A stretch of 64,000 nucleotides of DNA from a bacterium (GCA_030693425.1 JAUYAM010000005.1:12950-76949); one strand, 5' to 3'; counted from the stretch's first letter, positions 1 to 64,000 are shown. The notes: generated by a model not told the origin, from the sequence alone. Numbers and translations are program-made.

Positions 1-86
1 TCATGTCGTTCCTAAAAGACCGGGGAATTTCCCAGAGAAAATCGGTGATCTTGATTAAATCTCTTCTAGAAAGCATTTCTGATCTT

Positions 87-512
87 CTAACTAATTATTC
101 CCGTATCAATTTTTTCGACCGTCCCCTTTTTGCATTTGGGACAAATTTGTCCGGCTGATTCTTGAACGGTCTTGATGTTTGCCCTACCACACTGAGGGCA
201 CTTTTTTCCTTCTTTAACAATGTCGAGTCGAAATTGATCCAGACAATCAAGGCAAACGCAATTTGAATCAAAGCCGGTGCGAGTGTCAATCAGTTCTTTC
301 TTTTCCGGAGTGATTTTGGCGGACTCGCGCAAAAGCCAGGCAAAAACCTCTCCCGATTCGAGGCCGAGAACTTTAGCGATGGTGAAAGCTTCGGCTGGAT
401 GGGGGCAGATTACTTTTTCGCCCTTTTCGTTTTTGACATACATTACCCCTCCCCAGCCTCGCGGAAAGACAAAATCGCACTGGTTGCATTTGAATTCAAA
501 AATCTGTGGCAT
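87..512 (-). CDS. hypothetical zinc-ribbon protein
   Basis: 141-aa ORF with several CxxC pairs (CNQC, CLDC, CPQC..CPKC). No family recognised by eye. Confidence 0.5.
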   Translation of the reverse strand: MPQIFEFKCNQCDFVFPRGWGGVMYVKNEKGEKVICPHPAEAFTIAKVLGLESGEVFAWLLRESAKITPEKKELIDTRTGFDSNCVCLDCLDQFRLDIVKEGKKCPQCGRANIKTVQESAGQICPKCKKGTVEKIDTGIIS

Positions 513-533
513 ATTTTTAGCTTAGTTTTTTAA

Positions 534-2348
534 TTAAACGTCAAAAAGAACGGTCGCCTCCCAGGAACCTTCTTGATTCTGGTGAATATCTAAACCGTGA
601 TAGGTCGCCCCCTTAATTTGTACCCCCATTTGCTTTAGCTTCCTGCCAGATAATTCTCCCTCCAGTCGTTTTTCGGATAACTGAGCCAACTCAACTCCGT
701 CATAAATTTCTTGGTTGGCTTCGCAAAGGCAAATGACTCTGCTCAGGAAATCGACTAGAAGAGTCGCTGAATCAAACGAATCGATTTCTATTTTGCGTTC
801 GACGACTTCACCGTTTTCGTCCGATTGATAATCGGCCGCAGCGAACATTCCCAGCATCGCATTCTGAAAAAGATCTTCTCTGGTTTTCCCGAAAACCCTG
901 ATCTTTAAATCCGCTTTATGCTCTAGAATCTCATACTGCTTCTCAACCTCCTCTAATACCACTTTTTGACGGCCGTTCAAAAGTGGTAGCGACGACTCTT
1001 GATATTTTTGAAGCTTCCGCATCTCTTCTCTCACTACCTGACGGTCGTCCCAGGTAATTTGTTTGCCATTGGCCAGGCACATTGATGGTTCGCAACCCTT
1101 GCCGGTAATTATCACCGTGTCGCCTGGCTGTGCTAAGCCCAAGGCCTTACTTATCGCTTGTCTCCTGTCTAAAATAACCTTTGTATCTTGTATCTGGTAT
1201 TTAGTATTTTGTATCCCTTTTTTGATATCATCTACAATTTCTTGCGGATTTTCATCGTAGGGGTCTTCGTTGGTCAAAATGATTTGGCCGCAATGTTTGG
1301 CGGCGATCTGGCCCAAAACTGGCCTTTTCCATTTATCTCTGCCGCCGCCGCAAGAACCGAGAACGCAGATTAACTTTGTATCTGGTATCTGGTATCTGGT
1401 ATCTGGTATGCGACGAGAGACAAGAGTTTGGTAAACTTTTTCTAAAGCGACTGGGGTGATGGCATAATCCACAAAAGCCTTAAAGGGCGTGAAAATAACT
1501 TCTTCCATTCTTCCCGGAACGCCCTTGAATCCTTCGAGAGCCTTGCGGCAGGCTTCTAAATCTATGCCTTGGGACCTAGCCACGGCGATGGCGGCCAAGG
1601 CATTGTAAATATTAAACTCTCCCAGAAGCCCTAAGTTAAATTCTGTATTTCCCGTAAAAAATCTGAGACCATCTATCGTTGCGCAATTTGTCGCTTCAAT
1701 AAACTTTAAGTTTTCAGTTGTGGTTTTACGCTTTGCGCTTTGCACTTTACGCTCTATACTGTATCCCCACTTCTCCCTCGCTCTGAATCGATTGAAATAA
1801 TCTATGTTTTCATCATCTAAATTCAAAATGTGGATGCCCCTGCAGGCCTTGAACAGTTTTCCTTTCACTTCCCGGTATTTCTCAAAAGAGCCGTGGCTTT
1901 CAATGTGTTCCAAGCTCAGATTGGTGAAAACCACCGCCTCAAAACCGATGAACCTATGCCGGTGCTGTGCAATTCCTTCTGAGGTGATTTCTAAAACCGC
2001 GTATTGGCAGCCGGCCTTGACCGCCCTGCTCAAAAACTGCTGGACAAAAAACCGGCCGGGCAAGGTCATGCGTTTGTTATTAACTTCTTCTTTGCCGGCA
2101 ATGCAAAATCTAATTGAGGACAAAGAGGCGACTTTAAAACCTGCCTCTTCCAGGATTGCCGCCATCATCGCCACTACGGTTGATTTTCCGCTGGTGCCGG
2201 TAACGCCGATAGTTTTAATCTTCCTGGAAGAAAACCCGTAAATTAAGGCTGCCAGAAAAGCCAGAAAGAAATGGTAAAAATCCAGCAAAAAGGCCGGTGA
2301 AACCTTTTTAAGAAAGCTTTTAAACTGGTAAAATAATGTCGATGTCAT
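534..2348 (-). CDS. murE: MurE-like Mur ligase fused to a C-terminal archease domain
   Basis: 604 aa. Mur ligase motifs: GVTGTSGKST P-loop, LEITSEGIAQHR..FTNLSLEHIESHG, GRME..VDYAITP, GGGRDKWKRP, ITGKGCE. The last ~140 aa (YEILEHKADLKIRVFGKT...IKGATYHGLDI...WEATVLFDV) fit the archease signature. Confidence 0.8.
   Translation of the reverse strand: MTSTLFYQFKSFLKKVSPAFLLDFYHFFLAFLAALIYGFSSRKIKTIGVTGTSGKSTVVAMMAAILEEAGFKVASLSSIRFCIAGKEEVNNKRMTLPGRFFVQQFLSRAVKAGCQYAVLEITSEGIAQHRHRFIGFEAVVFTNLSLEHIESHGSFEKYREVKGKLFKACRGIHILNLDDENIDYFNRFRAREKWGYSIERKVQSAKRKTTTENLKFIEATNCATIDGLRFFTGNTEFNLGLLGEFNIYNALAAIAVARSQGIDLEACRKALEGFKGVPGRMEEVIFTPFKAFVDYAITPVALEKVYQTLVSRRIPDTRYQIPDTKLICVLGSCGGGRDKWKRPVLGQIAAKHCGQIILTNEDPYDENPQEIVDDIKKGIQNTKYQIQDTKVILDRRQAISKALGLAQPGDTVIITGKGCEPSMCLANGKQITWDDRQVVREEMRKLQKYQESSLPLLNGRQKVVLEEVEKQYEILEHKADLKIRVFGKTREDLFQNAMLGMFAAADYQSDENGEVVERKIEIDSFDSATLLVDFLSRVICLCEANQEIYDGVELAQLSEKRLEGELSGRKLKQMGVQIKGATYHGLDIHQNQEGSWEATVLFDV
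1183..1215. repeat. heptanucleotide tandem array (GTATYTN x ~4.6) inside murE
   Basis: Sequence gtatctt gtatctg gtattta gtatttt gtatc. Translated on the minus strand as NTKYQIQDTK. Confidence 0.9.
1378..1410. repeat. heptanucleotide tandem array (TCTGGTA x4) inside murE
   Basis: Sequence gta tctggta tctggta tctggta tctggta tg. Translated on the minus strand as IPDTRYQIPDTK. Confidence 0.95.
1727..1754. repeat. heptanucleotide tandem array (YRCRCTT x4) inside murE
   Basis: Sequence ttacgct ttgcgct ttgcact ttacgct. Translated on the minus strand as ERKVQSAKRK. Confidence 0.8.
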
Positions 2349-2407
2349 TGTTTTATCTATTTTATCTAAAATCCGAACAATTTGCTAATTGATAATTTGA
2401 ATTAGGC

Positions 2408-2762
2408 CATGCCCCGTAGGAAATTACCTGCCCGCCGAACAAACCAAAATTTTAGGGCGAGCGGTTTAAGTTAGTTGATAATACGCGGCGCAGATTAAAT
2501 GTTCTTTAGTCTTATATCGAAATTTTGGATCGGCTTTGGCAGGCGGGAAATATTTTCGTAATCAATAGTTTAACCTTTATTATTCTATTTGCCAAAATTT
2601 AAAAGTTTTTAAGGGTTTTCTTGATAAAAACATTTTTTAGAATTATGTTTTATACCCCGTATCCAAAATTAACTAGTAGGGCTAATATGCAACAAATTAC
2701 TCCTTTTTGGTTAGGCCTTTGAGAATATGAACGTAAAACATAATCATTTCCTACGGGGCGTG
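2408..2762. repeat. MITE-like segment bounded by a 17-bp terminal inverted repeat
   Basis: CATGCCCCGTAGGAAAT (2408-2424) and ATTTCCTACGGGGCGTG (2746-2762) are reverse complements with 1 mismatch. They enclose ~320 bp of AT-rich non-coding DNA between murE and uvrB. Confidence 0.4.
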
Positions 2763-4730
2763 AATTTCAAGCTCTCTTCCCCATTCAAGCCCGCCGGCGA
2801 TCAACCGCAGTCAATAAAGAAATTGGCGGTTAATCTTGAAGCCGGCGCCAAGCACCAGGTGTTTTTGGGAGTTACCGGATCTGGCAAAAGCTATGTGATG
2901 GCCAAGGTGATTGAAAACCTTCAGAGGCCGGCTTTGATCATCGAGCCGAATAAAGTTCTGGCAGCCCAGCTCTACCAGGAATTCAAAGAGTTTTTCCCAA
3001 AAAGCCCTGTCCACTATTTTGTTTCCTATTACGACTACTACCAGCCCGAATCTTACATTCCCCAGACCGATACCTATATCGAAAAAGACGCCAGCATCAA
3101 TGAAGAAATTGACCGGCTGCGCCATCAGGCGGTCCAGGACCTGCTTTCTTTTAAGGAAGTTATTGTCGTCGCTTCCGTTTCCTGCATCTACAACTTGGGT
3201 TCGCCGGCAACCTACAGCAACATTGTTCTAGAAATAAAACCCGGGCAGGATATTTCCAGAAAAGATTTCTTGAAGCAACTGATTTTTCTGCAGTACCAGC
3301 GCAATGACATCGACTTGAAACCGGGCGCTTTCAGAGTCAGGGGAGACATTGTTGAAATTCGTCTGGTAACCGGCAGAGAAACTCTGCGGGCCGAATTCTG
3401 GAGAGACGAGATCAACAGCCTCTATGTTTCAAAGGATTCTCTGCTATCGGATTATAAGCCCTTATCCAATAGTTATCTGCTCTACCCCGCTAAGTTCTGG
3501 GTAACTCCAGAGTCAAAACTTAAAACCGCTATAGAGAATATTAAACTCGAGCTTGGAGAAAGATTAAAATTCTTGAAGAAGCAAAAGAAACTCCTCGAAG
3601 CGGAACGGCTGGATCAGAGAACCAACTTTGACCTCCAGATGATGCTGGAAACCGGCTACTGCCACGGCATTGAAAACTATTCGCGGCACCTTGAGTTCCG
3701 GAAACCCGGCCAGGCCCCTTTCAGCCTTTTGGATTATTTCCAGCTGGCCAATCCAAATTTTCTGGTCTTTATCGACGAATCCCACCTGACCTGCTCTCAG
3801 ATAAAAGCGATGTCGGTCCAGGATCGAGCCAGAAAGAAAATCCTGATCGAGTACGGCTTCAGGCTGCCGTCGGCTGTAGACAACCGCCCCCTGACCTATC
3901 AAGAGTTTGAGAACAAAGCCACCCAGATTACTTATGTCTCGGCCACTCCAGGCGACTTGGAAATAGCTAAGTCCGGTAGAAAATATTATGTCGAGCAGCT
4001 GATCAGGCCGACCGGGCTTTTAGAGCCGGAAATAGAAATTAGGCCGACGAAAAACCAAATAAAGGATTTAATTGAAGAGATAAGGCGTAGGGTCGATCAT
4101 AAACAGAGGGCCCTGGTCATCACTCTGACCAAAAGACTGGCCGAAGATCTTAACGATTTTTTCAGAGACCAAGGAATCCGCAGCCACTGGCTTCATTCAG
4201 AAACCAAAACTTTGGAAAGGCCAAAAATACTTAAAAATCTGAGGCTGGGAGAAATCGACGTCCTAGTCGGAATCAATCTGTTGAGAGAAGGCTTGGATCT
4301 TCCCGAGGTCTCTCTGGTGGCAATCCTAGACGCCGACAAAGAAGGTTTCCTGAGGTCTCAAAACACCCTGATCCAAACCATGGGCAGAGCTTCCCGGAAT
4401 CTTCAAGGGAAAGTTATCCTCTACGCCGACAAAACCACCAAGTCTATGGGCCTGGCGATCAAAGAGATAAAAAGAAGGAGAAAAATCCAGGCAAAATACA
4501 ACCTGGAGCACAAGCTGTCGCCGAGAGCAATCTCAAAAGCGGTGCGCGACTGGCCGTTTGCCATCATAGAAGAAAAACAGGTTGAAGCCGAATTTTGGGG
4601 CATTTACGACCGGCAGTTACTTGAGAAAGAAATGAAAGAGGCGGCAAACAACCTTGATTTTGAGAGAGCGGCAAAGATCAGAGATATCATCAAGAAACTC
4701 CAGAAACCCTTGTCCAAAACCGCCAAATAG
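2727..4730 (+). CDS. uvrB: excinuclease ABC subunit B
   Basis: 667 aa. Motifs: PAGDQPQSI, GVTGSGKS, YYDYYQPESY, DESH, and a C-terminal UVR motif (NLDFERAAKIRD). In-frame GTG at 2760 (MNFKLSSPF...) is a plausible alternative start. Confidence 0.95.
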   Translation: MNVKHNHFLRGVNFKLSSPFKPAGDQPQSIKKLAVNLEAGAKHQVFLGVTGSGKSYVMAKVIENLQRPALIIEPNKVLAAQLYQEFKEFFPKSPVHYFVSYYDYYQPESYIPQTDTYIEKDASINEEIDRLRHQAVQDLLSFKEVIVVASVSCIYNLGSPATYSNIVLEIKPGQDISRKDFLKQLIFLQYQRNDIDLKPGAFRVRGDIVEIRLVTGRETLRAEFWRDEINSLYVSKDSLLSDYKPLSNSYLLYPAKFWVTPESKLKTAIENIKLELGERLKFLKKQKKLLEAERLDQRTNFDLQMMLETGYCHGIENYSRHLEFRKPGQAPFSLLDYFQLANPNFLVFIDESHLTCSQIKAMSVQDRARKKILIEYGFRLPSAVDNRPLTYQEFENKATQITYVSATPGDLEIAKSGRKYYVEQLIRPTGLLEPEIEIRPTKNQIKDLIEEIRRRVDHKQRALVITLTKRLAEDLNDFFRDQGIRSHWLHSETKTLERPKILKNLRLGEIDVLVGINLLREGLDLPEVSLVAILDADKEGFLRSQNTLIQTMGRASRNLQGKVILYADKTTKSMGLAIKEIKRRRKIQAKYNLEHKLSPRAISKAVRDWPFAIIEEKQVEAEFWGIYDRQLLEKEMKEAANNLDFERAAKIRDIIKKLQKPLSKTAK

Positions 4731-4761
4731 ATTATTATAGTTCTGAAGCTAAATCCAACTT

Positions 4762-5034
4762 ATGGCTATCACCAAGTCGGCGAAAAAGGCTTTCCGCCAG
4801 AGCCAAAGGAGAAGAAGACAAAACCGGATTAACACCGAAAACATCAAGAAACTCGAAAAGAAAATCGAATCGCTTTTGGCTGAGAAAAAAACAACTGAGG
4901 CAAAGAGCCTCCTGCCCAAAATTTCAAAAGCTCTGGACAAAGCCGCCAAAAGAGGAGTCATCAAAAAAAATAAGGCCTCGAGGAAAAAATCAAGGATCAG
5001 TCAGCTGATAAAGAGATCTGAAGCTAAAACCTAG
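4762..5034 (+). CDS. rpsT: 30S ribosomal protein S20
   Basis: 90-aa basic protein. The N-terminus AITKSAKKAFRQSQRRR is typical of bS20. Confidence 0.9.
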   Translation: MAITKSAKKAFRQSQRRRRQNRINTENIKKLEKKIESLLAEKKTTEAKSLLPKISKALDKAAKRGVIKKNKASRKKSRISQLIKRSEAKT

Positions 5035-5960
5035 ATCTCGGAAATCAAGAGCTCTAAACCCTGCCGGGGAGAGATTTTCCCGGTTTTTATTTTCAGATCG
5101 ATTTCTAGAATCTTGGAATAGATTTTCTTTAATCTCGAGAAAGCAAATTTCTGGGCGAGAAAATAGCACTTCCTGGCAACAAAATCATTGAGCCCGGAAT
5201 TCCTTAAAGGCTTGCCTTTCTCTAAAAGGTCTTTGACTATCAAGAGATTCCGGAATTGGTAATTGATCATCGCCAAAAGATACGCCGGCGAATCCCCTTC
5301 GTCAAAATGCTGGCCAGTTAATTCTAGGGCTTTCCGCCGGTCCTGGGTAGCGACGGCGTCGATGGTTTTGAAAATATTGGCCGCGACCTCTGGCGTTGCC
5401 AATAGCTCAACGTCTTCTGGCTCAATCTTTTTACCTTTTTTAAAACTGGCTAGTTTTTTCAGCTCGTTCGAAAGCCTCCAAGAATCATTGCTAAAATAAA
5501 CGACCAGTTTTTCAATGGCTGATGAGCTGATTTCAGCTCCCAGTTTCTCAGCCTCTTTCTTGAGCCATTGTTTTAAAGATTGCCCGTCCAACAGCTTGAA
5601 CTCCTGGAATTTAGCGGTTTTCGTCAGAAAGCTGAAGAGACTGCCGCGACGGTCTAGATCCCCGGGTTCAAAGAAAACCAAGATGTCGTCGCCTAGATTC
5701 CGTTTGTTTTTGATCATGTAGTCCAGAAAATCCTTGCTCAAATCAGAGTTCAAAAAGACGTTCTCTAAGATGAATAGTTTTCTCTCGGCAAACATCGGAA
5801 CGGTTTCCAGCTTTTCTTTGAAAGCAAGAAATTCGTCTTCCTGGAAATCGCAGTAAAATAAATTGAGTCCGCTGCGGCGGACTTTCCGATACTGGTCAAT
5901 AATTTCATTGAGCTTTAACCTGGCCCGAAAACTATCTTGGCCGTAAAGAAAAATTATCAT
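5031..5960 (-). CDS. holA: DNA polymerase III delta subunit
   Basis: MIIFLYGQDSFR... N-terminus; size and helical C-terminal half typical of HolA. Start moved from 6041 to the internal ATG at 5960 to remove the overlap with the upstream receiver gene. Confidence 0.75.
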   Translation of the reverse strand: MIIFLYGQDSFRARLKLNEIIDQYRKVRRSGLNLFYCDFQEDEFLAFKEKLETVPMFAERKLFILENVFLNSDLSKDFLDYMIKNKRNLGDDILVFFEPGDLDRRGSLFSFLTKTAKFQEFKLLDGQSLKQWLKKEAEKLGAEISSSAIEKLVVYFSNDSWRLSNELKKLASFKKGKKIEPEDVELLATPEVAANIFKTIDAVATQDRRKALELTGQHFDEGDSPAYLLAMINYQFRNLLIVKDLLEKGKPLRNSGLNDFVARKCYFLAQKFAFSRLKKIYSKILEIDLKIKTGKISPRQGLELLISEI

Positions 5961-5994
5961 CTGTTTTATGAAGTTTTTTGGGGTGCCAAAGGTT

Positions 5995-6363
5995 CTACTT
6001 GAGAATAGCGGTGATCTTTTCAACGATTTCCCCCGGAGCAAAATGAGCCTTGATCAGATAATCGGTCGCTCCGAGCTTTAATCCCCGCTCAATGTCTTCT
6101 TTCTGGCCGAGGTTCGAGAGAATTATCACCGGGATCCCGGCCGTCTCTTGATCCTGCCTAATTCTGGTCAGGGCCTCAAAGCCGTCGATGCCGGGAAGGA
6201 TCAAATCCAATAGAACCAAGTCTGGTTTCTCAGACTTGATGGCCTTGACCCCGCTCTCGCCGTCGGTTGCCTCGGAAATTTGATAACCCTCGTTCGTTAG
6301 TTTCCTGATGATTAACTCCCTTAAGAATTTGTCATCCTCGACAATTAGAATCTTTTTAGGCAT
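5995..6363 (-). CDS. single-domain response regulator (CheY-like receiver)
   Basis: 122 aa. ILIVEDD acidic pocket, phospho-acceptor context DLVLLDLILPG, conserved LIK lysine. No output domain. Confidence 0.9.
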   Translation of the reverse strand: MPKKILIVEDDKFLRELIIRKLTNEGYQISEATDGESGVKAIKSEKPDLVLLDLILPGIDGFEALTRIRQDQETAGIPVIILSNLGQKEDIERGLKLGATDYLIKAHFAPGEIVEKITAILK

Positions 6364-6431
6364 ATTATTTAACTCTTTATTAATTCCACTTTTAAGAATT
6401 TTCGACCCCTAACATACGTTCTTATTAAGCT

Positions 6432-6800
6432 TTACTCCCCGAATAAACTCTTTACTTTTTCAGCCAACTCCTGGGGGTCAAACTCCGTCTTTATCAGCCA
6501 GTCTTTAGCTCCCAATTCCTTGATCCGGCTGATCTCCACCGGCTGGCCGGAATTGGAAATGACGATCAGGGGAATCTTTTTTAAATTATCGTCTTTTCGA
6601 ATCTCTTCCATAACCGAAAACCCGTCCATTTTGGGCATAATTAAATCCAGCAGGACCATGTCCGGCCTTTCTTCTTTCATCTTTTTCAAACCTTCCTCCC
6701 CGTCTCTCGCCAGGGAAATCTGGTAGCCACGGGCAACCAGCTTCCTTTGCAGCAGATCCAGCATAATCTCTTCATCCTCTATGATTAAGATCTTTTTCAT
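6432..6800 (-). CDS. single-domain response regulator (CheY-like receiver)
   Basis: 122 aa. ILIIEDE, DMVLLDLIMPKMDG, SNSG, LIK. Paralogue of 5995..6363. Confidence 0.9.
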   Translation of the reverse strand: MKKILIIEDEEIMLDLLQRKLVARGYQISLARDGEEGLKKMKEERPDMVLLDLIMPKMDGFSVMEEIRKDDNLKKIPLIVISNSGQPVEISRIKELGAKDWLIKTEFDPQELAEKVKSLFGE

Positions 6801-6878
6801 AAAATTAAAGTGGGGTGATTTCTTATTTAATATGGCTGTTTTAATTATAGCAGAAAACGGGCAAGGATAAAAGCTATT

Positions 6879-8441
6879 TTATTGTTTAGCCTTGGAATCC
6901 GCTTTTGGCAAAGTGAAATAGAAAGTCGTTCCCTTGTTCTGTTTTGAAGTAAAGCCGATTTTCCCGCCGTGGCTCTCGATGATATTCTTTGCCATATAAA
7001 GGCCGAGGCCGCTGCCGGCCGGCTCGGTCAGGACGGCTTCGCTGGCGCGGAAGAATTTGGTAAAAACCCTTTTTTGCTCGTTGTCGGCAATGCCAATGCC
7101 CGTGTCCTGAACTTCTGTCCTGACTTCGTTGGCCGTTTCTTTCAAGGAAACGGTGACTTTGCCTCCTTTTGGTGTGTATTTAAAAGCGTTGTCTACCAGG
7201 TTTTGGACGACCAACTTTAATTTTTCCTCGTCAGCGAAGACCCGAATGGGTTTTTTGGCCGGCTTAAGGAATTCGAGTTTTATCCCTTTATTCCTGAAAT
7301 CGCTGCCGATGAACTCGATTGTCGACTGGCAAATCTCCACCATATCGGCCAAGACCGGATTGATAACGTACTTGCCCTCTTCAATCCGCGCCAGGTTCAG
7401 AAGGTCGTTGATAAGAGTGATCATTCTTTCGTTCGATTGATAGGTTTTCTCGACGATGTCTTTCTGTTCTTTGGAAATCTCCCCGATGTCGCCGTCCAAA
7501 AGCATTCTCAAGCTCCACTTTATCGCCGAAAGAGGAGTTCTGAGCTGATGGGCGGCCAGGGAAACGAATTCCGTCTTGAGTCTTTCGATCATCTTTTCCC
7601 TGCTGACGTCGTGCAAGACCACCAGATCGCCCAAGTCGCTGGCGCCGCTTTTCATCGGTATCGCTGAAACCTCAAAGATAATCTCTTTTGTGACGGCAAA
7701 CTCCTTCCTAAAAACTTCCTCGATACTCTCTCCCAGAAAATTGATCAGAGATTTTACTTCCGGAAAACCGGCAATCTCTTTAACCAATTTGCCTATTAAT
7801 TTTTCTTTACTAATTTTAAAAAAGTCTTCAGCCTTGGGGTTTATCAGTGTCAATCGATGATTCTTATCAAAAAAAAGGAGGCCGTCGCTGAAGTTGGTAA
7901 TGACCGCCTGGGTCTTATCTTTTTCCTCTTCGGCCCCGCGTCTTGCTTCTTCAGTGTCTTCAAGGATGTTCAAAAGGGCTGCCTGAACTTTTCTTAATTC
8001 CTCCTCGGTTTTCTTGATGCCGCTCAAATTAAAAAGCCCTAAAAAGTAGCCTATTGGTCTTGACTGCTCGTCAACACGAACCCTGGTGAAAACTTGAGTG
8101 ATTATGGCGCTGCCGTCTTTTCTCAATATCGACAGCTCTTTAGCGGCAACCACCCCTTTAGAAAAAGTCTCTTTGGCTAATTTGGCAACCTCTTGTTTAT
8201 CAAAAATCTTTTCAACCGATTCGCCGATAATCTCTTCGCTGGGAAAACCAGAAACTTTTTCAAAGGCTGGGTTTGTCTCTAAGATTACCCCCAAGGGACT
8301 GACAAAACATATGGGCAAGGGGGAAAAATTTAAAAGACCATTGATATAGTCTTCTAAGGACGCTAAGTCCGTCAACAAAAGAGAAATCTTTTTGTCTTTG
8401 TCTTCTCCTCTAACCAATCTTCTAAAGTCAAAAGGGTTCAT
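6879..8441 (-). CDS. PAS-domain sensor histidine kinase
   Basis: 520 aa. Two PAS-like segments, H-box SLAAHQLRTPL, N-box VDNAFKYT, G-boxes DTGIGI and GSGLGL. Confidence 0.9.
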   Translation of the reverse strand: MNPFDFRRLVRGEDKDKKISLLLTDLASLEDYINGLLNFSPLPICFVSPLGVILETNPAFEKVSGFPSEEIIGESVEKIFDKQEVAKLAKETFSKGVVAAKELSILRKDGSAIITQVFTRVRVDEQSRPIGYFLGLFNLSGIKKTEEELRKVQAALLNILEDTEEARRGAEEEKDKTQAVITNFSDGLLFFDKNHRLTLINPKAEDFFKISKEKLIGKLVKEIAGFPEVKSLINFLGESIEEVFRKEFAVTKEIIFEVSAIPMKSGASDLGDLVVLHDVSREKMIERLKTEFVSLAAHQLRTPLSAIKWSLRMLLDGDIGEISKEQKDIVEKTYQSNERMITLINDLLNLARIEEGKYVINPVLADMVEICQSTIEFIGSDFRNKGIKLEFLKPAKKPIRVFADEEKLKLVVQNLVDNAFKYTPKGGKVTVSLKETANEVRTEVQDTGIGIADNEQKRVFTKFFRASEAVLTEPAGSGLGLYMAKNIIESHGGKIGFTSKQNKGTTFYFTLPKADSKAKQ

Positions 8442-8580
8442 TTTAAATCTTTCTCGCTAAAAGGTTATCTGAGGCCGCCTGATGAATGCTCCGCAACTTG
8501 TTGCGGAGATGAAAGGCGACAATAAAAATAATAAATACTTTGCAGAGAAGCTCCCTCGCAGATTGCTGCGATTGGGAGCT

Positions 8581-9198
8581 TCATTTCCATTTCAAAAAAT
8601 ATTCGTGGTAGTTGTCTCCCTCAAAAGTGCATTTTCTTTCTTCGGCAGTTACTTTTACTTTCATGGTCATCTCTAAAATCTTGGAAAAATAACCTAGAAG
8701 ATTATAACAGTGGATTTTATGAAGACTAAAATTCTCCAGGCGCAGAATGGCATAGCCCCTATCCATATTAAACTCAATTATTTTCAGGTCGCCGACGCTA
8801 TAATGCTTCCTCCACATTTTCGGCGCCTCTGCAACTGTCTGCTGCGGGGAAACAAAGTATTTAAGGAAAACTTTCAGGAAAATTGAGAACTTTACCGCCG
8901 TCTCGCCAATCTCAATAAAGGTATTTTTATCGTAATTGAAGAGTTCGGCAATCGCTGCCATTGAAAGAGCGTCGAGGCCTATCGGGTAAAAATCCATGGT
9001 TTTGATCTCTTCGTACTTCAGGGGGTACCCGAGTTCTGCCATCTTTTCTTCCAATCTTTTTAAACCTTCCCGGCCCTCCCTTTTCAAAATAAACTCCCAG
9101 TCAACCTTTAAAGTTACCCCCCTGGCTTCTCCAGGGATATTCATGAACTTTTGAGCTGTTGCTCTAGTTATTTTTTCTCTTTCCATGTTATAACGCAA
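8581..9198 (-). CDS. hypothetical soluble protein in the signalling cluster
   Basis: 205-aa ORF lying between the kinase and the HAMP gene on the same strand. No family recognised. Confidence 0.5.
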   Translation of the reverse strand: MRYNMEREKITRATAQKFMNIPGEARGVTLKVDWEFILKREGREGLKRLEEKMAELGYPLKYEEIKTMDFYPIGLDALSMAAIAELFNYDKNTFIEIGETAVKFSIFLKVFLKYFVSPQQTVAEAPKMWRKHYSVGDLKIIEFNMDRGYAILRLENFSLHKIHCYNLLGYFSKILEMTMKVKVTAEERKCTFEGDNYHEYFLKWK

Positions 9199-9315
9199 GG
9201 TATATCGGGCATTCTGCCCGCTATTAAAAATTGATGATAATTATCTCCATTAAAAAACACTTTGTCTCCTTAACTTTTTCCAAGGTCAATTCTTGGTTCA
9301 TTTTCTTCTTGGCAA

Positions 9316-10305
9316 TTAAGCTTTGTCTTGAGAATTATTGTCCCGGCTAGCCTCGAACGGCTGGCCAAGTTCCTCTTCTAATTTCTTAATTTCTTTTTTT
9401 AAATCGACCATTTTCAGCTCGCGGTCGACTGCCAAACGGTTAAATCTTTCGAGTTCTTTCATCTTTCCCTGAAGATCTTCTGTCCTGGCTTTTACCTGTT
9501 CTTCAAGGCTATTGGCCAAATCCTGAAGCTCCCTGGTCCTAGCCGCTACCCTGACTTCTAAAACCTCTTTCGCCTCTTCCAATTTTTGGCGAGAATCCTT
9601 GAGGTCTCCAAGCATTTCGTTAAAAGTTTCCGCCAAATCCCCAATCTCGGTTCTCGGGCTGGTTTTGATCCTGACGTCGAGATTTCCCCGCCTGACGTCC
9701 TCGCAACTGGCGGTAATCTCTCTGATCGGATCGACGACGCTTCTCAAAATGACGACCATCGCTCCCGTTCCCAAAAATAAAGCCAGCAGGACCACTAAAA
9801 GATACCGCCATAAAAGCCTGCTCATTAAAATCTGAGTCTCTCTGAAAGAAAAGCCGATCCAGATCGCCTGGTTTTCGTAGCTCGGATAGATAAGCGCCTT
9901 GATGTCTTCTCCGCGAAGAGTTTCGTCCCTAATCAGACTTTTTTCCGACTTGATGACGTTGGCAATATCTATGTCTTTAAGCTTTTTGCCGATTTCGCCT
10001 TCAAGAGTGCTCTGGTGGATTTCTCCTGTGGATTTTACGATTCTGATGAAACGAACGTCTTTGAATTTGGCCAGACCGGCGATCAGTCCTTTTTCCGAAT
10101 CTTTCAAGAGGGACATGCGGTAAAACCAGGAAGGAGAGCCGACCGTTTCCTTGATCGCCTCGGCCAGCTTTATCTTTTCCTCAATGCCTGCCTTGAAGAG
10201 ATCTTGCTGATGGCTGGTGATTGAAAAGTAAATCAAAACGCTGGCCACCAGAAAAGAGGTTGCAAAAATGCCGAAGATAATGCTGTACAGAGAGTACTTT
10301 CTCAT
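9316..10305 (-). CDS. membrane protein with extracytoplasmic domain, HAMP domain and coiled-coil tail
   Basis: 329 aa. N-terminal TM, ~130-aa loop, second TM, HAMP (PIREITASCEDVRRGNLDVRI...EIGDLAETFNEMLGDL). A heptad-rich tail follows and no output domain is visible. Confidence 0.75.
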   Translation of the reverse strand: MRKYSLYSIIFGIFATSFLVASVLIYFSITSHQQDLFKAGIEEKIKLAEAIKETVGSPSWFYRMSLLKDSEKGLIAGLAKFKDVRFIRIVKSTGEIHQSTLEGEIGKKLKDIDIANVIKSEKSLIRDETLRGEDIKALIYPSYENQAIWIGFSFRETQILMSRLLWRYLLVVLLALFLGTGAMVVILRSVVDPIREITASCEDVRRGNLDVRIKTSPRTEIGDLAETFNEMLGDLKDSRQKLEEAKEVLEVRVAARTRELQDLANSLEEQVKARTEDLQGKMKELERFNRLAVDRELKMVDLKKEIKKLEEELGQPFEASRDNNSQDKA

Positions 10306-10342
10306 ATAGCCCCTAATTATTTATCTTATACCACTCAATTGG

Positions 10343-11248
10343 CTACGGCAATTTTGACAAAAGGCTGAAAAACTGCAAATCCCGGAAATGCTCTGCAACC
10401 TTAAGGCGATCATAATCTTTCCAGCGGCAGGTTCCAAGGTTGAAATCGATTTTAACATTGCAACAGATCTCTGCCAATTTCTTGCTCAAAAAAGCTTGTT
10501 CTTTTTGGCTGACGAGTTTTTCGAAAACCGAGGCTTTTATCAACTCCTCGGTTGCTTCCTGCTCTATGAGAGAGTATAGGTTTTCCAAACTCTGAAAACT
10601 GGTGAGCAGCTCGGTGGCTGTCTTTTCACCGATCCCAAAAACCCCGGGGATGTTGTCCGAAGGGTCTCCGCGCAGGGCCTTGAAATCAACCAGCTGACCC
10701 GGGCTAAGACCCTTATATTTTTCCCGAACTGCTTTTTCGTCATAGAGGGTAGTCTGGCTGATGCCCTTTTTAAGAATCAATGCTCTGACTTTTTCGTCTA
10801 CGAGCTGAAGGACATCGTTGTCGCTGCTCAAAACAATGGTTTTCAAATCCGGAAACTCTGGGCTGTCTTTGGCAAGGGTGACAATGGTACCGATAATATC
10901 GTCGGCCTCAAAACCCTGTTTCTCAAAAATCTGCACCCCAAAAGCTCCGAGAATCTCTTTGATCGTAGGGATTTGCAAGTAAAACTCTTCTGGAGCTCTT
11001 TCTCTCTTGGCTTTATAGCCAGGAAAAGCCCGGTGGCGGAAAGTCGGAGCAGCCAAATCAAAGGCAACGGCAACAGAGTCCGGTCTTAACTCCCTCAGAG
11101 CCTTAAAGAAGACGGTGAAGAACCCGTAAACGGCGTTGACTAATCTGCCGTCTTTGGTTTTCAGCGGCGGCAAGGCATGATAAGCGCGATGGATTAGCGA
11201 GTGGGCGTCGATAACGATTAAAAGCCGGTTTTCGTCTTTTGTCTCCAT
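10343..11248 (-). CDS. 5'-3' exonuclease (FEN / Pol I N-terminal domain family)
   Basis: 301 aa. Motifs: LLIVIDAHSLIHRAYHA, GFEADDIIGT, LSSDNDVLQL, H3TH motif GDPSDNIPGVFGIGEKTA. Confidence 0.9.
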   Translation of the reverse strand: METKDENRLLIVIDAHSLIHRAYHALPPLKTKDGRLVNAVYGFFTVFFKALRELRPDSVAVAFDLAAPTFRHRAFPGYKAKRERAPEEFYLQIPTIKEILGAFGVQIFEKQGFEADDIIGTIVTLAKDSPEFPDLKTIVLSSDNDVLQLVDEKVRALILKKGISQTTLYDEKAVREKYKGLSPGQLVDFKALRGDPSDNIPGVFGIGEKTATELLTSFQSLENLYSLIEQEATEELIKASVFEKLVSQKEQAFLSKKLAEICCNVKIDFNLGTCRWKDYDRLKVAEHFRDLQFFSLLSKLP

Positions 11249-11352
11249 GAAAAACGTTGACTAATTTGTTAAACCAAGATAGAGTGAGAAAAGTGGTTTC
11301 ATAAATCGAACTTTACTGCTGTCTCTGAATTAATTCTAGCTTTTATTTAAGA

Positions 11353-12672
11353 TTGAGTCGATATCCGTCAAATATGACTGTTTCCAAAAAAATTACCGAC
11401 AAAATCGAAATCTCTCGGTCGAATCAATCGGAAAAAATTAAGAACGTTCCTGGATTTTCTAAAATCGTTTCCCAGTATTCGGACAAAAACGTCAGCCAGC
11501 TTTTGGAAATAATCTTCATCGGCGCCATTGACCTTGACGCTTCTGATGTTCATTTTGAAGTCGAGGAGAACCAGGTTAAAATCCGCCTGAGAATTGACGG
11601 CGTCCTCCAGGATCTCGTTAATATTTCCCTTGATGATTACCGATCTTTAGTCTCCCGCCTGAAGTTGGTTTCCGGAATAAAATTGAATGTCAGCGACCGA
11701 CCCCAAGATGGCCGGTTTTCTATTGTTGACGCAAATTGCGAGATCGAAGTCAGATCTTCGACTCTGCCGTCTGAATACGGAGAATCAATAGTTTTGAGGG
11801 TCTTAAACCCCAAAAGTCTGATTAGTCTTGAACAGCTCGGCCTGAGAAACGACCTCCTGGAAACTTTTCGCCGGGAAATCGCCAGGCCAAACGGAATGAT
11901 TATTGTCACCGGACCGACGGGATCCGGCAAAACGACGACTCTCTACGCTTTCCTGAAAGAAGTCCAAAATCCGGGCGTCAAGATTATTACCATCGAAGAC
12001 CCAATCGAGTATCGGCTCGAAGGCATTTCCCAAACCCAAGTCGAGCCGGATAAAGGCTACGACTTTGCCTCGGGGTTAAGAGCTATTGTCAGACAAGATC
12101 CTGACATAATCCTGGTCGGCGAGATTAGGGACCTGGAAACTGCCAACATCGCCCTGCAAGCGGCCCTGACCGGACACTTGGTTTTCTCCACTTTGCACGC
12201 CAACGACGCCGCCGGAACCGTCGCCAGGCTGATGGATTTAGGGGTCAAGCCGCCTTCGATCGCCTCGGCGATAAACTCGGTGGTCGCCCAGCGATTGGTC
12301 AGAAAAGTCTGCCCAAAGTGCAGAGAGCTAAAAGTCATCCCTTCTCAGGTACTTGAGGAAATTGACCTGTCCCTTCAGAATCTTCCGAAAGAAATCAAAA
12401 TCTCGCCGTTGGCCAAAGAAACAAAAATCCCTTTTGCCAAGGGCTGCGAAGATTGCGGTTTTACCGGTTACCGCGGAAGGTTGGGGGTTTTCGAAACTAT
12501 GACGATTGACGCGGAAATGGACAGATTTATCCAGACTAAACCGCCGACCAGCAGCGTCAAGAACTTAGCCGTCAAAAAAGGACTGATAACAATGTATCAG
12601 GACGGCCTAATCAGGGTTCTCGAAGGATTGACCACGGTTGAAGAAATCAAAAGGGTGGTCGGCGAAGGGTAA
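11353..12672 (+). CDS. GspE/PilB-family type II/IV secretion ATPase
   Basis: 439 aa. Walker A GPTGSGKTTT, Asp box, Walker B ILVGEIRD, His box TGHLVFSTLHAND, tetracysteine CPKC...CEDCGFTGYRGR. ATG at 11374 is an alternative start. Confidence 0.9.
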   Translation: MSRYPSNMTVSKKITDKIEISRSNQSEKIKNVPGFSKIVSQYSDKNVSQLLEIIFIGAIDLDASDVHFEVEENQVKIRLRIDGVLQDLVNISLDDYRSLVSRLKLVSGIKLNVSDRPQDGRFSIVDANCEIEVRSSTLPSEYGESIVLRVLNPKSLISLEQLGLRNDLLETFRREIARPNGMIIVTGPTGSGKTTTLYAFLKEVQNPGVKIITIEDPIEYRLEGISQTQVEPDKGYDFASGLRAIVRQDPDIILVGEIRDLETANIALQAALTGHLVFSTLHANDAAGTVARLMDLGVKPPSIASAINSVVAQRLVRKVCPKCRELKVIPSQVLEEIDLSLQNLPKEIKISPLAKETKIPFAKGCEDCGFTGYRGRLGVFETMTIDAEMDRFIQTKPPTSSVKNLAVKKGLITMYQDGLIRVLEGLTTVEEIKRVVGEG

Positions 12673-12875
12673 AATAAACAAGTTTGATTCTAGCGAAATA
12701 AAACCTCCTCGGGCAGGGGCATACCCGGACGCCAGTCACGAGTCTCAAATTTTCCCGAGGAAGATTCCAGGCAGAACCCGGAGTCTCCTTCAAGCAAAAT
12801 TCTCCCCGGTGAAGGGTGCCCCTACCCGAAAAGGCAATATCCCAGATTATAATAAACTATTAAGGTTTTGTCAAG

Positions 12876-13844
12876 ATGTGGCTCTTCCTGGCAGTCTGTC
12901 TTTTTCTGCCCGCCGAAGTTTTAGCTAGTCAGCCTTTGAGCGTTGTTTTTAATGAAATCGCCTGGATGGGCACAACTGCGTCTGCCAATAACGAATGGAT
13001 AGAGCTTTATAATAATACTAACACAGAAATTAACTTGGCTGGCTGGGGATTATACGAAGAAGGAGAAAAAACCCTAGTTGAACCCCTAATCGGAATAATT
13101 GGAGCAAAATCATATTATCTTGTTGAAAGAACAGATGACAATACAGTGCCGGGTATTAAAGCCAGCCAGTCTCCGACCGGCTGGGGCGGATATGGTTTAA
13201 ATAATAATGGAGAACATCTGCAACTTTTAGACAACAGTTCAAATATAATTGACGAAGTTGATTATAGCGGCGGTTGGTTTACCGGTATCGGGAAACCCGA
13301 ATATAAAACAATGGAAAGAATTAATTCCTTGGTTGGTGGCAGCGATCCTCAAAACTGGCAGACAAGCCAAAATCCCGGCGGCACACCAAAAGTAAAGAAT
13401 AGCGAACAGAATCAAGAATTAAAAATTGCAGAAGACGTTTTTCCTCTAACTTCCTTAACTAAATCCGAAAAACCTGCTGTTGACGACAGTCGTCAACGGA
13501 CCTATCCTTCGGGCATTGTTATCAACGAAATTCTTCCATCCCCCGAAGGCCCGGACGAAACCGAGGAATGGATCGAGATTTTTAATCAAAACTCCTTCCC
13601 GGTTGAGCTCTCAGGCTGGCAAATCAATGACTTTTTCGGCAAGACGAAAACGTATTCTTTCCCGCCGGGAACCGTCATCAATCCTCAAAGCTATCTGGTT
13701 GTCAAAAGGCCGGATTCCAAGATTATCCTCAACAACCAAGAAGAAAAGATTTTCTTGTCTGCCCCAGACAAACGGATAATCGACACCGTTTACTACAAGA
13801 AGGCTGTTCGCGAACAATCTCTGGCGAGATTCTCCAATGACTGA
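12876..13844 (+). CDS. secreted protein with two lamin-tail (LTD) domains, ending at an in-frame TGA
   Basis: 322 aa. Signal peptide, then two copies of the LTD pattern (FNEIAWMG..NEWIELYN..INLAGW and INEILPSP..EEWIEIFN..VELSGW). Confidence 0.8.
   Translation: MWLFLAVCLFLPAEVLASQPLSVVFNEIAWMGTTASANNEWIELYNNTNTEINLAGWGLYEEGEKTLVEPLIGIIGAKSYYLVERTDDNTVPGIKASQSPTGWGGYGLNNNGEHLQLLDNSSNIIDEVDYSGGWFTGIGKPEYKTMERINSLVGGSDPQNWQTSQNPGGTPKVKNSEQNQELKIAEDVFPLTSLTKSEKPAVDDSRQRTYPSGIVINEILPSPEGPDETEEWIEIFNQNSFPVELSGWQINDFFGKTKTYSFPPGTVINPQSYLVVKRPDSKIILNNQEEKIFLSAPDKRIIDTVYYKKAVREQSLARFSND
13480..13496. promoter_or_regulatory. 17-bp palindrome TTGACGA-CAG-TCGTCAA inside the LTD gene
   Basis: Perfect 7-3-7 inverted repeat. 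Same consensus as three sites at 63310, 63663 and 63690. Confidence 0.4.
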
Positions 13845-14102
13845 TCCTGGACAAAAACGCCGACTCCCGGTAATCTAAATACTCAGGGTAATCAGGAAAA
13901 CAAACCTCCAGACGTTACTGCGCAAAAAGATTTTGAGAAAACTCTACCGCTGGCGGCGAGCGCCGTTCAGACGAAGACCGAAAACACTGAGAAAAATTAT
14001 TCTTCGTTTTTGGAAACCGGGGGGCTGGCAATCTTGATCGCCGCCATTTCAGGAATAACGGTTTTAATGTTAAAAAGGTTAATAGAAAAAGATATCTCTT
14101 AA
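13845..14102 (+). pseudogene. in-frame continuation of the LTD gene after TGA (PTPG motif, spacer, C-terminal TM anchor)
   Basis: The same frame stays open for 85 codons after TGA 13842-13844: SWTKTPTPGNLN...GGLAILIAAISGITVLMLKRL. It has no start codon of its own. Confidence 0.55.
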
Positions 14103-14107
14103 ATAAT

Positions 14108-14845
14108 ATGTCAGGCCACAGCCACGCGAAAACTATAAAGCATGCCAAAAATATTACTGACCAGAAAAGGGGGCAGATTTTCTCAAAAATGGTCCGGCTG
14201 ATCGCAATCGCCGTCAAGGACGCCGGCCCGAACGCAGAAACCAATTCGAAACTGAAAGCCGCCGTCGAAAGAGCAAAATCCTTAAACGTACCGAATGACA
14301 ACATTGAACGAGCTATCAAGCAGGCGACCGGAGGCCTGGGAGGGAAAGACTTGAACGAATTCTTGTTCGAGGGCTACGGCCCGGGCGGAATCGCCCTGAT
14401 AATCGAAGGGATAACCGATAATAAAAACCGCATCTTGGGAGAAATAAAACAAACTTTAACCCAATACGGCGGAAAATTAGCCCAGGAAGGATCAGTTCGC
14501 TGGATGTTCGAGAGAAAAGGAGTAATCGCCGTTTCCCTTGAGGACCAACTAGACAACTGGAAGAACAAGGAGTCTCTGGAGCTAAAGGCGATCGAAGCCG
14601 GGGCTCAAGACTTTATCTGGCGCCAGGGAGACCTGCTCGAAATCTATGCGTCGGGAGACGGCCTTCAGTCTTTAAAAGAAAATCTTGAAAGGGAGAATAT
14701 TAAAATAGATTCTGCTTCTGCCGACTGGGTGGCCAAAGACGAGATTCCGACTGACGAACTTTCAGAAAATCAGGCTCTCAAGCTTTTTGACTCTCTTGAC
14801 GAGAACAGCGACGTCCAGGACGTTTATTCAAATCTTAAAAGCTAA
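14108..14845 (+). CDS. yebC: YebC/PmpR-family transcriptional regulator
   Basis: 245 aa. The N-terminus MSGHSHAKTIKHAK..KRG..F.K is diagnostic for this family. Confidence 0.9.
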   Translation: MSGHSHAKTIKHAKNITDQKRGQIFSKMVRLIAIAVKDAGPNAETNSKLKAAVERAKSLNVPNDNIERAIKQATGGLGGKDLNEFLFEGYGPGGIALIIEGITDNKNRILGEIKQTLTQYGGKLAQEGSVRWMFERKGVIAVSLEDQLDNWKNKESLELKAIEAGAQDFIWRQGDLLEIYASGDGLQSLKENLERENIKIDSASADWVAKDEIPTDELSENQALKLFDSLDENSDVQDVYSNLKS

Positions 14846-14850
14846 TCGAG

Positions 14851-15363
14851 ATGACGATTCTTGGTATTGATCCGGGAACGGCAACTATCGGTTACGGTAT
14901 TTTAGAAACCAAAGTCTCAAAAGGCCAGAAGTCAAAGATAAGTTGCCTGGGCTTTGGCTTAATCGAAACCTCGCCGACTCAATCTTTTCCGGCGCGCCTC
15001 AAGAGAATCAGCCTTGAGCTGGACGCTTTGATCAGAAAACACCGTCCGGGGTTAATCGCTATTGAAAGCGTCTTCTTCTTTAGGAACTTAAAGACCTTTG
15101 TTCCCGTCAGCCGAGCCACCGGAGTGATTATTCTTGGAGCGGCAAAGAGAAAAATCCCTTTAGTTGAATTCACTCCCCTGCAGGTGAAAGTCAGAGTGGC
15201 CAACGACGGCCGCGCCGAGAAAAAAGAGGTCCAGAACAAAATCAAAAAAATACTTGGCCTGAAAGAGATTCCCAAACCAGACGACATCGCCGACGCCCTG
15301 GGAGTCGCCCTTTGCGGCGCCTTTGCCATTTTGAAAAGCGGGGGTATTGACAAGATTTCTTGA
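14851..15363 (+). CDS. ruvC: crossover junction endodeoxyribonuclease RuvC
   Basis: 170 aa. ILGIDPGTATIGYGI catalytic start, LIAIESVFF, DDIADALGVALC. Confidence 0.9.
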   Translation: MTILGIDPGTATIGYGILETKVSKGQKSKISCLGFGLIETSPTQSFPARLKRISLELDALIRKHRPGLIAIESVFFFRNLKTFVPVSRATGVIILGAAKRKIPLVEFTPLQVKVRVANDGRAEKKEVQNKIKKILGLKEIPKPDDIADALGVALCGAFAILKSGGIDKIS

Positions 15364-15441
15364 AAAACTAAAATTGCTAATAGATATAACAAACATAAAG
15401 GTCGGCCGAAAAACCTATCTGTAAGAAACCTATTAAAAATC

Positions 15442-15621
15442 ATGCTTTTGGACAAAGAGATTTCATCCATCCTGAACAATCAGAATGAGTGGGAAGGAGC
15501 CATGGATTATGAGGGCGACGAAGAGCCCGCAGAGAAAGAGCCCGCAGAAAAGGAGGAAGAAGAAGAGGAAGAAGAGAAAGAAGAGTCGGATGATTCAGAC
15601 GTAGAAGAAGAGATCGAGTAG
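15442..15621 (+). CDS. possible small acidic protein (59 aa)
   Basis: ATG-initiated ORF below the track cutoff, with a poly-Glu/Asp tail. A hairpin terminator follows ~45 nt downstream. Confidence 0.3.
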   Translation: MLLDKEISSILNNQNEWEGAMDYEGDEEPAEKEPAEKEEEEEEEEKEESDDSDVEEEIE

Positions 15622-15665
15622 CAATCTTCGTTTAACTAGAATTCCTGCTTAGAAAATGATAAAAG

Positions 15666-15684
15666 CCCGGCCTGCCGGGTTTTT
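15666..15684 (+). terminator. rho-independent terminator candidate
   Basis: aaaaGCCCGGCCTGCCGGGTTTTT: GC stem followed by a T5 run, preceded by A4. Confidence 0.55.
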
Positions 15685-15758
15685 GTCGTAAAGTTCTCCA
15701 ATATTGAGTTACGCCGCAAATTAGCTAGAATGGATGCAGACAACTTTTCAAGAGCATT

Positions 15759-17699
15759 ATGGCTGAGAGAAAATTCTACCGCAAAGTCTACGGGAAAACC
15801 AGAAAAAGGAAGTGGTTTTTTTCGTTGCTAAAGTTTTTCGCATTGTCTGTGCTGGTTCTTTTTGCCATCGGCCTGATATTTGTCATCAACTATGCCAAGG
15901 ACCTGCCCCGCCCGGAAAAATTCACCGAAAAAGAAACTTACCAATCGACCAAAATCTATGACAGAAAAGGAGAAATCGTTCTTTACGAAATTTACGGCGA
16001 GGAAAAAAGGACAATCGTTCCTTTGGGGCAGATCTCCAGCTATCTTAAAGAGGCAGTCCTGGCTGCCGAAGATGCTGATTTCTACCGTCACCGCGGCATA
16101 AGTCCAAAAGGAGTCGCTAGGGCCATCCTGGCCGATTTGAGAATCTTCCAGCCGGTTCAGGGAGCCTCGACCATCTCCCAGCAGCTGATCAGGTCCTCGT
16201 ATCTTGGATTGGAAAAAACCGGAGCCAGAAAAACCAGAGAGGTAATCCTCACCCTCGAACTCGAAAGACGCTACTCCAAAGACCAGATTCTGGAATTCTA
16301 TTTGAACCAGATTCCCTTCGGGCAGAACGCTTATGGCGCCCAGGCCGCCGCTCAATCTTATTTTCAGAAAAACGCCAAGGACCTTTCTCTGGCAGAAGCC
16401 GCTCTCCTGGCCTCCCTGATCAAAGCTCCCAGCTATCTTTCTCCCTACGGCCCCAATCAAGAAAAGCTTTTCATTAGAAGAGACTATGTCTTACAGCGAA
16501 TGGCTGATTTGTATTTTATTACTCCCGAGGCGAAAGAGGCCGCTGAAAGCGAGGTTCTAAAATTCGCCAAAATCAGCCAAGCGATCAAAGCTCCCCATTT
16601 TGTCATCTGGATCAAAGGCCTTTTGGAAGAAAAGTACGGCGAAAACTTCCTAAAAGAGAAAGGGTTGAAAGTCTATACGACTTTAGACTGGGATCTTCAG
16701 GAAGCGGCCGAAAAAATCGTCGAGGAAAGAGTTAAGATAAATCAGGGCAACCGTTCTTTTAACGCCGCTGCCGTTGTCATCGACCCGAGAACCGGACAGA
16801 TATTGGCCATGGTTGGCTCCAAAGACTTTTTTGCCGATCCTTACCCGGCAGACTGCCTGTCCGGGAAAAACTGCCTTTTTGAACCTCAATTCAACGTTGC
16901 TCTGGCCAGCCGTCAGCCGGGCTCATCGTTTAAGCCCTTCGTTTATGCAACTGCTTTTAAAAAGGGCTTTGACGACAAGACCGTCGTCATCGATGAGCAG
17001 ACTAATTTCGGCAATTGGGGAGGAGAGGATTACATCCCTCGGAATTACGACGGCACTTTTAGAGGCGCGGTCACTCTTAGGCAGGCGCTGGCCCAGTCAT
17101 TGAATATCCCCTCAATCAAGGTTCTCATGAAAATGGGGGGCTTAGAAGATAGCGTCCAAACTGCCAGAGATCTGGGAATTACCACTCTAAAATCCCCTTT
17201 TGGGCCCGCGATAGTTCTCGGCGGCCATGAGGTTAAACTTCTAGAAATAACATCTGCTTACGGCGCCTTTGCCAACAACGGCCTCTGGGCAAAACCGACC
17301 CCCATCTTAAGAATCGAGGACACTGATGGGCAAATTGTCGAGGAAAGCAAAACTTCTCCCAGACGGGTTCTTGAGACAAAAGTGACCGCCCTGATTAATG
17401 ACATCTTGTCGGACAACGCTGCCAGGACCCCGATTTTCGGGCCAAGATCGACTCTGTTTTTTGAGAACTATCAGGTGGCAGTCAAAACCGGCACCACTCA
17501 GGATTACCGCGACGGCTGGACGATCGGCTACACCCCGTCGATTTCTATTGGGGTCTGGACCGGAAATAACGATAACTCGCCGATGCAAAAAGAGCCGGGG
17601 ATAGTTTTCGCCGGCCCAATCTTTCATCAGATAATGGAAAAAGCTTTTTCCCGAGAACTGCCAGAGCCTTTCCCGAAAACAGACAATCTAAACCCTTAA
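15759..17699 (+). CDS. bifunctional class A penicillin-binding protein (glycosyltransferase/transpeptidase)
   Basis: 646 aa. N-terminal TM; GT51 motifs EDADFYRHRG and GASTISQQL; transpeptidase motifs SSFKP, KTGTT. Confidence 0.9.
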   Translation: MAERKFYRKVYGKTRKRKWFFSLLKFFALSVLVLFAIGLIFVINYAKDLPRPEKFTEKETYQSTKIYDRKGEIVLYEIYGEEKRTIVPLGQISSYLKEAVLAAEDADFYRHRGISPKGVARAILADLRIFQPVQGASTISQQLIRSSYLGLEKTGARKTREVILTLELERRYSKDQILEFYLNQIPFGQNAYGAQAAAQSYFQKNAKDLSLAEAALLASLIKAPSYLSPYGPNQEKLFIRRDYVLQRMADLYFITPEAKEAAESEVLKFAKISQAIKAPHFVIWIKGLLEEKYGENFLKEKGLKVYTTLDWDLQEAAEKIVEERVKINQGNRSFNAAAVVIDPRTGQILAMVGSKDFFADPYPADCLSGKNCLFEPQFNVALASRQPGSSFKPFVYATAFKKGFDDKTVVIDEQTNFGNWGGEDYIPRNYDGTFRGAVTLRQALAQSLNIPSIKVLMKMGGLEDSVQTARDLGITTLKSPFGPAIVLGGHEVKLLEITSAYGAFANNGLWAKPTPILRIEDTDGQIVEESKTSPRRVLETKVTALINDILSDNAARTPIFGPRSTLFFENYQVAVKTGTTQDYRDGWTIGYTPSISIGVWTGNNDNSPMQKEPGIVFAGPIFHQIMEKAFSRELPEPFPKTDNLNP

Positions 17700-18812
17700 A
17701 GGCATTAGCAGATACAGGTAGCTGGAATCTTGCTCCGGCCTTAAAACCGCCGGGTCTTCGTCTTTGCTCAAAGCAAAAATGAAATCTTTTTCTCTGATCT
17801 GATTCAGACCGTCGACTAAGAATCTCCAATTGAAAGAAACTTCCATTTCCTCTCCCTTTTCGATTTTGACTGCCAGAGCGCTAGTTGACTGGCCGACTTC
17901 CGGATTCTGTCCCTCGATCTCAATTTCCTGCTTTTCCGGTTTAACCCTGATTTTTATCTCGTTGATTTTATTGCTGAAAAGGCTGACTGCCTTGAGGCGC
18001 TGAAGGAAAACGTCTTTCTTGACCAAGGCCCTGAAACGGAACTCCGTCGGGATAATCTCTCGATAATCAGGGTACCCTCCTTCGATTAATCTAGAGAAAA
18101 ACTGGATTTTGGGATGGGAGGTTTCCTCCATCAGCATTTCCAGAAGAATCTGATTCGAAGAAAGGTAGAATTTCAAATCGCCGCCTCTGTCTTCAAAAAT
18201 ATTGATTATCTCCCGACAGGCTTTCTGGGGCAGGATGAAAGAGATTTCCTTGCTCATTTTTTCGCCCAGAGAAAGGGTTTTTTCGGCTAAACGGAAACTG
18301 TCGGTTGCCACCATTTTTAGGTTGCTGTCAAGAAACTGGAAATAGACTCCGGATATTTCCGGCTTGATGAGGGAAACTGCTGCCATTTCTACTACCCGAG
18401 ACAGCCCCTCGACAAACTCCGGAGCTTTTAAGGAAAACGTCTCTTTCGAATCCGGCTCGGGAATAATGGGAAACTCTTCCGCGTCCAGTCCGTTGATCTG
18501 GGCTTGGAATTCTTCCGCTTCCAGCAATATTCTTTTCTCCTCTGCTTTTAAGACTATTTTTTCCGCCGAAAGGTTATCGACCAGTCCTTGAAGAATCCTT
18601 AAAGGGCAGGCGATTTTCCCTTCTTTCTCAACTTTGGAAAGAATCCACCATTTTATCCCCATTTCCAGGTCCGTGGCTTTTAAGCAGGTAAAGCTTTTTT
18701 CGCAGGATATTAAAACCGAGTTTAGAATCGGCAGGGAAAGATTTTTTTGAGCGATTCTGCCGACGGCATTGAGGCCTTCTCTTAAATTTTCTCTGAGGAT
18801 GGTCGTCTTCAT
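17688..18812 (-). CDS. dnaN: DNA polymerase III beta sliding clamp
   Basis: 374 aa. Three-domain clamp pattern (MKTTILRENL...LPILNSVLI...ATDLE), located directly downstream of dnaA. Confidence 0.9.
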   Translation of the reverse strand: MKTTILRENLREGLNAVGRIAQKNLSLPILNSVLISCEKSFTCLKATDLEMGIKWWILSKVEKEGKIACPLRILQGLVDNLSAEKIVLKAEEKRILLEAEEFQAQINGLDAEEFPIIPEPDSKETFSLKAPEFVEGLSRVVEMAAVSLIKPEISGVYFQFLDSNLKMVATDSFRLAEKTLSLGEKMSKEISFILPQKACREIINIFEDRGGDLKFYLSSNQILLEMLMEETSHPKIQFFSRLIEGGYPDYREIIPTEFRFRALVKKDVFLQRLKAVSLFSNKINEIKIRVKPEKQEIEIEGQNPEVGQSTSALAVKIEKGEEMEVSFNWRFLVDGLNQIREKDFIFALSKDEDPAVLRPEQDSSYLYLLMPLRV

Positions 18813-19017
18813 AGTATTTAGTAAATTACTTAATATATACTTGTTGTTGTTGTTGGCAGTCTTTGATCCGTCGGATTTTCCTGTAAAACAGCTTTTAATA
18901 AAATGTTATTTCTTTTGGCAAAAAGGCGGGCAAAACTGTGAAAAAGGTGTTCTTTAAAATTTGTTCAGTTTCCAAAGCCTTTTATTTGGGTCTAGATTTC
19001 ATCAGGTTTCCCCGCCC

Positions 19018-19026
19018 TTTTCCACA
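19018..19026 (+). promoter_or_regulatory. DnaA-box-like site TTTTCCACA
   Basis: One mismatch to TTATCCACA. Lies in the dnaN-dnaA intergenic region. Confidence 0.4.
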
Positions 19027-19053
19027 GGATTTTGACAGTTTTTGCCAAGGGGA

Positions 19054-20406
19054 TCACAAGCCGTAGAGTTTTTTTCTAATCAGGCTGATTTCTTCCAAAA
19101 AATCCTCATCCCTTTCGATTTCTCCCTTGATTTTCTTAAAAGCGTGGATAGCGGTGGTGTGGTCTTTGCCCTTGAACATTCTGCCGATGGCCGGAAAAGA
19201 ATATTTCAACTCCTCCCTCAAGAAGAACATTATTATCTGCCGCGGTTTCACTATCTCCTTTTTTCTAGTGACGTCGAAAACTTCCTTTTCTCTCAGATCG
19301 TAAAAATCGCTGACCGTTTGGACGATTTTTTTCGGAGAAGAGATTCTCGGAAGGTTGACCGTAAAACTCCCGAGCACCTCTTTTGCCACCTCGATAGTCA
19401 GAGGTTTTCCGTAAATCTTTTGATGGGTTGCCAAGCGGTTCAAAGCTCCTTCCAGCTCGCGGATGTTTTTCTGGATATTGCTGGCGATATAATTTAAAAT
19501 GTCTTCGTTAAACTCGATTTTCTTTTCCGAGGCCTTGGTTTTCAAAATGGCGATTCTCGTTTCCAGGTCCGGCAGGCTAATGTCGGCGATCATTCCCCCT
19601 TCGAAACGGGACCTCAGTCTTTCGGCGAGGGAAGAAATGGCTTTTGGCGGGCGGTCGGAGGAAAGAACGATTTGCTTGTCTTTTTCGTAGAGAGCGTTGA
19701 AGAGATGGAAAAACTCTTCTTGGGTTTTTTCTTTCCCAGCCAGAAACTGGACGTCGTCGACAATCAACAAATCGATCCTCTGGAATTTTTGCTTTAATGA
19801 TTCGATCTGGTGGTTTCTGATAGCCCCGACGATTTCCGAGGTGAATCTTTCTGCGGGCAGATATTTGATGTTTTTCTTGCCATGAGTTTTATTGACTTCG
19901 TTGCCGATTGCCTGCAAAAGATGAGTTTTGCCCAAACCCACTCCGCCGTAGACGAACAAAGGATTGTAGGCGCGCCCGGGGTCTTTGACGATCGCCGTTG
20001 CCGCGGCGTGAGCCAGCTCGTTAAAAGAGCCGACGATAAAGTTTTCAAAAAGATAACGGGGATTGAGATTGGTTTCCCTGTCTACTTTCAACTCCTGAAA
20101 ATCGAGTTGTTCTGCGGCGACGGCTTGATTGGTTTTCTTTTCCAGAGGCGTCGGCGGCGAGGAATAGCCGACGATGTATTTTATTTCCCTCAAACCGTTG
20201 TCCTGATCGTTGATGATTTTGGCAATCAGTTTGTGGTATTTGTTTTTCAGCCATTCCCTAGAGAAAGAGTTGGGAACGGAAATAGTCACCTCTCCGTTTC
20301 CGTGGGAAATAATTGAGGTTTGCCTGAACCAGGTGGCGAAATTCGCCGGGGAGATGACTAGTTGAATTTGGGCAAGGACAGTTTGCCAGAGTTCTTCGTT
20401 CGTCAT
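19054..20406 (-). CDS. dnaA: chromosomal replication initiator DnaA
   Basis: 450 aa. AAA+ Walker A GGVGLGKTHL, Walker B LLIVDDVQF, C-terminal DNA-binding motif (HTTAIHA). Confidence 0.97.
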   Translation of the reverse strand: MTNEELWQTVLAQIQLVISPANFATWFRQTSIISHGNGEVTISVPNSFSREWLKNKYHKLIAKIINDQDNGLREIKYIVGYSSPPTPLEKKTNQAVAAEQLDFQELKVDRETNLNPRYLFENFIVGSFNELAHAAATAIVKDPGRAYNPLFVYGGVGLGKTHLLQAIGNEVNKTHGKKNIKYLPAERFTSEIVGAIRNHQIESLKQKFQRIDLLIVDDVQFLAGKEKTQEEFFHLFNALYEKDKQIVLSSDRPPKAISSLAERLRSRFEGGMIADISLPDLETRIAILKTKASEKKIEFNEDILNYIASNIQKNIRELEGALNRLATHQKIYGKPLTIEVAKEVLGSFTVNLPRISSPKKIVQTVSDFYDLREKEVFDVTRKKEIVKPRQIIMFFLREELKYSFPAIGRMFKGKDHTTAIHAFKKIKGEIERDEDFLEEISLIRKKLYGL

Positions 20407-20456
20407 ACGAATTCTACGAATTACGAATTTATACGAATATACCTTTTCGTAAATTA
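20405..20456. repeat. TTCGTA/ACGAAT word array abutting the dnaA start codon
   Basis: Sequence atacgaattctacgaattacgaatttatacgaatat...ttcgtaaatt. A related array lies at 30091-30120 in front of the virB4-like gene. Confidence 0.85.
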
Positions 20457-20521
20457 TAGAGATATGTTTTGAGATGATCTATTATATCTTTTGGCAAGCA
20501 AAAACGCAAAAAGAGATTAAG

Positions 20522-20552
20522 TTTTCCACATCCATTGATAAACTGTGGATAA
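20522..20552. promoter_or_regulatory. convergent pair of DnaA boxes
   Basis: TTTTCCACA (20522-20530) and TGTGGATAA (20544-20552). The second is the perfect reverse complement of TTATCCACA. Confidence 0.65.
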
Positions 20553-20626
20553 AGGGTGGAACAACAGAGAACAAACTTAGTCATATATTATCGCAATCTG
20601 CGCGTCTCGTTGGTATTTTACCAAAT

Positions 20627-20646
20627 TTACACGATCGTGGATTTTT
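20627..20646. repeat. CACGATCGTGG palindrome family, copy P1
   Basis: ttaCACGATCGTGGattttt with a central CGATCG. Related copies at 20697, 43292 and 43917. Confidence 0.8.
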
Positions 20647-20696
20647 CGTAAGCTTTTGTTCAGGAAATATCGTTTTCAAATGAGACTTTACGAATT

Positions 20697-20716
20697 TTAC
20701 ACGATCGTAGATTTTT
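20697..20716. repeat. CACGATCGTGG palindrome family, copy P2 (1 mismatch)
   Basis: ttaCACGATCGTAGattttt, 70 bp after P1 with the same flanks. Confidence 0.75.
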
Positions 20717-20921
20717 GGCAATCTTCCTGATCCTAAATTTTCTATGTCACAGGCACATTAGTTTTACTACAATTTCCCGTCTCGCAAGTCGTGCACGTCT
20801 TTTTTTAAACGATTTAACCACCTCTTCTGTGATCAGATTTTAGATGATTTAATACGGAGAGTTGTTTTGCGGAGTAAAACCTGCTAGACTGATTGATGAA
20901 ACTTTGTTATTAATTTTCGCC

Positions 20922-21056
20922 ATGTCCATTACCTACAAGCCAAAGAGAAAAAAGAGAAAAAGAACCCACGGTTTTTTGATAAGAAGCAGAACCGTCGGCG
21001 GGAGAAGAATTCTTGCCCGCCGGCGCCGGAAGAAAAGAACTAAACTCACCGTCTAA
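20922..21056 (+). CDS. rpmH: 50S ribosomal protein L34
   Basis: 44 aa: [44 protein letters not shown]. Start taken at the internal ATG of ORF 20862..21056. Confidence 0.9.
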
Positions 21057-21058
21057 AA

Positions 21059-21421
21059 ATGCTTCCTAGACTCTACCGCCTTAAAAAAGAAAGCGATTTC
21101 GATCGCCTCTTTAAAAAAGGGATGGTTAAAAGCGGCGAGTTTTTGACCATCAGGTTTATTGACAACGGCCGGGGAACCAGCCGTTTCGGATTCGTAGTCG
21201 GTAGTAAAAGTTTCAAAAAAGCCAGCTTGAGAAACAAGCTCAAGAGAAAGCTGAGAGAGGCGGTCAAGGGAAATCTAGCCCTTATTGAACCCGGAAAAGA
21301 CGTGGCTTTTGCCGCAAAAACCGGCGCAATCGACAAAAGCGTCAAAGAGACAGGAGAACATATCTTTTCTCTTTTAAATCAGGCAGGTCTCATTAAAAAA
21401 CAACAGACCCCGCAGCAATGA
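21059..21421 (+). CDS. rnpA: ribonuclease P protein component
   Basis: 120-aa basic protein directly after rpmH. Contains the RNR-like motif (SLRNKLKRKLRE). Confidence 0.85.
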   Translation: MLPRLYRLKKESDFDRLFKKGMVKSGEFLTIRFIDNGRGTSRFGFVVGSKSFKKASLRNKLKRKLREAVKGNLALIEPGKDVAFAAKTGAIDKSVKETGEHIFSLLNQAGLIKKQQTPQQ

Positions 21422-22161
21422 GTTCTAATATTCTTGGCCAGTTTTTCCAAGTTTTTTTATACCAGCCGCTTTTCAACGCCCTGATCCTTATCTACAACCT
21501 GCTGCCCGGGCACGATTTGGGCGTGGCTGTAATTATCCTCACCGCGGTCATCAAGGGCCTGACCTGGCCCTTGAACACCAAGGCATTCAGGGCCCAGCAG
21601 GCGATGGCCAAAGTCCAGCCCCGGATCAAAGAAGCCCAGCAAAAATACAAAAACAATCCCGGAGAGCAGGCAAAAGTGGTTTCAGAAATATTCAAAAAGG
21701 AAAAAGTCAGCCCTTTCAGCTCGCTGGTTCCGATTCTGATTCAACTGCCGGTTTTGATCGCCTTGTACCAGCTTTTCTTAAAAGGCCTTTGGGCGGAAAA
21801 CAACTATCTTTACAGTTTTGTCTCTAGGCCCGGGGCTTTGAGCCCGACGTTTTTAGGAATTATCAATCTTTCTCAACCGAGTTTTTTATTGGCCGTCTTG
21901 GCGGGTTTGGCCCAATTAGTTCAATCCTTAATGATGCCGAACCCAGCCGGCCAAGCCGGCAATTCCGATCCCGGGCAGAAAATGGCGCAAATGATGCAAA
22001 AACAAATGACGTTTTTATTTCCGATACTGACGGTTTTCATCTTGGCCAAGCTGCCGTCGGTCCTCGGGCTTTACTGGCTGGCAACATCAGTTTTCACGAT
22101 TTTGCAGCAATATATTTTAAACAAAAAACATGATTTCAAGGGAACAACGGGAAACAATTAA
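21418..22161 (+). CDS. yidC: membrane protein insertase YidC (short form)
   Basis: 247 aa, polytopic. Motifs PLFNAL..., QPRIKEAQQKYKNNP, LYWLATSVFTILQQ. ATGA overlap with rnpA. Confidence 0.9.
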   Translation: MSSNILGQFFQVFLYQPLFNALILIYNLLPGHDLGVAVIILTAVIKGLTWPLNTKAFRAQQAMAKVQPRIKEAQQKYKNNPGEQAKVVSEIFKKEKVSPFSSLVPILIQLPVLIALYQLFLKGLWAENNYLYSFVSRPGALSPTFLGIINLSQPSFLLAVLAGLAQLVQSLMMPNPAGQAGNSDPGQKMAQMMQKQMTFLFPILTVFILAKLPSVLGLYWLATSVFTILQQYILNKKHDFKGTTGNN

Positions 22162-22588
22162 AGAGATTATCAGGAATTTCTTTGATAAGGCGACAATCGA
22201 GGTTGAAATCAAAGAGGAAACGGTCGATGAAGACACTTTTAGGATCAATCTGGAGACTGAGTCTCCCCAGCTGCTGATCGGAGAAGGCGGGCAGACTTTG
22301 AGCGAAATCCAGCATCTCTTAAGGCTGATTTGTCGAAAAAAGATCGGCCCCGGTTTTTACTTGGACATCGATGTCAGTAATTACAAGAAGAAAAAAGCGG
22401 TCTATTTGGAGGAATTAGCCAAGACCGCTGCCGACGAAGTCGCTTTGACCAAAAAAGATAGAGAACTTTTGCCGATGTCTTCGCAAGACAGAAGAATCAT
22501 TCATCTAGTTCTCAGTCAGAGGGCAGATGTTATTGCCGAAAGCAAGGGCGAGGATCCGGACAGAAGAGTGATTATCAGGCCGGCCTAG
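22130..22588 (+). CDS. jag: Jag/KhpB-like KH + R3H RNA-binding protein
   Basis: 152 aa. KH-like LLIGEGGQTLSEIQHL and R3H-like MSSQDRRIIHLVL, in the canonical position after yidC. Confidence 0.8.
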   Translation: MISREQRETIKEIIRNFFDKATIEVEIKEETVDEDTFRINLETESPQLLIGEGGQTLSEIQHLLRLICRKKIGPGFYLDIDVSNYKKKKAVYLEELAKTAADEVALTKKDRELLPMSSQDRRIIHLVLSQRADVIAESKGEDPDRRVIIRPA

Positions 22589-23889
22589 GGCAATGTCGGG
22601 TAAACTATGAAGGAAGAGGCGCAGGGCCTGAGACAGGGAGCGCACCATCCCAAAGCAGGAATGCAAGGGCAGGGCCAGGGCGCGATGGCGCTACACCTGC
22701 CTATAGGATTATCGATCAGGTTGCTATCACTTCTGGTGAAGGTTTCGCAGCCGCCCTCAAAATCTTCGTCTCTGAAAAGAATGACAATATAGTTTCCGTT
22801 CATCTCGATACTGTTAATCATATTATCAAAATCCAAGCTGTCCACTTCGCTAACCTCTATGTCTCGGTAAATGCTTCCGAGAGAGTTTCCGTCTTTGTCG
22901 TAAAACTTGACTCCGTCTGTAGTTGAACTCGCCGGCCGGGTCCTGTCTCCTTTAAATACGGTAATAGACGATGTCTGCCTTAGGCCAATGTATTTGGCGT
23001 CTAAATTGCTCACGCTTGAGAGAATCACGCTGCATCTGCCTAGAAGATTCTCGTCTGAGTGGAGAACTGCGGCAAAGCCTTTTCCGGCTTTTCCGAATTT
23101 GGCAGCGCTGTTCTTCAATTTTACTGATTCGGCCTCATCATTAAAATCAGGCATGCTTCCTTGGGATGATATATAAAGCCTGTAGCTGTCCTCATAGTCA
23201 ATGTCTTTAAAAAGGTAGACCCCGGGCAATTTCCATTGAATGCTGATTGACCTGGCCGGACCGCCCAAACTCAAGGCGATGGTGTCGTCGTTATTGCCTT
23301 CGACTTCCTCCCAGGCGCCGGTGTCGTCGTAATTAGGCTTTAGATAAGCTCTGATATCAACCTCGTCAGAGTTAGTGCCAATGAACTGAACGCTGATCGC
23401 TCCCCCTTCAAAGAGCAGGAGATCGGCAACGCTCGTCTTGAGATTTGTGTTTCCGCCGATGCCATTATAGATTTTTATGGCTCTGTCGATTTTGATCCCA
23501 GACGGATTCATAATCGTCAGTTTGGGGTTAATAGTGTTGAGAAGAAGGTAAGAAGAAAGGAGAATAATCGCCCCCAAAAAAGAGGACATCATCCTGTCTA
23601 AGCTGTCTTTAAGGGCGGCGGGGTTGCCCATGGATGTCAGATAGCTGAATCCGGCAAAAAGCATTGATCCGAAGACAATTACTCCGGCCGACACCAAAGC
23701 AAAAACAAAAACATATCTGAAATAAACGGGCAGAAGGGTAGTTGTCGTCGTTGGGATGTCGGTCGACGGCATGGCCGGATAGGCTGTTTCGAGCTTTCTC
23801 CCTGAGGCCTGACCGGCTAGCAGCAGAGCCGTAAGCATTATTAAGAAAGCCGAGACTGTAACGATTTTTCTCATTGTTTTTGTGGTCAT
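22585..23889 (-). CDS. pilin-like two-TM module fused to a large Cys-terminated extracellular domain
   Basis: 434 aa. Signal/TM, YPAMP, hydrophobic hairpin ...VIVFGSMLFAGFSYLTSMGNP...LLSSYLLLNTINPKL, then ~300 aa beta-rich (possible beta/gamma-crystallin-like repeat YIVILFRDEDFEGGCETF). The C-terminus is CxC-rich. Confidence 0.6.
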   Translation of the reverse strand: MTTKTMRKIVTVSAFLIMLTALLLAGQASGRKLETAYPAMPSTDIPTTTTTLLPVYFRYVFVFALVSAGVIVFGSMLFAGFSYLTSMGNPAALKDSLDRMMSSFLGAIILLSSYLLLNTINPKLTIMNPSGIKIDRAIKIYNGIGGNTNLKTSVADLLLFEGGAISVQFIGTNSDEVDIRAYLKPNYDDTGAWEEVEGNNDDTIALSLGGPARSISIQWKLPGVYLFKDIDYEDSYRLYISSQGSMPDFNDEAESVKLKNSAAKFGKAGKGFAAVLHSDENLLGRCSVILSSVSNLDAKYIGLRQTSSITVFKGDRTRPASSTTDGVKFYDKDGNSLGSIYRDIEVSEVDSLDFDNMINSIEMNGNYIVILFRDEDFEGGCETFTRSDSNLIDNPIGRCSAIAPWPCPCIPALGWCAPCLRPCASSFIVYPTLP

Positions 23890-23892
23890 GTT

Positions 23893-24972
23893 TTACTGGC
23901 AGCAAAAGTAATTATTTGGATAACATTTTTCAATAGCTTCGCCCATTATTTCCTGGCAGGGCAAAAGTATTTTTCCGGTTTTTCCCTGCAGCAATTCTAA
24001 TTCTAGTTCAAATTTTGAGGTTCGGCAATCGCGCACATTGTCTATGCTTTTTTCGAGGAGATCGGCCAAGATTTCAGGCTCCGGCTTGCCGCCAATCAGG
24101 CAGAGGAGTTTTAAAATAGGGACGTCGCAAATAGTCCAGGAAGCGTCTTTGACCAAAAGCGGCATTTCCGGATAGCCGGTAATCCTTTTTTCGAGAATGT
24201 CGACGAGTCTTTGAAAAGCTCCGACAATAATGCCGTGGCTGCTGGAAATCAACTGATTGGCGCTATCTATTGCCGCAAACGGGCAGGCGTCGCCTGTGCA
24301 ATCTTCCTCGTCGCAGACCTCTCTTGGACATTGATCAGGTTCTTCCGGGTAGCAGGTTGTCCCGTCGGGGCAAGTTCCTGTTGGCGGGCCCCAAAAAGCG
24401 CCGTAAGGCGGATTAGATGTATTCCAAATACAATTACCAATGCCGCCAGCTGGAGCATAGTTAACCCAGCAATTCCTTGGCCCGTCAGCATTGTATTGAC
24501 AGAGGGGTAGGCTGGAAGTCATGCTCGTATTGCACCAAGCCAGACACTGTGCCCAGTTCGAAACATCATAAGAAACAGTCAAAGCAATGCCGCCATGATT
24601 GCTGCACCAAGAATCGGTTGGCGGAAATGGCGTACAGGTATCATATTCAGTACGAGGGTCGCAGTCAGAATCGCAGTTTTCCGTCTTGCACTGCGTGCTT
24701 AATGTAACCAGTATTTTCCCGGCCCTGTATTCTTGATTTGCCGCCAGAATCATGTTTTTAAGTTCGGTCAGAATTTTATTGGCAGTATAGACCGACTGGT
24801 CGCACAACTGGCCGACAGGCACTTCTTTTTCTGCCGGGCAGGCGAGAGGCTTTTCCTGATCCTTATATTGGGGCGGGGTTTCTCCTCGGACGTAATTATC
24901 AACAAAAACTAAACCGCAAAATAAAGCGATGAGAGAGATTATAAGGATTTTTTTTCTATGGATCAAAGGCAT
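23893..24972 (-). CDS. secreted cysteine-rich protein
   Basis: 359 aa. N-terminal signal/TM and many cysteines in clusters (CKTENCDSDCD, CDEEDCTGDAC, C-terminal FCCQ). No family recognised. Confidence 0.55.
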   Translation of the reverse strand: MPLIHRKKILIISLIALFCGLVFVDNYVRGETPPQYKDQEKPLACPAEKEVPVGQLCDQSVYTANKILTELKNMILAANQEYRAGKILVTLSTQCKTENCDSDCDPRTEYDTCTPFPPTDSWCSNHGGIALTVSYDVSNWAQCLAWCNTSMTSSLPLCQYNADGPRNCWVNYAPAGGIGNCIWNTSNPPYGAFWGPPTGTCPDGTTCYPEEPDQCPREVCDEEDCTGDACPFAAIDSANQLISSSHGIIVGAFQRLVDILEKRITGYPEMPLLVKDASWTICDVPILKLLCLIGGKPEPEILADLLEKSIDNVRDCRTSKFELELELLQGKTGKILLPCQEIMGEAIEKCYPNNYFCCQ

Positions 24973-24999
24973 TGGGAGCCATTTAGTTTAAGGTTTTGT

Positions 25000-25776
25000 C
25001 TAGGGGTTACAGGCCAGTTGGTCGGCGGGAGCTGTGCAATAAACAGGACTGCCCTCGCTGTAATTGTAGGCTGGCGGCGGGAGATAACAGAGAGGATTGA
25101 CTGTGTGTGATAACAGGATGACGCTGTAGGGAATCTCAGGCGTTAATAAGAGCGCAAAATGAAGATGGGCGTGCGCTCCGCCGCCGGCTCCGGAATTACC
25201 CATGCCGCCAATTAGCGTTTGACCAGGAATGTCAGCTCCTGGTGCCGCCGTAGAAATTTCGCTAGAGATGGAATCTAAGTGGGCATAGAAACTGGCGAGC
25301 TTTGTGTTATCCGGCAACGTATGTTCAATCTCTACCCAATCGCCATAATTAGTTTCATAGCCGGTGCCTACTAACTTGCCAGGCCCTATGCTATAAATCG
25401 GGGCCCCGGTTGGATTTCCGTGAAGTCCGTAATCAACGCCGTCGTGGCAGTATGTAGCCGTTCGTTGGATTGCCCACTTGCTTGTCAGGACAGCATTATT
25501 CATCGGCAGACTAAAGAAACCTATCGGCGGAGGAGGCGGTCCCGGCGGTATTGGGCTGGAGCCATCGTCAAGGAGAGACGTGTACAGCTGGCTGGCGCCC
25601 ATGGCAAAATCGGCTAAGGCATTGACAATGTAGTCTTCTTCTAATTGGACGTAAAAAGTCAGCGGATCCCGACTTTCTTCAGCAACGGTATTCTTTACCC
25701 GGACCTGCGTGGCCATGACAAGGACCAAACCGCCCAAGATAAAGATGATTTTTATTGTTTTCAGAAATCTGTTCAT
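25000..25776 (-). CDS. secreted M23-family metallopeptidase
   Basis: 258 aa. Signal peptide; HDGVDYG (HxxxD); FYAHLDS; GNSG..AHAHLHFAL (HxH). Confidence 0.8.
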   Translation of the reverse strand: MNRFLKTIKIIFILGGLVLVMATQVRVKNTVAEESRDPLTFYVQLEEDYIVNALADFAMGASQLYTSLLDDGSSPIPPGPPPPPIGFFSLPMNNAVLTSKWAIQRTATYCHDGVDYGLHGNPTGAPIYSIGPGKLVGTGYETNYGDWVEIEHTLPDNTKLASFYAHLDSISSEISTAAPGADIPGQTLIGGMGNSGAGGGAHAHLHFALLLTPEIPYSVILLSHTVNPLCYLPPPAYNYSEGSPVYCTAPADQLACNP

Positions 25777-25788
25777 GTCTGCGCCGCG

Positions 25789-27495
25789 CTATTTATAAAA
25801 GTTGGTTACAGACCAAATGCAATACGGATGGCTGCTGCACCAGCCGCCTGGCCCGGTGAAGCAATCATGGTAGTGTTCGCACTGGTCGTCAATGGGACAT
25901 TTCGCCGCCATTCCTCCTCCTCCCGCGCAACCCCCGGTCTTAGAAAGACAGACGTCAACCAGATACCCGCTTTCCCAGACTTTAATGGCGGTTTGGAAGT
26001 CTCTTTGATCCCATGAGCAGTCAGTGGTGTGGACGCTGTGGCCGGCATTGAGCGGTATGCCAAAACAGCTCGTGCCGGTAAAGTCATAGCCCGGGTCTTT
26101 TGAGCCCAATGCCCCCCGGCTTAGATGTTTGGCAACAGCAAAGGTTGCATCCAAAAGATTACATGGGTTTGGCACTCTGCCGGGCGCGACTTCATTTACA
26201 GCGCCTTTAAGGCTATTCCATATATACTCTGCCTGAAAAGGAACGATTCCTTGCGAAGGAAAAACGCTAGGATCGCAGTTAGGCATTCCTCCGCCTTCGC
26301 AGCTCCAGTTTTCAATATTTTCGTTGGTCCAAGTGTATCTGCCGGGATTAAAAGCTCCCTCGCCATACATAACTCCAAGCATGAGCGACGGCGGAACGTG
26401 AAAAGTTTCGGCGGCCGCTTCCACTATTGCCTGAAAAGTAGGTAAATCGCTTAACCTCGGTACTGACCAGAATGTCACACCAGCATTTGAAAGTTTACAA
26501 GATCCGCTTGCAGGAGGGAGGCTGATCGGACTCGGAGAACCAGAACAAATCAAGGAACCGCTCCCTGAACCTGGCCCCCATATCTTTTTGACCACGACGT
26601 TCATTTCGTCTTTAATGCTCTGGAAAGTGTAAAAATCGATTCCGTGACCTTGGGAGTTTTCCAGAAAGTTTTTGGCTAACCCGAGCTTCCCCGATTCTTT
26701 ATACAGAGCCATCAAAGCCATAATGACTGCCAGGCGTTTTGCTTTCAAAACTTCAAGGGCGGCAGAAAGTTCTAACCGTTTCGAGTCGATCTGCGCTTTT
26801 TTAGGGCAGAGTTCCTCAAAAGTGCCCTCGCAGTCAGGAGCGGCAACGCAGTCGTCGTCGCATTCTGAATCCAACCGAGAGCACTTACAGGTGTCTAAAA
26901 GGTCTTTAAGCTCCTGGCTTTTTTCGGTCACTATTATTGAAGCCTCTTTCAGGGCTTCGGCCGGGGCTTTGGTCTGTTTCATCTTTTCTATAACCGAAAT
27001 TTCGATCGTGCCGATCGGCAGTTCCCAGAAAACAGCGGGTTTTTCCAGATTGATGCTGGGCAAGGGACCCATAGAAGGGCTCGGATGGCTGACGGCAGAC
27101 AGTCTCATAAAGAGCAGGCTGGGGTTGATGACTTTCAAAAGCATAAAAGAACAGAGTAGCAGCAAAAGGCCGGTAAGGGCGGAAGTCATCTGATCCCTGG
27201 CGGCGACAGTTCTGCCGATATTGGCGCCGGCAGTCAAGTAAAGGACCCCGCCAAAGACAATGGCACAGCCGGCGATGAGCGAGCCTAAGATCAAAGCAAG
27301 GCCGTAAAAGTATTTGACGAACAAAGGCACGGCGTATTCGCTGGGATATATCTTGGCTTTGATCTTGGGCATAAACTCCTGGGGAGATTCCATTCCCGGA
27401 ACGTCCGGATAAACGATTTCCAAAGCAAGGGCTTGGGGAGCGAACCCTAAAAGCAAAATTGATATTAAAAAGATTAAAAACGCTTTGTTATTCAT
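25789..27495 (-). CDS. pilin-like two-TM module fused to a Cys-rich and lysozyme/SLT-like domain
   Basis: 568 aa. Signal peptide, YPDVP, hairpin ...AIVFGGVLYLTAGAN...LLCSFMLLKVINPSL that is paralogous to 22585..23889. The C-terminal part has VPPSLMLGVMYGEGAFN, reminiscent of lytic transglycosylase catalytic-Glu regions. Confidence 0.55.
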   Translation of the reverse strand: MNNKAFLIFLISILLLGFAPQALALEIVYPDVPGMESPQEFMPKIKAKIYPSEYAVPLFVKYFYGLALILGSLIAGCAIVFGGVLYLTAGANIGRTVAARDQMTSALTGLLLLLCSFMLLKVINPSLLFMRLSAVSHPSPSMGPLPSINLEKPAVFWELPIGTIEISVIEKMKQTKAPAEALKEASIIVTEKSQELKDLLDTCKCSRLDSECDDDCVAAPDCEGTFEELCPKKAQIDSKRLELSAALEVLKAKRLAVIMALMALYKESGKLGLAKNFLENSQGHGIDFYTFQSIKDEMNVVVKKIWGPGSGSGSLICSGSPSPISLPPASGSCKLSNAGVTFWSVPRLSDLPTFQAIVEAAAETFHVPPSLMLGVMYGEGAFNPGRYTWTNENIENWSCEGGGMPNCDPSVFPSQGIVPFQAEYIWNSLKGAVNEVAPGRVPNPCNLLDATFAVAKHLSRGALGSKDPGYDFTGTSCFGIPLNAGHSVHTTDCSWDQRDFQTAIKVWESGYLVDVCLSKTGGCAGGGGMAAKCPIDDQCEHYHDCFTGPGGWCSSHPYCIWSVTNFYK

Positions 27496-28285
27496 TTGAA
27501 GGCGGCGAACTAGTCAGTTCCATGTAAACGGAAATCGTCCAAAAGGGCAAAGCGCCAATAAGAGGAACAATTTCGCCGATAAAGGCGAGAACTACTCTCA
27601 AGACTCTGGCGCCGACTTTGACGGCTTTGCCTCCGGCTTTGGCGGCTTTGGCGGCTTTGGCGGCAGCCTGTTTCGTTTTTTTCCCGATCGCCTCAACCGC
27701 TTGTTTTCTCTGCGCGTGCTGTTCAACTACCCCCTCTGCATATTCTTCAGAGCTAAACTGCTTTCCCATAATCATAGCCCTTAGCATGATCAGTCCGCCG
27801 ATGACTATCAGCCCGACGATATCTGAAATCCAGGAAAAAATTTCACCAAGGCCGTAAGCGACGTCGAGCACGGTAAAAAGTATGCCGGCAAAATCAATGA
27901 TCAAAGCCGTGCCTATCAGAAAAATTCCCCAGGGAGTCAGAAGCTCCAGGTATTTGCTGCCCGTAGAGGTTTCGGTTTCCTCGTCCGATTCCTCCTCCTC
28001 CTCATCATCATCATCATCCTCTTCCTCACCTTCTTCTTCCCCTTCCTCCTCTTCGGTTCTCTCTGTCGTTTCTTCTCGCTCGATTTTTTCCGAACCAAAA
28101 TCTTTTTCGGCTTTCTCTTCTGTAGAAGAAGGACTTTCTGCTCTTGGCCCGCCCGGTTTTTCGATTTCAGGGGAAGGAATGTTGTCCGGCGCCGGCGCGC
28201 CGGGTTTTTCCATTCCCGAAGAAGGAGGTTTCCCCGCCGGAGGAGTCTTTATTGGCACTGGTTTTGGCACAGTTCCTCCTGCCAT
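27488..28285 (-). CDS. membrane protein with Pro/Glu-rich disordered N-terminus
   Basis: 265 aa. A poly-E/D tract (EEEEGEEEGEEEDDDDDEEEE) followed by 3-4 predicted TM helices. Confidence 0.55.
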   Translation of the reverse strand: MAGGTVPKPVPIKTPPAGKPPSSGMEKPGAPAPDNIPSPEIEKPGGPRAESPSSTEEKAEKDFGSEKIEREETTERTEEEEGEEEGEEEDDDDDEEEEESDEETETSTGSKYLELLTPWGIFLIGTALIIDFAGILFTVLDVAYGLGEIFSWISDIVGLIVIGGLIMLRAMIMGKQFSSEEYAEGVVEQHAQRKQAVEAIGKKTKQAAAKAAKAAKAGGKAVKVGARVLRVVLAFIGEIVPLIGALPFWTISVYMELTSSPPSNE

Positions 28286-28297
28286 GGTATTTATTAT

Positions 28298-30085
28298 TTA
28301 CTCTTCTGATTCTTGTTTAGCTCTTCTAATTTTCAAAACTTCTTCTGGAGAAGTGGTAATAATTTGGTCTTCGGCGTAAGAAGCGACAATGCGGATGGCA
28401 ACGTGTTTTTGGCCGGCGATGAACACTCCCTCGCCGATGCCAGATTGCAAAAGGAGCATTTTTTCCTCCTCGGTCAGGTTGAAAGTTTTTTGGACTTGGT
28501 TGACTATGGCCGGGCTTTGCTTCAAGAGAAGCTGGAGCGAGGAGTTGGCGACAATGGCCAAACCGTAGCTTGATCCCAGGAAGTCGCCGACGTCCTGAGT
28601 GATAGTTGTTAATCCCAGCCAGTATTTTCTCGCTCTTTTGGCCACGCCAAAAAGAAAAGAGGCGCCATCGTTAGACTGCATCAGCCACCAGGCCTCATCG
28701 ATCAAGAGCATCCTTTTTTTGAGCTGGGAGCGGATCTTGTTCCAGATATACCTCATAACTACGAACATCGCCATTGGCCGAAGTTCATCCTCCATATCTC
28801 TGATGCCGAAAACGACCATGTTTTTGTCCAGAGAAAGATTGCTCGGCTGGTTGAAAAAGTTGGCAAAAGTCCCCTGGGTGAACTTTCTCAATCTTCTTAC
28901 CAAAGAATCCCCTCCCTCCATGGTTTCGAGAACCGATTCCAAATCGGACATAAGGGGGATGTTTTCCTGCCACTTTAAGGGATCGGATTCCGGGGTAATG
29001 TCTTTGGCGGCATAGGTTTCGGCTATGGCCCGGTCGATAATGGCGTCTTCTTCTGCGGTTAAACCGCCGAGCATAAGTCGCAAGAGCCCCACGAGGTTAA
29101 TGACGTTAGATCTAAGAACGTCTTCGGGATCTTCATCTTCCCGGGGCAGAGGCAGGTCAAAAGGGTTTATATGGTTTTCCGAGCTCAGGGAAATGTTGAA
29201 GAACGATCCACCGACGGCATCAACCAGGAACTTATATTCGTTCTCCGGGTCGATGACAATCGTGTCGACCCCGGTCATCAGAGACCTTAGGATTTCAACT
29301 TTCGCGAAGTAGCTTTTACCCCCACCCGATTTACTGAAAATTAAGAGGTTCGCATTCTCTAAACTAAAGCGGTCAAAAAGAATCAGGGAATTATTGTGCC
29401 GGTTGATGCCGTAAAGAGTCCCTTCGTTTGAACTTAAGTCAAAAGAAATGAAGGGAAAAGTTGAAGAAAGCGGGCTGGTGTTCATCGGCGTGTGGATGTC
29501 TAACAAATCCAGACCGTAAGGAGAAGTAGAAATGAATCCTTGTTTTTGTTGGAAAAGGGCGGGCTTGATGAAAATCAGTTTTCCCTCGAGGATTGATCTC
29601 AAGGTCAGCTCGACGTCGCGGAGTTGTTTTTCCGTGTCAGCGTAAATAGTAATATAGAGGCCGAACCTGAACATTTTTTCCTGGGCGGTTTGCAATCCGT
29701 CCCTCAAAGCTTCCATGTCTTGGAAAGCGGTTTCCAGGACAGGATCTCGGATGAGTCCTTTTTCCTGCCGGTCAATCAGCTCCGCTTGGACCTCGGTCAC
29801 TTTTTTTCTCAATAATTTCAAGATCAAGCCGGTATCAATCGGGTGGATGAAAAAACTAATGTCCATCGGCGTTTCGAGGTTGATGATGGGCGAAAACCAG
29901 CCGGTGGAAAGGTACCGGGGATAAGAAAAGGCGAAAAAGGATTTGGCGAGTTTTTCCCCGATCTTCAAAAAGCTCTGCTGGATTTCAATCGAAGACGGGG
30001 CGATAAAATCCCTGACGTTGAGAATCTCGGCTTCGAAGATTTTTTCCGGCAAACCCCGGTTTTTTTTAAAAAAGGGAATGTTCAT
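28298..30085 (-). CDS. VirB4/TraC/TrsE-like type IV secretion ATPase
   Basis: 595 aa. P-loop FSKSGGGKSYFAK, VIDPENEYKFL, INPFDL, Walker B MLLIDEAWWLM, and an N-terminal YPRYLSTGW-type VirB4 domain. Confidence 0.8.
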   Translation of the reverse strand: MNIPFFKKNRGLPEKIFEAEILNVRDFIAPSSIEIQQSFLKIGEKLAKSFFAFSYPRYLSTGWFSPIINLETPMDISFFIHPIDTGLILKLLRKKVTEVQAELIDRQEKGLIRDPVLETAFQDMEALRDGLQTAQEKMFRFGLYITIYADTEKQLRDVELTLRSILEGKLIFIKPALFQQKQGFISTSPYGLDLLDIHTPMNTSPLSSTFPFISFDLSSNEGTLYGINRHNNSLILFDRFSLENANLLIFSKSGGGKSYFAKVEILRSLMTGVDTIVIDPENEYKFLVDAVGGSFFNISLSSENHINPFDLPLPREDEDPEDVLRSNVINLVGLLRLMLGGLTAEEDAIIDRAIAETYAAKDITPESDPLKWQENIPLMSDLESVLETMEGGDSLVRRLRKFTQGTFANFFNQPSNLSLDKNMVVFGIRDMEDELRPMAMFVVMRYIWNKIRSQLKKRMLLIDEAWWLMQSNDGASFLFGVAKRARKYWLGLTTITQDVGDFLGSSYGLAIVANSSLQLLLKQSPAIVNQVQKTFNLTEEEKMLLLQSGIGEGVFIAGQKHVAIRIVASYAEDQIITTSPEEVLKIRRAKQESEE

Positions 30086-30090
30086 TGTTC

Positions 30091-30120
30091 TACGAATATA
30101 CGAATACGCTAATATGCTAA
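30091..30120. repeat. TTCGTA/ACGAAT word array abutting the virB4-like start codon
   Basis: tacgaatatacgaatacgctaatatgctaa. On the sense (minus) strand it reads TATTCGTATATTCGTAGAACA-ATG. Compare TATTCGTATAAATTCGTAATTCGTAGAATTCGT-ATG in front of dnaA. Confidence 0.8.
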
Positions 30121-30131
30121 CAGCTAAAATA

Positions 30132-30791
30132 CTAAAAGCTCGTTGGTTTTTCTTGGGTGAGTTCAGGAGGAATTTCGGGGTAATAGCCGACTTCGGCTTC
30201 GCTTGGATGGTGGATGGCCCAGAAAAACTCGATCAATTCCGGAGTCGCCAGAGGAACGACCTGCAGCTCCATTCTTTTTAATCCCAAAGCCAAAAATTCC
30301 ATTCTTTGCCAGAGCTGGGACTTGCATCTCTGGAACTGGTCTTCGGTCAAAGTCGGGAATTTAGGCATTTTAAAAAGGCTGCCTGAAGCGGACACTCCCT
30401 GGGCTTCCAAGATAGTGTAGGGGATGACCATAAAAAAAGTTTTGCTCATAATCGTTCCTCCCTCGACCAATCCCTTGATGAAATCATAGTAGCTGGCGGT
30501 TTGGGTTTTCATCAGCTCGCCGAGCTGAAGGTCCTCCAAACGTTTTATCTGGTCCAGATAGCCGGTAATGTTCAGTTTTCTCGATTGGACAATGATCTGG
30601 ACGGAAAAATCCAGGGAGTTTATAAAGCTCTGGAATTGGTAGATGATCGCCTGCTGCTCTTCGTCCGACTTCAAAGCAAAGTTCAGGGAGGAGATCATCA
30701 TTACTCCCCGGAGGCCCTTATTCTTTAGAATAATCATCCCCTCCCTAATCTGATCAATCTCTAAAAAGTCTTGAGTTGAAGATTTGGCCAT
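30132..30791 (-). CDS. stand-alone VirB4 N-terminal-domain-like protein
   Basis: 219 aa. SSLNFALKSDEEQQAIIYQFQSFINSLDFSVQIIVQS resembles, from memory, the first ~200 aa of Gram-positive conjugative VirB4 homologues. It has no P-loop. Confidence 0.45.
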   Translation of the reverse strand: MAKSSTQDFLEIDQIREGMIILKNKGLRGVMMISSLNFALKSDEEQQAIIYQFQSFINSLDFSVQIIVQSRKLNITGYLDQIKRLEDLQLGELMKTQTASYYDFIKGLVEGGTIMSKTFFMVIPYTILEAQGVSASGSLFKMPKFPTLTEDQFQRCKSQLWQRMEFLALGLKRMELQVVPLATPELIEFFWAIHHPSEAEVGYYPEIPPELTQEKPTSF

Positions 30792-30794
30792 AAT

Positions 30795-31220
30795 TTATCT
30801 TTGGGTGTCGACTCGGTTCGACATTTCTTTTAAGCGGCTTCTGCCGATCACTTTCAGTTCGGGCGAAATTATCTTCGGTTTGACTACCCTGCTTAAATCT
30901 TCCGTTTTTTTCCAGACAATTCTCGGCGGCAGCTCTTTTTTCTTCCAGAGATAGATTCTTGAGGAAACAAAAAAACCGAAGAAATTTCCGAGGATGACAG
31001 GAAACGACCTTCCCTCGACTCTTAAAAAGGCCAGGGCGGCGGTGACGAGGGCGATGACGCCGCTGGCCAGGAGAAAGAGAAAGAAATTGGTTTTTGCTAC
31101 GGAAAGATAGACAAAACCGATAAAAGCCCCTCCGATCGCCAGCAAGATAAACTGCTTGAAAGTGAAGGGACCGGCAATCTTTGTCTCTTGGTCAATGAAT
31201 TGAGGAACTTGAAACCGCAT
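30795..31220 (-). CDS. PrgI/VirB3-like small membrane protein
   Basis: 141 aa. MRFQVPQFIDQETKIAGPFTFKQFILL start plus two TM helices, located just upstream of virB4-like genes. Confidence 0.6.
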   Translation of the reverse strand: MRFQVPQFIDQETKIAGPFTFKQFILLAIGGAFIGFVYLSVAKTNFFLFLLASGVIALVTAALAFLRVEGRSFPVILGNFFGFFVSSRIYLWKKKELPPRIVWKKTEDLSRVVKPKIISPELKVIGRSRLKEMSNRVDTQR

Positions 31221-31230
31221 TTCTTAGTTG

Positions 31231-31255
31231 GCTAGCGGCTAGCGTCTAGCGGCTA
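31231..31255. repeat. heptamer array (GCTAGCG x3.5) flanking the four-helix-bundle gene
   Basis: gctagcg gctagcg tctagcg gctag. It contains CTAGCGTCTAG, whose reverse complement recurs at 31638-31648. Confidence 0.85.
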
Positions 31256-31617
31256 GTTTTTAATTCCAATTTTTTAATAAGAGTATTTAACATTTTTTGG
31301 ACTTCTTCGAGAAGATTTTCTGCTCTTGCGTAATTATTCTCGCGATATAAGTCTCCGGCGATTATAAGCTGGGTTTCTAATTCGGCCGAAGAGCCATAAG
31401 CAATATGCAAGAATTGTAAAAACTCTTTTAAGGTTCTTCTCAAATGTCCCTCGGCGATATTAGAAGGAATCGAAACGGCTGCTCTCCTCATTTGAATAGA
31501 CAACCCATAAACCTCAGCATTCGGGAACTTGCCGGTAAGAATATAAATTTCTTTTACCAGCTCGATCGCCCTGTTCCATACCGTCAGTTCTTTATAAGAC
31601 TTTAAATACATACGCAA
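31246..31617 (-). CDS. four-helix-bundle protein (23S rRNA intervening-sequence protein family)
   Basis: 123 aa. YKELTVWNRAIELVKEIY...FPNAEVYGLSIQMRRAAVSIPSNIAEG...GSSAELETQL is the classic signature of this family. Confidence 0.85.
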   Translation of the reverse strand: MRMYLKSYKELTVWNRAIELVKEIYILTGKFPNAEVYGLSIQMRRAAVSIPSNIAEGHLRRTLKEFLQFLHIAYGSSAELETQLIIAGDLYRENNYARAENLLEEVQKMLNTLIKKLELKTSR

Positions 31618-31623
31618 AAGGAT

Positions 31624-31648
31624 CTAGACGCTAATCCCTAGACGCTAG
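31624..31648. repeat. CTAGACGCTA(G) repeats flanking the four-helix-bundle gene (inverted relative to 31231-31255)
   Basis: ctagacgcta atcc ctagacgctag. Confidence 0.8.
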
Positions 31649-31654
31649 TCGCTG

Positions 31655-32071
31655 TTATTCAATAGGTTCTCGGTAAGCGTCTGGTTTTGCTGGCGGCTTG
31701 GGAACCGTTTCTGTTTTTTCCGTCGCTTCTTCTCCTGCGCCAGCGTCAGTTTTATGGAGGCTGGCCAGGCTTCTTTTTATCGGAGCAAAGATAAAGCGGT
31801 TTATTTCTTGAGAGATTGTTTTGGCGGTTTCTTCTTCCAAGGTTACCTCCTTTTCCAGAGACGGCAGAAATTCTCCCGGTGGCAAGAGCCCGTAAAGAAC
31901 GTCTCTGACCAATGCGGAAATTTTAGTCGCCCTTTCGTCAAAGATTTTGTTGTTGTCAAAAATCTGCTCAAGGGCGTTGAGATTTTCCTCGGAGTCAATT
32001 GCTTGCTTGATGTCTTCCGGCAGCTGAGAATAAAGCTTCATTATCTGCTCTCGAGTGTATTTTTTGATCAC
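31655..32071 (-). CDS. hypothetical protein in the T4SS-like operon
   Basis: 138-aa soluble ORF with an acidic/Pro-rich tail. No family recognised. Confidence 0.5.
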   Translation of the reverse strand: MIKKYTREQIMKLYSQLPEDIKQAIDSEENLNALEQIFDNNKIFDERATKISALVRDVLYGLLPPGEFLPSLEKEVTLEEETAKTISQEINRFIFAPIKRSLASLHKTDAGAGEEATEKTETVPKPPAKPDAYREPIE

Positions 32072-32114
32072 GGCAGTTTATTTTAATAAAATAATCGCAT
32101 TCCGATTAATCCGG

Positions 32115-35042
32115 CTATGCTAATCTCCTTAACACGCCTTTTTCTATTCTGTATCTTCCTCCCCTAATGCGATCCTTGATATCCAGAGTGTCGGTGTCTT
32201 TACGGACAATGCCTGCATCGTATTTTACCCGGATCGGCCTGCCTTGGCGCGTCGTATCCTTTAGGAACATGGGGGGGGCTTTCTCGTCTTTTGCCCTAAT
32301 TCTTTCCTGTCCGGACATCGGGCTGGGGTATCTTTCATAAGGAGAATTTGTTCCGTCTTCCCATTTCAGGGTAGTTGCCCCCTTGACCGTGCCGGCAACC
32401 TCGACCCCTGGTTTAAGCGAATGAGGATCTAACTGTTGCCGTGGATCGTTTGTGGCAGGAGAGAACGATGAAGGGCCTGTCGCTGGCGGTTGGGGGCTAG
32501 TCGGCGGTTGTGTCCCGATAGGAGGAATTGGCGGCGTTCCGCTAACAAATTTTCCGCCCGTTGGAGTTTTTATAGGCTTTATTCCAGAGGGAACCGCTGG
32601 GACCGCTAATCCGGACGGGGTTGTTACGTAACCAGTAGTCGCTCCAGAAACTGGCGTTGGAGGTGCCACAGGCGGGACAACAGGCGGAGGCGGTGTCGGC
32701 GGCGGAGGTACATACGGCGGTCCTCCAGCTCCGCAGCGCGGGCACGGTATTCCTGAAGGAGTTGTCCCCCCACAAAACGGACAAGTGGTTATCGTATGCA
32801 ACCAGTCTGGCTTGGCGATTTTGCCGTTAGCGAAATTTACATATTCATTAAGTTTGCCACGATCATTTAGCAATACTGGCTGCATGTTTTCATTAACAAA
32901 CGGCTGGTTATTTTGATCTTTCGCTACCTGGAATCCATACATATCCTGGTTGTGATTGATTGTGTCTCTTAACACTTGGGAATTTCTCTTTGCCATGTTC
33001 CAGCTGCCGTTGCCCTCGACCCAGGCGGCGAGCTTGCCTCCTCGCTCCGGGCCGAATTTTTCATAAAAAGCTTTGATGTGACTTGAACCTCTGAAGCGGG
33101 CTATTTTTGACAAAATTAGAGGATCGTCCGCCGATTCTCCCGACAACTGGCGTATGGCTTCTTGGTCTAAGCCCTTGACCGTTCTATCAAGAGACCAGGT
33201 TTGGGCAATGGCCTGGTAAAGAGGATCAGTTTTTCCGGCGGTGATAACTTGGTCGATAGTTTGGCTTAAGTCGGCCAATCGGGTAGTTCGCCATCCGGAA
33301 AACTCTTTATCCAGATACGCAACTGTCGCTTTTTCGTCGTCGGTTTGGTTTGCCACCGCTTTTGTTGATAATTCCCGAAACTCTTTTAAGACGGAATCCA
33401 TTTCGTCCTTATGTTCTTTCTTTGACGGATCGAGAAAGGTATCCCAGACGACTTTCTCTCTTGACAGCTGGATTACATCAGAAGTCGTTTCCCTAAGATG
33501 TCTTCTGGAGTATTTAGCCTGGGCGGTCAACCCCTTTTTCCTTAATTCTTCAAGAGCGGCATCCCCGGGCTTAAACAGGCCAGCCTCTCCTTTTTTCTTG
33601 GAAATCAAAGCAGTCGCCCCCGCCGCCCATAGATCTCTTTCTAGAGGTAAGAACCTGCCTTGATTTACGAGTAGTTTGGCTCCGGTATAATCTTCCTGGT
33701 CGACTAGCTGGTTGAGAGTTTTATCTTCCATAATTTTATCAATTTGGGTAGGAACGTCAGCTTTCTGTTTTTTCGCCTCAAGGGCGCCCCTTTTAGCCAG
33801 CCATGTCAAGCCCTTGCCGGGCAGGCTTTTGCCAAAATCCGCTTTCTCCGCGCCCTCAATAATACTAGTTGCGGTTTTAGTCGAGAGAATTTCTCTTTTA
33901 AGGCGTTCGGTTCCCCTGCCAATCACCTCTTTGCCTTTTGCGGTGCCTTTTTTAATGCCTTTCATGGCTAGGCCTTGTACGCCCCTGGCCGCGCTCGGGC
34001 CAAAGCGTTTGGCCGTAGACATGATGGCGCTGGCGCCGATAGCGCCGCTTGACAGACTGCCAAAAAAGCCAAAAGCAAGCAGAGCCTGGACAACCACATA
34101 CCTCATGATCGTGTTAAAGTCAATGACCGGCAGGAGCCCGAGAGTGAGAGCGCTTATCCCGGCGGGAATGGGCGGGATTGTCGGGTCGGTATCCACCAGC
34201 ACGAGCAGCTGTTCGGCCAGATAAAGGAAAAAAGCGGCGGAAACGCCGACAAACGACCATTGGAGAAACTGGTTCCACCAGGCGGAAAAGTATTTCCTAG
34301 TCGTCGGTAAGACATTAGCGAAGAAAGCCAGCGGAGAAAGAATGACCAAAATCCAGATGGCGACATAGCGCATTATGAAAAGGAAAGAGTAAAGAACCAG
34401 AAATAGGGCGGTAACGGTATTGAAGAAACCCATGGCCATGCTTCTGAAGATTATATCTATATGACCGGTCAGGTAACCGGGGAGGCTGGTAAAAGAGTTT
34501 TTGAGAGCGGCGTATTGAGAGACAGAGATCTCGACCAATGTATCAAAACTGGAAACGCCCTCGATAAAGAAATTCATGACAATATTGGCAGCGTCGACAA
34601 TCAGGCCGCAGATGGCCGGGGTGAAGTTCACCAAAAGGATCATCGCTATCAGCAATGGCAGGGTTTTTTTGGCGTGATATTCTCCTAATCTCAAGGCAGT
34701 CGCCAAGCCAATGACAACCAAGGCGAAAATGAATCCCATATTAGCCAGGTCCCTGGTGATCGCCCAGCCAGGAGCGACAATGCCGCCGGAAGTGTAAGGA
34801 AGAGTGATAAAGTACGGGCTGCTGACCAGTTGAAACAACAGGTTGGCGAATAATACAACCACCAAGCTGACGCCGACAAAAAACTGGAGGCTCATGGCGA
34901 GAATCGAACCGCCGATGGCTGCGGCTAAGACTCCGAAATAGGCCTGGCCCTGACTAAGAGGAATAGCCAGCCCGAACAGGACTAAGGCTAGCAAAGAGAC
35001 TTTTGTTGATAGCGAAACTTTTTTAAATAAAGAGTTTTTCAT
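32115..35042 (-). CDS. giant polytopic VirB6/TrbL-like membrane protein with zinc ribbon and poly-proline C-terminal region
   Basis: 975 aa. About 8 TM helices in the first ~370 aa, a ~330-aa helical soluble region, CPFCGG..CPRCG, then PPYVPPPPTPPPPVVPPVAPPTP and a ~150-aa C-terminal domain. Confidence 0.6.
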   Translation of the reverse strand: MKNSLFKKVSLSTKVSLLALVLFGLAIPLSQGQAYFGVLAAAIGGSILAMSLQFFVGVSLVVVLFANLLFQLVSSPYFITLPYTSGGIVAPGWAITRDLANMGFIFALVVIGLATALRLGEYHAKKTLPLLIAMILLVNFTPAICGLIVDAANIVMNFFIEGVSSFDTLVEISVSQYAALKNSFTSLPGYLTGHIDIIFRSMAMGFFNTVTALFLVLYSFLFIMRYVAIWILVILSPLAFFANVLPTTRKYFSAWWNQFLQWSFVGVSAAFFLYLAEQLLVLVDTDPTIPPIPAGISALTLGLLPVIDFNTIMRYVVVQALLAFGFFGSLSSGAIGASAIMSTAKRFGPSAARGVQGLAMKGIKKGTAKGKEVIGRGTERLKREILSTKTATSIIEGAEKADFGKSLPGKGLTWLAKRGALEAKKQKADVPTQIDKIMEDKTLNQLVDQEDYTGAKLLVNQGRFLPLERDLWAAGATALISKKKGEAGLFKPGDAALEELRKKGLTAQAKYSRRHLRETTSDVIQLSREKVVWDTFLDPSKKEHKDEMDSVLKEFRELSTKAVANQTDDEKATVAYLDKEFSGWRTTRLADLSQTIDQVITAGKTDPLYQAIAQTWSLDRTVKGLDQEAIRQLSGESADDPLILSKIARFRGSSHIKAFYEKFGPERGGKLAAWVEGNGSWNMAKRNSQVLRDTINHNQDMYGFQVAKDQNNQPFVNENMQPVLLNDRGKLNEYVNFANGKIAKPDWLHTITTCPFCGGTTPSGIPCPRCGAGGPPYVPPPPTPPPPVVPPVAPPTPVSGATTGYVTTPSGLAVPAVPSGIKPIKTPTGGKFVSGTPPIPPIGTQPPTSPQPPATGPSSFSPATNDPRQQLDPHSLKPGVEVAGTVKGATTLKWEDGTNSPYERYPSPMSGQERIRAKDEKAPPMFLKDTTRQGRPIRVKYDAGIVRKDTDTLDIKDRIRGGRYRIEKGVLRRLA

Positions 35043-35075
35043 CTTATATTATCTTTTAAATTAAAACTCGATTCT

Positions 35076-36119
35076 TCATTCTAGCACAAAAGTTTTAGTC
35101 AAAGCCAGCCAGTTTTCAAGGCTGAGGGATTCAGCCCTGGCATTTGGTTCCAGCTTGTTTCCTAAAAGCCAATTCTTAATCTGACTTTTTGGCAACCCAA
35201 GTCCGGAGGCCAAGTTGTTAACTAGCTGTTTTCTCGGCTGGGAAAACCCAGCCTTCACAATTTTAAAAAATAATCTTTTGTTCTTCTCATTGAGAAAACA
35301 GTTATTTGTTCGGGTAATCTGTATGCCTTTTTCACGACCGTGAGATTCTTGCACCGATTGTTTTTGCCATTTTTGCGGAGTGATCTTTATAATAGCCGAG
35401 TCTACCTTGGGCTTTGGCCAAAAAGCGTTTTTAGAGACATAGCTGATAATTTTTGCCTCTGCGTAAAATTGAACCGAAATTGCCAGGAGATTCATTTTGG
35501 GCTTGGCACCCCGTCCTGAGCCCGTCGAAGGACAAATTCTTTGAGCCACTTCTTTTTGGACCATTAAGACCATCAGCTCGGGCGGGCAAGGCAATTCAAG
35601 CAAACAACGGATAATATGAGTAGCGGCATAGTAGGGCAAATTCGCCACGACCTTGTATTTAGTATCTGGTATCTTGTCCCTCGATTTCACTCGGGACAAC
35701 CCTGAGCTTGTCGAAGGGTTGTATCTAGTATTCGACGGCGATCGTATATTTTTCATACTAGATACTAAATACTCAATACTAGATACTAGTTCGCGGGCGT
35801 CGCCTTCAACAATTTCCACGTTTCTATTATCTTTAAACTTTTCTTTGAGCAAAGGTATCAGCCGGGGGTCTTTCTCTATGGTGACCACCCGACCCGCTTT
35901 TTGAGCCAGTTTTTCGGTCAAAACCCCCAAGCCCGGGCCGATTTCCAGGACCAGGTCGCCGGTTTTCAAGTCGGCAGCCTCGATTATCTTGTTCAAGACG
36001 CTTTTTTGGCGGAGAAAATGCTGACCAAGGTGCTTTTTGGGTTTAAGAACTCGACCAGCCTCGCTGGTATAGAGCTGGAGAACCTGTGGATGGCTGATTT
36101 GACTAGGCGGTTTTCTCAT
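35076..36119 (-). CDS. rsmA: 16S rRNA (adenine1518/1519-N6)-dimethyltransferase with two in-frame repeat insertions
   Basis: 347 aa (typical length ~260-290). Motifs LGQHFL, LEIGPGLGVLT, VANLPYY. The extra 45-aa and ~8-aa segments coincide with the repeat elements. Confidence 0.9.
   Translation of the reverse strand: MRKPPSQISHPQVLQLYTSEAGRVLKPKKHLGQHFLRQKSVLNKIIEAADLKTGDLVLEIGPGLGVLTEKLAQKAGRVVTIEKDPRLIPLLKEKFKDNRNVEIVEGDARELVSSIEYLVSSMKNIRSPSNTRYNPSTSSGLSRVKSRDKIPDTKYKVVANLPYYAATHIIRCLLELPCPPELMVLMVQKEVAQRICPSTGSGRGAKPKMNLLAISVQFYAEAKIISYVSKNAFWPKPKVDSAIIKITPQKWQKQSVQESHGREKGIQITRTNNCFLNEKNKRLFFKIVKAGFSQPRKQLVNNLASGLGLPKSQIKNWLLGNKLEPNARAESLSLENWLALTKTFVLE
35505..35531. repeat. short GC-rich element inserted in-frame in ksgA
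   Basis: ggcaccccgtcctgagcccgtcgaagg, encoding PSTGSGRGA on the minus strand. It shares the CTGAGC..GTCGAAGG core with the 35655-35789 element. Confidence 0.6.
35655..35789. mobile_element. 135-bp MITE-like insertion in-frame in ksgA (inverted heptamer arrays flanking two hairpins)
   Basis: Left arm gtattta gtatctg gtatctt. Core GTCCCTCGAtttcacTCGGGAC plus AACCCTgagcttgtcgaAGGGTT. Right arm catacta gatacta aatactc aatacta gatactag, the inverted heptamers. 135 nt equals 45 codons. Confidence 0.75.
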
Positions 36120-36214
36120 GATATTCTAATAGATTAAAAAGAGATTGTATTATTTTACGCTTTTTTAAGAAAATCCCCAACTTTTCGCTGGGGAAGCAAA
36201 TAGCCAGTCATATT

Positions 36215-37261
36215 TTGGGATCTCGGCAGGACCCCTTGATTTATTTGGGGAGCGTCGCCTTTGTTTTGTTATTGGCGATCCCCCTTTTGCCAGGACTGCC
36301 CGGAGATTCCTTTTCCGCCAGCTTGCCTAGAACTTCTCCCAATGCCGGAATTAATCAGGACTTTACCATCGGCCCTTCAGCCGGGGTTTTCCAATCGCCG
36401 GATTTCTATCTGATACAGAAAAACAGCCTTAAAGCCGTTTCGCCGGCAGGAACGATCAATCCCCAGGTTTTGGCCACCCTTTTGGATAGCGTAGAAGGAA
36501 CCGAGGACGACCGAAGCGGCATTGTTGAATACTTAGTCAAAGAAGGTGATACTCTGTCGTCAATCGCCGAACAATTCCAGATTTCTCTGGAAACGGTTTT
36601 ATGGGCCAACAACTTGAATAAGAATTCGGCCATCTCTACCGGCAAAAAGCTGGTGATTTTGCCTGTCTCCGGAGTCATGCATCTGGTCAAGCCGGGAGAA
36701 ACCCTGGGAGAGATAGCCAAAAAGTACAAAGCAGACGTAAAGAAAGCGATCGATTTCAACGAAATGAAGGACGAGAACGAGGTTTTTACCGGCGATATCG
36801 TTATTGTTCCCGACGGCATTCTTCCCCCGCCTCCAATAGCCTCGTCTCCTGTTAAACTGGCGCCTTTGGTCGCCGGCTATTTCATCTGTCCGATTTCAGC
36901 TCCCTGCCGGATTACCCAGGGGTTGCATTGGTATAACGCCATTGATTTCAGCCACGGCAAGTGCTATGAACCGATTTTTGCGGCGGCCTCTGGCAAAGTC
37001 CAAAAAGTTAAGCTGACCGCTTCGGCGTCCCGCTGGGCCTTTAATGGAGCCGGCAATCATCTGACGATTTTGCATCCCAACGGAGTCGTCAGTTTTTATG
37101 GGCATATCGCCAGCGCCACGGTTTATCCAGGTCAAGAAGTTTCCCAGGGGCAGATCGTCGGCTATGTCGGCGGAGCCTATGGCATGGCTGGATCGGGCTT
37201 GTCAACTGGCTGCCACTTGCATTTCCAGGTAACGGGAGCTAAAAATCCTTTTACCAAATAG
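36215..37261 (+). CDS. LysM-domain M23 peptidase
   Basis: 348 aa. Two LysM repeats (YLVKEGDTLSSIAEQF; HLVKPGETLGEIAKKY) and M23 motifs (AIDFSHG, FYGHI, GCHLHFQV). Non-ATG (TTG) start in the track. Confidence 0.85.
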   Translation: MGSRQDPLIYLGSVAFVLLLAIPLLPGLPGDSFSASLPRTSPNAGINQDFTIGPSAGVFQSPDFYLIQKNSLKAVSPAGTINPQVLATLLDSVEGTEDDRSGIVEYLVKEGDTLSSIAEQFQISLETVLWANNLNKNSAISTGKKLVILPVSGVMHLVKPGETLGEIAKKYKADVKKAIDFNEMKDENEVFTGDIVIVPDGILPPPPIASSPVKLAPLVAGYFICPISAPCRITQGLHWYNAIDFSHGKCYEPIFAAASGKVQKVKLTASASRWAFNGAGNHLTILHPNGVVSFYGHIASATVYPGQEVSQGQIVGYVGGAYGMAGSGLSTGCHLHFQVTGAKNPFTK

Positions 37262-37325
37262 GAATACCTGTTTGCTGACGATTCCGCGGAACGAGAGCGA
37301 TACCTGCTCCCGTTTTTGTTTTCAA

Positions 37326-37358
37326 TAAAAACCCCCTTAGCTCTTTTGAGGGGTTTTG
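37326..37358. terminator. bidirectional hairpin terminator candidate between convergent genes
   Basis: aataaaaaCCCCCttagctcttttgaGGGGttttga: the G/C stem is flanked by an A-run and a T-run. Confidence 0.5.
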
Positions 37359-37383
37359 ATTGAGAGATTTTGGGTTCGCGGTC

Positions 37384-37743
37384 TTAGCTTTTGCACTTTC
37401 TACAGATCGCAGCTTCCGGTATAGCCTCCAGCCTTTCCCGGCCGATTTCCTTGTTGCAGATCTTGCAAATGCCGTATTGGCCGCCTTTTATCTTTTCTAA
37501 GGCAGTATTGATTTGAGTCAGCCTGGTTTCCAAAGCTCTTTCTATCGGCAGGAGGTTTCCGTATTCTTCAACTTCGTCGGCTTCTTCTTCAAGACTTCCC
37601 CCCTTGAAATTGGGGAAAAAAGTATCCCAGTCGCCTTTAAGTGATCTGTCTTTCTTGGCAAAGTTCTCCAGCTCTTTTTCAAGATTCTTTTTTTCCTGCT
37701 CCAGGCGGCTTCTCATTTGTTCGACAAAAGTTTTCTCAAACAT
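37384..37743 (-). CDS. DksA/TraR-family C4 zinc-finger protein
   Basis: 119 aa. Coiled-coil N-terminus and C-terminal CKICNKEI..(x)..CRKC. Confidence 0.8.
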   Translation of the reverse strand: MFEKTFVEQMRSRLEQEKKNLEKELENFAKKDRSLKGDWDTFFPNFKGGSLEEEADEVEEYGNLLPIERALETRLTQINTALEKIKGGQYGICKICNKEIGRERLEAIPEAAICRKCKS

Positions 37744-37755
37744 AGTCTCTCTTAA

Positions 37756-38736
37756 TTAGTTAGTTTCCGCCGGATTTGTTTTCAAAAAGTCGATTGTCTT
37801 CATTATGCTTTCTCCGGAAGAGGTGATAATCAGATAATCTTTGTAGATCGCCCAGCAGATCCCGAGATTTTTTTCTTGGAAAGAAAGATAACGAAAAAAG
37901 GTGCCGCCGTAGCTCGTTTGCTTAAAAATAGAACCCGTGGCGGAAGCTTCTTTGCCGAGGGCGCCAAAGAAATTAGCAAAATCTTTGACCATAGTCTTTT
38001 CCCAGGTTCTGACTGCCTGGTCGGCAGACTCCTTGTCTTTGAGTTTTACTATCAATCCCAACCCCTTATTGCTTTTGCCCCTGGCATAGAGGAAAAAGTC
38101 GAAATCTTCAGTTTTGTCAGAGGCAGACTTGAACAGGCTTTCAGGAGACTTTAAACCAAGGCCGTCAGAAAAATCTTTTAAATTGAAATAGCGATTGTCT
38201 TTTTCCGGCAGTAGTTCAAAAAACTCTGGGCTATTCTCGCTTACGAGAACGGCTTTTATAGTTTCAGAAAGCTGGGTTTTGAGATCGCTTTCGGGGACAA
38301 TTCTGACAATCTTTATTTCCTTGACCGAGATGATTGGCGAGGGGGGAATCAGGGGATTGGCCGATTCTGAAGGGGTCGGGCTGGGCGACGGGCTAGATAA
38401 AGGACTAGGTGATGGCGAAGGCTGGGGCCGACTCCTTTTTATCACCAAGAACCAATAACTAAAAGAAACTAAGAATAGGAATCCCAAAAAAACCAGGACA
38501 ACGAGGACGCGAATGAGAGCTTTCTTCCAAGGAGGAGATCTTTTGATTTTCGGCGGCAGAGGGATTCCTTCATAATCTTTATTTTCGAGGACGGGCTCTG
38601 GGACAATTGTTTGCGAGATTCTTTCTCTTTCAAAAGGCGCTTGCCTAGGCCCTTCCTCGGCTTTGTTAATGCCGGTGATTCGCTGTCTTTCCTTGATCGC
38701 TTCTTCTTCTTGAAGGAGGGCGAGGTCCTTGGCCAT
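37756..38736 (-). CDS. hypothetical membrane-anchored protein with Ser/Pro linker
   Basis: One TM, PSPSPSPLSSPSPSPTPS linker, ~190-aa C-terminal domain. Start moved to ATG 38736 (MAKDLALL) to avoid overlapping the pnp stop. Confidence 0.55.
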   Translation of the reverse strand: MAKDLALLQEEEAIKERQRITGINKAEEGPRQAPFERERISQTIVPEPVLENKDYEGIPLPPKIKRSPPWKKALIRVLVVLVFLGFLFLVSFSYWFLVIKRSRPQPSPSPSPLSSPSPSPTPSESANPLIPPSPIISVKEIKIVRIVPESDLKTQLSETIKAVLVSENSPEFFELLPEKDNRYFNLKDFSDGLGLKSPESLFKSASDKTEDFDFFLYARGKSNKGLGLIVKLKDKESADQAVRTWEKTMVKDFANFFGALGKEASATGSIFKQTSYGGTFFRYLSFQEKNLGICWAIYKDYLIITSSGESIMKTIDFLKTNPAETN

Positions 38737-38740
38737 TGTC

Positions 38741-40882
38741 CTAATCTCTCCTCTTTTGAGGAAAACGAGTTTCTCCTTCATGGTTTTCTTGTTTTAACAT
38801 TGCTTTCAGAGATAGATTGGTTCTCCCCTGCTGGTCAATGCCGATCACTTTTACGGGGACGACGTCTCCGATCTTAACGATGTCTTCCACTTTTCCCACC
38901 CGGTAGTGAGCCAATTCGGAAATGTGGATCAGCCCTTCCTGGTTTGGCAGAAATTCCACCATGGCTCCGAAATCAAAGATCCGGCTGACTCTGCCCTTGA
39001 AAGTTTCGCCAACCTTGGCTTCGTGGGTGATGTTTCCGATCCACTCAAAAGCTTTTTTAGCAGCGTCTTCGGTTTCAGCAGTTATGAAAATAAGGCCGGT
39101 TTGCTGAATGTCGATTGCCGCTCCGGTTTGGGCGATGATTTCATTGATGATTTTCCCCCCGGGGCCGACGACGTCGCGGATCTTGTCTGGATTTATCTGC
39201 AAAGTTAAGATGCGCGGAGCAAAAGGTGAAAGTTCTTTTCTGGGCTCGGCAATGGTCTTTTCCGTAACGTCTAAAATTTCGTTTCTCGCTTTCTTGGCTT
39301 TTTCTAAAGCCTCGGCCATGATTTTCTGGGTGACGCCAGTTGTCTTAACGTCCATTTGCAGGGCGGTAATTCCGAGTCTCGTGCCAGCCACTTTAAAATC
39401 CATATCGCCGTGATGGTCTTCTGGCCCCTGGATGTCGGTCAAGAGAACGTATTTCCCGCTATTTTCGTCCATGATCATGCCAATGGAAATGCCGGCGGCT
39501 TGCCGCTTAATCGGCACGCCAGCGTCCATTAAAGCCAGAGAAGAGCCGGAAACCGAGGCCATTGAGGTCGAGCCGTTGGAAGACAGAATTTCTGAAACCA
39601 CCCTGATAGTGTAGGGAAACTCTTCAAAACCGGGAATGAGGGGCAAAAGAGCGCGCTCCGCCAGCATGCCGTGGCCAATTTCTCTTCTTCCGGGGCCCCT
39701 CATGGGCTTGACTTCACCCACAGAGTAGGGAGGGAAATTATAATGATGCATATACCTTTTTTTACCCGTGATTTCCATGCCCTCGAGTATCTGCTGGTCG
39801 CCGGGCGCTCCCAGAGTCAGGATAGACAAAGCTTTTGTTTGGCCGCGGCAGAAGAGTCCCGATCCATGGGTTCTCGGCAGCAAGCCGACCTCGCAAGAAA
39901 TTTCCCTGACTTGGTCAAGCCGCCTGTTGTCCGAGCGAATCCCTTTTTCCAATATATTTTCCGTTAGGACGCGGTCTATTTCTTCGTCGAAGATCAGAGA
40001 AAGATTGACATTGCTTTCGGGGTATTTTTCTTTGACAAAATCGGCCAGTTCCTGCTTAAGGCTTTCTTCCGCCAGCTGCTTTAAAGCCCTGTTGTTTTGA
40101 GCTAGCAAGAGTTTTATTTTTTCATTAAGGAATTCCCTGGCCGCTTGTTTCAAGTCATTGTTTTCCGGCCTTGTCTCCAGCTTTGTTTTGGCGATCTTTG
40201 AAGCGATTTGTTTTTGCAAATCAATAATTTGCTTCAGGTAAGGTTTGGCGAATTCAACCGCGTCGAGAACCGAATCCTCATTAGCTTCTGCTCCTTCGCC
40301 CTCAAGCATGTTCACGATCAATTCCTCTCCTTTAAAATCGCCGGAAATCACCATCTGAAACTTGATTTTTTCTTCAACGTCGCTGGTTGGGTTTAAGACG
40401 TATTCATTTTCAATCTGTCCCACCCTAACCGCGGCTAACGGTCCTTGCCAAGGAATATTAGAAGTCGTTAAAGCCGTAGAGGCGGCAATAATGCCTAAAG
40501 TATCTGGGTCATTTTGTCCGTCCCAGGATAGGACAGTGGTCACTACCTGGACTTCGTGGCCGAAATTATTCGGGAAACGCGGCCTAATAGTGCGATCAAT
40601 GAGCCGGGCGTTGAGAATGGCTTTGTCTGAAGGACGGCTTTCTCTTTTGATATATCTCGGCCCCTTGATCTTTCCGGCGGCGTAATACCTTTCTTCGTAT
40701 TCCACGGTCAAGGGAAAAAATCCTTGAGAGCCAGATTGGTTCGTGGAAGCGACGGCCGTGGCCAACACCAAAGTATCGCCGTATCTGACAAAAGCGCTGC
40801 CCGAAGCTTGTTCGGCAATGTCGCTGATTTCAATTACGAGTTTTCTATTTGCCAAATCTAATTCAAACTTTTGTGATTTCAT
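38741..40882 (-). CDS. pnp: polyribonucleotide nucleotidyltransferase (PNPase)
   Basis: 713 aa. Two RNase PH domains, KH (VVGPGGKIINEI) and S1 (GRVSRIFDFGAMVEF). Confidence 0.97.
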   Translation of the reverse strand: MKSQKFELDLANRKLVIEISDIAEQASGSAFVRYGDTLVLATAVASTNQSGSQGFFPLTVEYEERYYAAGKIKGPRYIKRESRPSDKAILNARLIDRTIRPRFPNNFGHEVQVVTTVLSWDGQNDPDTLGIIAASTALTTSNIPWQGPLAAVRVGQIENEYVLNPTSDVEEKIKFQMVISGDFKGEELIVNMLEGEGAEANEDSVLDAVEFAKPYLKQIIDLQKQIASKIAKTKLETRPENNDLKQAAREFLNEKIKLLLAQNNRALKQLAEESLKQELADFVKEKYPESNVNLSLIFDEEIDRVLTENILEKGIRSDNRRLDQVREISCEVGLLPRTHGSGLFCRGQTKALSILTLGAPGDQQILEGMEITGKKRYMHHYNFPPYSVGEVKPMRGPGRREIGHGMLAERALLPLIPGFEEFPYTIRVVSEILSSNGSTSMASVSGSSLALMDAGVPIKRQAAGISIGMIMDENSGKYVLLTDIQGPEDHHGDMDFKVAGTRLGITALQMDVKTTGVTQKIMAEALEKAKKARNEILDVTEKTIAEPRKELSPFAPRILTLQINPDKIRDVVGPGGKIINEIIAQTGAAIDIQQTGLIFITAETEDAAKKAFEWIGNITHEAKVGETFKGRVSRIFDFGAMVEFLPNQEGLIHISELAHYRVGKVEDIVKIGDVVPVKVIGIDQQGRTNLSLKAMLKQENHEGETRFPQKRRD

Positions 40883-40920
40883 TGAAAATTAATTTATTTT
40901 CTTAATAAGAACCTGCCTCG

Positions 40921-41523
40921 CTAACGCTCGACAGAACCTTGATTCCTCGCTTTGCTCGGAATTAGGTAAACGCGAGGAGAGGCTTCTAGGTCAATGAATC
41001 CGTCGGCCGATTCTTTTAATTTTGCCGAGGCAGATCGGCTAAAAGCCAGCACTTCCACCCTTTTGCCTTGGTTTTTTAAGTATTCTACCAGCGGGATAAA
41101 ATCGCCGTCGCCGGAGCAAAGGCAAACGACGTCGCAGCTGGGCGCGGTTCTGACCGCGTCAATGACAATACCGACGTCCCAGTCAGCTTTTTTCAGGCCG
41201 CCGTAAAACTCCTGAAGGTCTTTGACCCTGGTTTCGATTCCCAGTTTTGCCAAGGCTTCGAAAAACGGCTTTTCCTCTCCGGTTTTGGTCCTAACGACGT
41301 AGCCGAAAGCCCGGATCAGCTTTCTGCCGGCGACAGCGGTTTTCAAGATCTCGGCAAAGTTGACCCTGGCTCCGTAAAGGTTCTTGGCAGAATGGTAGAG
41401 GTTCTGGATATCAAAAAAAACCAGAACCCGCTGTTCCTTGTGTTTTAACGAGATTTCCGGCAAGGGAGGAGACTCACTTTCCCAGTCCGACCTTCTTTGA
41501 GATTTCGTTGTATCTTTTTTCAT
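40921..41523 (-). CDS. NYN/LabA-like domain protein
   Basis: 200 aa. [53 protein letters not shown]. The annotated start overlaps the rpsO 3' end by 50 nt. Confidence 0.75.
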
Positions 41524-41740
41524 CTTCGTTCTTTAGATAGTTAAGAAGCGTTTTTCTCTTGGAAACCATTTTCAAAAGGCCCCTTTTTGAGGCGAAATCC
41601 TTTGAAAACTTCTTCAGGTGCAAAATCAACCGGTTAATCTCTTCAGAAAGAATGGCGATTTGGGCTTCGGGAGAGCCGGTGTCTTTTTCGTGAAGCTTGG
41701 CTTTTTCGATAGCCTTTCGTTTTTCTTCAGGAGTTAGCAT
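41474..41740 (-). CDS. rpsO: 30S ribosomal protein S15
   Basis: 88 aa from the internal ATG ([40 protein letters not shown].. DF.S.RGLL). Confidence 0.9.
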
Positions 41741-41937
41741 ATGTTTATTATAGCATAAAATGATATATCGAGCGTCTCGCCCGCTATAACTTATCAGCCC
41801 CTTCTTTAGAAAGGGGTCAATCAATATTCCCTTCTTATATTATTATGATCAATTAGTCAAACCCCCGCGCCAATAAATTTATCTTTCCATTAAATCTGTT
41901 AGAATGATAAAGAGTCGTTTATCAAAGAATAAGAAAA

Positions 41938-43272
41938 ATGAATAAAACATATTCGATTATCACCTACGGTTGCGCCATGAACCGGTCGGACTCGGAAAGA
42001 ATCGTCACGGTTTTAGAAAAGGCCGGCTACCGGAAAGTTTGCAGGAGTCGGACTCCTGATATTTTGGTTTTTAACGCTTGTTCGGTCAGGCAATCAGCCA
42101 TTGACCGGATTTACGGCCAGATGGAAAAGTTTTCTGAGCTGAAAAGAAGAAACCCGCATTTTAAAGTTATTGCCACTGGCTGCATTTTGCCTCGGGATAG
42201 ACAAAGGTTTTTCAAGGAGCTTGATTTAATTTTTAACATCAAAGATTTGACAAACCTGCCCCGGTTCTTGAAAAAACTCAACAAAGATGAAAGAATTCTG
42301 CCTCCCTTGCCGATTTTGGCAGGAAGCAAAGGCTTAAGCCTGAAAGAAATCAGCTACTTTAAGACTAAACCCGGCCGCCAGAGCAAGTTTTCGGCTCTAG
42401 TGCCCATTTCTTTCGGCTGCAACAGATTTTGCGCTTATTGCGCTGTTCCCTATACCAGGGGCTTGGAAATTAACCGTCCCGGTGCCGATATTCTTGCCGA
42501 AGTTGCTAACCTCGTCTCGCACGGATACAAGGAAATCTGGCTTTTGGGGCAGACGGTTTCCAGCTGGCGCGACCCGCAGAACAAGCAGTATAAATTCGTT
42601 GACCTTTTGCGAGATATTGAGCAAATCCCGGGGAAATTCTGGGTCAGATTTGAATCATCTTATATTTTGGACTTCGGCAATGAACTGATTGATTTTTTGG
42701 CGAAAGCTAAAAAAGTGAACAACTACTTGAATCTGCCCCTGCAGTCAGGGTCCGATAGAATTCTTAAGAAAATGAACCGCAAATACGCGGTTAAACAGTA
42801 CTCGGAGATCTTAAAAAAAATGAAAGCGAAAATTCCCGATTTTAGTTTCTCTACCGACATTATCATCGGCTTTTGCGGGGAGATGGAAAAAGATTTTCAG
42901 GATACTTACAATGTTTTCAAGAAAATCCAACCAACTATGGCCTATATCGCTCAATACTCTTCTCGACCGGGAACGGTTGCCGAAAGGCTAATGAAAGACA
43001 ATGTCCTAAAAAAACTGAAAGAGGCCAGATTTGAAAAACTAACCAGGCTTTTGAGAAAAACCGCTAAAGAAAACCTTGGAAAAGAAATCGGCAAAACCCT
43101 TGAAGTTTTAGTTGATACTTATTTGCCTAAAAGGAAAGAATGTCTGGGCAGATCCAGGAATTTTAAAACTGTCAGATTTAAATCTCAAAAGAATCTTTGC
43201 GGGAAATTCGCCAATGTCAAAATCCTCAAAGCCCGCGAGTTTGAACTCGAAGGAAGGCCAGAAAAGTCTTAA
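41938..43272 (+). CDS. miaB: MiaB-family radical-SAM methylthiotransferase
   Basis: 444 aa. N-terminal YGCAMNRSDSE, radical-SAM CNRFCAYC, C-terminal TRAM-like domain. Confidence 0.85.
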   Translation: MNKTYSIITYGCAMNRSDSERIVTVLEKAGYRKVCRSRTPDILVFNACSVRQSAIDRIYGQMEKFSELKRRNPHFKVIATGCILPRDRQRFFKELDLIFNIKDLTNLPRFLKKLNKDERILPPLPILAGSKGLSLKEISYFKTKPGRQSKFSALVPISFGCNRFCAYCAVPYTRGLEINRPGADILAEVANLVSHGYKEIWLLGQTVSSWRDPQNKQYKFVDLLRDIEQIPGKFWVRFESSYILDFGNELIDFLAKAKKVNNYLNLPLQSGSDRILKKMNRKYAVKQYSEILKKMKAKIPDFSFSTDIIIGFCGEMEKDFQDTYNVFKKIQPTMAYIAQYSSRPGTVAERLMKDNVLKKLKEARFEKLTRLLRKTAKENLGKEIGKTLEVLVDTYLPKRKECLGRSRNFKTVRFKSQKNLCGKFANVKILKAREFELEGRPEKS

Positions 43273-43291
43273 CTCTCCCCAACCTATTACC

Positions 43292-43315
43292 AAAAATCCA
43301 CGATCGTGGATTTTT
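43292..43315. repeat. CACGATCGTGG palindrome family, copy P3 (perfect 24-bp palindrome)
   Basis: AAAAATCCACGATCGTGGATTTTT, 20 nt after the miaB stop. It could act as a bidirectional terminator. Confidence 0.85.
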
Positions 43316-43352
43316 GGTTGTCGGTTAGTTTATTCTGAGATATAATGGAAAA

Positions 43353-43901
43353 ATGGTTAAACTTAATACTTTAACGAAAAAAGTTTTACTTTTATTGGCT
43401 GGCGGATTAGCGCTTGGTTGTACTTATCATCCTGGCAGACAGTGGAAAATTATAAGGTCGGTTAATCGAGAATGGAAAAAAATTAATGAAAAAGAGCTTT
43501 GGCGCGAAATAAGGAAACTTTATCGTTCTAGGCTGGTGGAGAAGAAAGAAAATCCGGATGGCAGCCTTACTTTTGTTTTAAGCACGAAGGGGAAAATTAA
43601 AACCTTGAATTTCCGGTTTGAAAAAATTTGCTTGCAAAGGGAAAACTGGGATAAAAAATGGCGCTTGGTGATTTTTGATATCCCCGAGAGATTAAGGCAG
43701 GCAAGAGATGCTTTAAGGGAAAAGTTAAAACAACTTGGTTTTTACGAGCTCCAAAAAAGCGTTTTCGTTTTTCCTTATGAATGCGAAGACGAAATTGATT
43801 TTGTGATTGAATTTTTTGAGATGCGTCAATATGTCAGAACTATTTTGGCAGAGAAAATCGATAACGAGCTTCATCTGAAAAAAATATTTGACCTGATTTA
43901 A
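43353..43901 (+). CDS. PaaX-like / Cas2-fold regulator-like protein
   Basis: 182 aa. WDKKWRLVIFDIPERLRQARDALREKLKQLGFYELQKSVFVFPY matches the PaaX middle-domain pattern (W.G.W..V.F.IPE..R..R..L...L...GF). Confidence 0.5.
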   Translation: MVKLNTLTKKVLLLLAGGLALGCTYHPGRQWKIIRSVNREWKKINEKELWREIRKLYRSRLVEKKENPDGSLTFVLSTKGKIKTLNFRFEKICLQRENWDKKWRLVIFDIPERLRQARDALREKLKQLGFYELQKSVFVFPYECEDEIDFVIEFFEMRQYVRTILAEKIDNELHLKKIFDLI

Positions 43902-43916
43902 AATAACCGATGACGG

Positions 43917-43938
43917 AATTTCCACGATCGTGGAAATT
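43917..43938. repeat. CACGATCGTGG palindrome family, copy P4 (perfect 22-bp palindrome)
   Basis: AATTTCCACGATCGTGGAAATT, lying between convergent genes. Confidence 0.85.
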
Positions 43939-43973
43939 TCGTAATGGGTGACCGGGAAGAAATGAGTTTTCGG

Positions 43974-44678
43974 CTAGAAAATTTCGTAATCGCCGTTGCT
44001 TTCGATCGAGCAGTAATTTTTTAGGCCGAAAGAACATAGTAGTTCGTCAAAAGAAAAGATTCCTTTAAAAATGATCTTACCTTCAGAGACGGTGACTTCC
44101 TGGAGTGCTAGGTCTTTCATTCTTGCGGCGATTCCATTGATTTCCTGCTGGGCAATATTTTCCAGCTGGGCAGTGGTTTCCAGAGAAACTGGCTGGCTAT
44201 CAAGCAAGACTTTTTCAAATTTAACGTCAACATTTCTTTCATTTCTCAAAGCAAGCGTTCCCTCGACCTCAATGTTCCCTTGGAGCGGTTTTAGCAGCCG
44301 AGCCTTTGCTAAGTATTTGCTATCGCTAAATTTGATCTTAAAATCGCGAAAATACTGGCAAGGCAGGACAATTGTTTCTGGTTGAACTGGCGCTGGTTCT
44401 TTGCCGCCGGTCAGATTTTTCACGAAATTCACTCCTTGGATTATTGGATTGCCCAAGCCGCATAATAAATCCAAGCCGGCATTAACTTCTTCTTCGGTTA
44501 GTTCCAGGGTTGTGGGCACTGGTGGATAAGCTTGGATTCCGCTTTGGCCGGCAGCGATTTTTACTAGCAGACCCTTGACGATGACGGCATTTTTAGCGGT
44601 TCTGACTGCGCCCTTAACAATAAAAACTGTCCCGATCAAAACGAGGATTAAGATTGCCAGAAGAATTTTCTTTTTCAT
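43974..44678 (-). CDS. hypothetical membrane-anchored/secreted protein
   Basis: 234 aa. N-terminal MKKKILLAILILVLIGTVFIV anchor. No family recognised. Confidence 0.5.
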   Translation of the reverse strand: MKKKILLAILILVLIGTVFIVKGAVRTAKNAVIVKGLLVKIAAGQSGIQAYPPVPTTLELTEEEVNAGLDLLCGLGNPIIQGVNFVKNLTGGKEPAPVQPETIVLPCQYFRDFKIKFSDSKYLAKARLLKPLQGNIEVEGTLALRNERNVDVKFEKVLLDSQPVSLETTAQLENIAQQEINGIAARMKDLALQEVTVSEGKIIFKGIFSFDELLCSFGLKNYCSIESNGDYEIF

Positions 44679-44783
44679 ATTAATAAAGCTTCGTTAATTT
44701 ATAATTTTTTGTTTTGCGAAGCCGAATAGCGCTTTTTGAATTTATTTGCCGCCACCGCCAGGAATCATTTTTCTATTATTCGT

Positions 44784-46478
44784 TTAAGGCGTGATTTTCT
44801 TATAATAATCGCTCTTTCCCTTATTGACTTGTTGTCTTATTGCTCCACTGTTAAAATTTAGATTAATTATTCCCTGGTAATTTCTTAATTGGGAAATAGC
44901 AAAGGTGCCATTAGTTACGATTGCTCGGTAGCTTCCACTCGGAGTTAAAGCGACCAGGGTACCGTTTTGTAAGGGGGCAAGAATTCCAAACAGGCCATTG
45001 GCTGTCTGAAGAGGGGCATAGGTGGTATCGGTTATGCCGCCATATGTGCCTGTTACCACTGCATAATCATTGACGGGAGACGGGTTAAAAAGAAGATAGG
45101 CAAACCCGTTTTCATCGGTCGTGAGCACGCGGCCATTACAATTTGGTAGGGGCTGACTATTACTAGCTTTTTTACAAGAAAGACTTATCGGGGCATTGGG
45201 AATAGGGACGTCACCTTCAAAGGTTTCTACGTAAGCCAGCGCCGCGATTCCCCTGAAAGTTATCCCTGCATAGGAAAAACTGCCATAGCTAAGGTAAATC
45301 GTTGTACCTTGTTGGGGATCGTTCCGGAGAATATATTGGCCGTTTATCCATGCGGGAATGTGTTTTCCCTCAAGAGTAAGAGAGGGGGTTAGGCTTTCTA
45401 CTCTCTGGCGCAATAGGTTGTAGTCTTTTAGGATTTCCGGTTCGGTTAGGCCGATACCGTAAAAAAGCAGATTCATGTCTTTAAATAATCTAGGATATTC
45501 AAAATAGGCCTTGCCCCAAGCATAAGCCCCCATCATATAACGCACGCTGGCCAACGGTCTAAATCCATGGAAAGAACCGTTTCTGGGGGTAATTTGGGAT
45601 TTATTAAGATTTTCATACCACGTCATTAAACGGAAATTCAAATTTGGTTCTGTTGCCAGATTGATTTGCGAATGGACAATAATTTTTAGGGCCTCGGTCA
45701 TACTTTCGGAAAATTGGTCGGGATAAGGTATAAGATCATCCTGAAAAGCGTGGCCAATCTCGTGTGTCAGCACGACAAGATAAAGAGAAGGTATGGGAGC
45801 CAAGTAGATTGTATTCGTCGAAGAATTGTACATTCCAAAAATACCCTCTTCTATCAACCAGGAGCTTTTAACAATATTAACAGAAATATCAAAAAGCGGC
45901 GGACCAGCAATTTGTTTCATTCTCGGATAGACTGAATTTATACGATTGGTTATTGCTTGTTTCTCCGCTGCTGTCCAGGGTTCGTCCGGCGAGTTGAAAG
46001 TAAAGTGCAAATCGTTATTTATTGTCGTCGAAATCCCATTTTTCTTGGCCTTCTCTAAATCAGGCCTTAGATCTTTGTTATTGTAGGTTTCTACCACTAC
46101 CAGATCCCGATTTACTGGCAGAGGCGAAAGATTAAGGACAAAGTCTTTCGGCAATTTTTTGGTTCGAAAGCTCTTTAACCCTTGTTTGACCTCGGCAAAA
46201 TTTGCCTTCTGGGAAGAAACGGGAATCCTGATGACTGTGCCGGATGTATTCTGGCTAGCCGTTTTAGGCATTGCTCCGCTTGAAGGTTTTTGAATCAAAA
46301 AGTTGTTCCCGTTGGAAACAGCCGACTGGAGATATCGGTAAATCGCCACGAGATAATTATTCCCCTTTTCCGCCTGCTGGGAGCCGCCAGTCCGGCTATC
46401 CAAGGCGACTTTGACCAGAATGGTTGCTCCGACCGCCAAAACCGCTAATAACGAGAAGATAAGAATTTTCTTTTTCAT
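44784..46478 (-). CDS. secreted protein with HExxH zinc-metalloprotease motif
   Basis: 564 aa. Signal peptide; LVVLTHEIGHAFQD. Otherwise unrecognised. Confidence 0.5.
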   Translation of the reverse strand: MKKKILIFSLLAVLAVGATILVKVALDSRTGGSQQAEKGNNYLVAIYRYLQSAVSNGNNFLIQKPSSGAMPKTASQNTSGTVIRIPVSSQKANFAEVKQGLKSFRTKKLPKDFVLNLSPLPVNRDLVVVETYNNKDLRPDLEKAKKNGISTTINNDLHFTFNSPDEPWTAAEKQAITNRINSVYPRMKQIAGPPLFDISVNIVKSSWLIEEGIFGMYNSSTNTIYLAPIPSLYLVVLTHEIGHAFQDDLIPYPDQFSESMTEALKIIVHSQINLATEPNLNFRLMTWYENLNKSQITPRNGSFHGFRPLASVRYMMGAYAWGKAYFEYPRLFKDMNLLFYGIGLTEPEILKDYNLLRQRVESLTPSLTLEGKHIPAWINGQYILRNDPQQGTTIYLSYGSFSYAGITFRGIAALAYVETFEGDVPIPNAPISLSCKKASNSQPLPNCNGRVLTTDENGFAYLLFNPSPVNDYAVVTGTYGGITDTTYAPLQTANGLFGILAPLQNGTLVALTPSGSYRAIVTNGTFAISQLRNYQGIINLNFNSGAIRQQVNKGKSDYYKKITP

Positions 46479-46537
46479 GTTTTTAATTGTCTAATTTTTT
46501 AATTTTTCTTCTTTACTTTTTAATTTGAACGAAGCGA

Positions 46538-46567
46538 TTGTGTCCCCACCAGGATTCGGACATGGAT
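46538..46567 (-). repeat. degenerate copy of the 3'-terminal 30 nt of tRNA-Lys
   Basis: By my hand alignment, 24 of 30 positions match plus-strand 48063-48092 (ttgtgtccccaccaggattcggacatggat versus tggtgcccccaccaggactcgaacctggag). Confidence 0.6.
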
Positions 46568-46663
46568 AGTTAGAAGGGTGGTTTTTCTTGCCGTTGGACC
46601 GAAAGAGCCTCGCCAATCCTTAACTTATTCGTTCGGAAACAGAAAAATTTCTTAACAACCATC

Positions 46664-48040
46664 TTATTTTTCCGATGAGACAACTTTGATTTGAGTTAGC
46701 TCTTGGAAGCCGTGCTTGCCGTGTTCGCGTCCCATTCCGGATTCCTTATATCCCCCAAAGGGATTACAGGCTAGCCAGTGATTGGCATTGTTGATTTCCA
46801 CCGTCCCCGATTGTATTTGCGAAGCCACTCGGAGCGCCCTCTTGCTGTCTTTGGTAAATATCAGCGAGCCCAGACCGTACTTACTGTCATTGGCCAATTC
46901 CACCGCCTCTTTCTCCGTTTTAAACGGCACGATCGCTAAAACCGGACCAAAAGTTTCTTCCTGCCAAACTCTCATGTTACGTTTGATATTGGTTAAAATG
47001 GTCGGCAGATAATAAGCGCCCTTTAGCCCCATTGGCCTTTTGCCGCCGGTGATAACCTTGGCGCCTTTTTTGACAGCGTCGTTAACTTGCGCTTCCAACA
47101 AATCCAGCTGTCTTTGGGCCACTAAGCTGCCGATGTCCGTTTTGGAATTTTCTGGATCGCCAACGATTTTCGTTTCTACCACCCTTTTTATCTTTTCCAC
47201 GACCTCGTCAAACAAAGACCGATGAACAATCAGTCTTTTCAAAGCGTCGCAGGTTTGCCCGCAGTTCCTAAATCTTTTGGTATAGATTTTATCAATGAAC
47301 TTATCAACATCCGCGTCGTCAAAAATAATTCCCGGGTTTGAACCGCCCATTTCCAAAACCACTTTAATGAATTTATCGGCAGCGATTTTATAGATGGCTT
47401 TTCCCGCTTTAGAACTGCCGGTGAACCAAATCAAATCAATGTTTTGGCGGAGCAGCATCTCGCCAATTCTGCCGTCGCCATAGATTTCAGAAAAAACTCC
47501 TGGCGGTAAACGGCAATCATTAACCAATTTTTCTATAAGTCTTCCGGTTAGTGGACATTCCTCCGAATGTTTTAAAATGACGGGGTTGCCGGCGATTAAA
47601 TTCGGAATTACTCCCCAGACAAACATGCCGTAAGGCTGATTCCACGGGATAATGACAGCTGTTACCCCAAGCGGTTCATATATGATTTTATGAACGGATT
47701 TACCGTCTTCATAAGTTATTTCGTCTGCCAACGATTTTTCGCCGTTTTCCAGGAACCAGCGGAAGGTTTTCGCATATCGGTCCATTTCCGATTCAACGTC
47801 ATCCTTTGCCTTACCGGTTTCTTTAATGACAATATCCCGGATCTCTTTTCTTCCTTTCAATAATCTTTCATGAACCGGCCATAGAAGTTTGGTTCTTTTG
47901 GCTATGCCCAATTTTTTCCAAGCGGTTTTAACTTTCTGCGCCGCGGTAACCTTCTTTTCTATTTCTTCTGCGGTCGAAATATTGATCGAGCCGACTATTT
48001 CGTAATTTTTTGCGGGATTAGTAGAAGTAAGTTTGACCAT
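46664..48040 (-). CDS. NAD(P)-dependent aldehyde dehydrogenase family protein
   Basis: 458 aa. FTGSSKAGK, VLEMGGSNP, catalytic-Cys context FRNCGQTCDALKR, EETFGPV. Confidence 0.85.
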   Translation of the reverse strand: MVKLTSTNPAKNYEIVGSINISTAEEIEKKVTAAQKVKTAWKKLGIAKRTKLLWPVHERLLKGRKEIRDIVIKETGKAKDDVESEMDRYAKTFRWFLENGEKSLADEITYEDGKSVHKIIYEPLGVTAVIIPWNQPYGMFVWGVIPNLIAGNPVILKHSEECPLTGRLIEKLVNDCRLPPGVFSEIYGDGRIGEMLLRQNIDLIWFTGSSKAGKAIYKIAADKFIKVVLEMGGSNPGIIFDDADVDKFIDKIYTKRFRNCGQTCDALKRLIVHRSLFDEVVEKIKRVVETKIVGDPENSKTDIGSLVAQRQLDLLEAQVNDAVKKGAKVITGGKRPMGLKGAYYLPTILTNIKRNMRVWQEETFGPVLAIVPFKTEKEAVELANDSKYGLGSLIFTKDSKRALRVASQIQSGTVEINNANHWLACNPFGGYKESGMGREHGKHGFQELTQIKVVSSEK

Positions 48041-48062
48041 AATTTCTTGAATGGTTTAATTC

Positions 48063-48137
48063 TGGTGCCCCCACCAGGACTCGAACCTGGAGTCATCTTC
48101 TTAAGAGGAAGTTGCTTTACCATTAAGCTATGGGGGC
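48063..48137 (-). tRNA. tRNA-Lys (anticodon CUU), CCA encoded
   Basis: Hand-folded cloverleaf: GCCCCCA/TGGGGGC acceptor, anticodon loop CTCTTAA, T-arm CCAGG-TTCGAGT-CCTGG, then ACCA. Confidence 0.9.
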
Positions 48138-48210
48138 TCTATACAAAGATTCTTCTAAGAATCTTTGTCGAGCCCGACAGAAACTTTCTAAAAAGTTTCT
48201 GTATAGGGCC
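48135..48210. ncRNA. tRNA-abutting nested-hairpin element, copy A
   Basis: GGCTCTAT-[ACAAAGATTC ttctaa GAATCTTTGT]-CGAGCCCG-[ACAGAAACTT tctaaa AAGTTTCTGT]-ATAGGGCC. The outer 8-bp stem overlaps the tRNA-Lys 5' end by 3 nt. Confidence 0.6.
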
Positions 48211-48720
48211 CTATAATCTTTCCACCAATTTTAATTCCAATTTATCGGTTTCAGTATCATAAACTGCAAAAGTGGCTTTGCTGAACATTCCAGATAAAGT
48301 TCCCGGATTGACTAGGCGGCACTCTCCCATCCTTTTCTCCCAGGGTTGGTGAGTGTGGCCAAAGAAAACTAAATCATATTTCTTGCCTCGGGTCAATTTT
48401 TCCGCGACTGCCGGCTCATGAACGAAAGCCAATCTTTTGCCGTCGATTTTCAGCTCGCCGGTCTTGCCGTAGAACTTCACGTTTTTTATGCCGAGCTCTT
48501 TTATTCTGAAAGGGTCTTTTGCGATTCCCACCGGGCCGATATTGCCCAAAATTAGATGAATCGCGCCCTTAAACGATTTGCTTATTTCTTTGAGCGTTCC
48601 GGGAGCGCAAACATCGCCGCAGTGAATCAGCGTTGTGATTTTGTTGCGGTTTATCCAAGCAAGAGCTTTTTTAATAGTCGCTAAGTTGTCGTGGCTGTCA
48701 GAAACAATGGCAATTTTCAT
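48211..48720 (-). CDS. YfcE/MJ0936-family metallophosphoesterase
   Basis: 169 aa. MKIAIVSDSHDN, IHCGDV, GNIG, FGHTHQP. Confidence 0.85.
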   Translation of the reverse strand: MKIAIVSDSHDNLATIKKALAWINRNKITTLIHCGDVCAPGTLKEISKSFKGAIHLILGNIGPVGIAKDPFRIKELGIKNVKFYGKTGELKIDGKRLAFVHEPAVAEKLTRGKKYDLVFFGHTHQPWEKRMGECRLVNPGTLSGMFSKATFAVYDTETDKLELKLVERL

Positions 48721-48729
48721 ACTCGCATC

Positions 48730-49287
48730 TTAGGGTGCGCAGGGAAAAACAAACCAGTCTTGAATCCTTTGTCCGAGAATGCTGGCGGTCTGCAAGCCGA
48801 TGACAACGAAGAAAAGATTGACAAAAACCCAGGCGCCGTAAACAATCAACAGACCCATGGCAACGGAACCAATGATTGATTTCCCTTTTGTGATATAGGT
48901 TGGATTATAGCCGGAACCGATAATGAAGTAAGCTCCGCCGATGACGGTCAGCAAAATGGCTACTGGCGGGATGATCGTGAGCAGAAAGAAGTCAATAATA
49001 CCCTTGGCCATGACGAAAAAATGGCAGAGCTTGCAACGGTATTCACAATCTGGTGGATTGACCGGCATGCAGTCATATTTAACGGGGTCTGAAACTTCCG
49101 ATGGGTCGCAGCATCTTCCCAATCTGCCGCCGACGCCTCTGCCGGTGCCGCCGCCGCAGGGAACCAGGCCGTCAGCTGAAACCCAGGAAGCGATGGCTAG
49201 CAATATCAGCGAAATAATGACGATTTTTTTCATATATTTATTAATGTAGCTTATTAAATTAATATTTTCAACATGTCCCTGGCTCAT
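48730..49287 (-). CDS. Cys-containing TrbC/VirB2-like (T4SS-pilin-like) protein
   Basis: 185 aa. Signal peptide, Cys-rich stretch ending CKLCHFF, then two TM helices separated by GGAYFIIGSGYNP. Confidence 0.5.
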   Translation of the reverse strand: MSQGHVENINLISYINKYMKKIVIISLILLAIASWVSADGLVPCGGGTGRGVGGRLGRCCDPSEVSDPVKYDCMPVNPPDCEYRCKLCHFFVMAKGIIDFFLLTIIPPVAILLTVIGGAYFIIGSGYNPTYITKGKSIIGSVAMGLLIVYGAWVFVNLFFVVIGLQTASILGQRIQDWFVFPCAP

Positions 49288-49288
49288 G

Positions 49289-49360
49289 TGCCCCCGGGAA
49301 GACTCGAACTTCCATTACTGGTTCCGAAGACCAGGACTTTGTCCATTAAGCTACGGGGGC
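49289..49360 (-). tRNA. tRNA-Arg (anticodon UCG)
   Basis: Hand-folded cloverleaf: GCCCCCG/CGGGGGC acceptor, anticodon arm CTGGT-CTTCGGA-ACCAG, T-arm GGAAG-TTCGAGT-CTTCC. CCA is not encoded. Confidence 0.9.
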
Positions 49361-49415
49361 TCTATGCGCCCGAAGGGCGCCGAGCCCGGTCAAAACATGG
49401 TTTTGACATAGGGCC
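49358..49415. ncRNA. tRNA-abutting nested-hairpin element, copy B
   Basis: GGCTCTAT-[GCGCCC gaa GGGCGC]-CGAGCCCG-[GTCAAAAC atg GTTTTGAC]-ATAGGGCC. It overlaps the tRNA-Arg 5' end by 3 nt. Confidence 0.6.
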
Positions 49416-49501
49416 TTTACTTAATCTCACGATAACCCAATTATTTTAGAAAATCAATTGAAAAAAACCTGATTTTAAGATACCATAAAGCCAATAAGCC
49501 A

Positions 49502-51010
49502 ATGACAATTCCCAAAGAAGTAAAAAAGGTGATTTTGAGCCTAGAAAAAGCCGGATTTAAGGCTTATGTTGTCGGCGGTTGCACCAGGGATTTTTTGCAG
49601 GATATCGAGCCCAATGATTGGGATATTGCCACTTCAGCCCGTCCAGAGGAAATTCAGAAGATCTTCCCTGACAATTTTTACGAAAACGCTTTTTTGACGG
49701 TTACGATTCTGACAAAAAACAGGAACCCGCGGCTTAAAGAGATCGAGATCACTACTTTTAGATCTGAAGCCAAGTATACGGATAAAAGGCATCCCGACGA
49801 GATTAGATTCGCCAAGACTTTAAAAGAGGATTTGGCGAGAAGGGACTTTACTATCAACGCCATCGCCCTGAAAATACCAGATACTAGATACCCTCCTTCG
49901 CCAAAGCTTCGGAGGGCAGGCAAGATACTAGATACTAAATACTCGGTTAATGATCCCTTTAACGGACAAAAGGATTTAAAAGATAGAATTATTAGGGCGG
50001 TCGGCGACCCGAACGAAAGGTTTAATGAAGACGCTTTGCGCCTGATGAGAGCGGCCCGGTTGGCAACGGCTTTGAACTTTAAGATCGAACCGAAAACCAA
50101 GCAGGCGATTATCAAGAATGCCAGCTTACTGAAACTAATTTCTAAAGAGAGAATCCGCGACGAGTTTATCAAGACGATTATGACCGCAGAAGCGGCCAAA
50201 GGAATAGAACTTCTCCACGAACTCGGGCTTTTAGAGTTCGTGGCGCCGGAACTGGAAGAGGGCATCAACGTCAGCCAAAACAAACATCACACCTATAACT
50301 GCTGGGACCACAACGTTCTTTCCCTGGATTATGCGGCCAAGAAAGGATTCGGCCTTGAAGTTAGGCTGGCCAGCCTGTTTCACGACATCGGCAAGCCTCG
50401 CGCCAAACGCGGCCAAGGGCCCAACGCCACTTTCTACAACCATGAAGTTATCGGCGCGAGAATGGCCCAAGAAATTCTAGAGCGCCTGAAATTTCCCCGA
50501 GAACTGGCAGGAAAAATCGTTCTCCTGGTCAGATACCACCTTTTCTACTACAACGTCGGCGAGGTCGGCGAGAGCTCGGTTAGACGCCTGGTCAGAAACG
50601 TCGGTCTGGAGAATTTTCAGCAATTGCTTGAGGTGAGAATGTCAGATAGAATCGGATCAGGAGTTCCCAAAGCCGAGCCTTATAAGCTGCGACATTTGAA
50701 GTATATGGCAGAAAAGGTGTCCCAAGATCCCCTGTCTGCCAAGATGCTTAAAGTTGACGGCAACGACGTTATGGAGGCCCTAAAGATTAAGCCTGGACCT
50801 AAGGTTGGCCAGGTTCTATCCGTGCTCTTGGAATTAGTGATCGAAGATCCCAAGAACAACAAAAAGGATTATTTGAAAAAAGAAATCAGTCGGTTGGGCG
50901 CTTTATCCGATAAAGAATTGGGGCGGCTGGCAGAGAAGGCGGAAAGAGAAGTTCAGGATATAGAGCAGAAAAAAGACGAGATGACGAAAGAGAAATATTG
51001 GGTCACATAA
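49502..51010 (+). CDS. cca: CCA-adding enzyme / poly(A) polymerase family with HD domain, carrying an in-frame repeat insertion
   Basis: 502 aa. GGCTRDFL, NDWDIAT, RRDFTINAIA, HD domain (HDIGKP). Confidence 0.9.
   Translation: MTIPKEVKKVILSLEKAGFKAYVVGGCTRDFLQDIEPNDWDIATSARPEEIQKIFPDNFYENAFLTVTILTKNRNPRLKEIEITTFRSEAKYTDKRHPDEIRFAKTLKEDLARRDFTINAIALKIPDTRYPPSPKLRRAGKILDTKYSVNDPFNGQKDLKDRIIRAVGDPNERFNEDALRLMRAARLATALNFKIEPKTKQAIIKNASLLKLISKERIRDEFIKTIMTAEAAKGIELLHELGLLEFVAPELEEGINVSQNKHHTYNCWDHNVLSLDYAAKKGFGLEVRLASLFHDIGKPRAKRGQGPNATFYNHEVIGARMAQEILERLKFPRELAGKIVLLVRYHLFYYNVGEVGESSVRRLVRNVGLENFQQLLEVRMSDRIGSGVPKAEPYKLRHLKYMAEKVSQDPLSAKMLKVDGNDVMEALKIKPGPKVGQVLSVLLELVIEDPKNNKKDYLKKEISRLGALSDKELGRLAEKAEREVQDIEQKKDEMTKEKYWVT
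49877..49945. mobile_element. ~69-bp heptamer-flanked hairpin insertion in-frame in cca
   Basis: ccagatactagatac-CCCTCCttcgccaaagcttcGGAGGG-caggcaagatactagatactaaatact. It encodes PDTRYPPSPKLRRAGKILDTKYS between the conserved INAIA and DPFNG. Confidence 0.7.
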
Positions 51011-51018
51011 ATTAGTTA

Positions 51019-51094
51019 CGGGGCGTGGTGTAATGGTAACATGCACCCTTCGGGAGGGTGAGATTTCTGGGTTCAAATCCCAGCGCCCCGACCA
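51019..51094 (+). tRNA. tRNA-Pro (anticodon CGG), CCA encoded
   Basis: Hand-folded cloverleaf: C1-G72 acceptor CGGGGCG/CGCCCCG, anticodon arm CACCC-TTCGGGA-GGGTG (G37), T-arm CTGGG-TTCAAAT-CCCAG, then ACCA. Confidence 0.9.
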
Positions 51095-51999
51095 ACACCA
51101 CCATTTATAAAATTTTTGAATTTCCTTTTTAGATTATCTTCTAGAAGGTTTTTAGGGTAAAGATCTCGAGGGTAGATTGCTATTAGAAAGATTTTGTTTT
51201 TCTGACAAAGTTTCCTTTTCTCCTTTATAGTTCGATCGTATCTAGGGCTATCATTCGCTAATCCAAAATACTCGACAAATACCTTTTTGTCTCCAGTTGA
51301 GATTACCCAATCTGCTTTGTGATTCGTTTCAGGGTAACAAGCATCTCTTTCGTGCAAAATATTGTTTTTATGAAACCAATTGTCAATCAAAAGTTCCGAA
51401 ATAGAATCGCATAAGTGACCATCTAAGGATTTAGCGTTAGATCGTTTATACATCCTATTATCATGAGATCTGTTTGGAATAAATCCTGCCGCAGAAACTG
51501 CTTTATTCCAAGAGCCAAAAAATCTAACACATGCTTTATCTATCCCTCCTAAAAACTCACGCTTAGTTGGCACCCTCCTCAATTTTTTAGCAGTATTTTT
51601 TATAATTTCTAAAAGTTTTTCTTTGTTGTATAATTTTGCTTTTGCGAAACAATCCATCGAGCAATATTTTTTATTGCCCACAATCCATCTTTTAAATTCT
51701 TTTCCACAATTCTTGCATTTTATCTTTTTAGCGTTTCTTTCTGGCCGTTTTTTATTATTTACTATTGCTCCGCAAGATTGTGAACAATAATTATGAGGAG
51801 AAATCGCATGAGGAGACCTCTGAAGATGCTTGCCACAATTTTCACAGGATAATAATTGCCTCCTGTTTTTATGCTGATATTCGCATTTTCGTGAACAATA
51901 AACCTTCCAGCCGAGTTTTTGGTTTTCATTCATTCGCCCGCGGCTTCGGAAAGTTGATTTGCCGCACTGGATGCAGCCGATTTTAATAAGTTTCGCCAT
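51073..51999 (-). CDS. multi-zinc-finger protein with homing-endonuclease-associated repeat and PD-(D/E)xK-like nuclease C-terminus
   Basis: 308 aa. Three CxxCGK...(Y/F)CSxxC fingers; LLEIIKNTAKKLRRVPTKREF...FGSWNKAVSAAGF; C-terminal SISELLIDNWF...ADWVI...VFVEYFGL. The 3' end overlaps tRNA-Pro by 22 nt. Confidence 0.55.
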   Translation of the reverse strand: MAKLIKIGCIQCGKSTFRSRGRMNENQKLGWKVYCSRKCEYQHKNRRQLLSCENCGKHLQRSPHAISPHNYCSQSCGAIVNNKKRPERNAKKIKCKNCGKEFKRWIVGNKKYCSMDCFAKAKLYNKEKLLEIIKNTAKKLRRVPTKREFLGGIDKACVRFFGSWNKAVSAAGFIPNRSHDNRMYKRSNAKSLDGHLCDSISELLIDNWFHKNNILHERDACYPETNHKADWVISTGDKKVFVEYFGLANDSPRYDRTIKEKRKLCQKNKIFLIAIYPRDLYPKNLLEDNLKRKFKNFINGGVGRGAGI

Positions 52000-52049
52000 T
52001 GGTATAGACTTATTGTTCTCTATAGATTTATTTTATACTAAGCGCTATA

Positions 52050-52289
52050 TTGGAACAAGAGCTAATTGTGGATAACTTTATGCGCAGCGAGATTAAAAAA
52101 TTCGGCAAGAGAATTAGGGAAATTCGCTTGAAGAAGAAGATGTCGCAAGGCGATGTGGCAGAGATTTTAGGAGTTCACCGAACATATATTAGTAGTATGG
52201 AAAGAGGCTTGAGAAATCCATCTCTTTTGACGATTAAGAAATTTGCTCAGGCGTTCGGTATAAAAACAAAAGATATGCTTAATTTTTGA
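52050..52289 (+). CDS. XRE-family helix-turn-helix regulator
   Basis: 79 aa. MSQGDVAEILGVHRTYISSMERGLRNPSLLTIKKFAQAF. ATG at 52080 is an alternative start. Confidence 0.85.
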   Translation: MEQELIVDNFMRSEIKKFGKRIREIRLKKKMSQGDVAEILGVHRTYISSMERGLRNPSLLTIKKFAQAFGIKTKDMLNF

Positions 52290-52316
52290 TTAATTAGGAA
52301 CTAAGGGCAAAATATT

Positions 52317-52763
52317 ATGGTTGGTCAAAATAATAATTTGAGGAAGGTCGAAACCAGAATTAACCAACACCTTTTCGTCATTTGCTCGATCGTCACCCTG
52401 GCGACGATGGCTCTGATGGCGATCGATTTTTTCACCCGGGGCAGTTTTTTGCCAGCGCAGTTTAACCTTTTTTATCTGGCGGTCGTTTTGGTCTATTCTT
52501 TGCACAAAGAACTCTTGAGGTGGTTGGGCGATAAACAAGAAAAGCGCCAGGGAGAAATTTTTGTCTACGGCTGGATTTTGTTGACGACCCTGCTATATGT
52601 AGCCAATTTTTTCAGCAAGGGATATTATAGTTTTTCAAAAGAAGGGTATCCGGTCGGCACCTTGAGGGACATTTCTCTTTTGACGGTGGAAATCCTGATT
52701 GTTTTTATCCTGACGCGGTTTTTGAAACTATTGGAAGTTATTCGGCATAGAAAAAAGCCCTAA
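52317..52763 (+). CDS. hypothetical integral membrane protein
   Basis: 148 aa with ~4 hydrophobic helices. No family recognised. Confidence 0.5.
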   Translation: MVGQNNNLRKVETRINQHLFVICSIVTLATMALMAIDFFTRGSFLPAQFNLFYLAVVLVYSLHKELLRWLGDKQEKRQGEIFVYGWILLTTLLYVANFFSKGYYSFSKEGYPVGTLRDISLLTVEILIVFILTRFLKLLEVIRHRKKP

Positions 52764-52774
52764 ACGCTTACGCG

Positions 52775-52882
52775 TCGGGCTCGGCAGAAATCCGTCAAAG
52801 GATTTCTGCATAGAGGGCTCTATACGCAAACCATAGGGGTTTGCGTCGAGCCCGACAGAAATTTCATTTCTGTTTAGGGGCC
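52775..52882. ncRNA. tRNA-abutting nested-hairpin element, copy C (three-hairpin version)
   Basis: TCGGGCTCG-[GCAGAAATCC gtcaaa GGATTTCTGC]-ATAGAGGGCTCTAT-[ACGCAAACC atagg GGTTTGCGT]-CGAGCCCGA-[ACAGAAAT ttc ATTTCTGT]-TTAGGGGCC. It overlaps the tRNA-Ala 5' end. Confidence 0.6.
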
Positions 52883-52948
52883 CATGGTCCAGTGGTAAGA
52901 CGCCACATTCGCATTGTGGAAACGGCAGTTCGAGTCTGCCTGGGTCCA
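52878..52948 (+). tRNA. tRNA-Ala (anticodon CGC)
   Basis: Hand-folded cloverleaf: GGGCCCA/TGGGTCC acceptor with a G3:U70 pair, anticodon arm CCACA-TTCGCAT-TGTGG, T-arm GGCAG-TTCGAGT-CTGCC. CCA is not encoded. Confidence 0.85.
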
Positions 52949-53096
52949 CAACGAAATAAGTTTGCAAAGCAAATTTAAACGTTGTAAGAACGTAAAAATT
53001 GTCAAACAATTTCGTACGTTCCACCAAAACTATCGGGACATGGCGGGGGCAAGTTCGACCTACCCCGTAGCTCCGCCAGGGGCGGATGCTTCGGGG

Positions 53097-53168
53097 TTCT
53101 GGCTGGGTCCATAAAATAACGGAGGCGGGTTGTAGAGGCGGGAATTCAATTCTCCCCGGGTCCACAAC
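53097..53168 (+). repeat. two partial copies of the tRNA-Ala 3' end
   Basis: CTGGGTCCA (53103-53111) and GGGTCCACAAC (53158-53168) repeat 52941-52952. The second is preceded by a degenerate T-arm-like GGGAATTCAATTCTCCCC. Confidence 0.6.
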
Positions 53169-53182
53169 ATATTTTTTGTTTA

Positions 53183-53965
53183 TTGAATGCGGCGCCAATC
53201 ATGAATTTACCAAATCATATTGTTATTATGCCCGACGGCAACCGGCGTTGGGCAAGAAAGAAGGGGTTGCCTCCTTTTTTTGGTCATCGCCAAGGGGCCA
53301 AGACACTTGAGAAAATTTTAAAGGCTGTTTTAGAATTAAAGATTCCTTATTTTACTTTTTGGGGAACCTCGCTTGATAATGTTACCAAAAGGTCATCTTC
53401 GGAAGTTAATTTTTTATTCAAGCTTTTTGAGCAGCATTTTAAAAAATTGGCCAGGAGCAAAGAAGTCCATCAAAATAAAATTAAGATCAATGTTATCGGC
53501 CGTTGGAGAGAATTATTTCCTGAAAGTGTAAAGCGGGTGATGGAAGAAGCGATTTTAAAAACCAAAGATTATAAAAATTATCAATTAACCTTTTTAATGG
53601 CTTACAGCGGGATTGATGAAATGACGAGTGCAATCCAGAGGATTGCTAAAATCAAGAATCAATTCTTCGATAAACTTAGAATTAATCCCGAGCAAAGTCG
53701 AGTGGGTCAAAAATCAAAATTCAAAATTGATGAAAAATTGATTAAGAACAATCTCTGGACAAAAGATTTGCCGGCGGTTGATTTAGTCATTCGTACTGGC
53801 AGCGAACAGGATAATTGGTCCCATTTATCATCAGGAGTGATGATGTGGGACGTGGCTGACGCTCAGATATATTTTACTAAAACTCTTTATCCTGATTTTT
53901 CCGTGGCGGAATTTAAAAAAGCCGTAGAGCAATATAGCCAAACAGAAAGAAGAATGGGAAAGTAG
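53183..53965 (+). CDS. uppS: isoprenyl transferase (undecaprenyl-diphosphate synthase family) with degenerate in-frame repeat insertion
   Basis: 260 aa. HIVIMPDGNRRWA, FWGTSLDN, LVIRTGSEQ. The first ATG is at 53201. Confidence 0.9.
   Translation: MNAAPIMNLPNHIVIMPDGNRRWARKKGLPPFFGHRQGAKTLEKILKAVLELKIPYFTFWGTSLDNVTKRSSSEVNFLFKLFEQHFKKLARSKEVHQNKIKINVIGRWRELFPESVKRVMEEAILKTKDYKNYQLTFLMAYSGIDEMTSAIQRIAKIKNQFFDKLRINPEQSRVGQKSKFKIDEKLIKNNLWTKDLPAVDLVIRTGSEQDNWSHLSSGVMMWDVADAQIYFTKTLYPDFSVAEFKKAVEQYSQTERRMGK
53654..53728. repeat. degenerate heptamer-flanked insertion in-frame in uppS
   Basis: aagaatcaattc-ttcgataaacttagaattaatcccgagcaaagtcgagtggg-tcaaaaa tcaaaat tcaaaat. It encodes KNQFFDKLRINPEQSRVGQKSKFK. 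Confidence 0.55.
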
Positions 53966-54010
53966 GGCCTATGGTTTAGTGGCATTATCGGAGCGATTCT
54001 CCCCGGGCCC
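53965..54010 (+). repeat. tRNA-Ala-derived mini-tRNA-like unit lacking an anticodon arm
   Basis: GGGCCTATGGTTTAGTGGCATTATCGG resembles the tRNA-Ala 5' half (~20/27 by hand). AGCGATTCTCCCCGGGCCC shares ATTCTCCCCGGG(T/C)CC with 53146-53163. Confidence 0.5.
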
Positions 54011-54117
54011 GTCCGATCGTTCAAGCATTGGCGCAATATTGATAATTTCTCATCTCTCTGCTATTCTGAATCAATTACTATTTAGACCTTTAATTTAGAA
54101 GGTTTTTCTATTCTATT

Positions 54118-55410
54118 ATGGACTTAAAATCGTTTACAATCGCCATCAATCAGATTTCCGAAGAAAGGGGCATACCTAGAGAAAAAGTTATTGAAACCAT
54201 TGAACAAGCTCTAGCCTCGGCTTATAAAAAGGATTACGGCAAAAAAGGCCAGATGCTTAAGGCAAAGCTGGATTTAGACACCGGCGAAATCAAGGTTTGG
54301 CAGGTGAAGTTGGTCGTCGACGACAAGATGATTTATTCCGAGAAAGAGTTGGAGGAGATGAAAAACTTGCCGAGGTTAGAACCCTTTGGTTCGAGAGAGG
54401 AAATCGAAGCCGAAAAAAAAGTCAGGTTTAATCCCGAAAGGCATTTGCTGATCGCCGAAGCCAAAAAGATAAAAAAGGGAGTAAAAGCCGGAGAAGAATT
54501 AGAGTTCCCTTTGGAGACGAAAGGAGCTTCGTCTTTCGGAAGGATCGCCGCCCAGACGGCAAAACAAGTGGTCTTGCAGAAGATCAAGGAGATTGAGAAG
54601 GAAACGGTTTTCTTCGAGTTCCAGGCAAAGGAAGGCGAGGCGATTTCCGGAATCATCCAACGGATCGAAGGCAGAAACATTTTTTTGAATATCGGCAAAG
54701 CCTTAGGAATTCTAACCAGGGAAGAGCAGGTGCCCGGAGAGTTTTACCGGCTCGGCCAGAGGCTGAAAGTCTATCTTCTGAAAACCGAGAGCACTCCCCG
54801 CGGGCCGGTTATTTTTCTTTCCAGATCCCATCCGAAACTGATTTCCAAGCTCTTTGAATTGGAGGTTCCGGAAATTGCCTCCGGCCAGGTCCAAATAAAA
54901 TCAATCGCCAGGGAAGCCGGTTCCCGATCGAAGATCGCCGTAGTTTCAAACGACGACAGAATCGATCCGATCGGCGCCACTGTCGGCCAGAGAGGCACTA
55001 GAGTGATGACGGTCATCAGCGAGCTCGGCGGAGAGAAAATCGACATTGTCCATTGGTCGGAAGACCCTCAAGAGCTGATTGCCAACGCTCTCAGTCCGGC
55101 CAAGGTTTTGGAAGTAAAAATCAAAGAAAAAAATACGGCTCTCGCAATTGTTCCTGAAGACCAGCTGTCTTTGGCTATCGGCAAAGACGGCCAGAACGTC
55201 AGGCTGGCAGCCAAGCTGTCCGGCTGGAAAATCGACATTAGGAACGAAGCCGAAGTCGGAGGAGAGCCAGAATCGGACAAAGACGAAGAGGTAAAGCCTG
55301 AAGGAAAAGAAGCTAAAGTGAAAGAAAAGAAACCGGAAAAGACAATTTCAAAGAAAGCCAAAACTTCTTCTGAAAAAGAGGAGAAAAAAGTAAAAAACAA
55401 TAATTCATAA
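54118..55410 (+). CDS. nusA: transcription termination/antitermination factor NusA with Lys/Glu-rich tail
   Basis: 430 aa. N-terminal domain, S1 ([21 protein letters not shown]), two KH domains ([15 protein letters not shown]; [15 protein letters not shown]). Confidence 0.95.
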
Positions 55411-55411
55411 T

Positions 55412-57445
55412 ATGCTAGCCATTCCAATCGTTATCTCCTTTTTAGCCCTAGGCTTTGCCTTTTATCTGACTCTCTGGGTTAAAAAATGTTCCCAGGGAAC
55501 AGACAAAATGAGGGAGATCTTTGAAATTATCAAGCAAGGGGCAAATGCTTTTCTGAAAACACAATATCAGACCATTGCTGCAATCGCCGGCCTGCTAGCC
55601 TTGATTTTATTAGCGGCTTACGGCTTTAGCGGAAACTGGATTTACGGTTTTCAGGTTTCGGCAGCTTTCATATTCGGAGCCGCTTGTTCTCTTTTTTCAG
55701 GATTTATCGGCATGTGGATTGCCGTCAGGTCTAACGTTCGGGTCGCCAGCGCGGCTCAAACCAGTTTTTCTAAAGCCTTAACCATTGCTCTTAGGGGAGG
55801 GGCGGTTTCTGGAATAACAATTGTGGCGATGAGCCTTTTAGGAATCAGCAGCCTTTACCTCATCTATGATTTTTTTGGCTACGAGGTAGTCAGCATCCCC
55901 TCTTTGATTGTCGGTTTTGGATTTGGAGCTTCTTTGGTTGCTCTTTTTGCCCAATTGGGAGGAGGAATTTACACCAAGGCCGCCGATGTCGGCGCCGACC
56001 TGGTGGGAAAGATCGAAGCCGGCATTCCCGAAGACGATCCCAGAAATCCGGCGGTCATTGCTGACCTGGTCGGAGACAATGTTGGCGACTGCGCCGGCAG
56101 AGGGGCTGATCTTTTTGAGTCAACGGCTGCTGAAAATATCGGCGCCATGATTCTAGGAGTAGTTTTATTCCCCCATTTTGGAATCAACGGCATCCTTTTT
56201 CCCCTGGTGGTGCGCGCCTTTGGTCTTCTTTGCAGCATTGTCGGCATTCTGGCGGCTAAGGCCAAAGAAACCGACGAGCCGATGAAAGCTTTGAATAAGG
56301 GCTATTTTGTGACGAGCTTTTTATCTGCCATAGCTTTTTATTTTGTGACCATGGAGATGCTGGGAAATGTTTTGTTTTTCTATGCAGGATTGGTGGGCAT
56401 TTTAGCCAGCCTTGCCTTTGTTTTTATCACCCAATATTATACCGAAGCAAAGTACCGGCCGGTAAGAGAAATTGCCCGGGCTTCTGAAACCGGCCACGCC
56501 ACCAATATTATCACTGGATTTTCAGTCGGGTTAGAGTGCACGGCCGCTACCGTAGTTACTATTTCCTTGGCTCTTATGGGGTCTTTCAAATTAGGAGCCA
56601 TGACCGGTTTTGAGGGAGGAGGGCTTTATGGCACCGCTGTTGCCACTATGGGAATGTTAGCCACGGCTGCCTATATCTTGGCCATGGATACTTTTGGCCC
56701 GATCACCGATAATGCCGGAGGCATTGTCGAAATGTCAGGAGTGCCTCAAGAAGCTCGAAAGATTACCGATAAGTTAGACTCTGCCGGGAATACGACAAAA
56801 GCTCTGACAAAAGGCTATGCCATGGGAAGCGCCGCTTTAGCAGCCTTTTTGCTTTTCTCGGCATACTTGGAAGAAGCAAAATTAACGATCGTGGATTTAA
56901 CCAAGGTAGAAGTTTTTGTAGGCGGATTTATAGGAGCAATGCTGATTTTTCTTTTCAGTTCTCTCGCCATCAGGGCTGTCGGCAGAGCCGCTTTTCTCAT
57001 AGTCAACGAAGTTCGCCGGCAGTTCAAAGAAGATCCCGGGATTATGGCGGGAAAGAGCAAGCCAGATTATTCTAAATGCATAGACATTACCACCAGAGGG
57101 GCTTTAAAAGAAATGATTTTGCCAGGATTATTAGCTGCCGGCATTCCGGTGGCAGTTGGCTTGATTTTAGGAGCAGAAGCCGTGGCCGGCCTGATAATGA
57201 TAGGAACAATTGTTGGCGTTCTTTTGGCAACGGTAATGAATAATGCCGGCGGGGCCTGGGACAATGCCAAAAAATTCATCGAGGCCGGAAACTTGGGCGG
57301 GAAAAAATCCTTTGCCCATCAGGCGGCAGTTACCGGAGACACCGTCGGAGATCCTTTTAAGGATACGGCCGGTCCGTCTCTGCACGTTCTGATCAAGTTG
57401 TTGGGAACTTTGACCTTGGCTCTGGCGACTTTGTTTGTCAGGTAA
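55412..57445 (+). CDS. hppA: membrane-bound ion-translocating pyrophosphatase
   Basis: 677 aa. [85 protein letters not shown]. Confidence 0.95.
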
Positions 57446-57451
57446 CAACTC

Positions 57452-59344
57452 ATGCTTTATTTTCCTATAGTCGTCTCGTTTTTCAGTTTGGTTTTCGTCT
57501 TTTTTCTGATCAGGCAAGTTCGGAAGATTTCTGCTAAAGCAGATCCAAAAGTTGGGTTTTTTCAGAACGTCTGGGAGGAAACTTTTCTGAAAAGAGAGTA
57601 TCGAATGATCGCCGTCGTCGCTCCCCTGTTTTTTTTAATTCTCTGGACGGCATTCGGTTTTAAATCCGGACTCGGTTTTTTAGTCGGAGTTTTGGCTGCG
57701 GTCATAGTCGGACTTTTGGGGAAAGCGGCTCTCTATGGCAGTGATTTTAGAGGAATAGAAACAGCGGGAAAATCCCTAAAAACCTCTTTCAAAAGCAGCT
57801 TGGCGCTCGGGCTTTCAGTCGTCGGCATCGGTCTTTTGGCTGTTTCGGTCTTTTGTTTTTTTACTCACGACTTAAAAGTTTTAGTTTCATTGTCTCTGGG
57901 AGGAAATCTGATTTCGGCTTTCGGCAGGATCATTTCAGGAATCTATTTCGGAACGGTCAGCATCAGAAAAGATCTGGCCGACAATCCCGAAAAAGAAACT
58001 CTTGAAGATAATCTTAAGAAGACCGGGGCCGGCAGCGGGATTAACAGATCTATTGCCGCGGCGGTGGATCTCTTTGGGACTTATGTTATTGTTCTGGTTT
58101 CGGCGGTGATTCTGGCTGAGACTTTATTTCCGGGAAATGCATCGCTGGCGTTTTTGCCGATTCTTCTGGCGGCGATAACGATTCTTGCCGCCGTCGTCGG
58201 CAGCTTTTTTGTCGGCTTTGGCGAAAACCGAGAGATAATCGGAACTTTTCACAAATGGCTGGGCGTGTCTATTCCAATAGCAGCCATCGGTTTTTATCTG
58301 GCGATCAGGAAAATTGATTTGCCGGCGTCTCTTCCGATTTCAGGAAGCGGGCTTTATCTTGCTTCGCTGGCCGGGTTGGCGGTTGCCGTCGGCATTTTCA
58401 TTGCCGCCATTTACTTTGCTTCGACAAAGCGGAAACCGGTGAAAACGGTCGCTTCGGCTTCACAAATCGGTCAGGACGCAAACATTATTGTAGGTTTAGC
58501 GGTCGGGATACAGTCAACGATTGCGCCGGCAGCCTTGGTTTTCTTAGGAGTTTTTCTTTCTTTCTTGGCAGCCGGGATTTACGGAGTTGCCCTGGCAGCC
58601 GCATCCGTGATTTCTTGGGCCGCAATCGCAGTTTCTATCAGCGTCTTTTGCCGCCTTAGAGATAATTTTGCGGGTTTTTCCGGAACTGCCGAGACTATTG
58701 AGGCTATGGCCGGGACTTATGCTGTTGTTTCAGCGAGTCTGGCTGCTCTAATTCTTTTTTTCGCCTTCAACCAGGAATTAATTTCTTCCGGGGCCAGATT
58801 TCAAATTTTTCTGGATGAGCCAAAAATTATTGCAGGGTTATTTTTAGGCAGTCTGCTTCCCTGCGCTTTTACTTTTTTACTCGTAAGCTTTATTGGCAGG
58901 ACGGCCGGCAAAGTTACAGATGAATTTAAGAATTTTTCTTACGAAACCAAAGAGCAGGAAAAGCCGGAATTTAGAAAGTTAGCAGAGGCGATTGCCACGG
59001 TTGTATTCAGGCAGGTGCCCGTTTTCGGCTTGTTGCCGGTTTTTCTCCCGGTCGCTGCCGGCCTTATCTTCGGCCCGTTGGTTTTAGCCGGGGTTTTGAT
59101 CGGCTGTCTTGTTGCCGGCCTGCTTCTGGCAATTTCTATGATTTTAGGAGGAGCCGTCTGGAATAATGCCAGAGGGTATATTGAGCAAGGCAATTACGGC
59201 GGCAAAGGAAGCCCAGCTTGCCAAGCGGCAATCACCGGCGCCGCCGCAGGCAATTTCTATAAAGATGCGGTCGGGCCGGCCTTGAGCTCAATGATCAAGA
59301 TTGTCAACATCGTCGCTCTGCTAATCGTTAACTTTTTGGTTTAG
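57452..59344 (+). CDS. divergent M-PPase paralogue lacking most catalytic acidic residues
   Basis: 630 aa and colinear with hppA (IYFASTKRKPVKTVASASQIGQDANIIVG versus [29 protein letters not shown]). The signature motifs read SGIYFGTVSIRKDLADN, GAVWNNARGYIE and GAAAGNFYKDAVGPA. Confidence 0.8.
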   Translation: MLYFPIVVSFFSLVFVFFLIRQVRKISAKADPKVGFFQNVWEETFLKREYRMIAVVAPLFFLILWTAFGFKSGLGFLVGVLAAVIVGLLGKAALYGSDFRGIETAGKSLKTSFKSSLALGLSVVGIGLLAVSVFCFFTHDLKVLVSLSLGGNLISAFGRIISGIYFGTVSIRKDLADNPEKETLEDNLKKTGAGSGINRSIAAAVDLFGTYVIVLVSAVILAETLFPGNASLAFLPILLAAITILAAVVGSFFVGFGENREIIGTFHKWLGVSIPIAAIGFYLAIRKIDLPASLPISGSGLYLASLAGLAVAVGIFIAAIYFASTKRKPVKTVASASQIGQDANIIVGLAVGIQSTIAPAALVFLGVFLSFLAAGIYGVALAAASVISWAAIAVSISVFCRLRDNFAGFSGTAETIEAMAGTYAVVSASLAALILFFAFNQELISSGARFQIFLDEPKIIAGLFLGSLLPCAFTFLLVSFIGRTAGKVTDEFKNFSYETKEQEKPEFRKLAEAIATVVFRQVPVFGLLPVFLPVAAGLIFGPLVLAGVLIGCLVAGLLLAISMILGGAVWNNARGYIEQGNYGGKGSPACQAAITGAAAGNFYKDAVGPALSSMIKIVNIVALLIVNFLV

Positions 59345-59393
59345 AGCATCCCACGGCCTTTACTAAAAGGCAAATTTTTGCTATATTGTTTTT

Positions 59394-59978
59394 ATGAATC
59401 TCATTCCAACCGTAATTGAAAAATCTCAATTTGGCGAAAGAGCCTATGACATCTATTCAAGGCTTTTAAAAGAAAGGATTATATTTTTAGTCGGGCCGAT
59501 CAGCGACGTTTTGGCAAATTCAATCATTGCCCAAATGTTATTTTTGGATTCCAAAGACTCGGGTAAGGACATTCAGCTTTACATCAATACCCCGGGAGGA
59601 TCGGTGACAGCTGGCTTGGCGATCTATGACACCATTCAGTATATAAAAGCCGATGTCTCGACTGTCTGTCTCGGGATAGCGGCTTCGATGGGAGCAACCT
59701 TGCTGGCGGCGGGAAAGAAAGGCAAAAGATTTGCCCTTCCCAACTGCGAAATCCTGCTGCATCAGGTAGCCGGCGGGGTCAGCGGCCAAGCTGTTGAAAT
59801 TGAGATAACCGCCAGGCAGATTCTTAAGATAAGGGAAAAGCTGAATGAGATTCTATCAAAACATACCGGTCAGCCGTTGGCGAAGATTGAGAAAGACACC
59901 GATCGCGATTTTTATCTTTCCGCCGAAGAGGCGCAAACCTACGGTTTGATCGATAAAGTCATTAAAACCAAGGTTTAA
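59394..59978 (+). CDS. clpP: ATP-dependent Clp protease proteolytic subunit
   Basis: 194 aa. [19 protein letters not shown], catalytic [14 protein letters not shown]. Confidence 0.95.
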
Positions 59979-60021
59979 AAAGCAAACCAGTTTGGTGCAG
60001 CAGACTTAGGTTGCCCAAAAT

Positions 60022-61551
60022 ATGGAACAATTACTCTATATTATTGTCGCGGCTTTGGCTTTAGCCGCAGGCGCGGTCTTGGGGTATTTCGCCCGCCAGT
60101 CGATCGCCAAGAGGAAACTCGGCACCATCGAGGAGAAACTCGGCAAGATGATTTCCCAGGCAAAGGCCGAGGCGGAAACGATCCTGGCCGAATCCAGAGT
60201 TAAAGCTCAAAAGCTGCTCGAGACGACCCAGAAAGAAACGGAAACCCGCCACCAGCAGATCTTTAGGGCGGAAGGCCTGCTTTTGAAAAGAGAAAATCTT
60301 TTGGAAGAAAGAATAGACCAGATCGAGGAGCGCGAACAAGACTTCATCGAAAAGGTGGAAAAGCTGAAGGCGGTGAAAAAGAGCATCGAAGAATTGGAAG
60401 CCAAGACAAAAGCCGAACTGGAAAGAGTCGCTGGCCTTTCGGGCGCAGAAGCCAAAGAAGAGCTGTTGAAAAAAGTGGAAGCCGAGTCTCAGCGGGAAAT
60501 TCTCGAGAGAATGAGAAAGCTCGAGGAGAACGGCCGCGACCAGTTCGAAAAGAAGGCCAAGGAGATTCTGGCTGTGGCTATCCAAAAACAGGCTCTTTCC
60601 CAGGTCCAGGAGATTACGACAACCACGGTTGCCCTTCCCAACGACGAACTCAAAGGCAGAATTATCGGCAAGGAAGGAAGGAATATCAGAACCCTGGAAA
60701 AGCTGACCGGAGTCGAGGTGATCATTGACGAAACTCCTCAAGTTCTGGTCATTTCCGGGTTTGATCCGGTCCGCCGACAGATCGCCAAGACCGCTCTTGA
60801 AAAGCTGATTCAAGACGGAAGAATCCAGCCGGCCAGAATAGAGGATGAAGTCGCCAGAGCAGAATCTGAAATTTCCAAGCAAGTTAGGGACGCCGGAGAA
60901 GCCGCCATTTACGAAGTCGGCATCGTCGGCCTAGACCCGAAATTAGTTCAGCTTTTGGGCAGGTTAAAGTTCAGAACCAGTTACGGCCAGAACGTCCTTT
61001 TGCACTCGATCGAAGTTTCTCATTTGGCAACCGCTTTGGCTGATGAAGTCGGAGCCAACGCCCAGGTAGCCAAAAAGGCCGGCCTTTTGCACGATATCGG
61101 CAAAGCAGTCGACCAGCAGATTGAAGGTTCTCACGTCGATATCGGCGTCAAGATTTTGGAGAAGTTTGGCGCCGAAAAAGAAGTGATTTCAGCCATGAAA
61201 TCCCACCACGAAGATTATCCCTACGAAAATCTGGAAGCCTTATTGGTCCAGGCGGCAGACCAGATTTCCGGAGCCAGGCCCGGAGCCAGGAAAGATACGG
61301 CCGAAAATTACTTAAAGAGATTAGGGGATTTAGAAAAGATCGCCACCAGTTTTCCCGGAGTTGAAAAAGCTTGGGCTTTGCAAGCCGGAAGAGAAATCAG
61401 GGTTTTTGTCAAGCCGGAAGAAATTGACGATCTGACCGCCAAAAAAATGGCCAAAGAAATCGCCCAAAGGATCCAGGAAGAATTAAGGTATCCCGGGGAA
61501 ATAAAAGTCAGCTTAATCAGGGAATTAAGAATAGTTGAACACGCCAGGTAG
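60022..61551 (+). CDS. rny: ribonuclease Y
   Basis: 509 aa. N-terminal TM, coiled coil, KH (GRIIGKEGRNIRTLE), HD (HSIEVSHLA..LLHDIGK). Confidence 0.95.
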   Translation: MEQLLYIIVAALALAAGAVLGYFARQSIAKRKLGTIEEKLGKMISQAKAEAETILAESRVKAQKLLETTQKETETRHQQIFRAEGLLLKRENLLEERIDQIEEREQDFIEKVEKLKAVKKSIEELEAKTKAELERVAGLSGAEAKEELLKKVEAESQREILERMRKLEENGRDQFEKKAKEILAVAIQKQALSQVQEITTTTVALPNDELKGRIIGKEGRNIRTLEKLTGVEVIIDETPQVLVISGFDPVRRQIAKTALEKLIQDGRIQPARIEDEVARAESEISKQVRDAGEAAIYEVGIVGLDPKLVQLLGRLKFRTSYGQNVLLHSIEVSHLATALADEVGANAQVAKKAGLLHDIGKAVDQQIEGSHVDIGVKILEKFGAEKEVISAMKSHHEDYPYENLEALLVQAADQISGARPGARKDTAENYLKRLGDLEKIATSFPGVEKAWALQAGREIRVFVKPEEIDDLTAKKMAKEIAQRIQEELRYPGEIKVSLIRELRIVEHAR

Positions 61552-61552
61552 T

Positions 61553-61654
61553 ATGTTAAAAAATCTTTTAGGCAACAAAAAAACAGCCTATATATTGGCC
61601 GCGATTGCTTCGGTCCTGGTTGTCATTGCTGTCTGGTATTTATTCGGCAGATAA
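61553..61654 (+). CDS. possible 33-aa single-TM micro-protein
   Basis: MLKNLLGNKKTAYILAAIASVLVVIAVWYLFGR. Starts 2 nt after the rny stop and is followed by a strong terminator. Confidence 0.3.
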   Translation: MLKNLLGNKKTAYILAAIASVLVVIAVWYLFGR

Positions 61655-61676
61655 GTTTTGTTTTTGAAAAAAACAA

Positions 61677-61707
61677 AAAGCAGCTTCTTTTGAAAGCTGC
61701 TTTTTGC
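61677..61707 (+). terminator. rho-independent terminator
   Basis: AAAGCAGCTT-cttttga-AAGCTGCTTT: a 10-bp stem running into TTTTT. Confidence 0.8.
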
Positions 61708-61890
61708 ATCAGCGAAGCTGAGTTCAAGAAGCTAACGCAATAATCAAATCTAGTTTAAGATGATAGACATGAACAAAACATACAAGAGTTTAGCTCTAAT
61801 ATTTAACTCCTGGGGTTGCAATGGATACTTAGAAAGATTCAACCAAATTCTCCAAGAAGAATGCCTTTCTCGATTTACAGGACATTTATA

Positions 61891-61947
61891 GGACATGCGA
61901 TGTCCAATATTTCCACTTATTTTACCTCAGTCAGACATGCGATGTCC
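61891..61947. promoter_or_regulatory. pair of GGACAT-GCG-ATGTCC operator-like palindromes
   Basis: GGACATGCGATGTCC (61891-61905) and AGACATGCGATGTCC (61933-61947), 42 bp apart and 55-110 bp upstream of a TTGACA box. Confidence 0.45.
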
Positions 61948-62000
61948 GATTTACCAGATTTGATCGTTGCATTGGAAACTTGAATCCAACGAAGAACTAG

Positions 62001-62029
62001 TTGACATTTCTTTTGGGTTAAGATATTTG
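62001..62029 (+). promoter_or_regulatory. sigma70-like promoter candidate
   Basis: Perfect -35 TTGACA (62001-62006). Weak -10 candidates (GATATT/TATTTG) lie 15-17 nt downstream. The gene at 62093 carries a strong GGAAGGAGG SD. Confidence 0.35.
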
Positions 62030-62092
62030 TAAACATAGAAGAACCTTTAACAGTTCTCAGAACAAACAGATACAGAAAGGAAGGAGGAAGAA

Positions 62093-62974
62093 ATGGCTCT
62101 GAAGAAAGGGTTGCTCGCCATTCGAGCAGCTTGGCTGTGGGAGTGGCAGGAAAAAGGAATTCTCGAGGTAGCCTCCCTTTTCGGAACAAGAGTGCTTATT
62201 GTTGCCGAGAATGCCCGCCTAAGAAGGACCTGTTATCAAAAAGGAGGTAAAGTCTCAACTCGCTACTGGCTTGGAAAGGGAACCATTCTTGTTCCTCGGT
62301 GGGATCCATTGAAATTTCATTATGATCTTGTTGCCGACAAGAGAGTAGAAATCATGAGCCCCGAAGAACAAAGGGAAAGAGGTTTTTATCGCCTAGACAA
62401 TGGAGACCTCTTAGTGCTTATCTATCAGCACCTTGAGGATGCGCTGCACTTTCAGCGTCAGCAATGGCACATATTGCTTGAAAGTTATCCTCAAGAACTC
62501 CAAGGGATTTCCAACAATCTCGCCAAAATCGAAGAAAGGGCGTTGGAACACAGTGGCGATAGACTCAGCGGTTTGGGATACGATTATCGGCGTCGAAGAG
62601 AAGAAATCCACCGCATCATTACACGCTTAGCAGGGAGAGAAAAAGCAGCGGCAATTCTCTTGAAAGTTCTCAACGAAGAGATTGCCCTTGCTCAGAAAAG
62701 TCTCCTTTTTGCCCTTTCCAGCCAGCCGGTAAAAGATTTACTGAAAGGCATTTCAGTAAACGACCAAGGATTGAGGGCTTATCTGGTTAGAGTTTATCTG
62801 AATCTTAGCCAGATGAGGGTTCGACCGGTGGTGAAATCGCTTGCCCGGGCACAGTCAAATTTACGAGCAGCTCTGGGGAGTCTCGCTGTCGGGGAAGCAA
62901 GCAGGATGGTTCATTGCATAAAACTGGCGATCAAAAATTTAGAGGAGGCGAAAAAAAACCTTCAACAGTCGTAA
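62093..62974 (+). CDS. hypothetical helical protein, unknown family
   Basis: 293-aa ORF with a strong Shine-Dalgarno (AGGAGG 7 nt upstream) and a hairpin terminator downstream. No motif recognised. Confidence 0.6.
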   Translation: MALKKGLLAIRAAWLWEWQEKGILEVASLFGTRVLIVAENARLRRTCYQKGGKVSTRYWLGKGTILVPRWDPLKFHYDLVADKRVEIMSPEEQRERGFYRLDNGDLLVLIYQHLEDALHFQRQQWHILLESYPQELQGISNNLAKIEERALEHSGDRLSGLGYDYRRRREEIHRIITRLAGREKAAAILLKVLNEEIALAQKSLLFALSSQPVKDLLKGISVNDQGLRAYLVRVYLNLSQMRVRPVVKSLARAQSNLRAALGSLAVGEASRMVHCIKLAIKNLEEAKKNLQQS

Positions 62975-62994
62975 GGTTCACAATTCCTAAACAG

Positions 62995-63031
62995 TTGGGT
63001 TATCCTAAACAAGATAACCCAATTTGTTTTT
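62995..63031 (+). terminator. rho-independent terminator
   Basis: TTGGGTTATC-ctaaacaa-GATAACCCAA followed by TTTGTTTTT, 20 nt after the stop codon. Confidence 0.8.
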
Positions 63032-63041
63032 ATGACAAAAT

Positions 63042-63075
63042 GAAGCTCCCTGCGGCGAGACCGCAGGGTATCTTC
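63042..63075. ncRNA. hairpin alpha (CCCTGCGG-CGAGA-CCGCAGGG core)
   Basis: GAAG-ct-CCCTGCGG-cgaga-CCGCAGGG-tat-CTTC. Confidence 0.4.
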
Positions 63076-63102
63076 TCTCCCAATGTATTTTTATTATTAA
63101 TT

Positions 63103-63147
63103 GCCGCTTTTCATCCCCGCGGCAAGACCACGGGGTATTCAAGCGGC
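63103..63147. ncRNA. hairpin beta (CCCCGCGG-CAAGA-CCACGGGG core)
   Basis: GCCGCTT-ttcat-CCCCGCGG-caaga-CCACGGGG-tattc-AAGCGGC. One T-A to C-G compensatory change relative to alpha. Confidence 0.4.
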
Positions 63148-63240
63148 TTTGAGATAAAGAAAACACGGATTCATCCGCAGGGACTCTGTTTTAAGCAAAT
63201 TTTAATGAAGAAAAACAAACGAGAAAAAAGCGTTTTGAGG

Positions 63241-63282
63241 GTTGACGTCTTAAAACTGCTATAGCAATGATAAGTCGTCAAC
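63241..63282. ncRNA. hairpin with conserved loop ACTGCTATAGCAATGA
   Basis: GTTGACGTCTTA-aaactgctatagcaatga-TAAGTCGTCAAC: a 12-bp stem with 1 mismatch. Confidence 0.45.
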
Positions 63283-63309
63283 GAGAACGGGGTGTAACAT
63301 TAGCCAACA

Positions 63310-63326
63310 TTGACGACTATCGTCAA
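63310..63326. promoter_or_regulatory. palindrome TTGACGA-CTA-TCGTCAA
   Basis: Perfect 7-3-7 inverted repeat, flanked by CA..CG like the copies at 63663 and 63690. Confidence 0.45.
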
Positions 63327-63339
63327 CGAAAGGGAAGTG

Positions 63340-63377
63340 CAACATTTAGAACAGACGGTCGTCTCTCTTAAATGTTG
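63340..63377. ncRNA. nested hairpin CAACATTTA...AGACG-gt-CGTCT...TAAATGTTG
   Basis: A 9-bp outer stem and a 5-bp inner stem, read directly from the sequence. Confidence 0.4.
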
Positions 63378-63604
63378 TAGTAAGTTTTTCTTAGGCGGCT
63401 GCCGGCTTTGCGGTTGACGCCGGATTTGTCCTGGTTTGAGATGTAAGACACTTGCCGCTTTGAAAAAGTCAGGTATAAGACAGGCGCTTGACTCGGGTGC
63501 TTAACCTGGTTAAGCAACCGGCAAGAAAATGAAAAATAGTCAATAGAAATTAGTGATTATTTTCTATTTTCCAATTTCCATAACTATTTTCCAAGTTCAC
63601 CGCC

Positions 63605-63640
63605 CCGTAGAATTACTGCGATAGCAATGATTCTACGGGA
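63605..63640. ncRNA. hairpin with conserved loop ACTGCGATAGCAATG
   Basis: CCCGTAGAAT-tactgcgatagcaatg-ATTCTACGGG: a perfect 10-bp stem. The loop is ~15/16 identical to the 63253-63270 loop, while the stem sequence is unrelated. Confidence 0.45.
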
Positions 63641-63662
63641 CAACAATGTAAAATAAGTCCAT

Positions 63663-63706
63663 TGATGACTGTCGTCAATTCTAGTTCATTGATGACTGTC
63701 GTCAAC
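63663..63706. promoter_or_regulatory. two tandem palindromes TTGATGA-CTG-TCGTCAA
   Basis: Identical 17-mers at 63663-63679 and 63690-63706 (27-bp spacing), each preceded by CA. Confidence 0.5.
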
Positions 63707-63715
63707 GAAGCTGAT

Positions 63716-64000
63716 TTACTTTCCTCCCGGTTTTCCTCCTGGCTTTGTTGGAGAAGCATTGAAATAATTAATCAATCCTATATAGAGAGCATCGGCTTCT
63801 TGATTTACTCTATCTCCATTAAGAACGAATTTAGCAGATCCGTCAGAATTAGAACAAACTTGGGTTGATGTTCCGTTTAGATATTGTTGAGCCTCCCAGT
63901 CATTGGTGATGTAATAAGCTTCAGTTAAAGCAGAAACCAAATGGCCATAAACCGTCATTCCGTAACCGCCGTTGTCTAAACCTTCGTCTTTATAAACATT
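63716..64000 (-). CDS. C-terminal part of a hypothetical (probably secreted) protein; gene continues beyond the window
   Basis: The frame is open from the window edge to stop 63716, ending ...ASPTKPGGKPGGK. No family recognised. Confidence 0.45.
   Translation of the reverse strand, partial: NVYKDEGLDNGGYGMTVYGHLVSALTEAYYITNDWEAQQYLNGTSTQVCSNSDGSAKFVLNGDRVNQEADALYIGLINYFNASPTKPGGKPGGK

Follow-up and report, generated by a model that had tools for sequence, protein, structure and literature searches.

An orderly, private non-coding cassette of hairpins and promoter-like palindromes in inserted DNA of a Patescibacteria-type chromosome

The DNA analysed here is a 64,000-nucleotide stretch (hereafter the window) of a Patescibacteria-type chromosome, a tiny genome whose replication origin lies at ~20.5 kb, between dnaN-dnaA and rpmH-rnpA-yidC-jag. 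At ~43 kb from this origin, a pair of hairpins lies in the gap, ~740 bp long and free of genes, that separates two convergent genes; with oriC placed beside dnaA at ~20.5 kb, the hairpin locus itself is ruled out as oriC. The gap is bordered on the left by ORF293 (62093-62974, plus strand), a conserved hypothetical gene followed by a terminator (62993-63024) that is conserved in relatives, and on the right by an Amidase_3 gene on the minus strand, which ends at 63716. Six-frame translation and searches of all small ORFs, including comparison with Pfam and PHROGs, revealed no credible ORF, coding potential or pseudogene trace in the gap, and tblastn with the neighbouring genes of relative L124 returned no match indicative of a pseudogene origin. 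ORF293 has no Pfam match, and we rejected it as a candidate nucleic-acid enzyme, as its low-confidence structural model (pLDDT 69) matches generic helical bundles only.

Comparison with syntenic relatives revealed ~3.4 kb of additional DNA, comprising the gap, the amidase gene and two further genes, between ORF293 and a tRNA-Gly(TCC) gene 3.4 kb further on (14329-14402 in L001, the sequence beyond the window). In relative L167 this slot is empty, with tRNA-Gly (minus strand) coming immediately after the ORF293 homologue and its terminator, and in relative L126 the same slot carries another cargo of 4 kb together with a duplicated 3′ fragment of the tRNA. Because the slot is empty in L167 and occupied by a different island in L126, we regard the hairpin region as inserted DNA. 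Across the relatives examined (L124-L131 and L161-L167), the only sequence shared with this locus throughout is the ORF293 terminator with a 15-nt anchor. The locus documents an insertion hot spot at tRNA-Gly, with an empty site in one relative.

Hairpin 1 (63241-63282) is a 42-nt near-palindrome whose outer arms, GTTGACGTCTTA/TAAGTCGTCAAC, form a stem of 12 positions with one T-T mismatch; an internal loop separates this stem from an apical stem, which ends in a 4-nt loop at the tip. Hairpin 2 (63604-63639) has outer arms CCCGTAGAAT/ATTCTACGGG, in which all 10 bp are paired, and carries an apical element identical in kind to that of hairpin 1. The sequences of the two outer stems are unrelated, and pairing is kept in both. 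Within the apices, core copy 1 (63255-63271; ACTGCTATAGCAATGAT, minus strand AUCAUUGCUAUAGCAGU) and core copy 2 (63615-63631; ACTGCGATAGCAATGAT) follow the pattern ACTGC[T/G]ATAGCAATGAT and match at 16 of 17 positions on the same strand, 360 nt apart. Hairpin sequences, coordinates and spacing all agree with the original prediction, which had also described a nearly identical 16-nt loop on unrelated stems; the shared sequence and the unrelatedness of the stems hold, but the element is not an open loop, as most of the core is base-paired and four nucleotides at its tip stay unpaired.

The core has the form of an imperfect palindrome (AYTGC-NNNN-GCART) and pairs into an apical stem of 3-5 bp. 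On the minus strand this stem, AUUGC/GCAGU, includes one U-G wobble and is capped by the tetraloop UAUA or UAUC; on the plus strand, a C-A mismatch takes the place of the wobble. Differences between the core copies are synonymous in one frame (TAIAMI), and no ORF around the cores is conserved. The core pattern has no third copy in the window or in its ~11 kb of flanks (3.3 kb beyond, L001; 7.7 kb before, L160); for a scan allowing up to 2 mismatches, the chance expectation is 0.12 matches. With two full core copies, support from covariation amounts to a single comparison.

Folding analysis indicated strong secondary structure on both strands. As RNA, hairpin 1 has a minimum free energy of -16 kcal/mol (plus strand) or -18 kcal/mol (minus strand), with z = -3.7 and -6.1 against shuffled sequence, while hairpin 2 reaches -23.1 and -26.4 kcal/mol, respectively (z near -8), the z-scores across both hairpins spanning -3.7 to -8.3. 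The 521-nt stretch 63200-63720 as a whole folds far below its shuffles (minus strand, z = -8.65; plus strand, z = -6.24). The hairpin pair is real and non-random.

The hairpins are accompanied by 17-bp palindromes with an 8-1-8 layout, TTGACGAC-N-GTCGTCAA. Palindrome A (TTGACGACTATCGTCAA) occupies 63310-63326, palindrome B1 (TTGATGACTGTCGTCAA; minus strand TTGACGACAGTCATCAA) occupies 63662-63678, and B2 (63689-63705) repeats B1 (TTGATGACTGTCGTCAA) in tandem with a 27-bp period, beginning 10 nt past the amidase stop codon. The unit CATTGAYGAC-N-TCGTCAA follows each hairpin, as had been proposed; it begins 24 nt past hairpin 1 and, at the second site, 19 nt past hairpin 2, and palindrome-to-hairpin distances are 19-27 nt at both. 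The proposed construction of the hairpin 1 stem from TTGACG/CGTCAA half-sites was likewise borne out, and a 45-nt tandem duplication on the plus strand (63275-63346; TCGTCAACGAGAACGGGGTGTAACATT and TCGTCAACGAAAGGGAAGTGCAACATT) joins the right arm of hairpin 1 and its flank to the right half of palindrome A.

Scanning the window for this palindrome gave 10 strand-wise matches where 0.17 would be expected. Besides the three in the cluster, a fourth palindrome (TTGACGACAGTCGTCAA), a perfect one, lies at 13480-13496 in a lamin-tail-domain gene, within the variable linker; the original prediction had overlooked it. A congener keeps it with one mismatch (TTGACAACAGTCGTCAA), the aligned part of the gene being 90.5% identical at the nucleotide level. 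No more good copies occur in the window at up to 4 mismatches, and weaker copies are absent from the window's other promoter regions and from the regions upstream of XRE and PaaX-like regulator genes; the palindrome string also had no match in the literature searched. With two cores and four palindromes in ~78 kb of genome, copies are too few for a REP, a MITE or a dispersed palindromic repeat, and these classes were ruled out.

Further repeats fill the space between the hairpins. An imperfect 18-bp hairpin (CAACATTTAGAACAGACG/CGTCTCTCTTAAATGTTG) spans 63340-63377, and a small palindrome, CGGGTGCTTAACC-T-GGTTAAGCAACCG, lies at 63494-63520 in a more GC-rich middle segment. The AT-rich segment at 63525-63600 is composed of nested inverted and direct repeats, contains CTATTTTCCAAKTTC twice and folds as a long hairpin adjoining hairpin 2.

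Each of the four palindromes contains a TTGACG hexamer with promoter-like surroundings, and a -35-like and a -10-like hexamer, separated by the 16-18 nt of a sigma-70 promoter, are present at all four. On the minus strand, the predicted -35 hexamer of palindrome A is followed after 18 nt by the predicted -10 hexamer TAATGT (63297-63302), that of B1 after 17 nt by TATTTT (63650-63655) and that of B2 after 16 nt by TAGAAT (63678-63683), the B2 hexamers jointly matching 10 of 12 consensus positions. On the plus strand, the TTGACG of the intragenic palindrome is followed after 17 nt by TATCCT (13503-13508). The four sites are accordingly written TTGACG-16-TAGAAT (63705-), TTGACG-17-TATTTT (63678-), TTGACG-18-TAATGT (63326-) and TTGACG-17-TATCCT (13480+), and two of them were found independently by a promoter consensus scan.

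The window holds 53 TTGACG hexamers, six of which have TANNNT 16-18 nt downstream, and four of these six lie in palindromes. Among the hexamers internal to palindromes, 4/6 have such a -10 partner against ~0.3 expected at a TANNNT background rate of 0.04-0.056 per position, in a test devised post hoc, after inspection of the data. Because -10 partners stand at promoter spacing, a more likely reading of the palindromes is as -35/operator elements that belong to promoters facing left. In the cluster, all three predicted promoters are leftward ones, read on the minus strand, and a stable hairpin lies just past each predicted start. With the start placed ~7 nt after the -10 hexamer, transcripts would begin, in minus-strand reading, at ~63643, 4 nt before hairpin 2, and at ~63290, 8 nt before hairpin 1. 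Downstream on the same strand, a terminator-like hairpin with a T-run at 63164-63179 is a possible 3′ end of a ~130-nt leftward transcript from hairpin 1, and a second one, also with a T-run, lies downstream of the cluster at 63048-63068. ORF293 is preceded by the promoter TTGACA-17-TATTTG, conserved as TTGACA-17-TAATGA in relative L124; judged by these sequences, the organism uses canonical promoters.

Among the loci with an ORF293 homologue (L124-L131, L161-L167), a core-like site was found in relative L130 only. Here the ORF293 homologue (55% identity) is followed by a 759-bp gene-free stretch that contains GTTGACGA-TC-TGCTAAAGCAGT-AATT, the core adjoining the GTTGACGA half-site. In ~150 kb of related sequence, where chance predicts 0.3 occurrences, the string TGCTANNGCAGT occurs 3 times, namely in the two cores here and in L130, and generic local alignment gave a marginal score of 32 (95th percentile of shuffles, 26-30). 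On this evidence, the single core of L130 is probably a relative of the core described here. It has the symmetric form CTGC...GCAG, with C-G at the wobble position, which is compatible with minus-strand pairing. The L130 core has neither a long outer stem nor a convincing -10 hexamer, and the missing stem makes it less likely that the long hairpin is essential. Next to this core stands a pair of GC-rich hairpins clearly homologous to 63037-63149 of the window, with common flanks (AAAATGAA, TGCCGCTT-CATCC and GGTATC) and compensatory stem changes; the order of core and hairpin pair differs between L130 and this genome.

To place the locus among known elements, we searched RNA family, phage, plasmid, viral, genome and metagenome collections. 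In Rfam searches, the whole window yielded four tRNAs only at gathering scores; with permissive settings, 62800-64000 gave best scores of 12-20 bits with E-values of 3.5-9.8. Phage and plasmid collections contained no blastn match to the 746-bp gap, viral scans with four patterns showed no clusters and no hairpin context, and a metagenome scan for core plus half-site yielded two matches only, both attributable to chance and inside coding genes. A 14-base core produced at least 120 matches in a 596-Gb genome scan; those among the matches listed were all single and in unrelated taxa, and 118 of the 119 foreign ones lay outside hairpins. The refutation originally proposed, an occurrence of the loop outside hairpins at comparable frequency, cannot be judged from this 596-Gb scan, which neither supports nor refutes the finding, since by our estimate thousands of chance matches are expected at this length. 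No such hairpin family emerged from the viral, plasmid, genome or metagenome searches. The locus matches no known family; it is an orderly, private non-coding cassette.

Our preferred interpretation, which we hold tentatively, is that the locus consists of operator-bearing promoters driving small non-coding transcripts with paralogous leader hairpins. It would form the non-coding control part of the ~3.4 kb inserted at the tRNA-Gly(TCC) slot. The palindrome TTGACGAC-N-GTCGTCAA would serve as the operator for a putative dimeric DNA-binding protein and would at the same time hold the -35 hexamer of a sigma-70-type promoter. Firing leftward on the minus strand, the three cluster promoters would produce two nested non-coding transcripts, a ~130-nt one starting at hairpin 1 and, enclosing it, a longer one from hairpin 2, with hairpins 1 and 2 as their 5′-terminal leader stem-loops. 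The shared apex AUCAUUGCUAUMGCAGU (5-bp stem, U-G wobble, UAUM tetraloop) would be the functional part, a recognition or stability module that could bind a protein, pair or stabilize the transcript, and the outer stems might vary provided that pairing holds. If the palindromes are promoter elements, the hairpins would be transcript leaders and not DNA origin or recombination hairpins.

Several features are consistent with leaders behind promoters. The excess of -10 partners at palindrome hexamers is joined by canonical promoter use, with the ORF293 promoter conserved in a relative, by the common direction of the three promoters with a stable hairpin after each predicted start, and by the terminator-like hairpins that follow on the minus strand (63179-63164 and 63068-63048). 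The apical mismatch becomes U-G on the minus strand and C-G in L130, the stretch 63200-63720 folds far below shuffles, and the inserted DNA of the gap shows neither coding potential nor a trace of a pseudogene. Against this stands an inconsistent strand signal: in B1 and B2, RNA pairing is U-G on the plus strand and C-A on the minus strand and so favours plus, opposite to the core. The probable core of L130 lacks both long stem and convincing -10, no candidate regulator gene is adjacent, the copy at 13480 would be oddly placed for an operator inside a gene, and the post hoc TANNNT test is supportive, not proof.

The same features could also be what is left of an invading element, a possibility that we consider doubtful. 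Under this explanation, a phage, plasmid or integrative element would once have entered at tRNA-Gly and decayed, leaving its control region or end as an inert remnant; operators, promoters and nut-like or end hairpins would persist without function, and the repeats would survive only through the young age of the insertion. The segment is indeed absent from every syntenic relative, with the slot empty in L167 and filled by other cargo in L126; an rve-type transposase fragment lies on the far side of ORF293, just upstream of it, where relatives have 80 bp; and a neighbouring gene encodes a partial phage tail-tube domain. Neither an integrase gene nor an att repeat remains, the 3′ end of tRNA-Gly having no duplicate. 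However, perfectly maintained stems and three near-perfect palindromes with their -10 partners appear too orderly for decay. A resident gene 50 kb away also contains a perfect palindrome, which a congener keeps with one mismatch, and the adjoining amidase is a resident-type gene, 84% identical to the copy in a relative.

An origin in ordinary 3′ untranslated regions is, in our assessment, unlikely. The hairpins would then terminate or stabilize transcripts of the minus-strand amidase operon and read-through transcripts of ORF293, and the shared apex would be a by-product of local duplication or gene conversion. Their location between two convergent genes fits this, as do the 13 perfect hairpins of at least 10 bp in the window, which lie mostly at gene ends and compare with 1-2 expected. 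On the minus strand, moreover, a hairpin of -20 kcal/mol, formed by B2 and B1 jointly, lies 10 nt past the amidase stop and is succeeded by UUAUUUU; this composite is a possible terminator, and it could simply end the amidase operon, which also counts against leader promoters at these palindromes. Hairpins 1 and 2, however, are rejected as intrinsic terminators, as no U-run follows either of them on either strand and the terminator scan was silent there. ORF293 already has its own conserved terminator (62993-63024), a 740-bp 3′ region extends far beyond the needs of termination, and both the conserved 17-nt apex and the intragenic palindrome at 13480 are left unexplained.

Decidedly unlikely is an action of the hairpins as DNA. 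Here, a strand-specific enzyme (such as an HUH Rep, relaxase or transposase) or a recombinase would recognize hairpins or cruciforms and bind at the palindromes, with the two sites, which share one orientation, signalling the start and the stop of the 360-nt segment. The conserved apex, the swapped stems and the adjacent repeats that resemble protein-binding sites, as at HUH origins (a resemblance only), are in line with this. Both hairpins are also stable as single-stranded DNA (-8.8 to -11.9 kcal/mol, better than shuffles), an AT-rich segment lies beside hairpin 2, and the inserted DNA is accompanied ~30 kb away by type IV secretion-like genes (VirB4-, PrgI- and T4SS pilin-like, at ~15-35 kb), with no relaxase gene among them.

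The enzyme itself is missing from the surroundings. A gene for a Rep, recombinase or nuclease, the kinds of protein named in the original prediction, is absent from the window and the ~11 kb of flanks, as is a relaxase gene; tyrosine recombinases are absent from the window ORFs, L001 and L160, and Y1 transposase (TnpA), TnpB and integron integrase from ~78 kb of genome. The apex is largely paired, and none of the nick motifs sought (geminivirus/circovirus, pC194/phiX174, pMV158, pT181 and the relaxases MOBP, MOBQ, MOBF and MOBV) matched there; the nearest nick-like string, TAGAATTAC, is one mismatch from the circovirus nonamer, with half of it within the stem. An integron attC site was rejected because the R'' (RYYYAAC, 5′) and R' (GTTRRRY, 3′) boxes are not in the required places: the order GTTGACG...CGTCAAC in hairpin 1 is opposite to that of attC and fits neither box, hairpin 2 has no boxes, and the sole exact RYYYAAC/GTTRRRY pair belongs to the 27-nt mini-palindrome at 63494-63520, too short for attC. 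Ends of the IS200/IS605 (PATE) type were rejected on the unrelated stems GTTGACGTCTTA and CCCGTAGAAT and the absence of TnpA and TnpB from the ~78 kb. The original reading as an origin hairpin or attC-like site is not supported by nick motifs, box placement or nearby enzyme genes. Its broader idea of a recognition hairpin survives in part: stems are exchanged with pairing kept, the apex is conserved and a palindromic companion is present, but no enzyme gene lies nearby and no hairpin family was found in the collections searched.

A more specific variant, in which the hairpins are single-strand DNA start/stop or end-recognition sites for a putative hairpin-specific enzyme of an element family at the Patescibacteria tRNA-Gly slot, with the TTGACGAC palindromes as binding sites, seems to us very improbable; if it were true, the L130 core with its half-site would mark the conserved end of that family. 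Equally remote is a centromere-like or chromosome-organising cluster of origin-proximal sites for a ParB-like or nucleoid protein, with incidental hairpins: the few palindrome copies all lie within 7-43 kb of oriC, three of them clustered, one copy is intragenic and retained in a congener, as parS sites are often intragenic, and canonical parS (TGTTNCACGTGAAACA), to which the 17-bp palindrome is unrelated, has no match at up to 3 mismatches in the 64-kb window that holds oriC, but parA and parB are absent beside oriC and across the window, the cluster sits in inserted DNA missing from relatives, a systematic -10 partner at promoter spacing would be unexpected, and the hairpins would be unexplained.

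The intragenic palindrome at 13480 is unexplained by any of these models, a parS-like role being conceivable but at odds with the missing parAB genes and the promoter geometry. If operator-bearing promoters with leader hairpins are indeed present, the locus would provide a defined operator, TTGACGAC-N-GTCGTCAA, three promoters and a conserved RNA apex that could serve to fish for the binding protein and a small regulon. The host organism is not culturable alone, and to our knowledge almost nothing has been established for Patescibacteria on small RNAs, mobile DNA or how transcription is controlled. As a mere relic or terminator region, the locus would be ordinary.

Comparison with known systems places the locus beside several of them. 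Integron attC sites are likewise imperfect palindromes in which structure outweighs sequence, but they have conserved ends and a free middle, whereas here the centre is conserved, and neither an integrase gene nor a cassette array is present. IS200/IS605 elements (PATE) share the arrangement of two sub-terminal hairpins in direct orientation around a short non-coding segment; the end hairpins of that family, however, are near-identical including their stems, in contrast to the unrelated stems found here, and this locus has one pair, with no dispersed copies in ~78 kb.

Among rolling-circle and HUH origins, we compared pT181 IR-II/IR-III, the pMV158 dso and the geminivirus/circovirus stem-loop with its iterons. 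Common to these and to the present locus are a hairpin with a conserved apex and a variable stem sequence that adjoins repeats resembling protein-binding sites, and two sites in direct orientation that here could delimit a unit. The differences are the lack of a Rep gene and of a known nick sequence, an apex that is mostly paired with 4 bases unpaired, and repeats that are palindromes doubling as promoter -35 boxes.

Small RNAs in which a single loop motif recurs on stems that differ, such as CsrB and RsmZ (GGA loops) and RNAIII (C-rich loops), resemble the locus in presenting one apical motif on unrelated stems within a single non-coding locus. Their motif is a loop of 3-4 nt, whereas the shared element here measures 17 nt and is largely paired, and the transcripts of the present locus are predicted ones.

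The architecture also recalls the lambdoid immunity region, where 17-bp OL/OR operators overlap pL and pR and are followed by nut boxB hairpins. No sequence similarity exists between the two: the cassette lacks a repressor, Cro or N-like gene and a boxA, its modules run in the same direction whereas those of lambda diverge, and its stems are unrelated whereas lambda boxB stems are identical. What they have in common is horizontally acquired DNA in which odd 17-bp palindromes of 8-1-8 layout stand as tandem copies over the -35 hexamer and spacer of a predicted promoter, followed by an RNA hairpin whose apical sequence is common to both sites.

Immediately to the left of the hairpins that share the core, the 17-nt sequence common to their tips, lies a second, GC-rich hairpin pair (63037-63149) with a spacing of 68 nt and a partial third copy at 63173-63187. 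The two hairpins read CCCTGCGG-CGAGA-CCGCAGGG and CCCCGCGG-CAAGA-CCACGGGG. Comparative analysis revealed a clear homologue in a relative that also carries a homologue of ORF293, the conserved hypothetical gene left of the gap (L130, 7427-7527); the flanks AAAATGAA, TGCCGCTT-CATCC and GGTATC are common to both loci, and the differences between them are compensatory stem changes. A conserved UUCAUUUU follows the first hairpin on the minus strand, in terminator-like fashion. The pair had no match in Rfam, and we consider it a candidate small structured RNA.

An insertion hot spot separates the ORF293 homologue from tRNA-Gly. In this genome the slot spans L001 11624-14402 (window 63716 to ~66494), whereas it is empty in L167 (1208-1400), holds different cargo together with a duplicated tRNA 3′ fragment (TGGAGCGGG...) in L126 (5368-9670), and contains an att-like fragment in L124 (6955-7086). 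The amidase adjoining the core-bearing hairpins (L001 11624-12403) is 84% identical to the L124 amidase (5022-5768), exceeding the 71% identity of ORF293 to its homologue in the same relative, while the two amidases differ in both neighborhood and orientation. This combination points to local rearrangement or a mobile cassette.

Further upstream, a short ORF at 61760-61891 matches rve-type transposases in their C-terminal motif, NGYLERFNQILQEEC (rve_3, E = 0.005). Because the gap holding this ORF measures 542 bp here versus 80 bp in relatives, it is probably an IS remnant. Adjoining the remnant, upstream of ORF293, the small hairpin GGACATGCGATGTCC occurs twice, 42 nt apart (61891-61905 and 61933-61947). 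Tandem heptamer repeats, composed of GTATCTG and the reverse complement ATACTAG/ATACTAA, occupy at least four intergenic sites in the window (1181-1215, 1378-1409, 35755-35789 and 49874-49944).

Among the chance matches to the core was one at the tip of a 15-bp hairpin (AAAAAATCACCGC...GCGGTGATTTTTT) in a Ruminococcaceae MAG (L067, minus strand, ~2372-2418). This hairpin is bidirectional and terminator-like, and the placement of the match at its tip is probably coincidental.

The probable oriC (20380-20920), with dnaA (19054-20406, minus strand) on one side and rpmH-rnpA on the other, contains the DnaA-box-like sequences TTTTCCACA and TGTGGATAA as well as two copies of the palindrome AAATYYACGATCGTRGATTT. 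A palindrome family with the core CCACGATCGTGG, varying at some copies, has five members in the window (20624, 20694, 43293, 43917 and 56878), two of which fall within oriC and another two on either side of a PaaX-like regulator gene (43353-43901). These palindromes may represent DnaA-box-like sites arranged back to back, or the operator of a regulator.

The lamin-tail-domain gene carries an in-frame TGA at 13842-13844, exactly where its homologues have a conserved Trp; with the TGA read through, the full-length protein comprises ~410 aa and has a C-terminal membrane anchor. The TGA could be a nonsense mutation of recent origin, an error in the sequencing or a case of recoding.

Genes at ~25789-35042 and 48730-49287 form a cluster that resembles Gram-positive-type type IV secretion systems. 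Among its members are genes for a VirB4/TraG P-loop ATPase (28298-30085) and a PrgI-like protein (30795-31220), and several large genes devoid of any Pfam hit; a T4SS-pilin-like gene is separate from the main cluster, and no relaxase gene was seen. Finally, one gene joins a Mur ligase and an archease domain in a fusion, with an RtcB RNA ligase gene two genes away (window 534-2348; L160 7165-8613, in the same genome). This fusion is unusual, since archease normally serves as a cofactor of RtcB.
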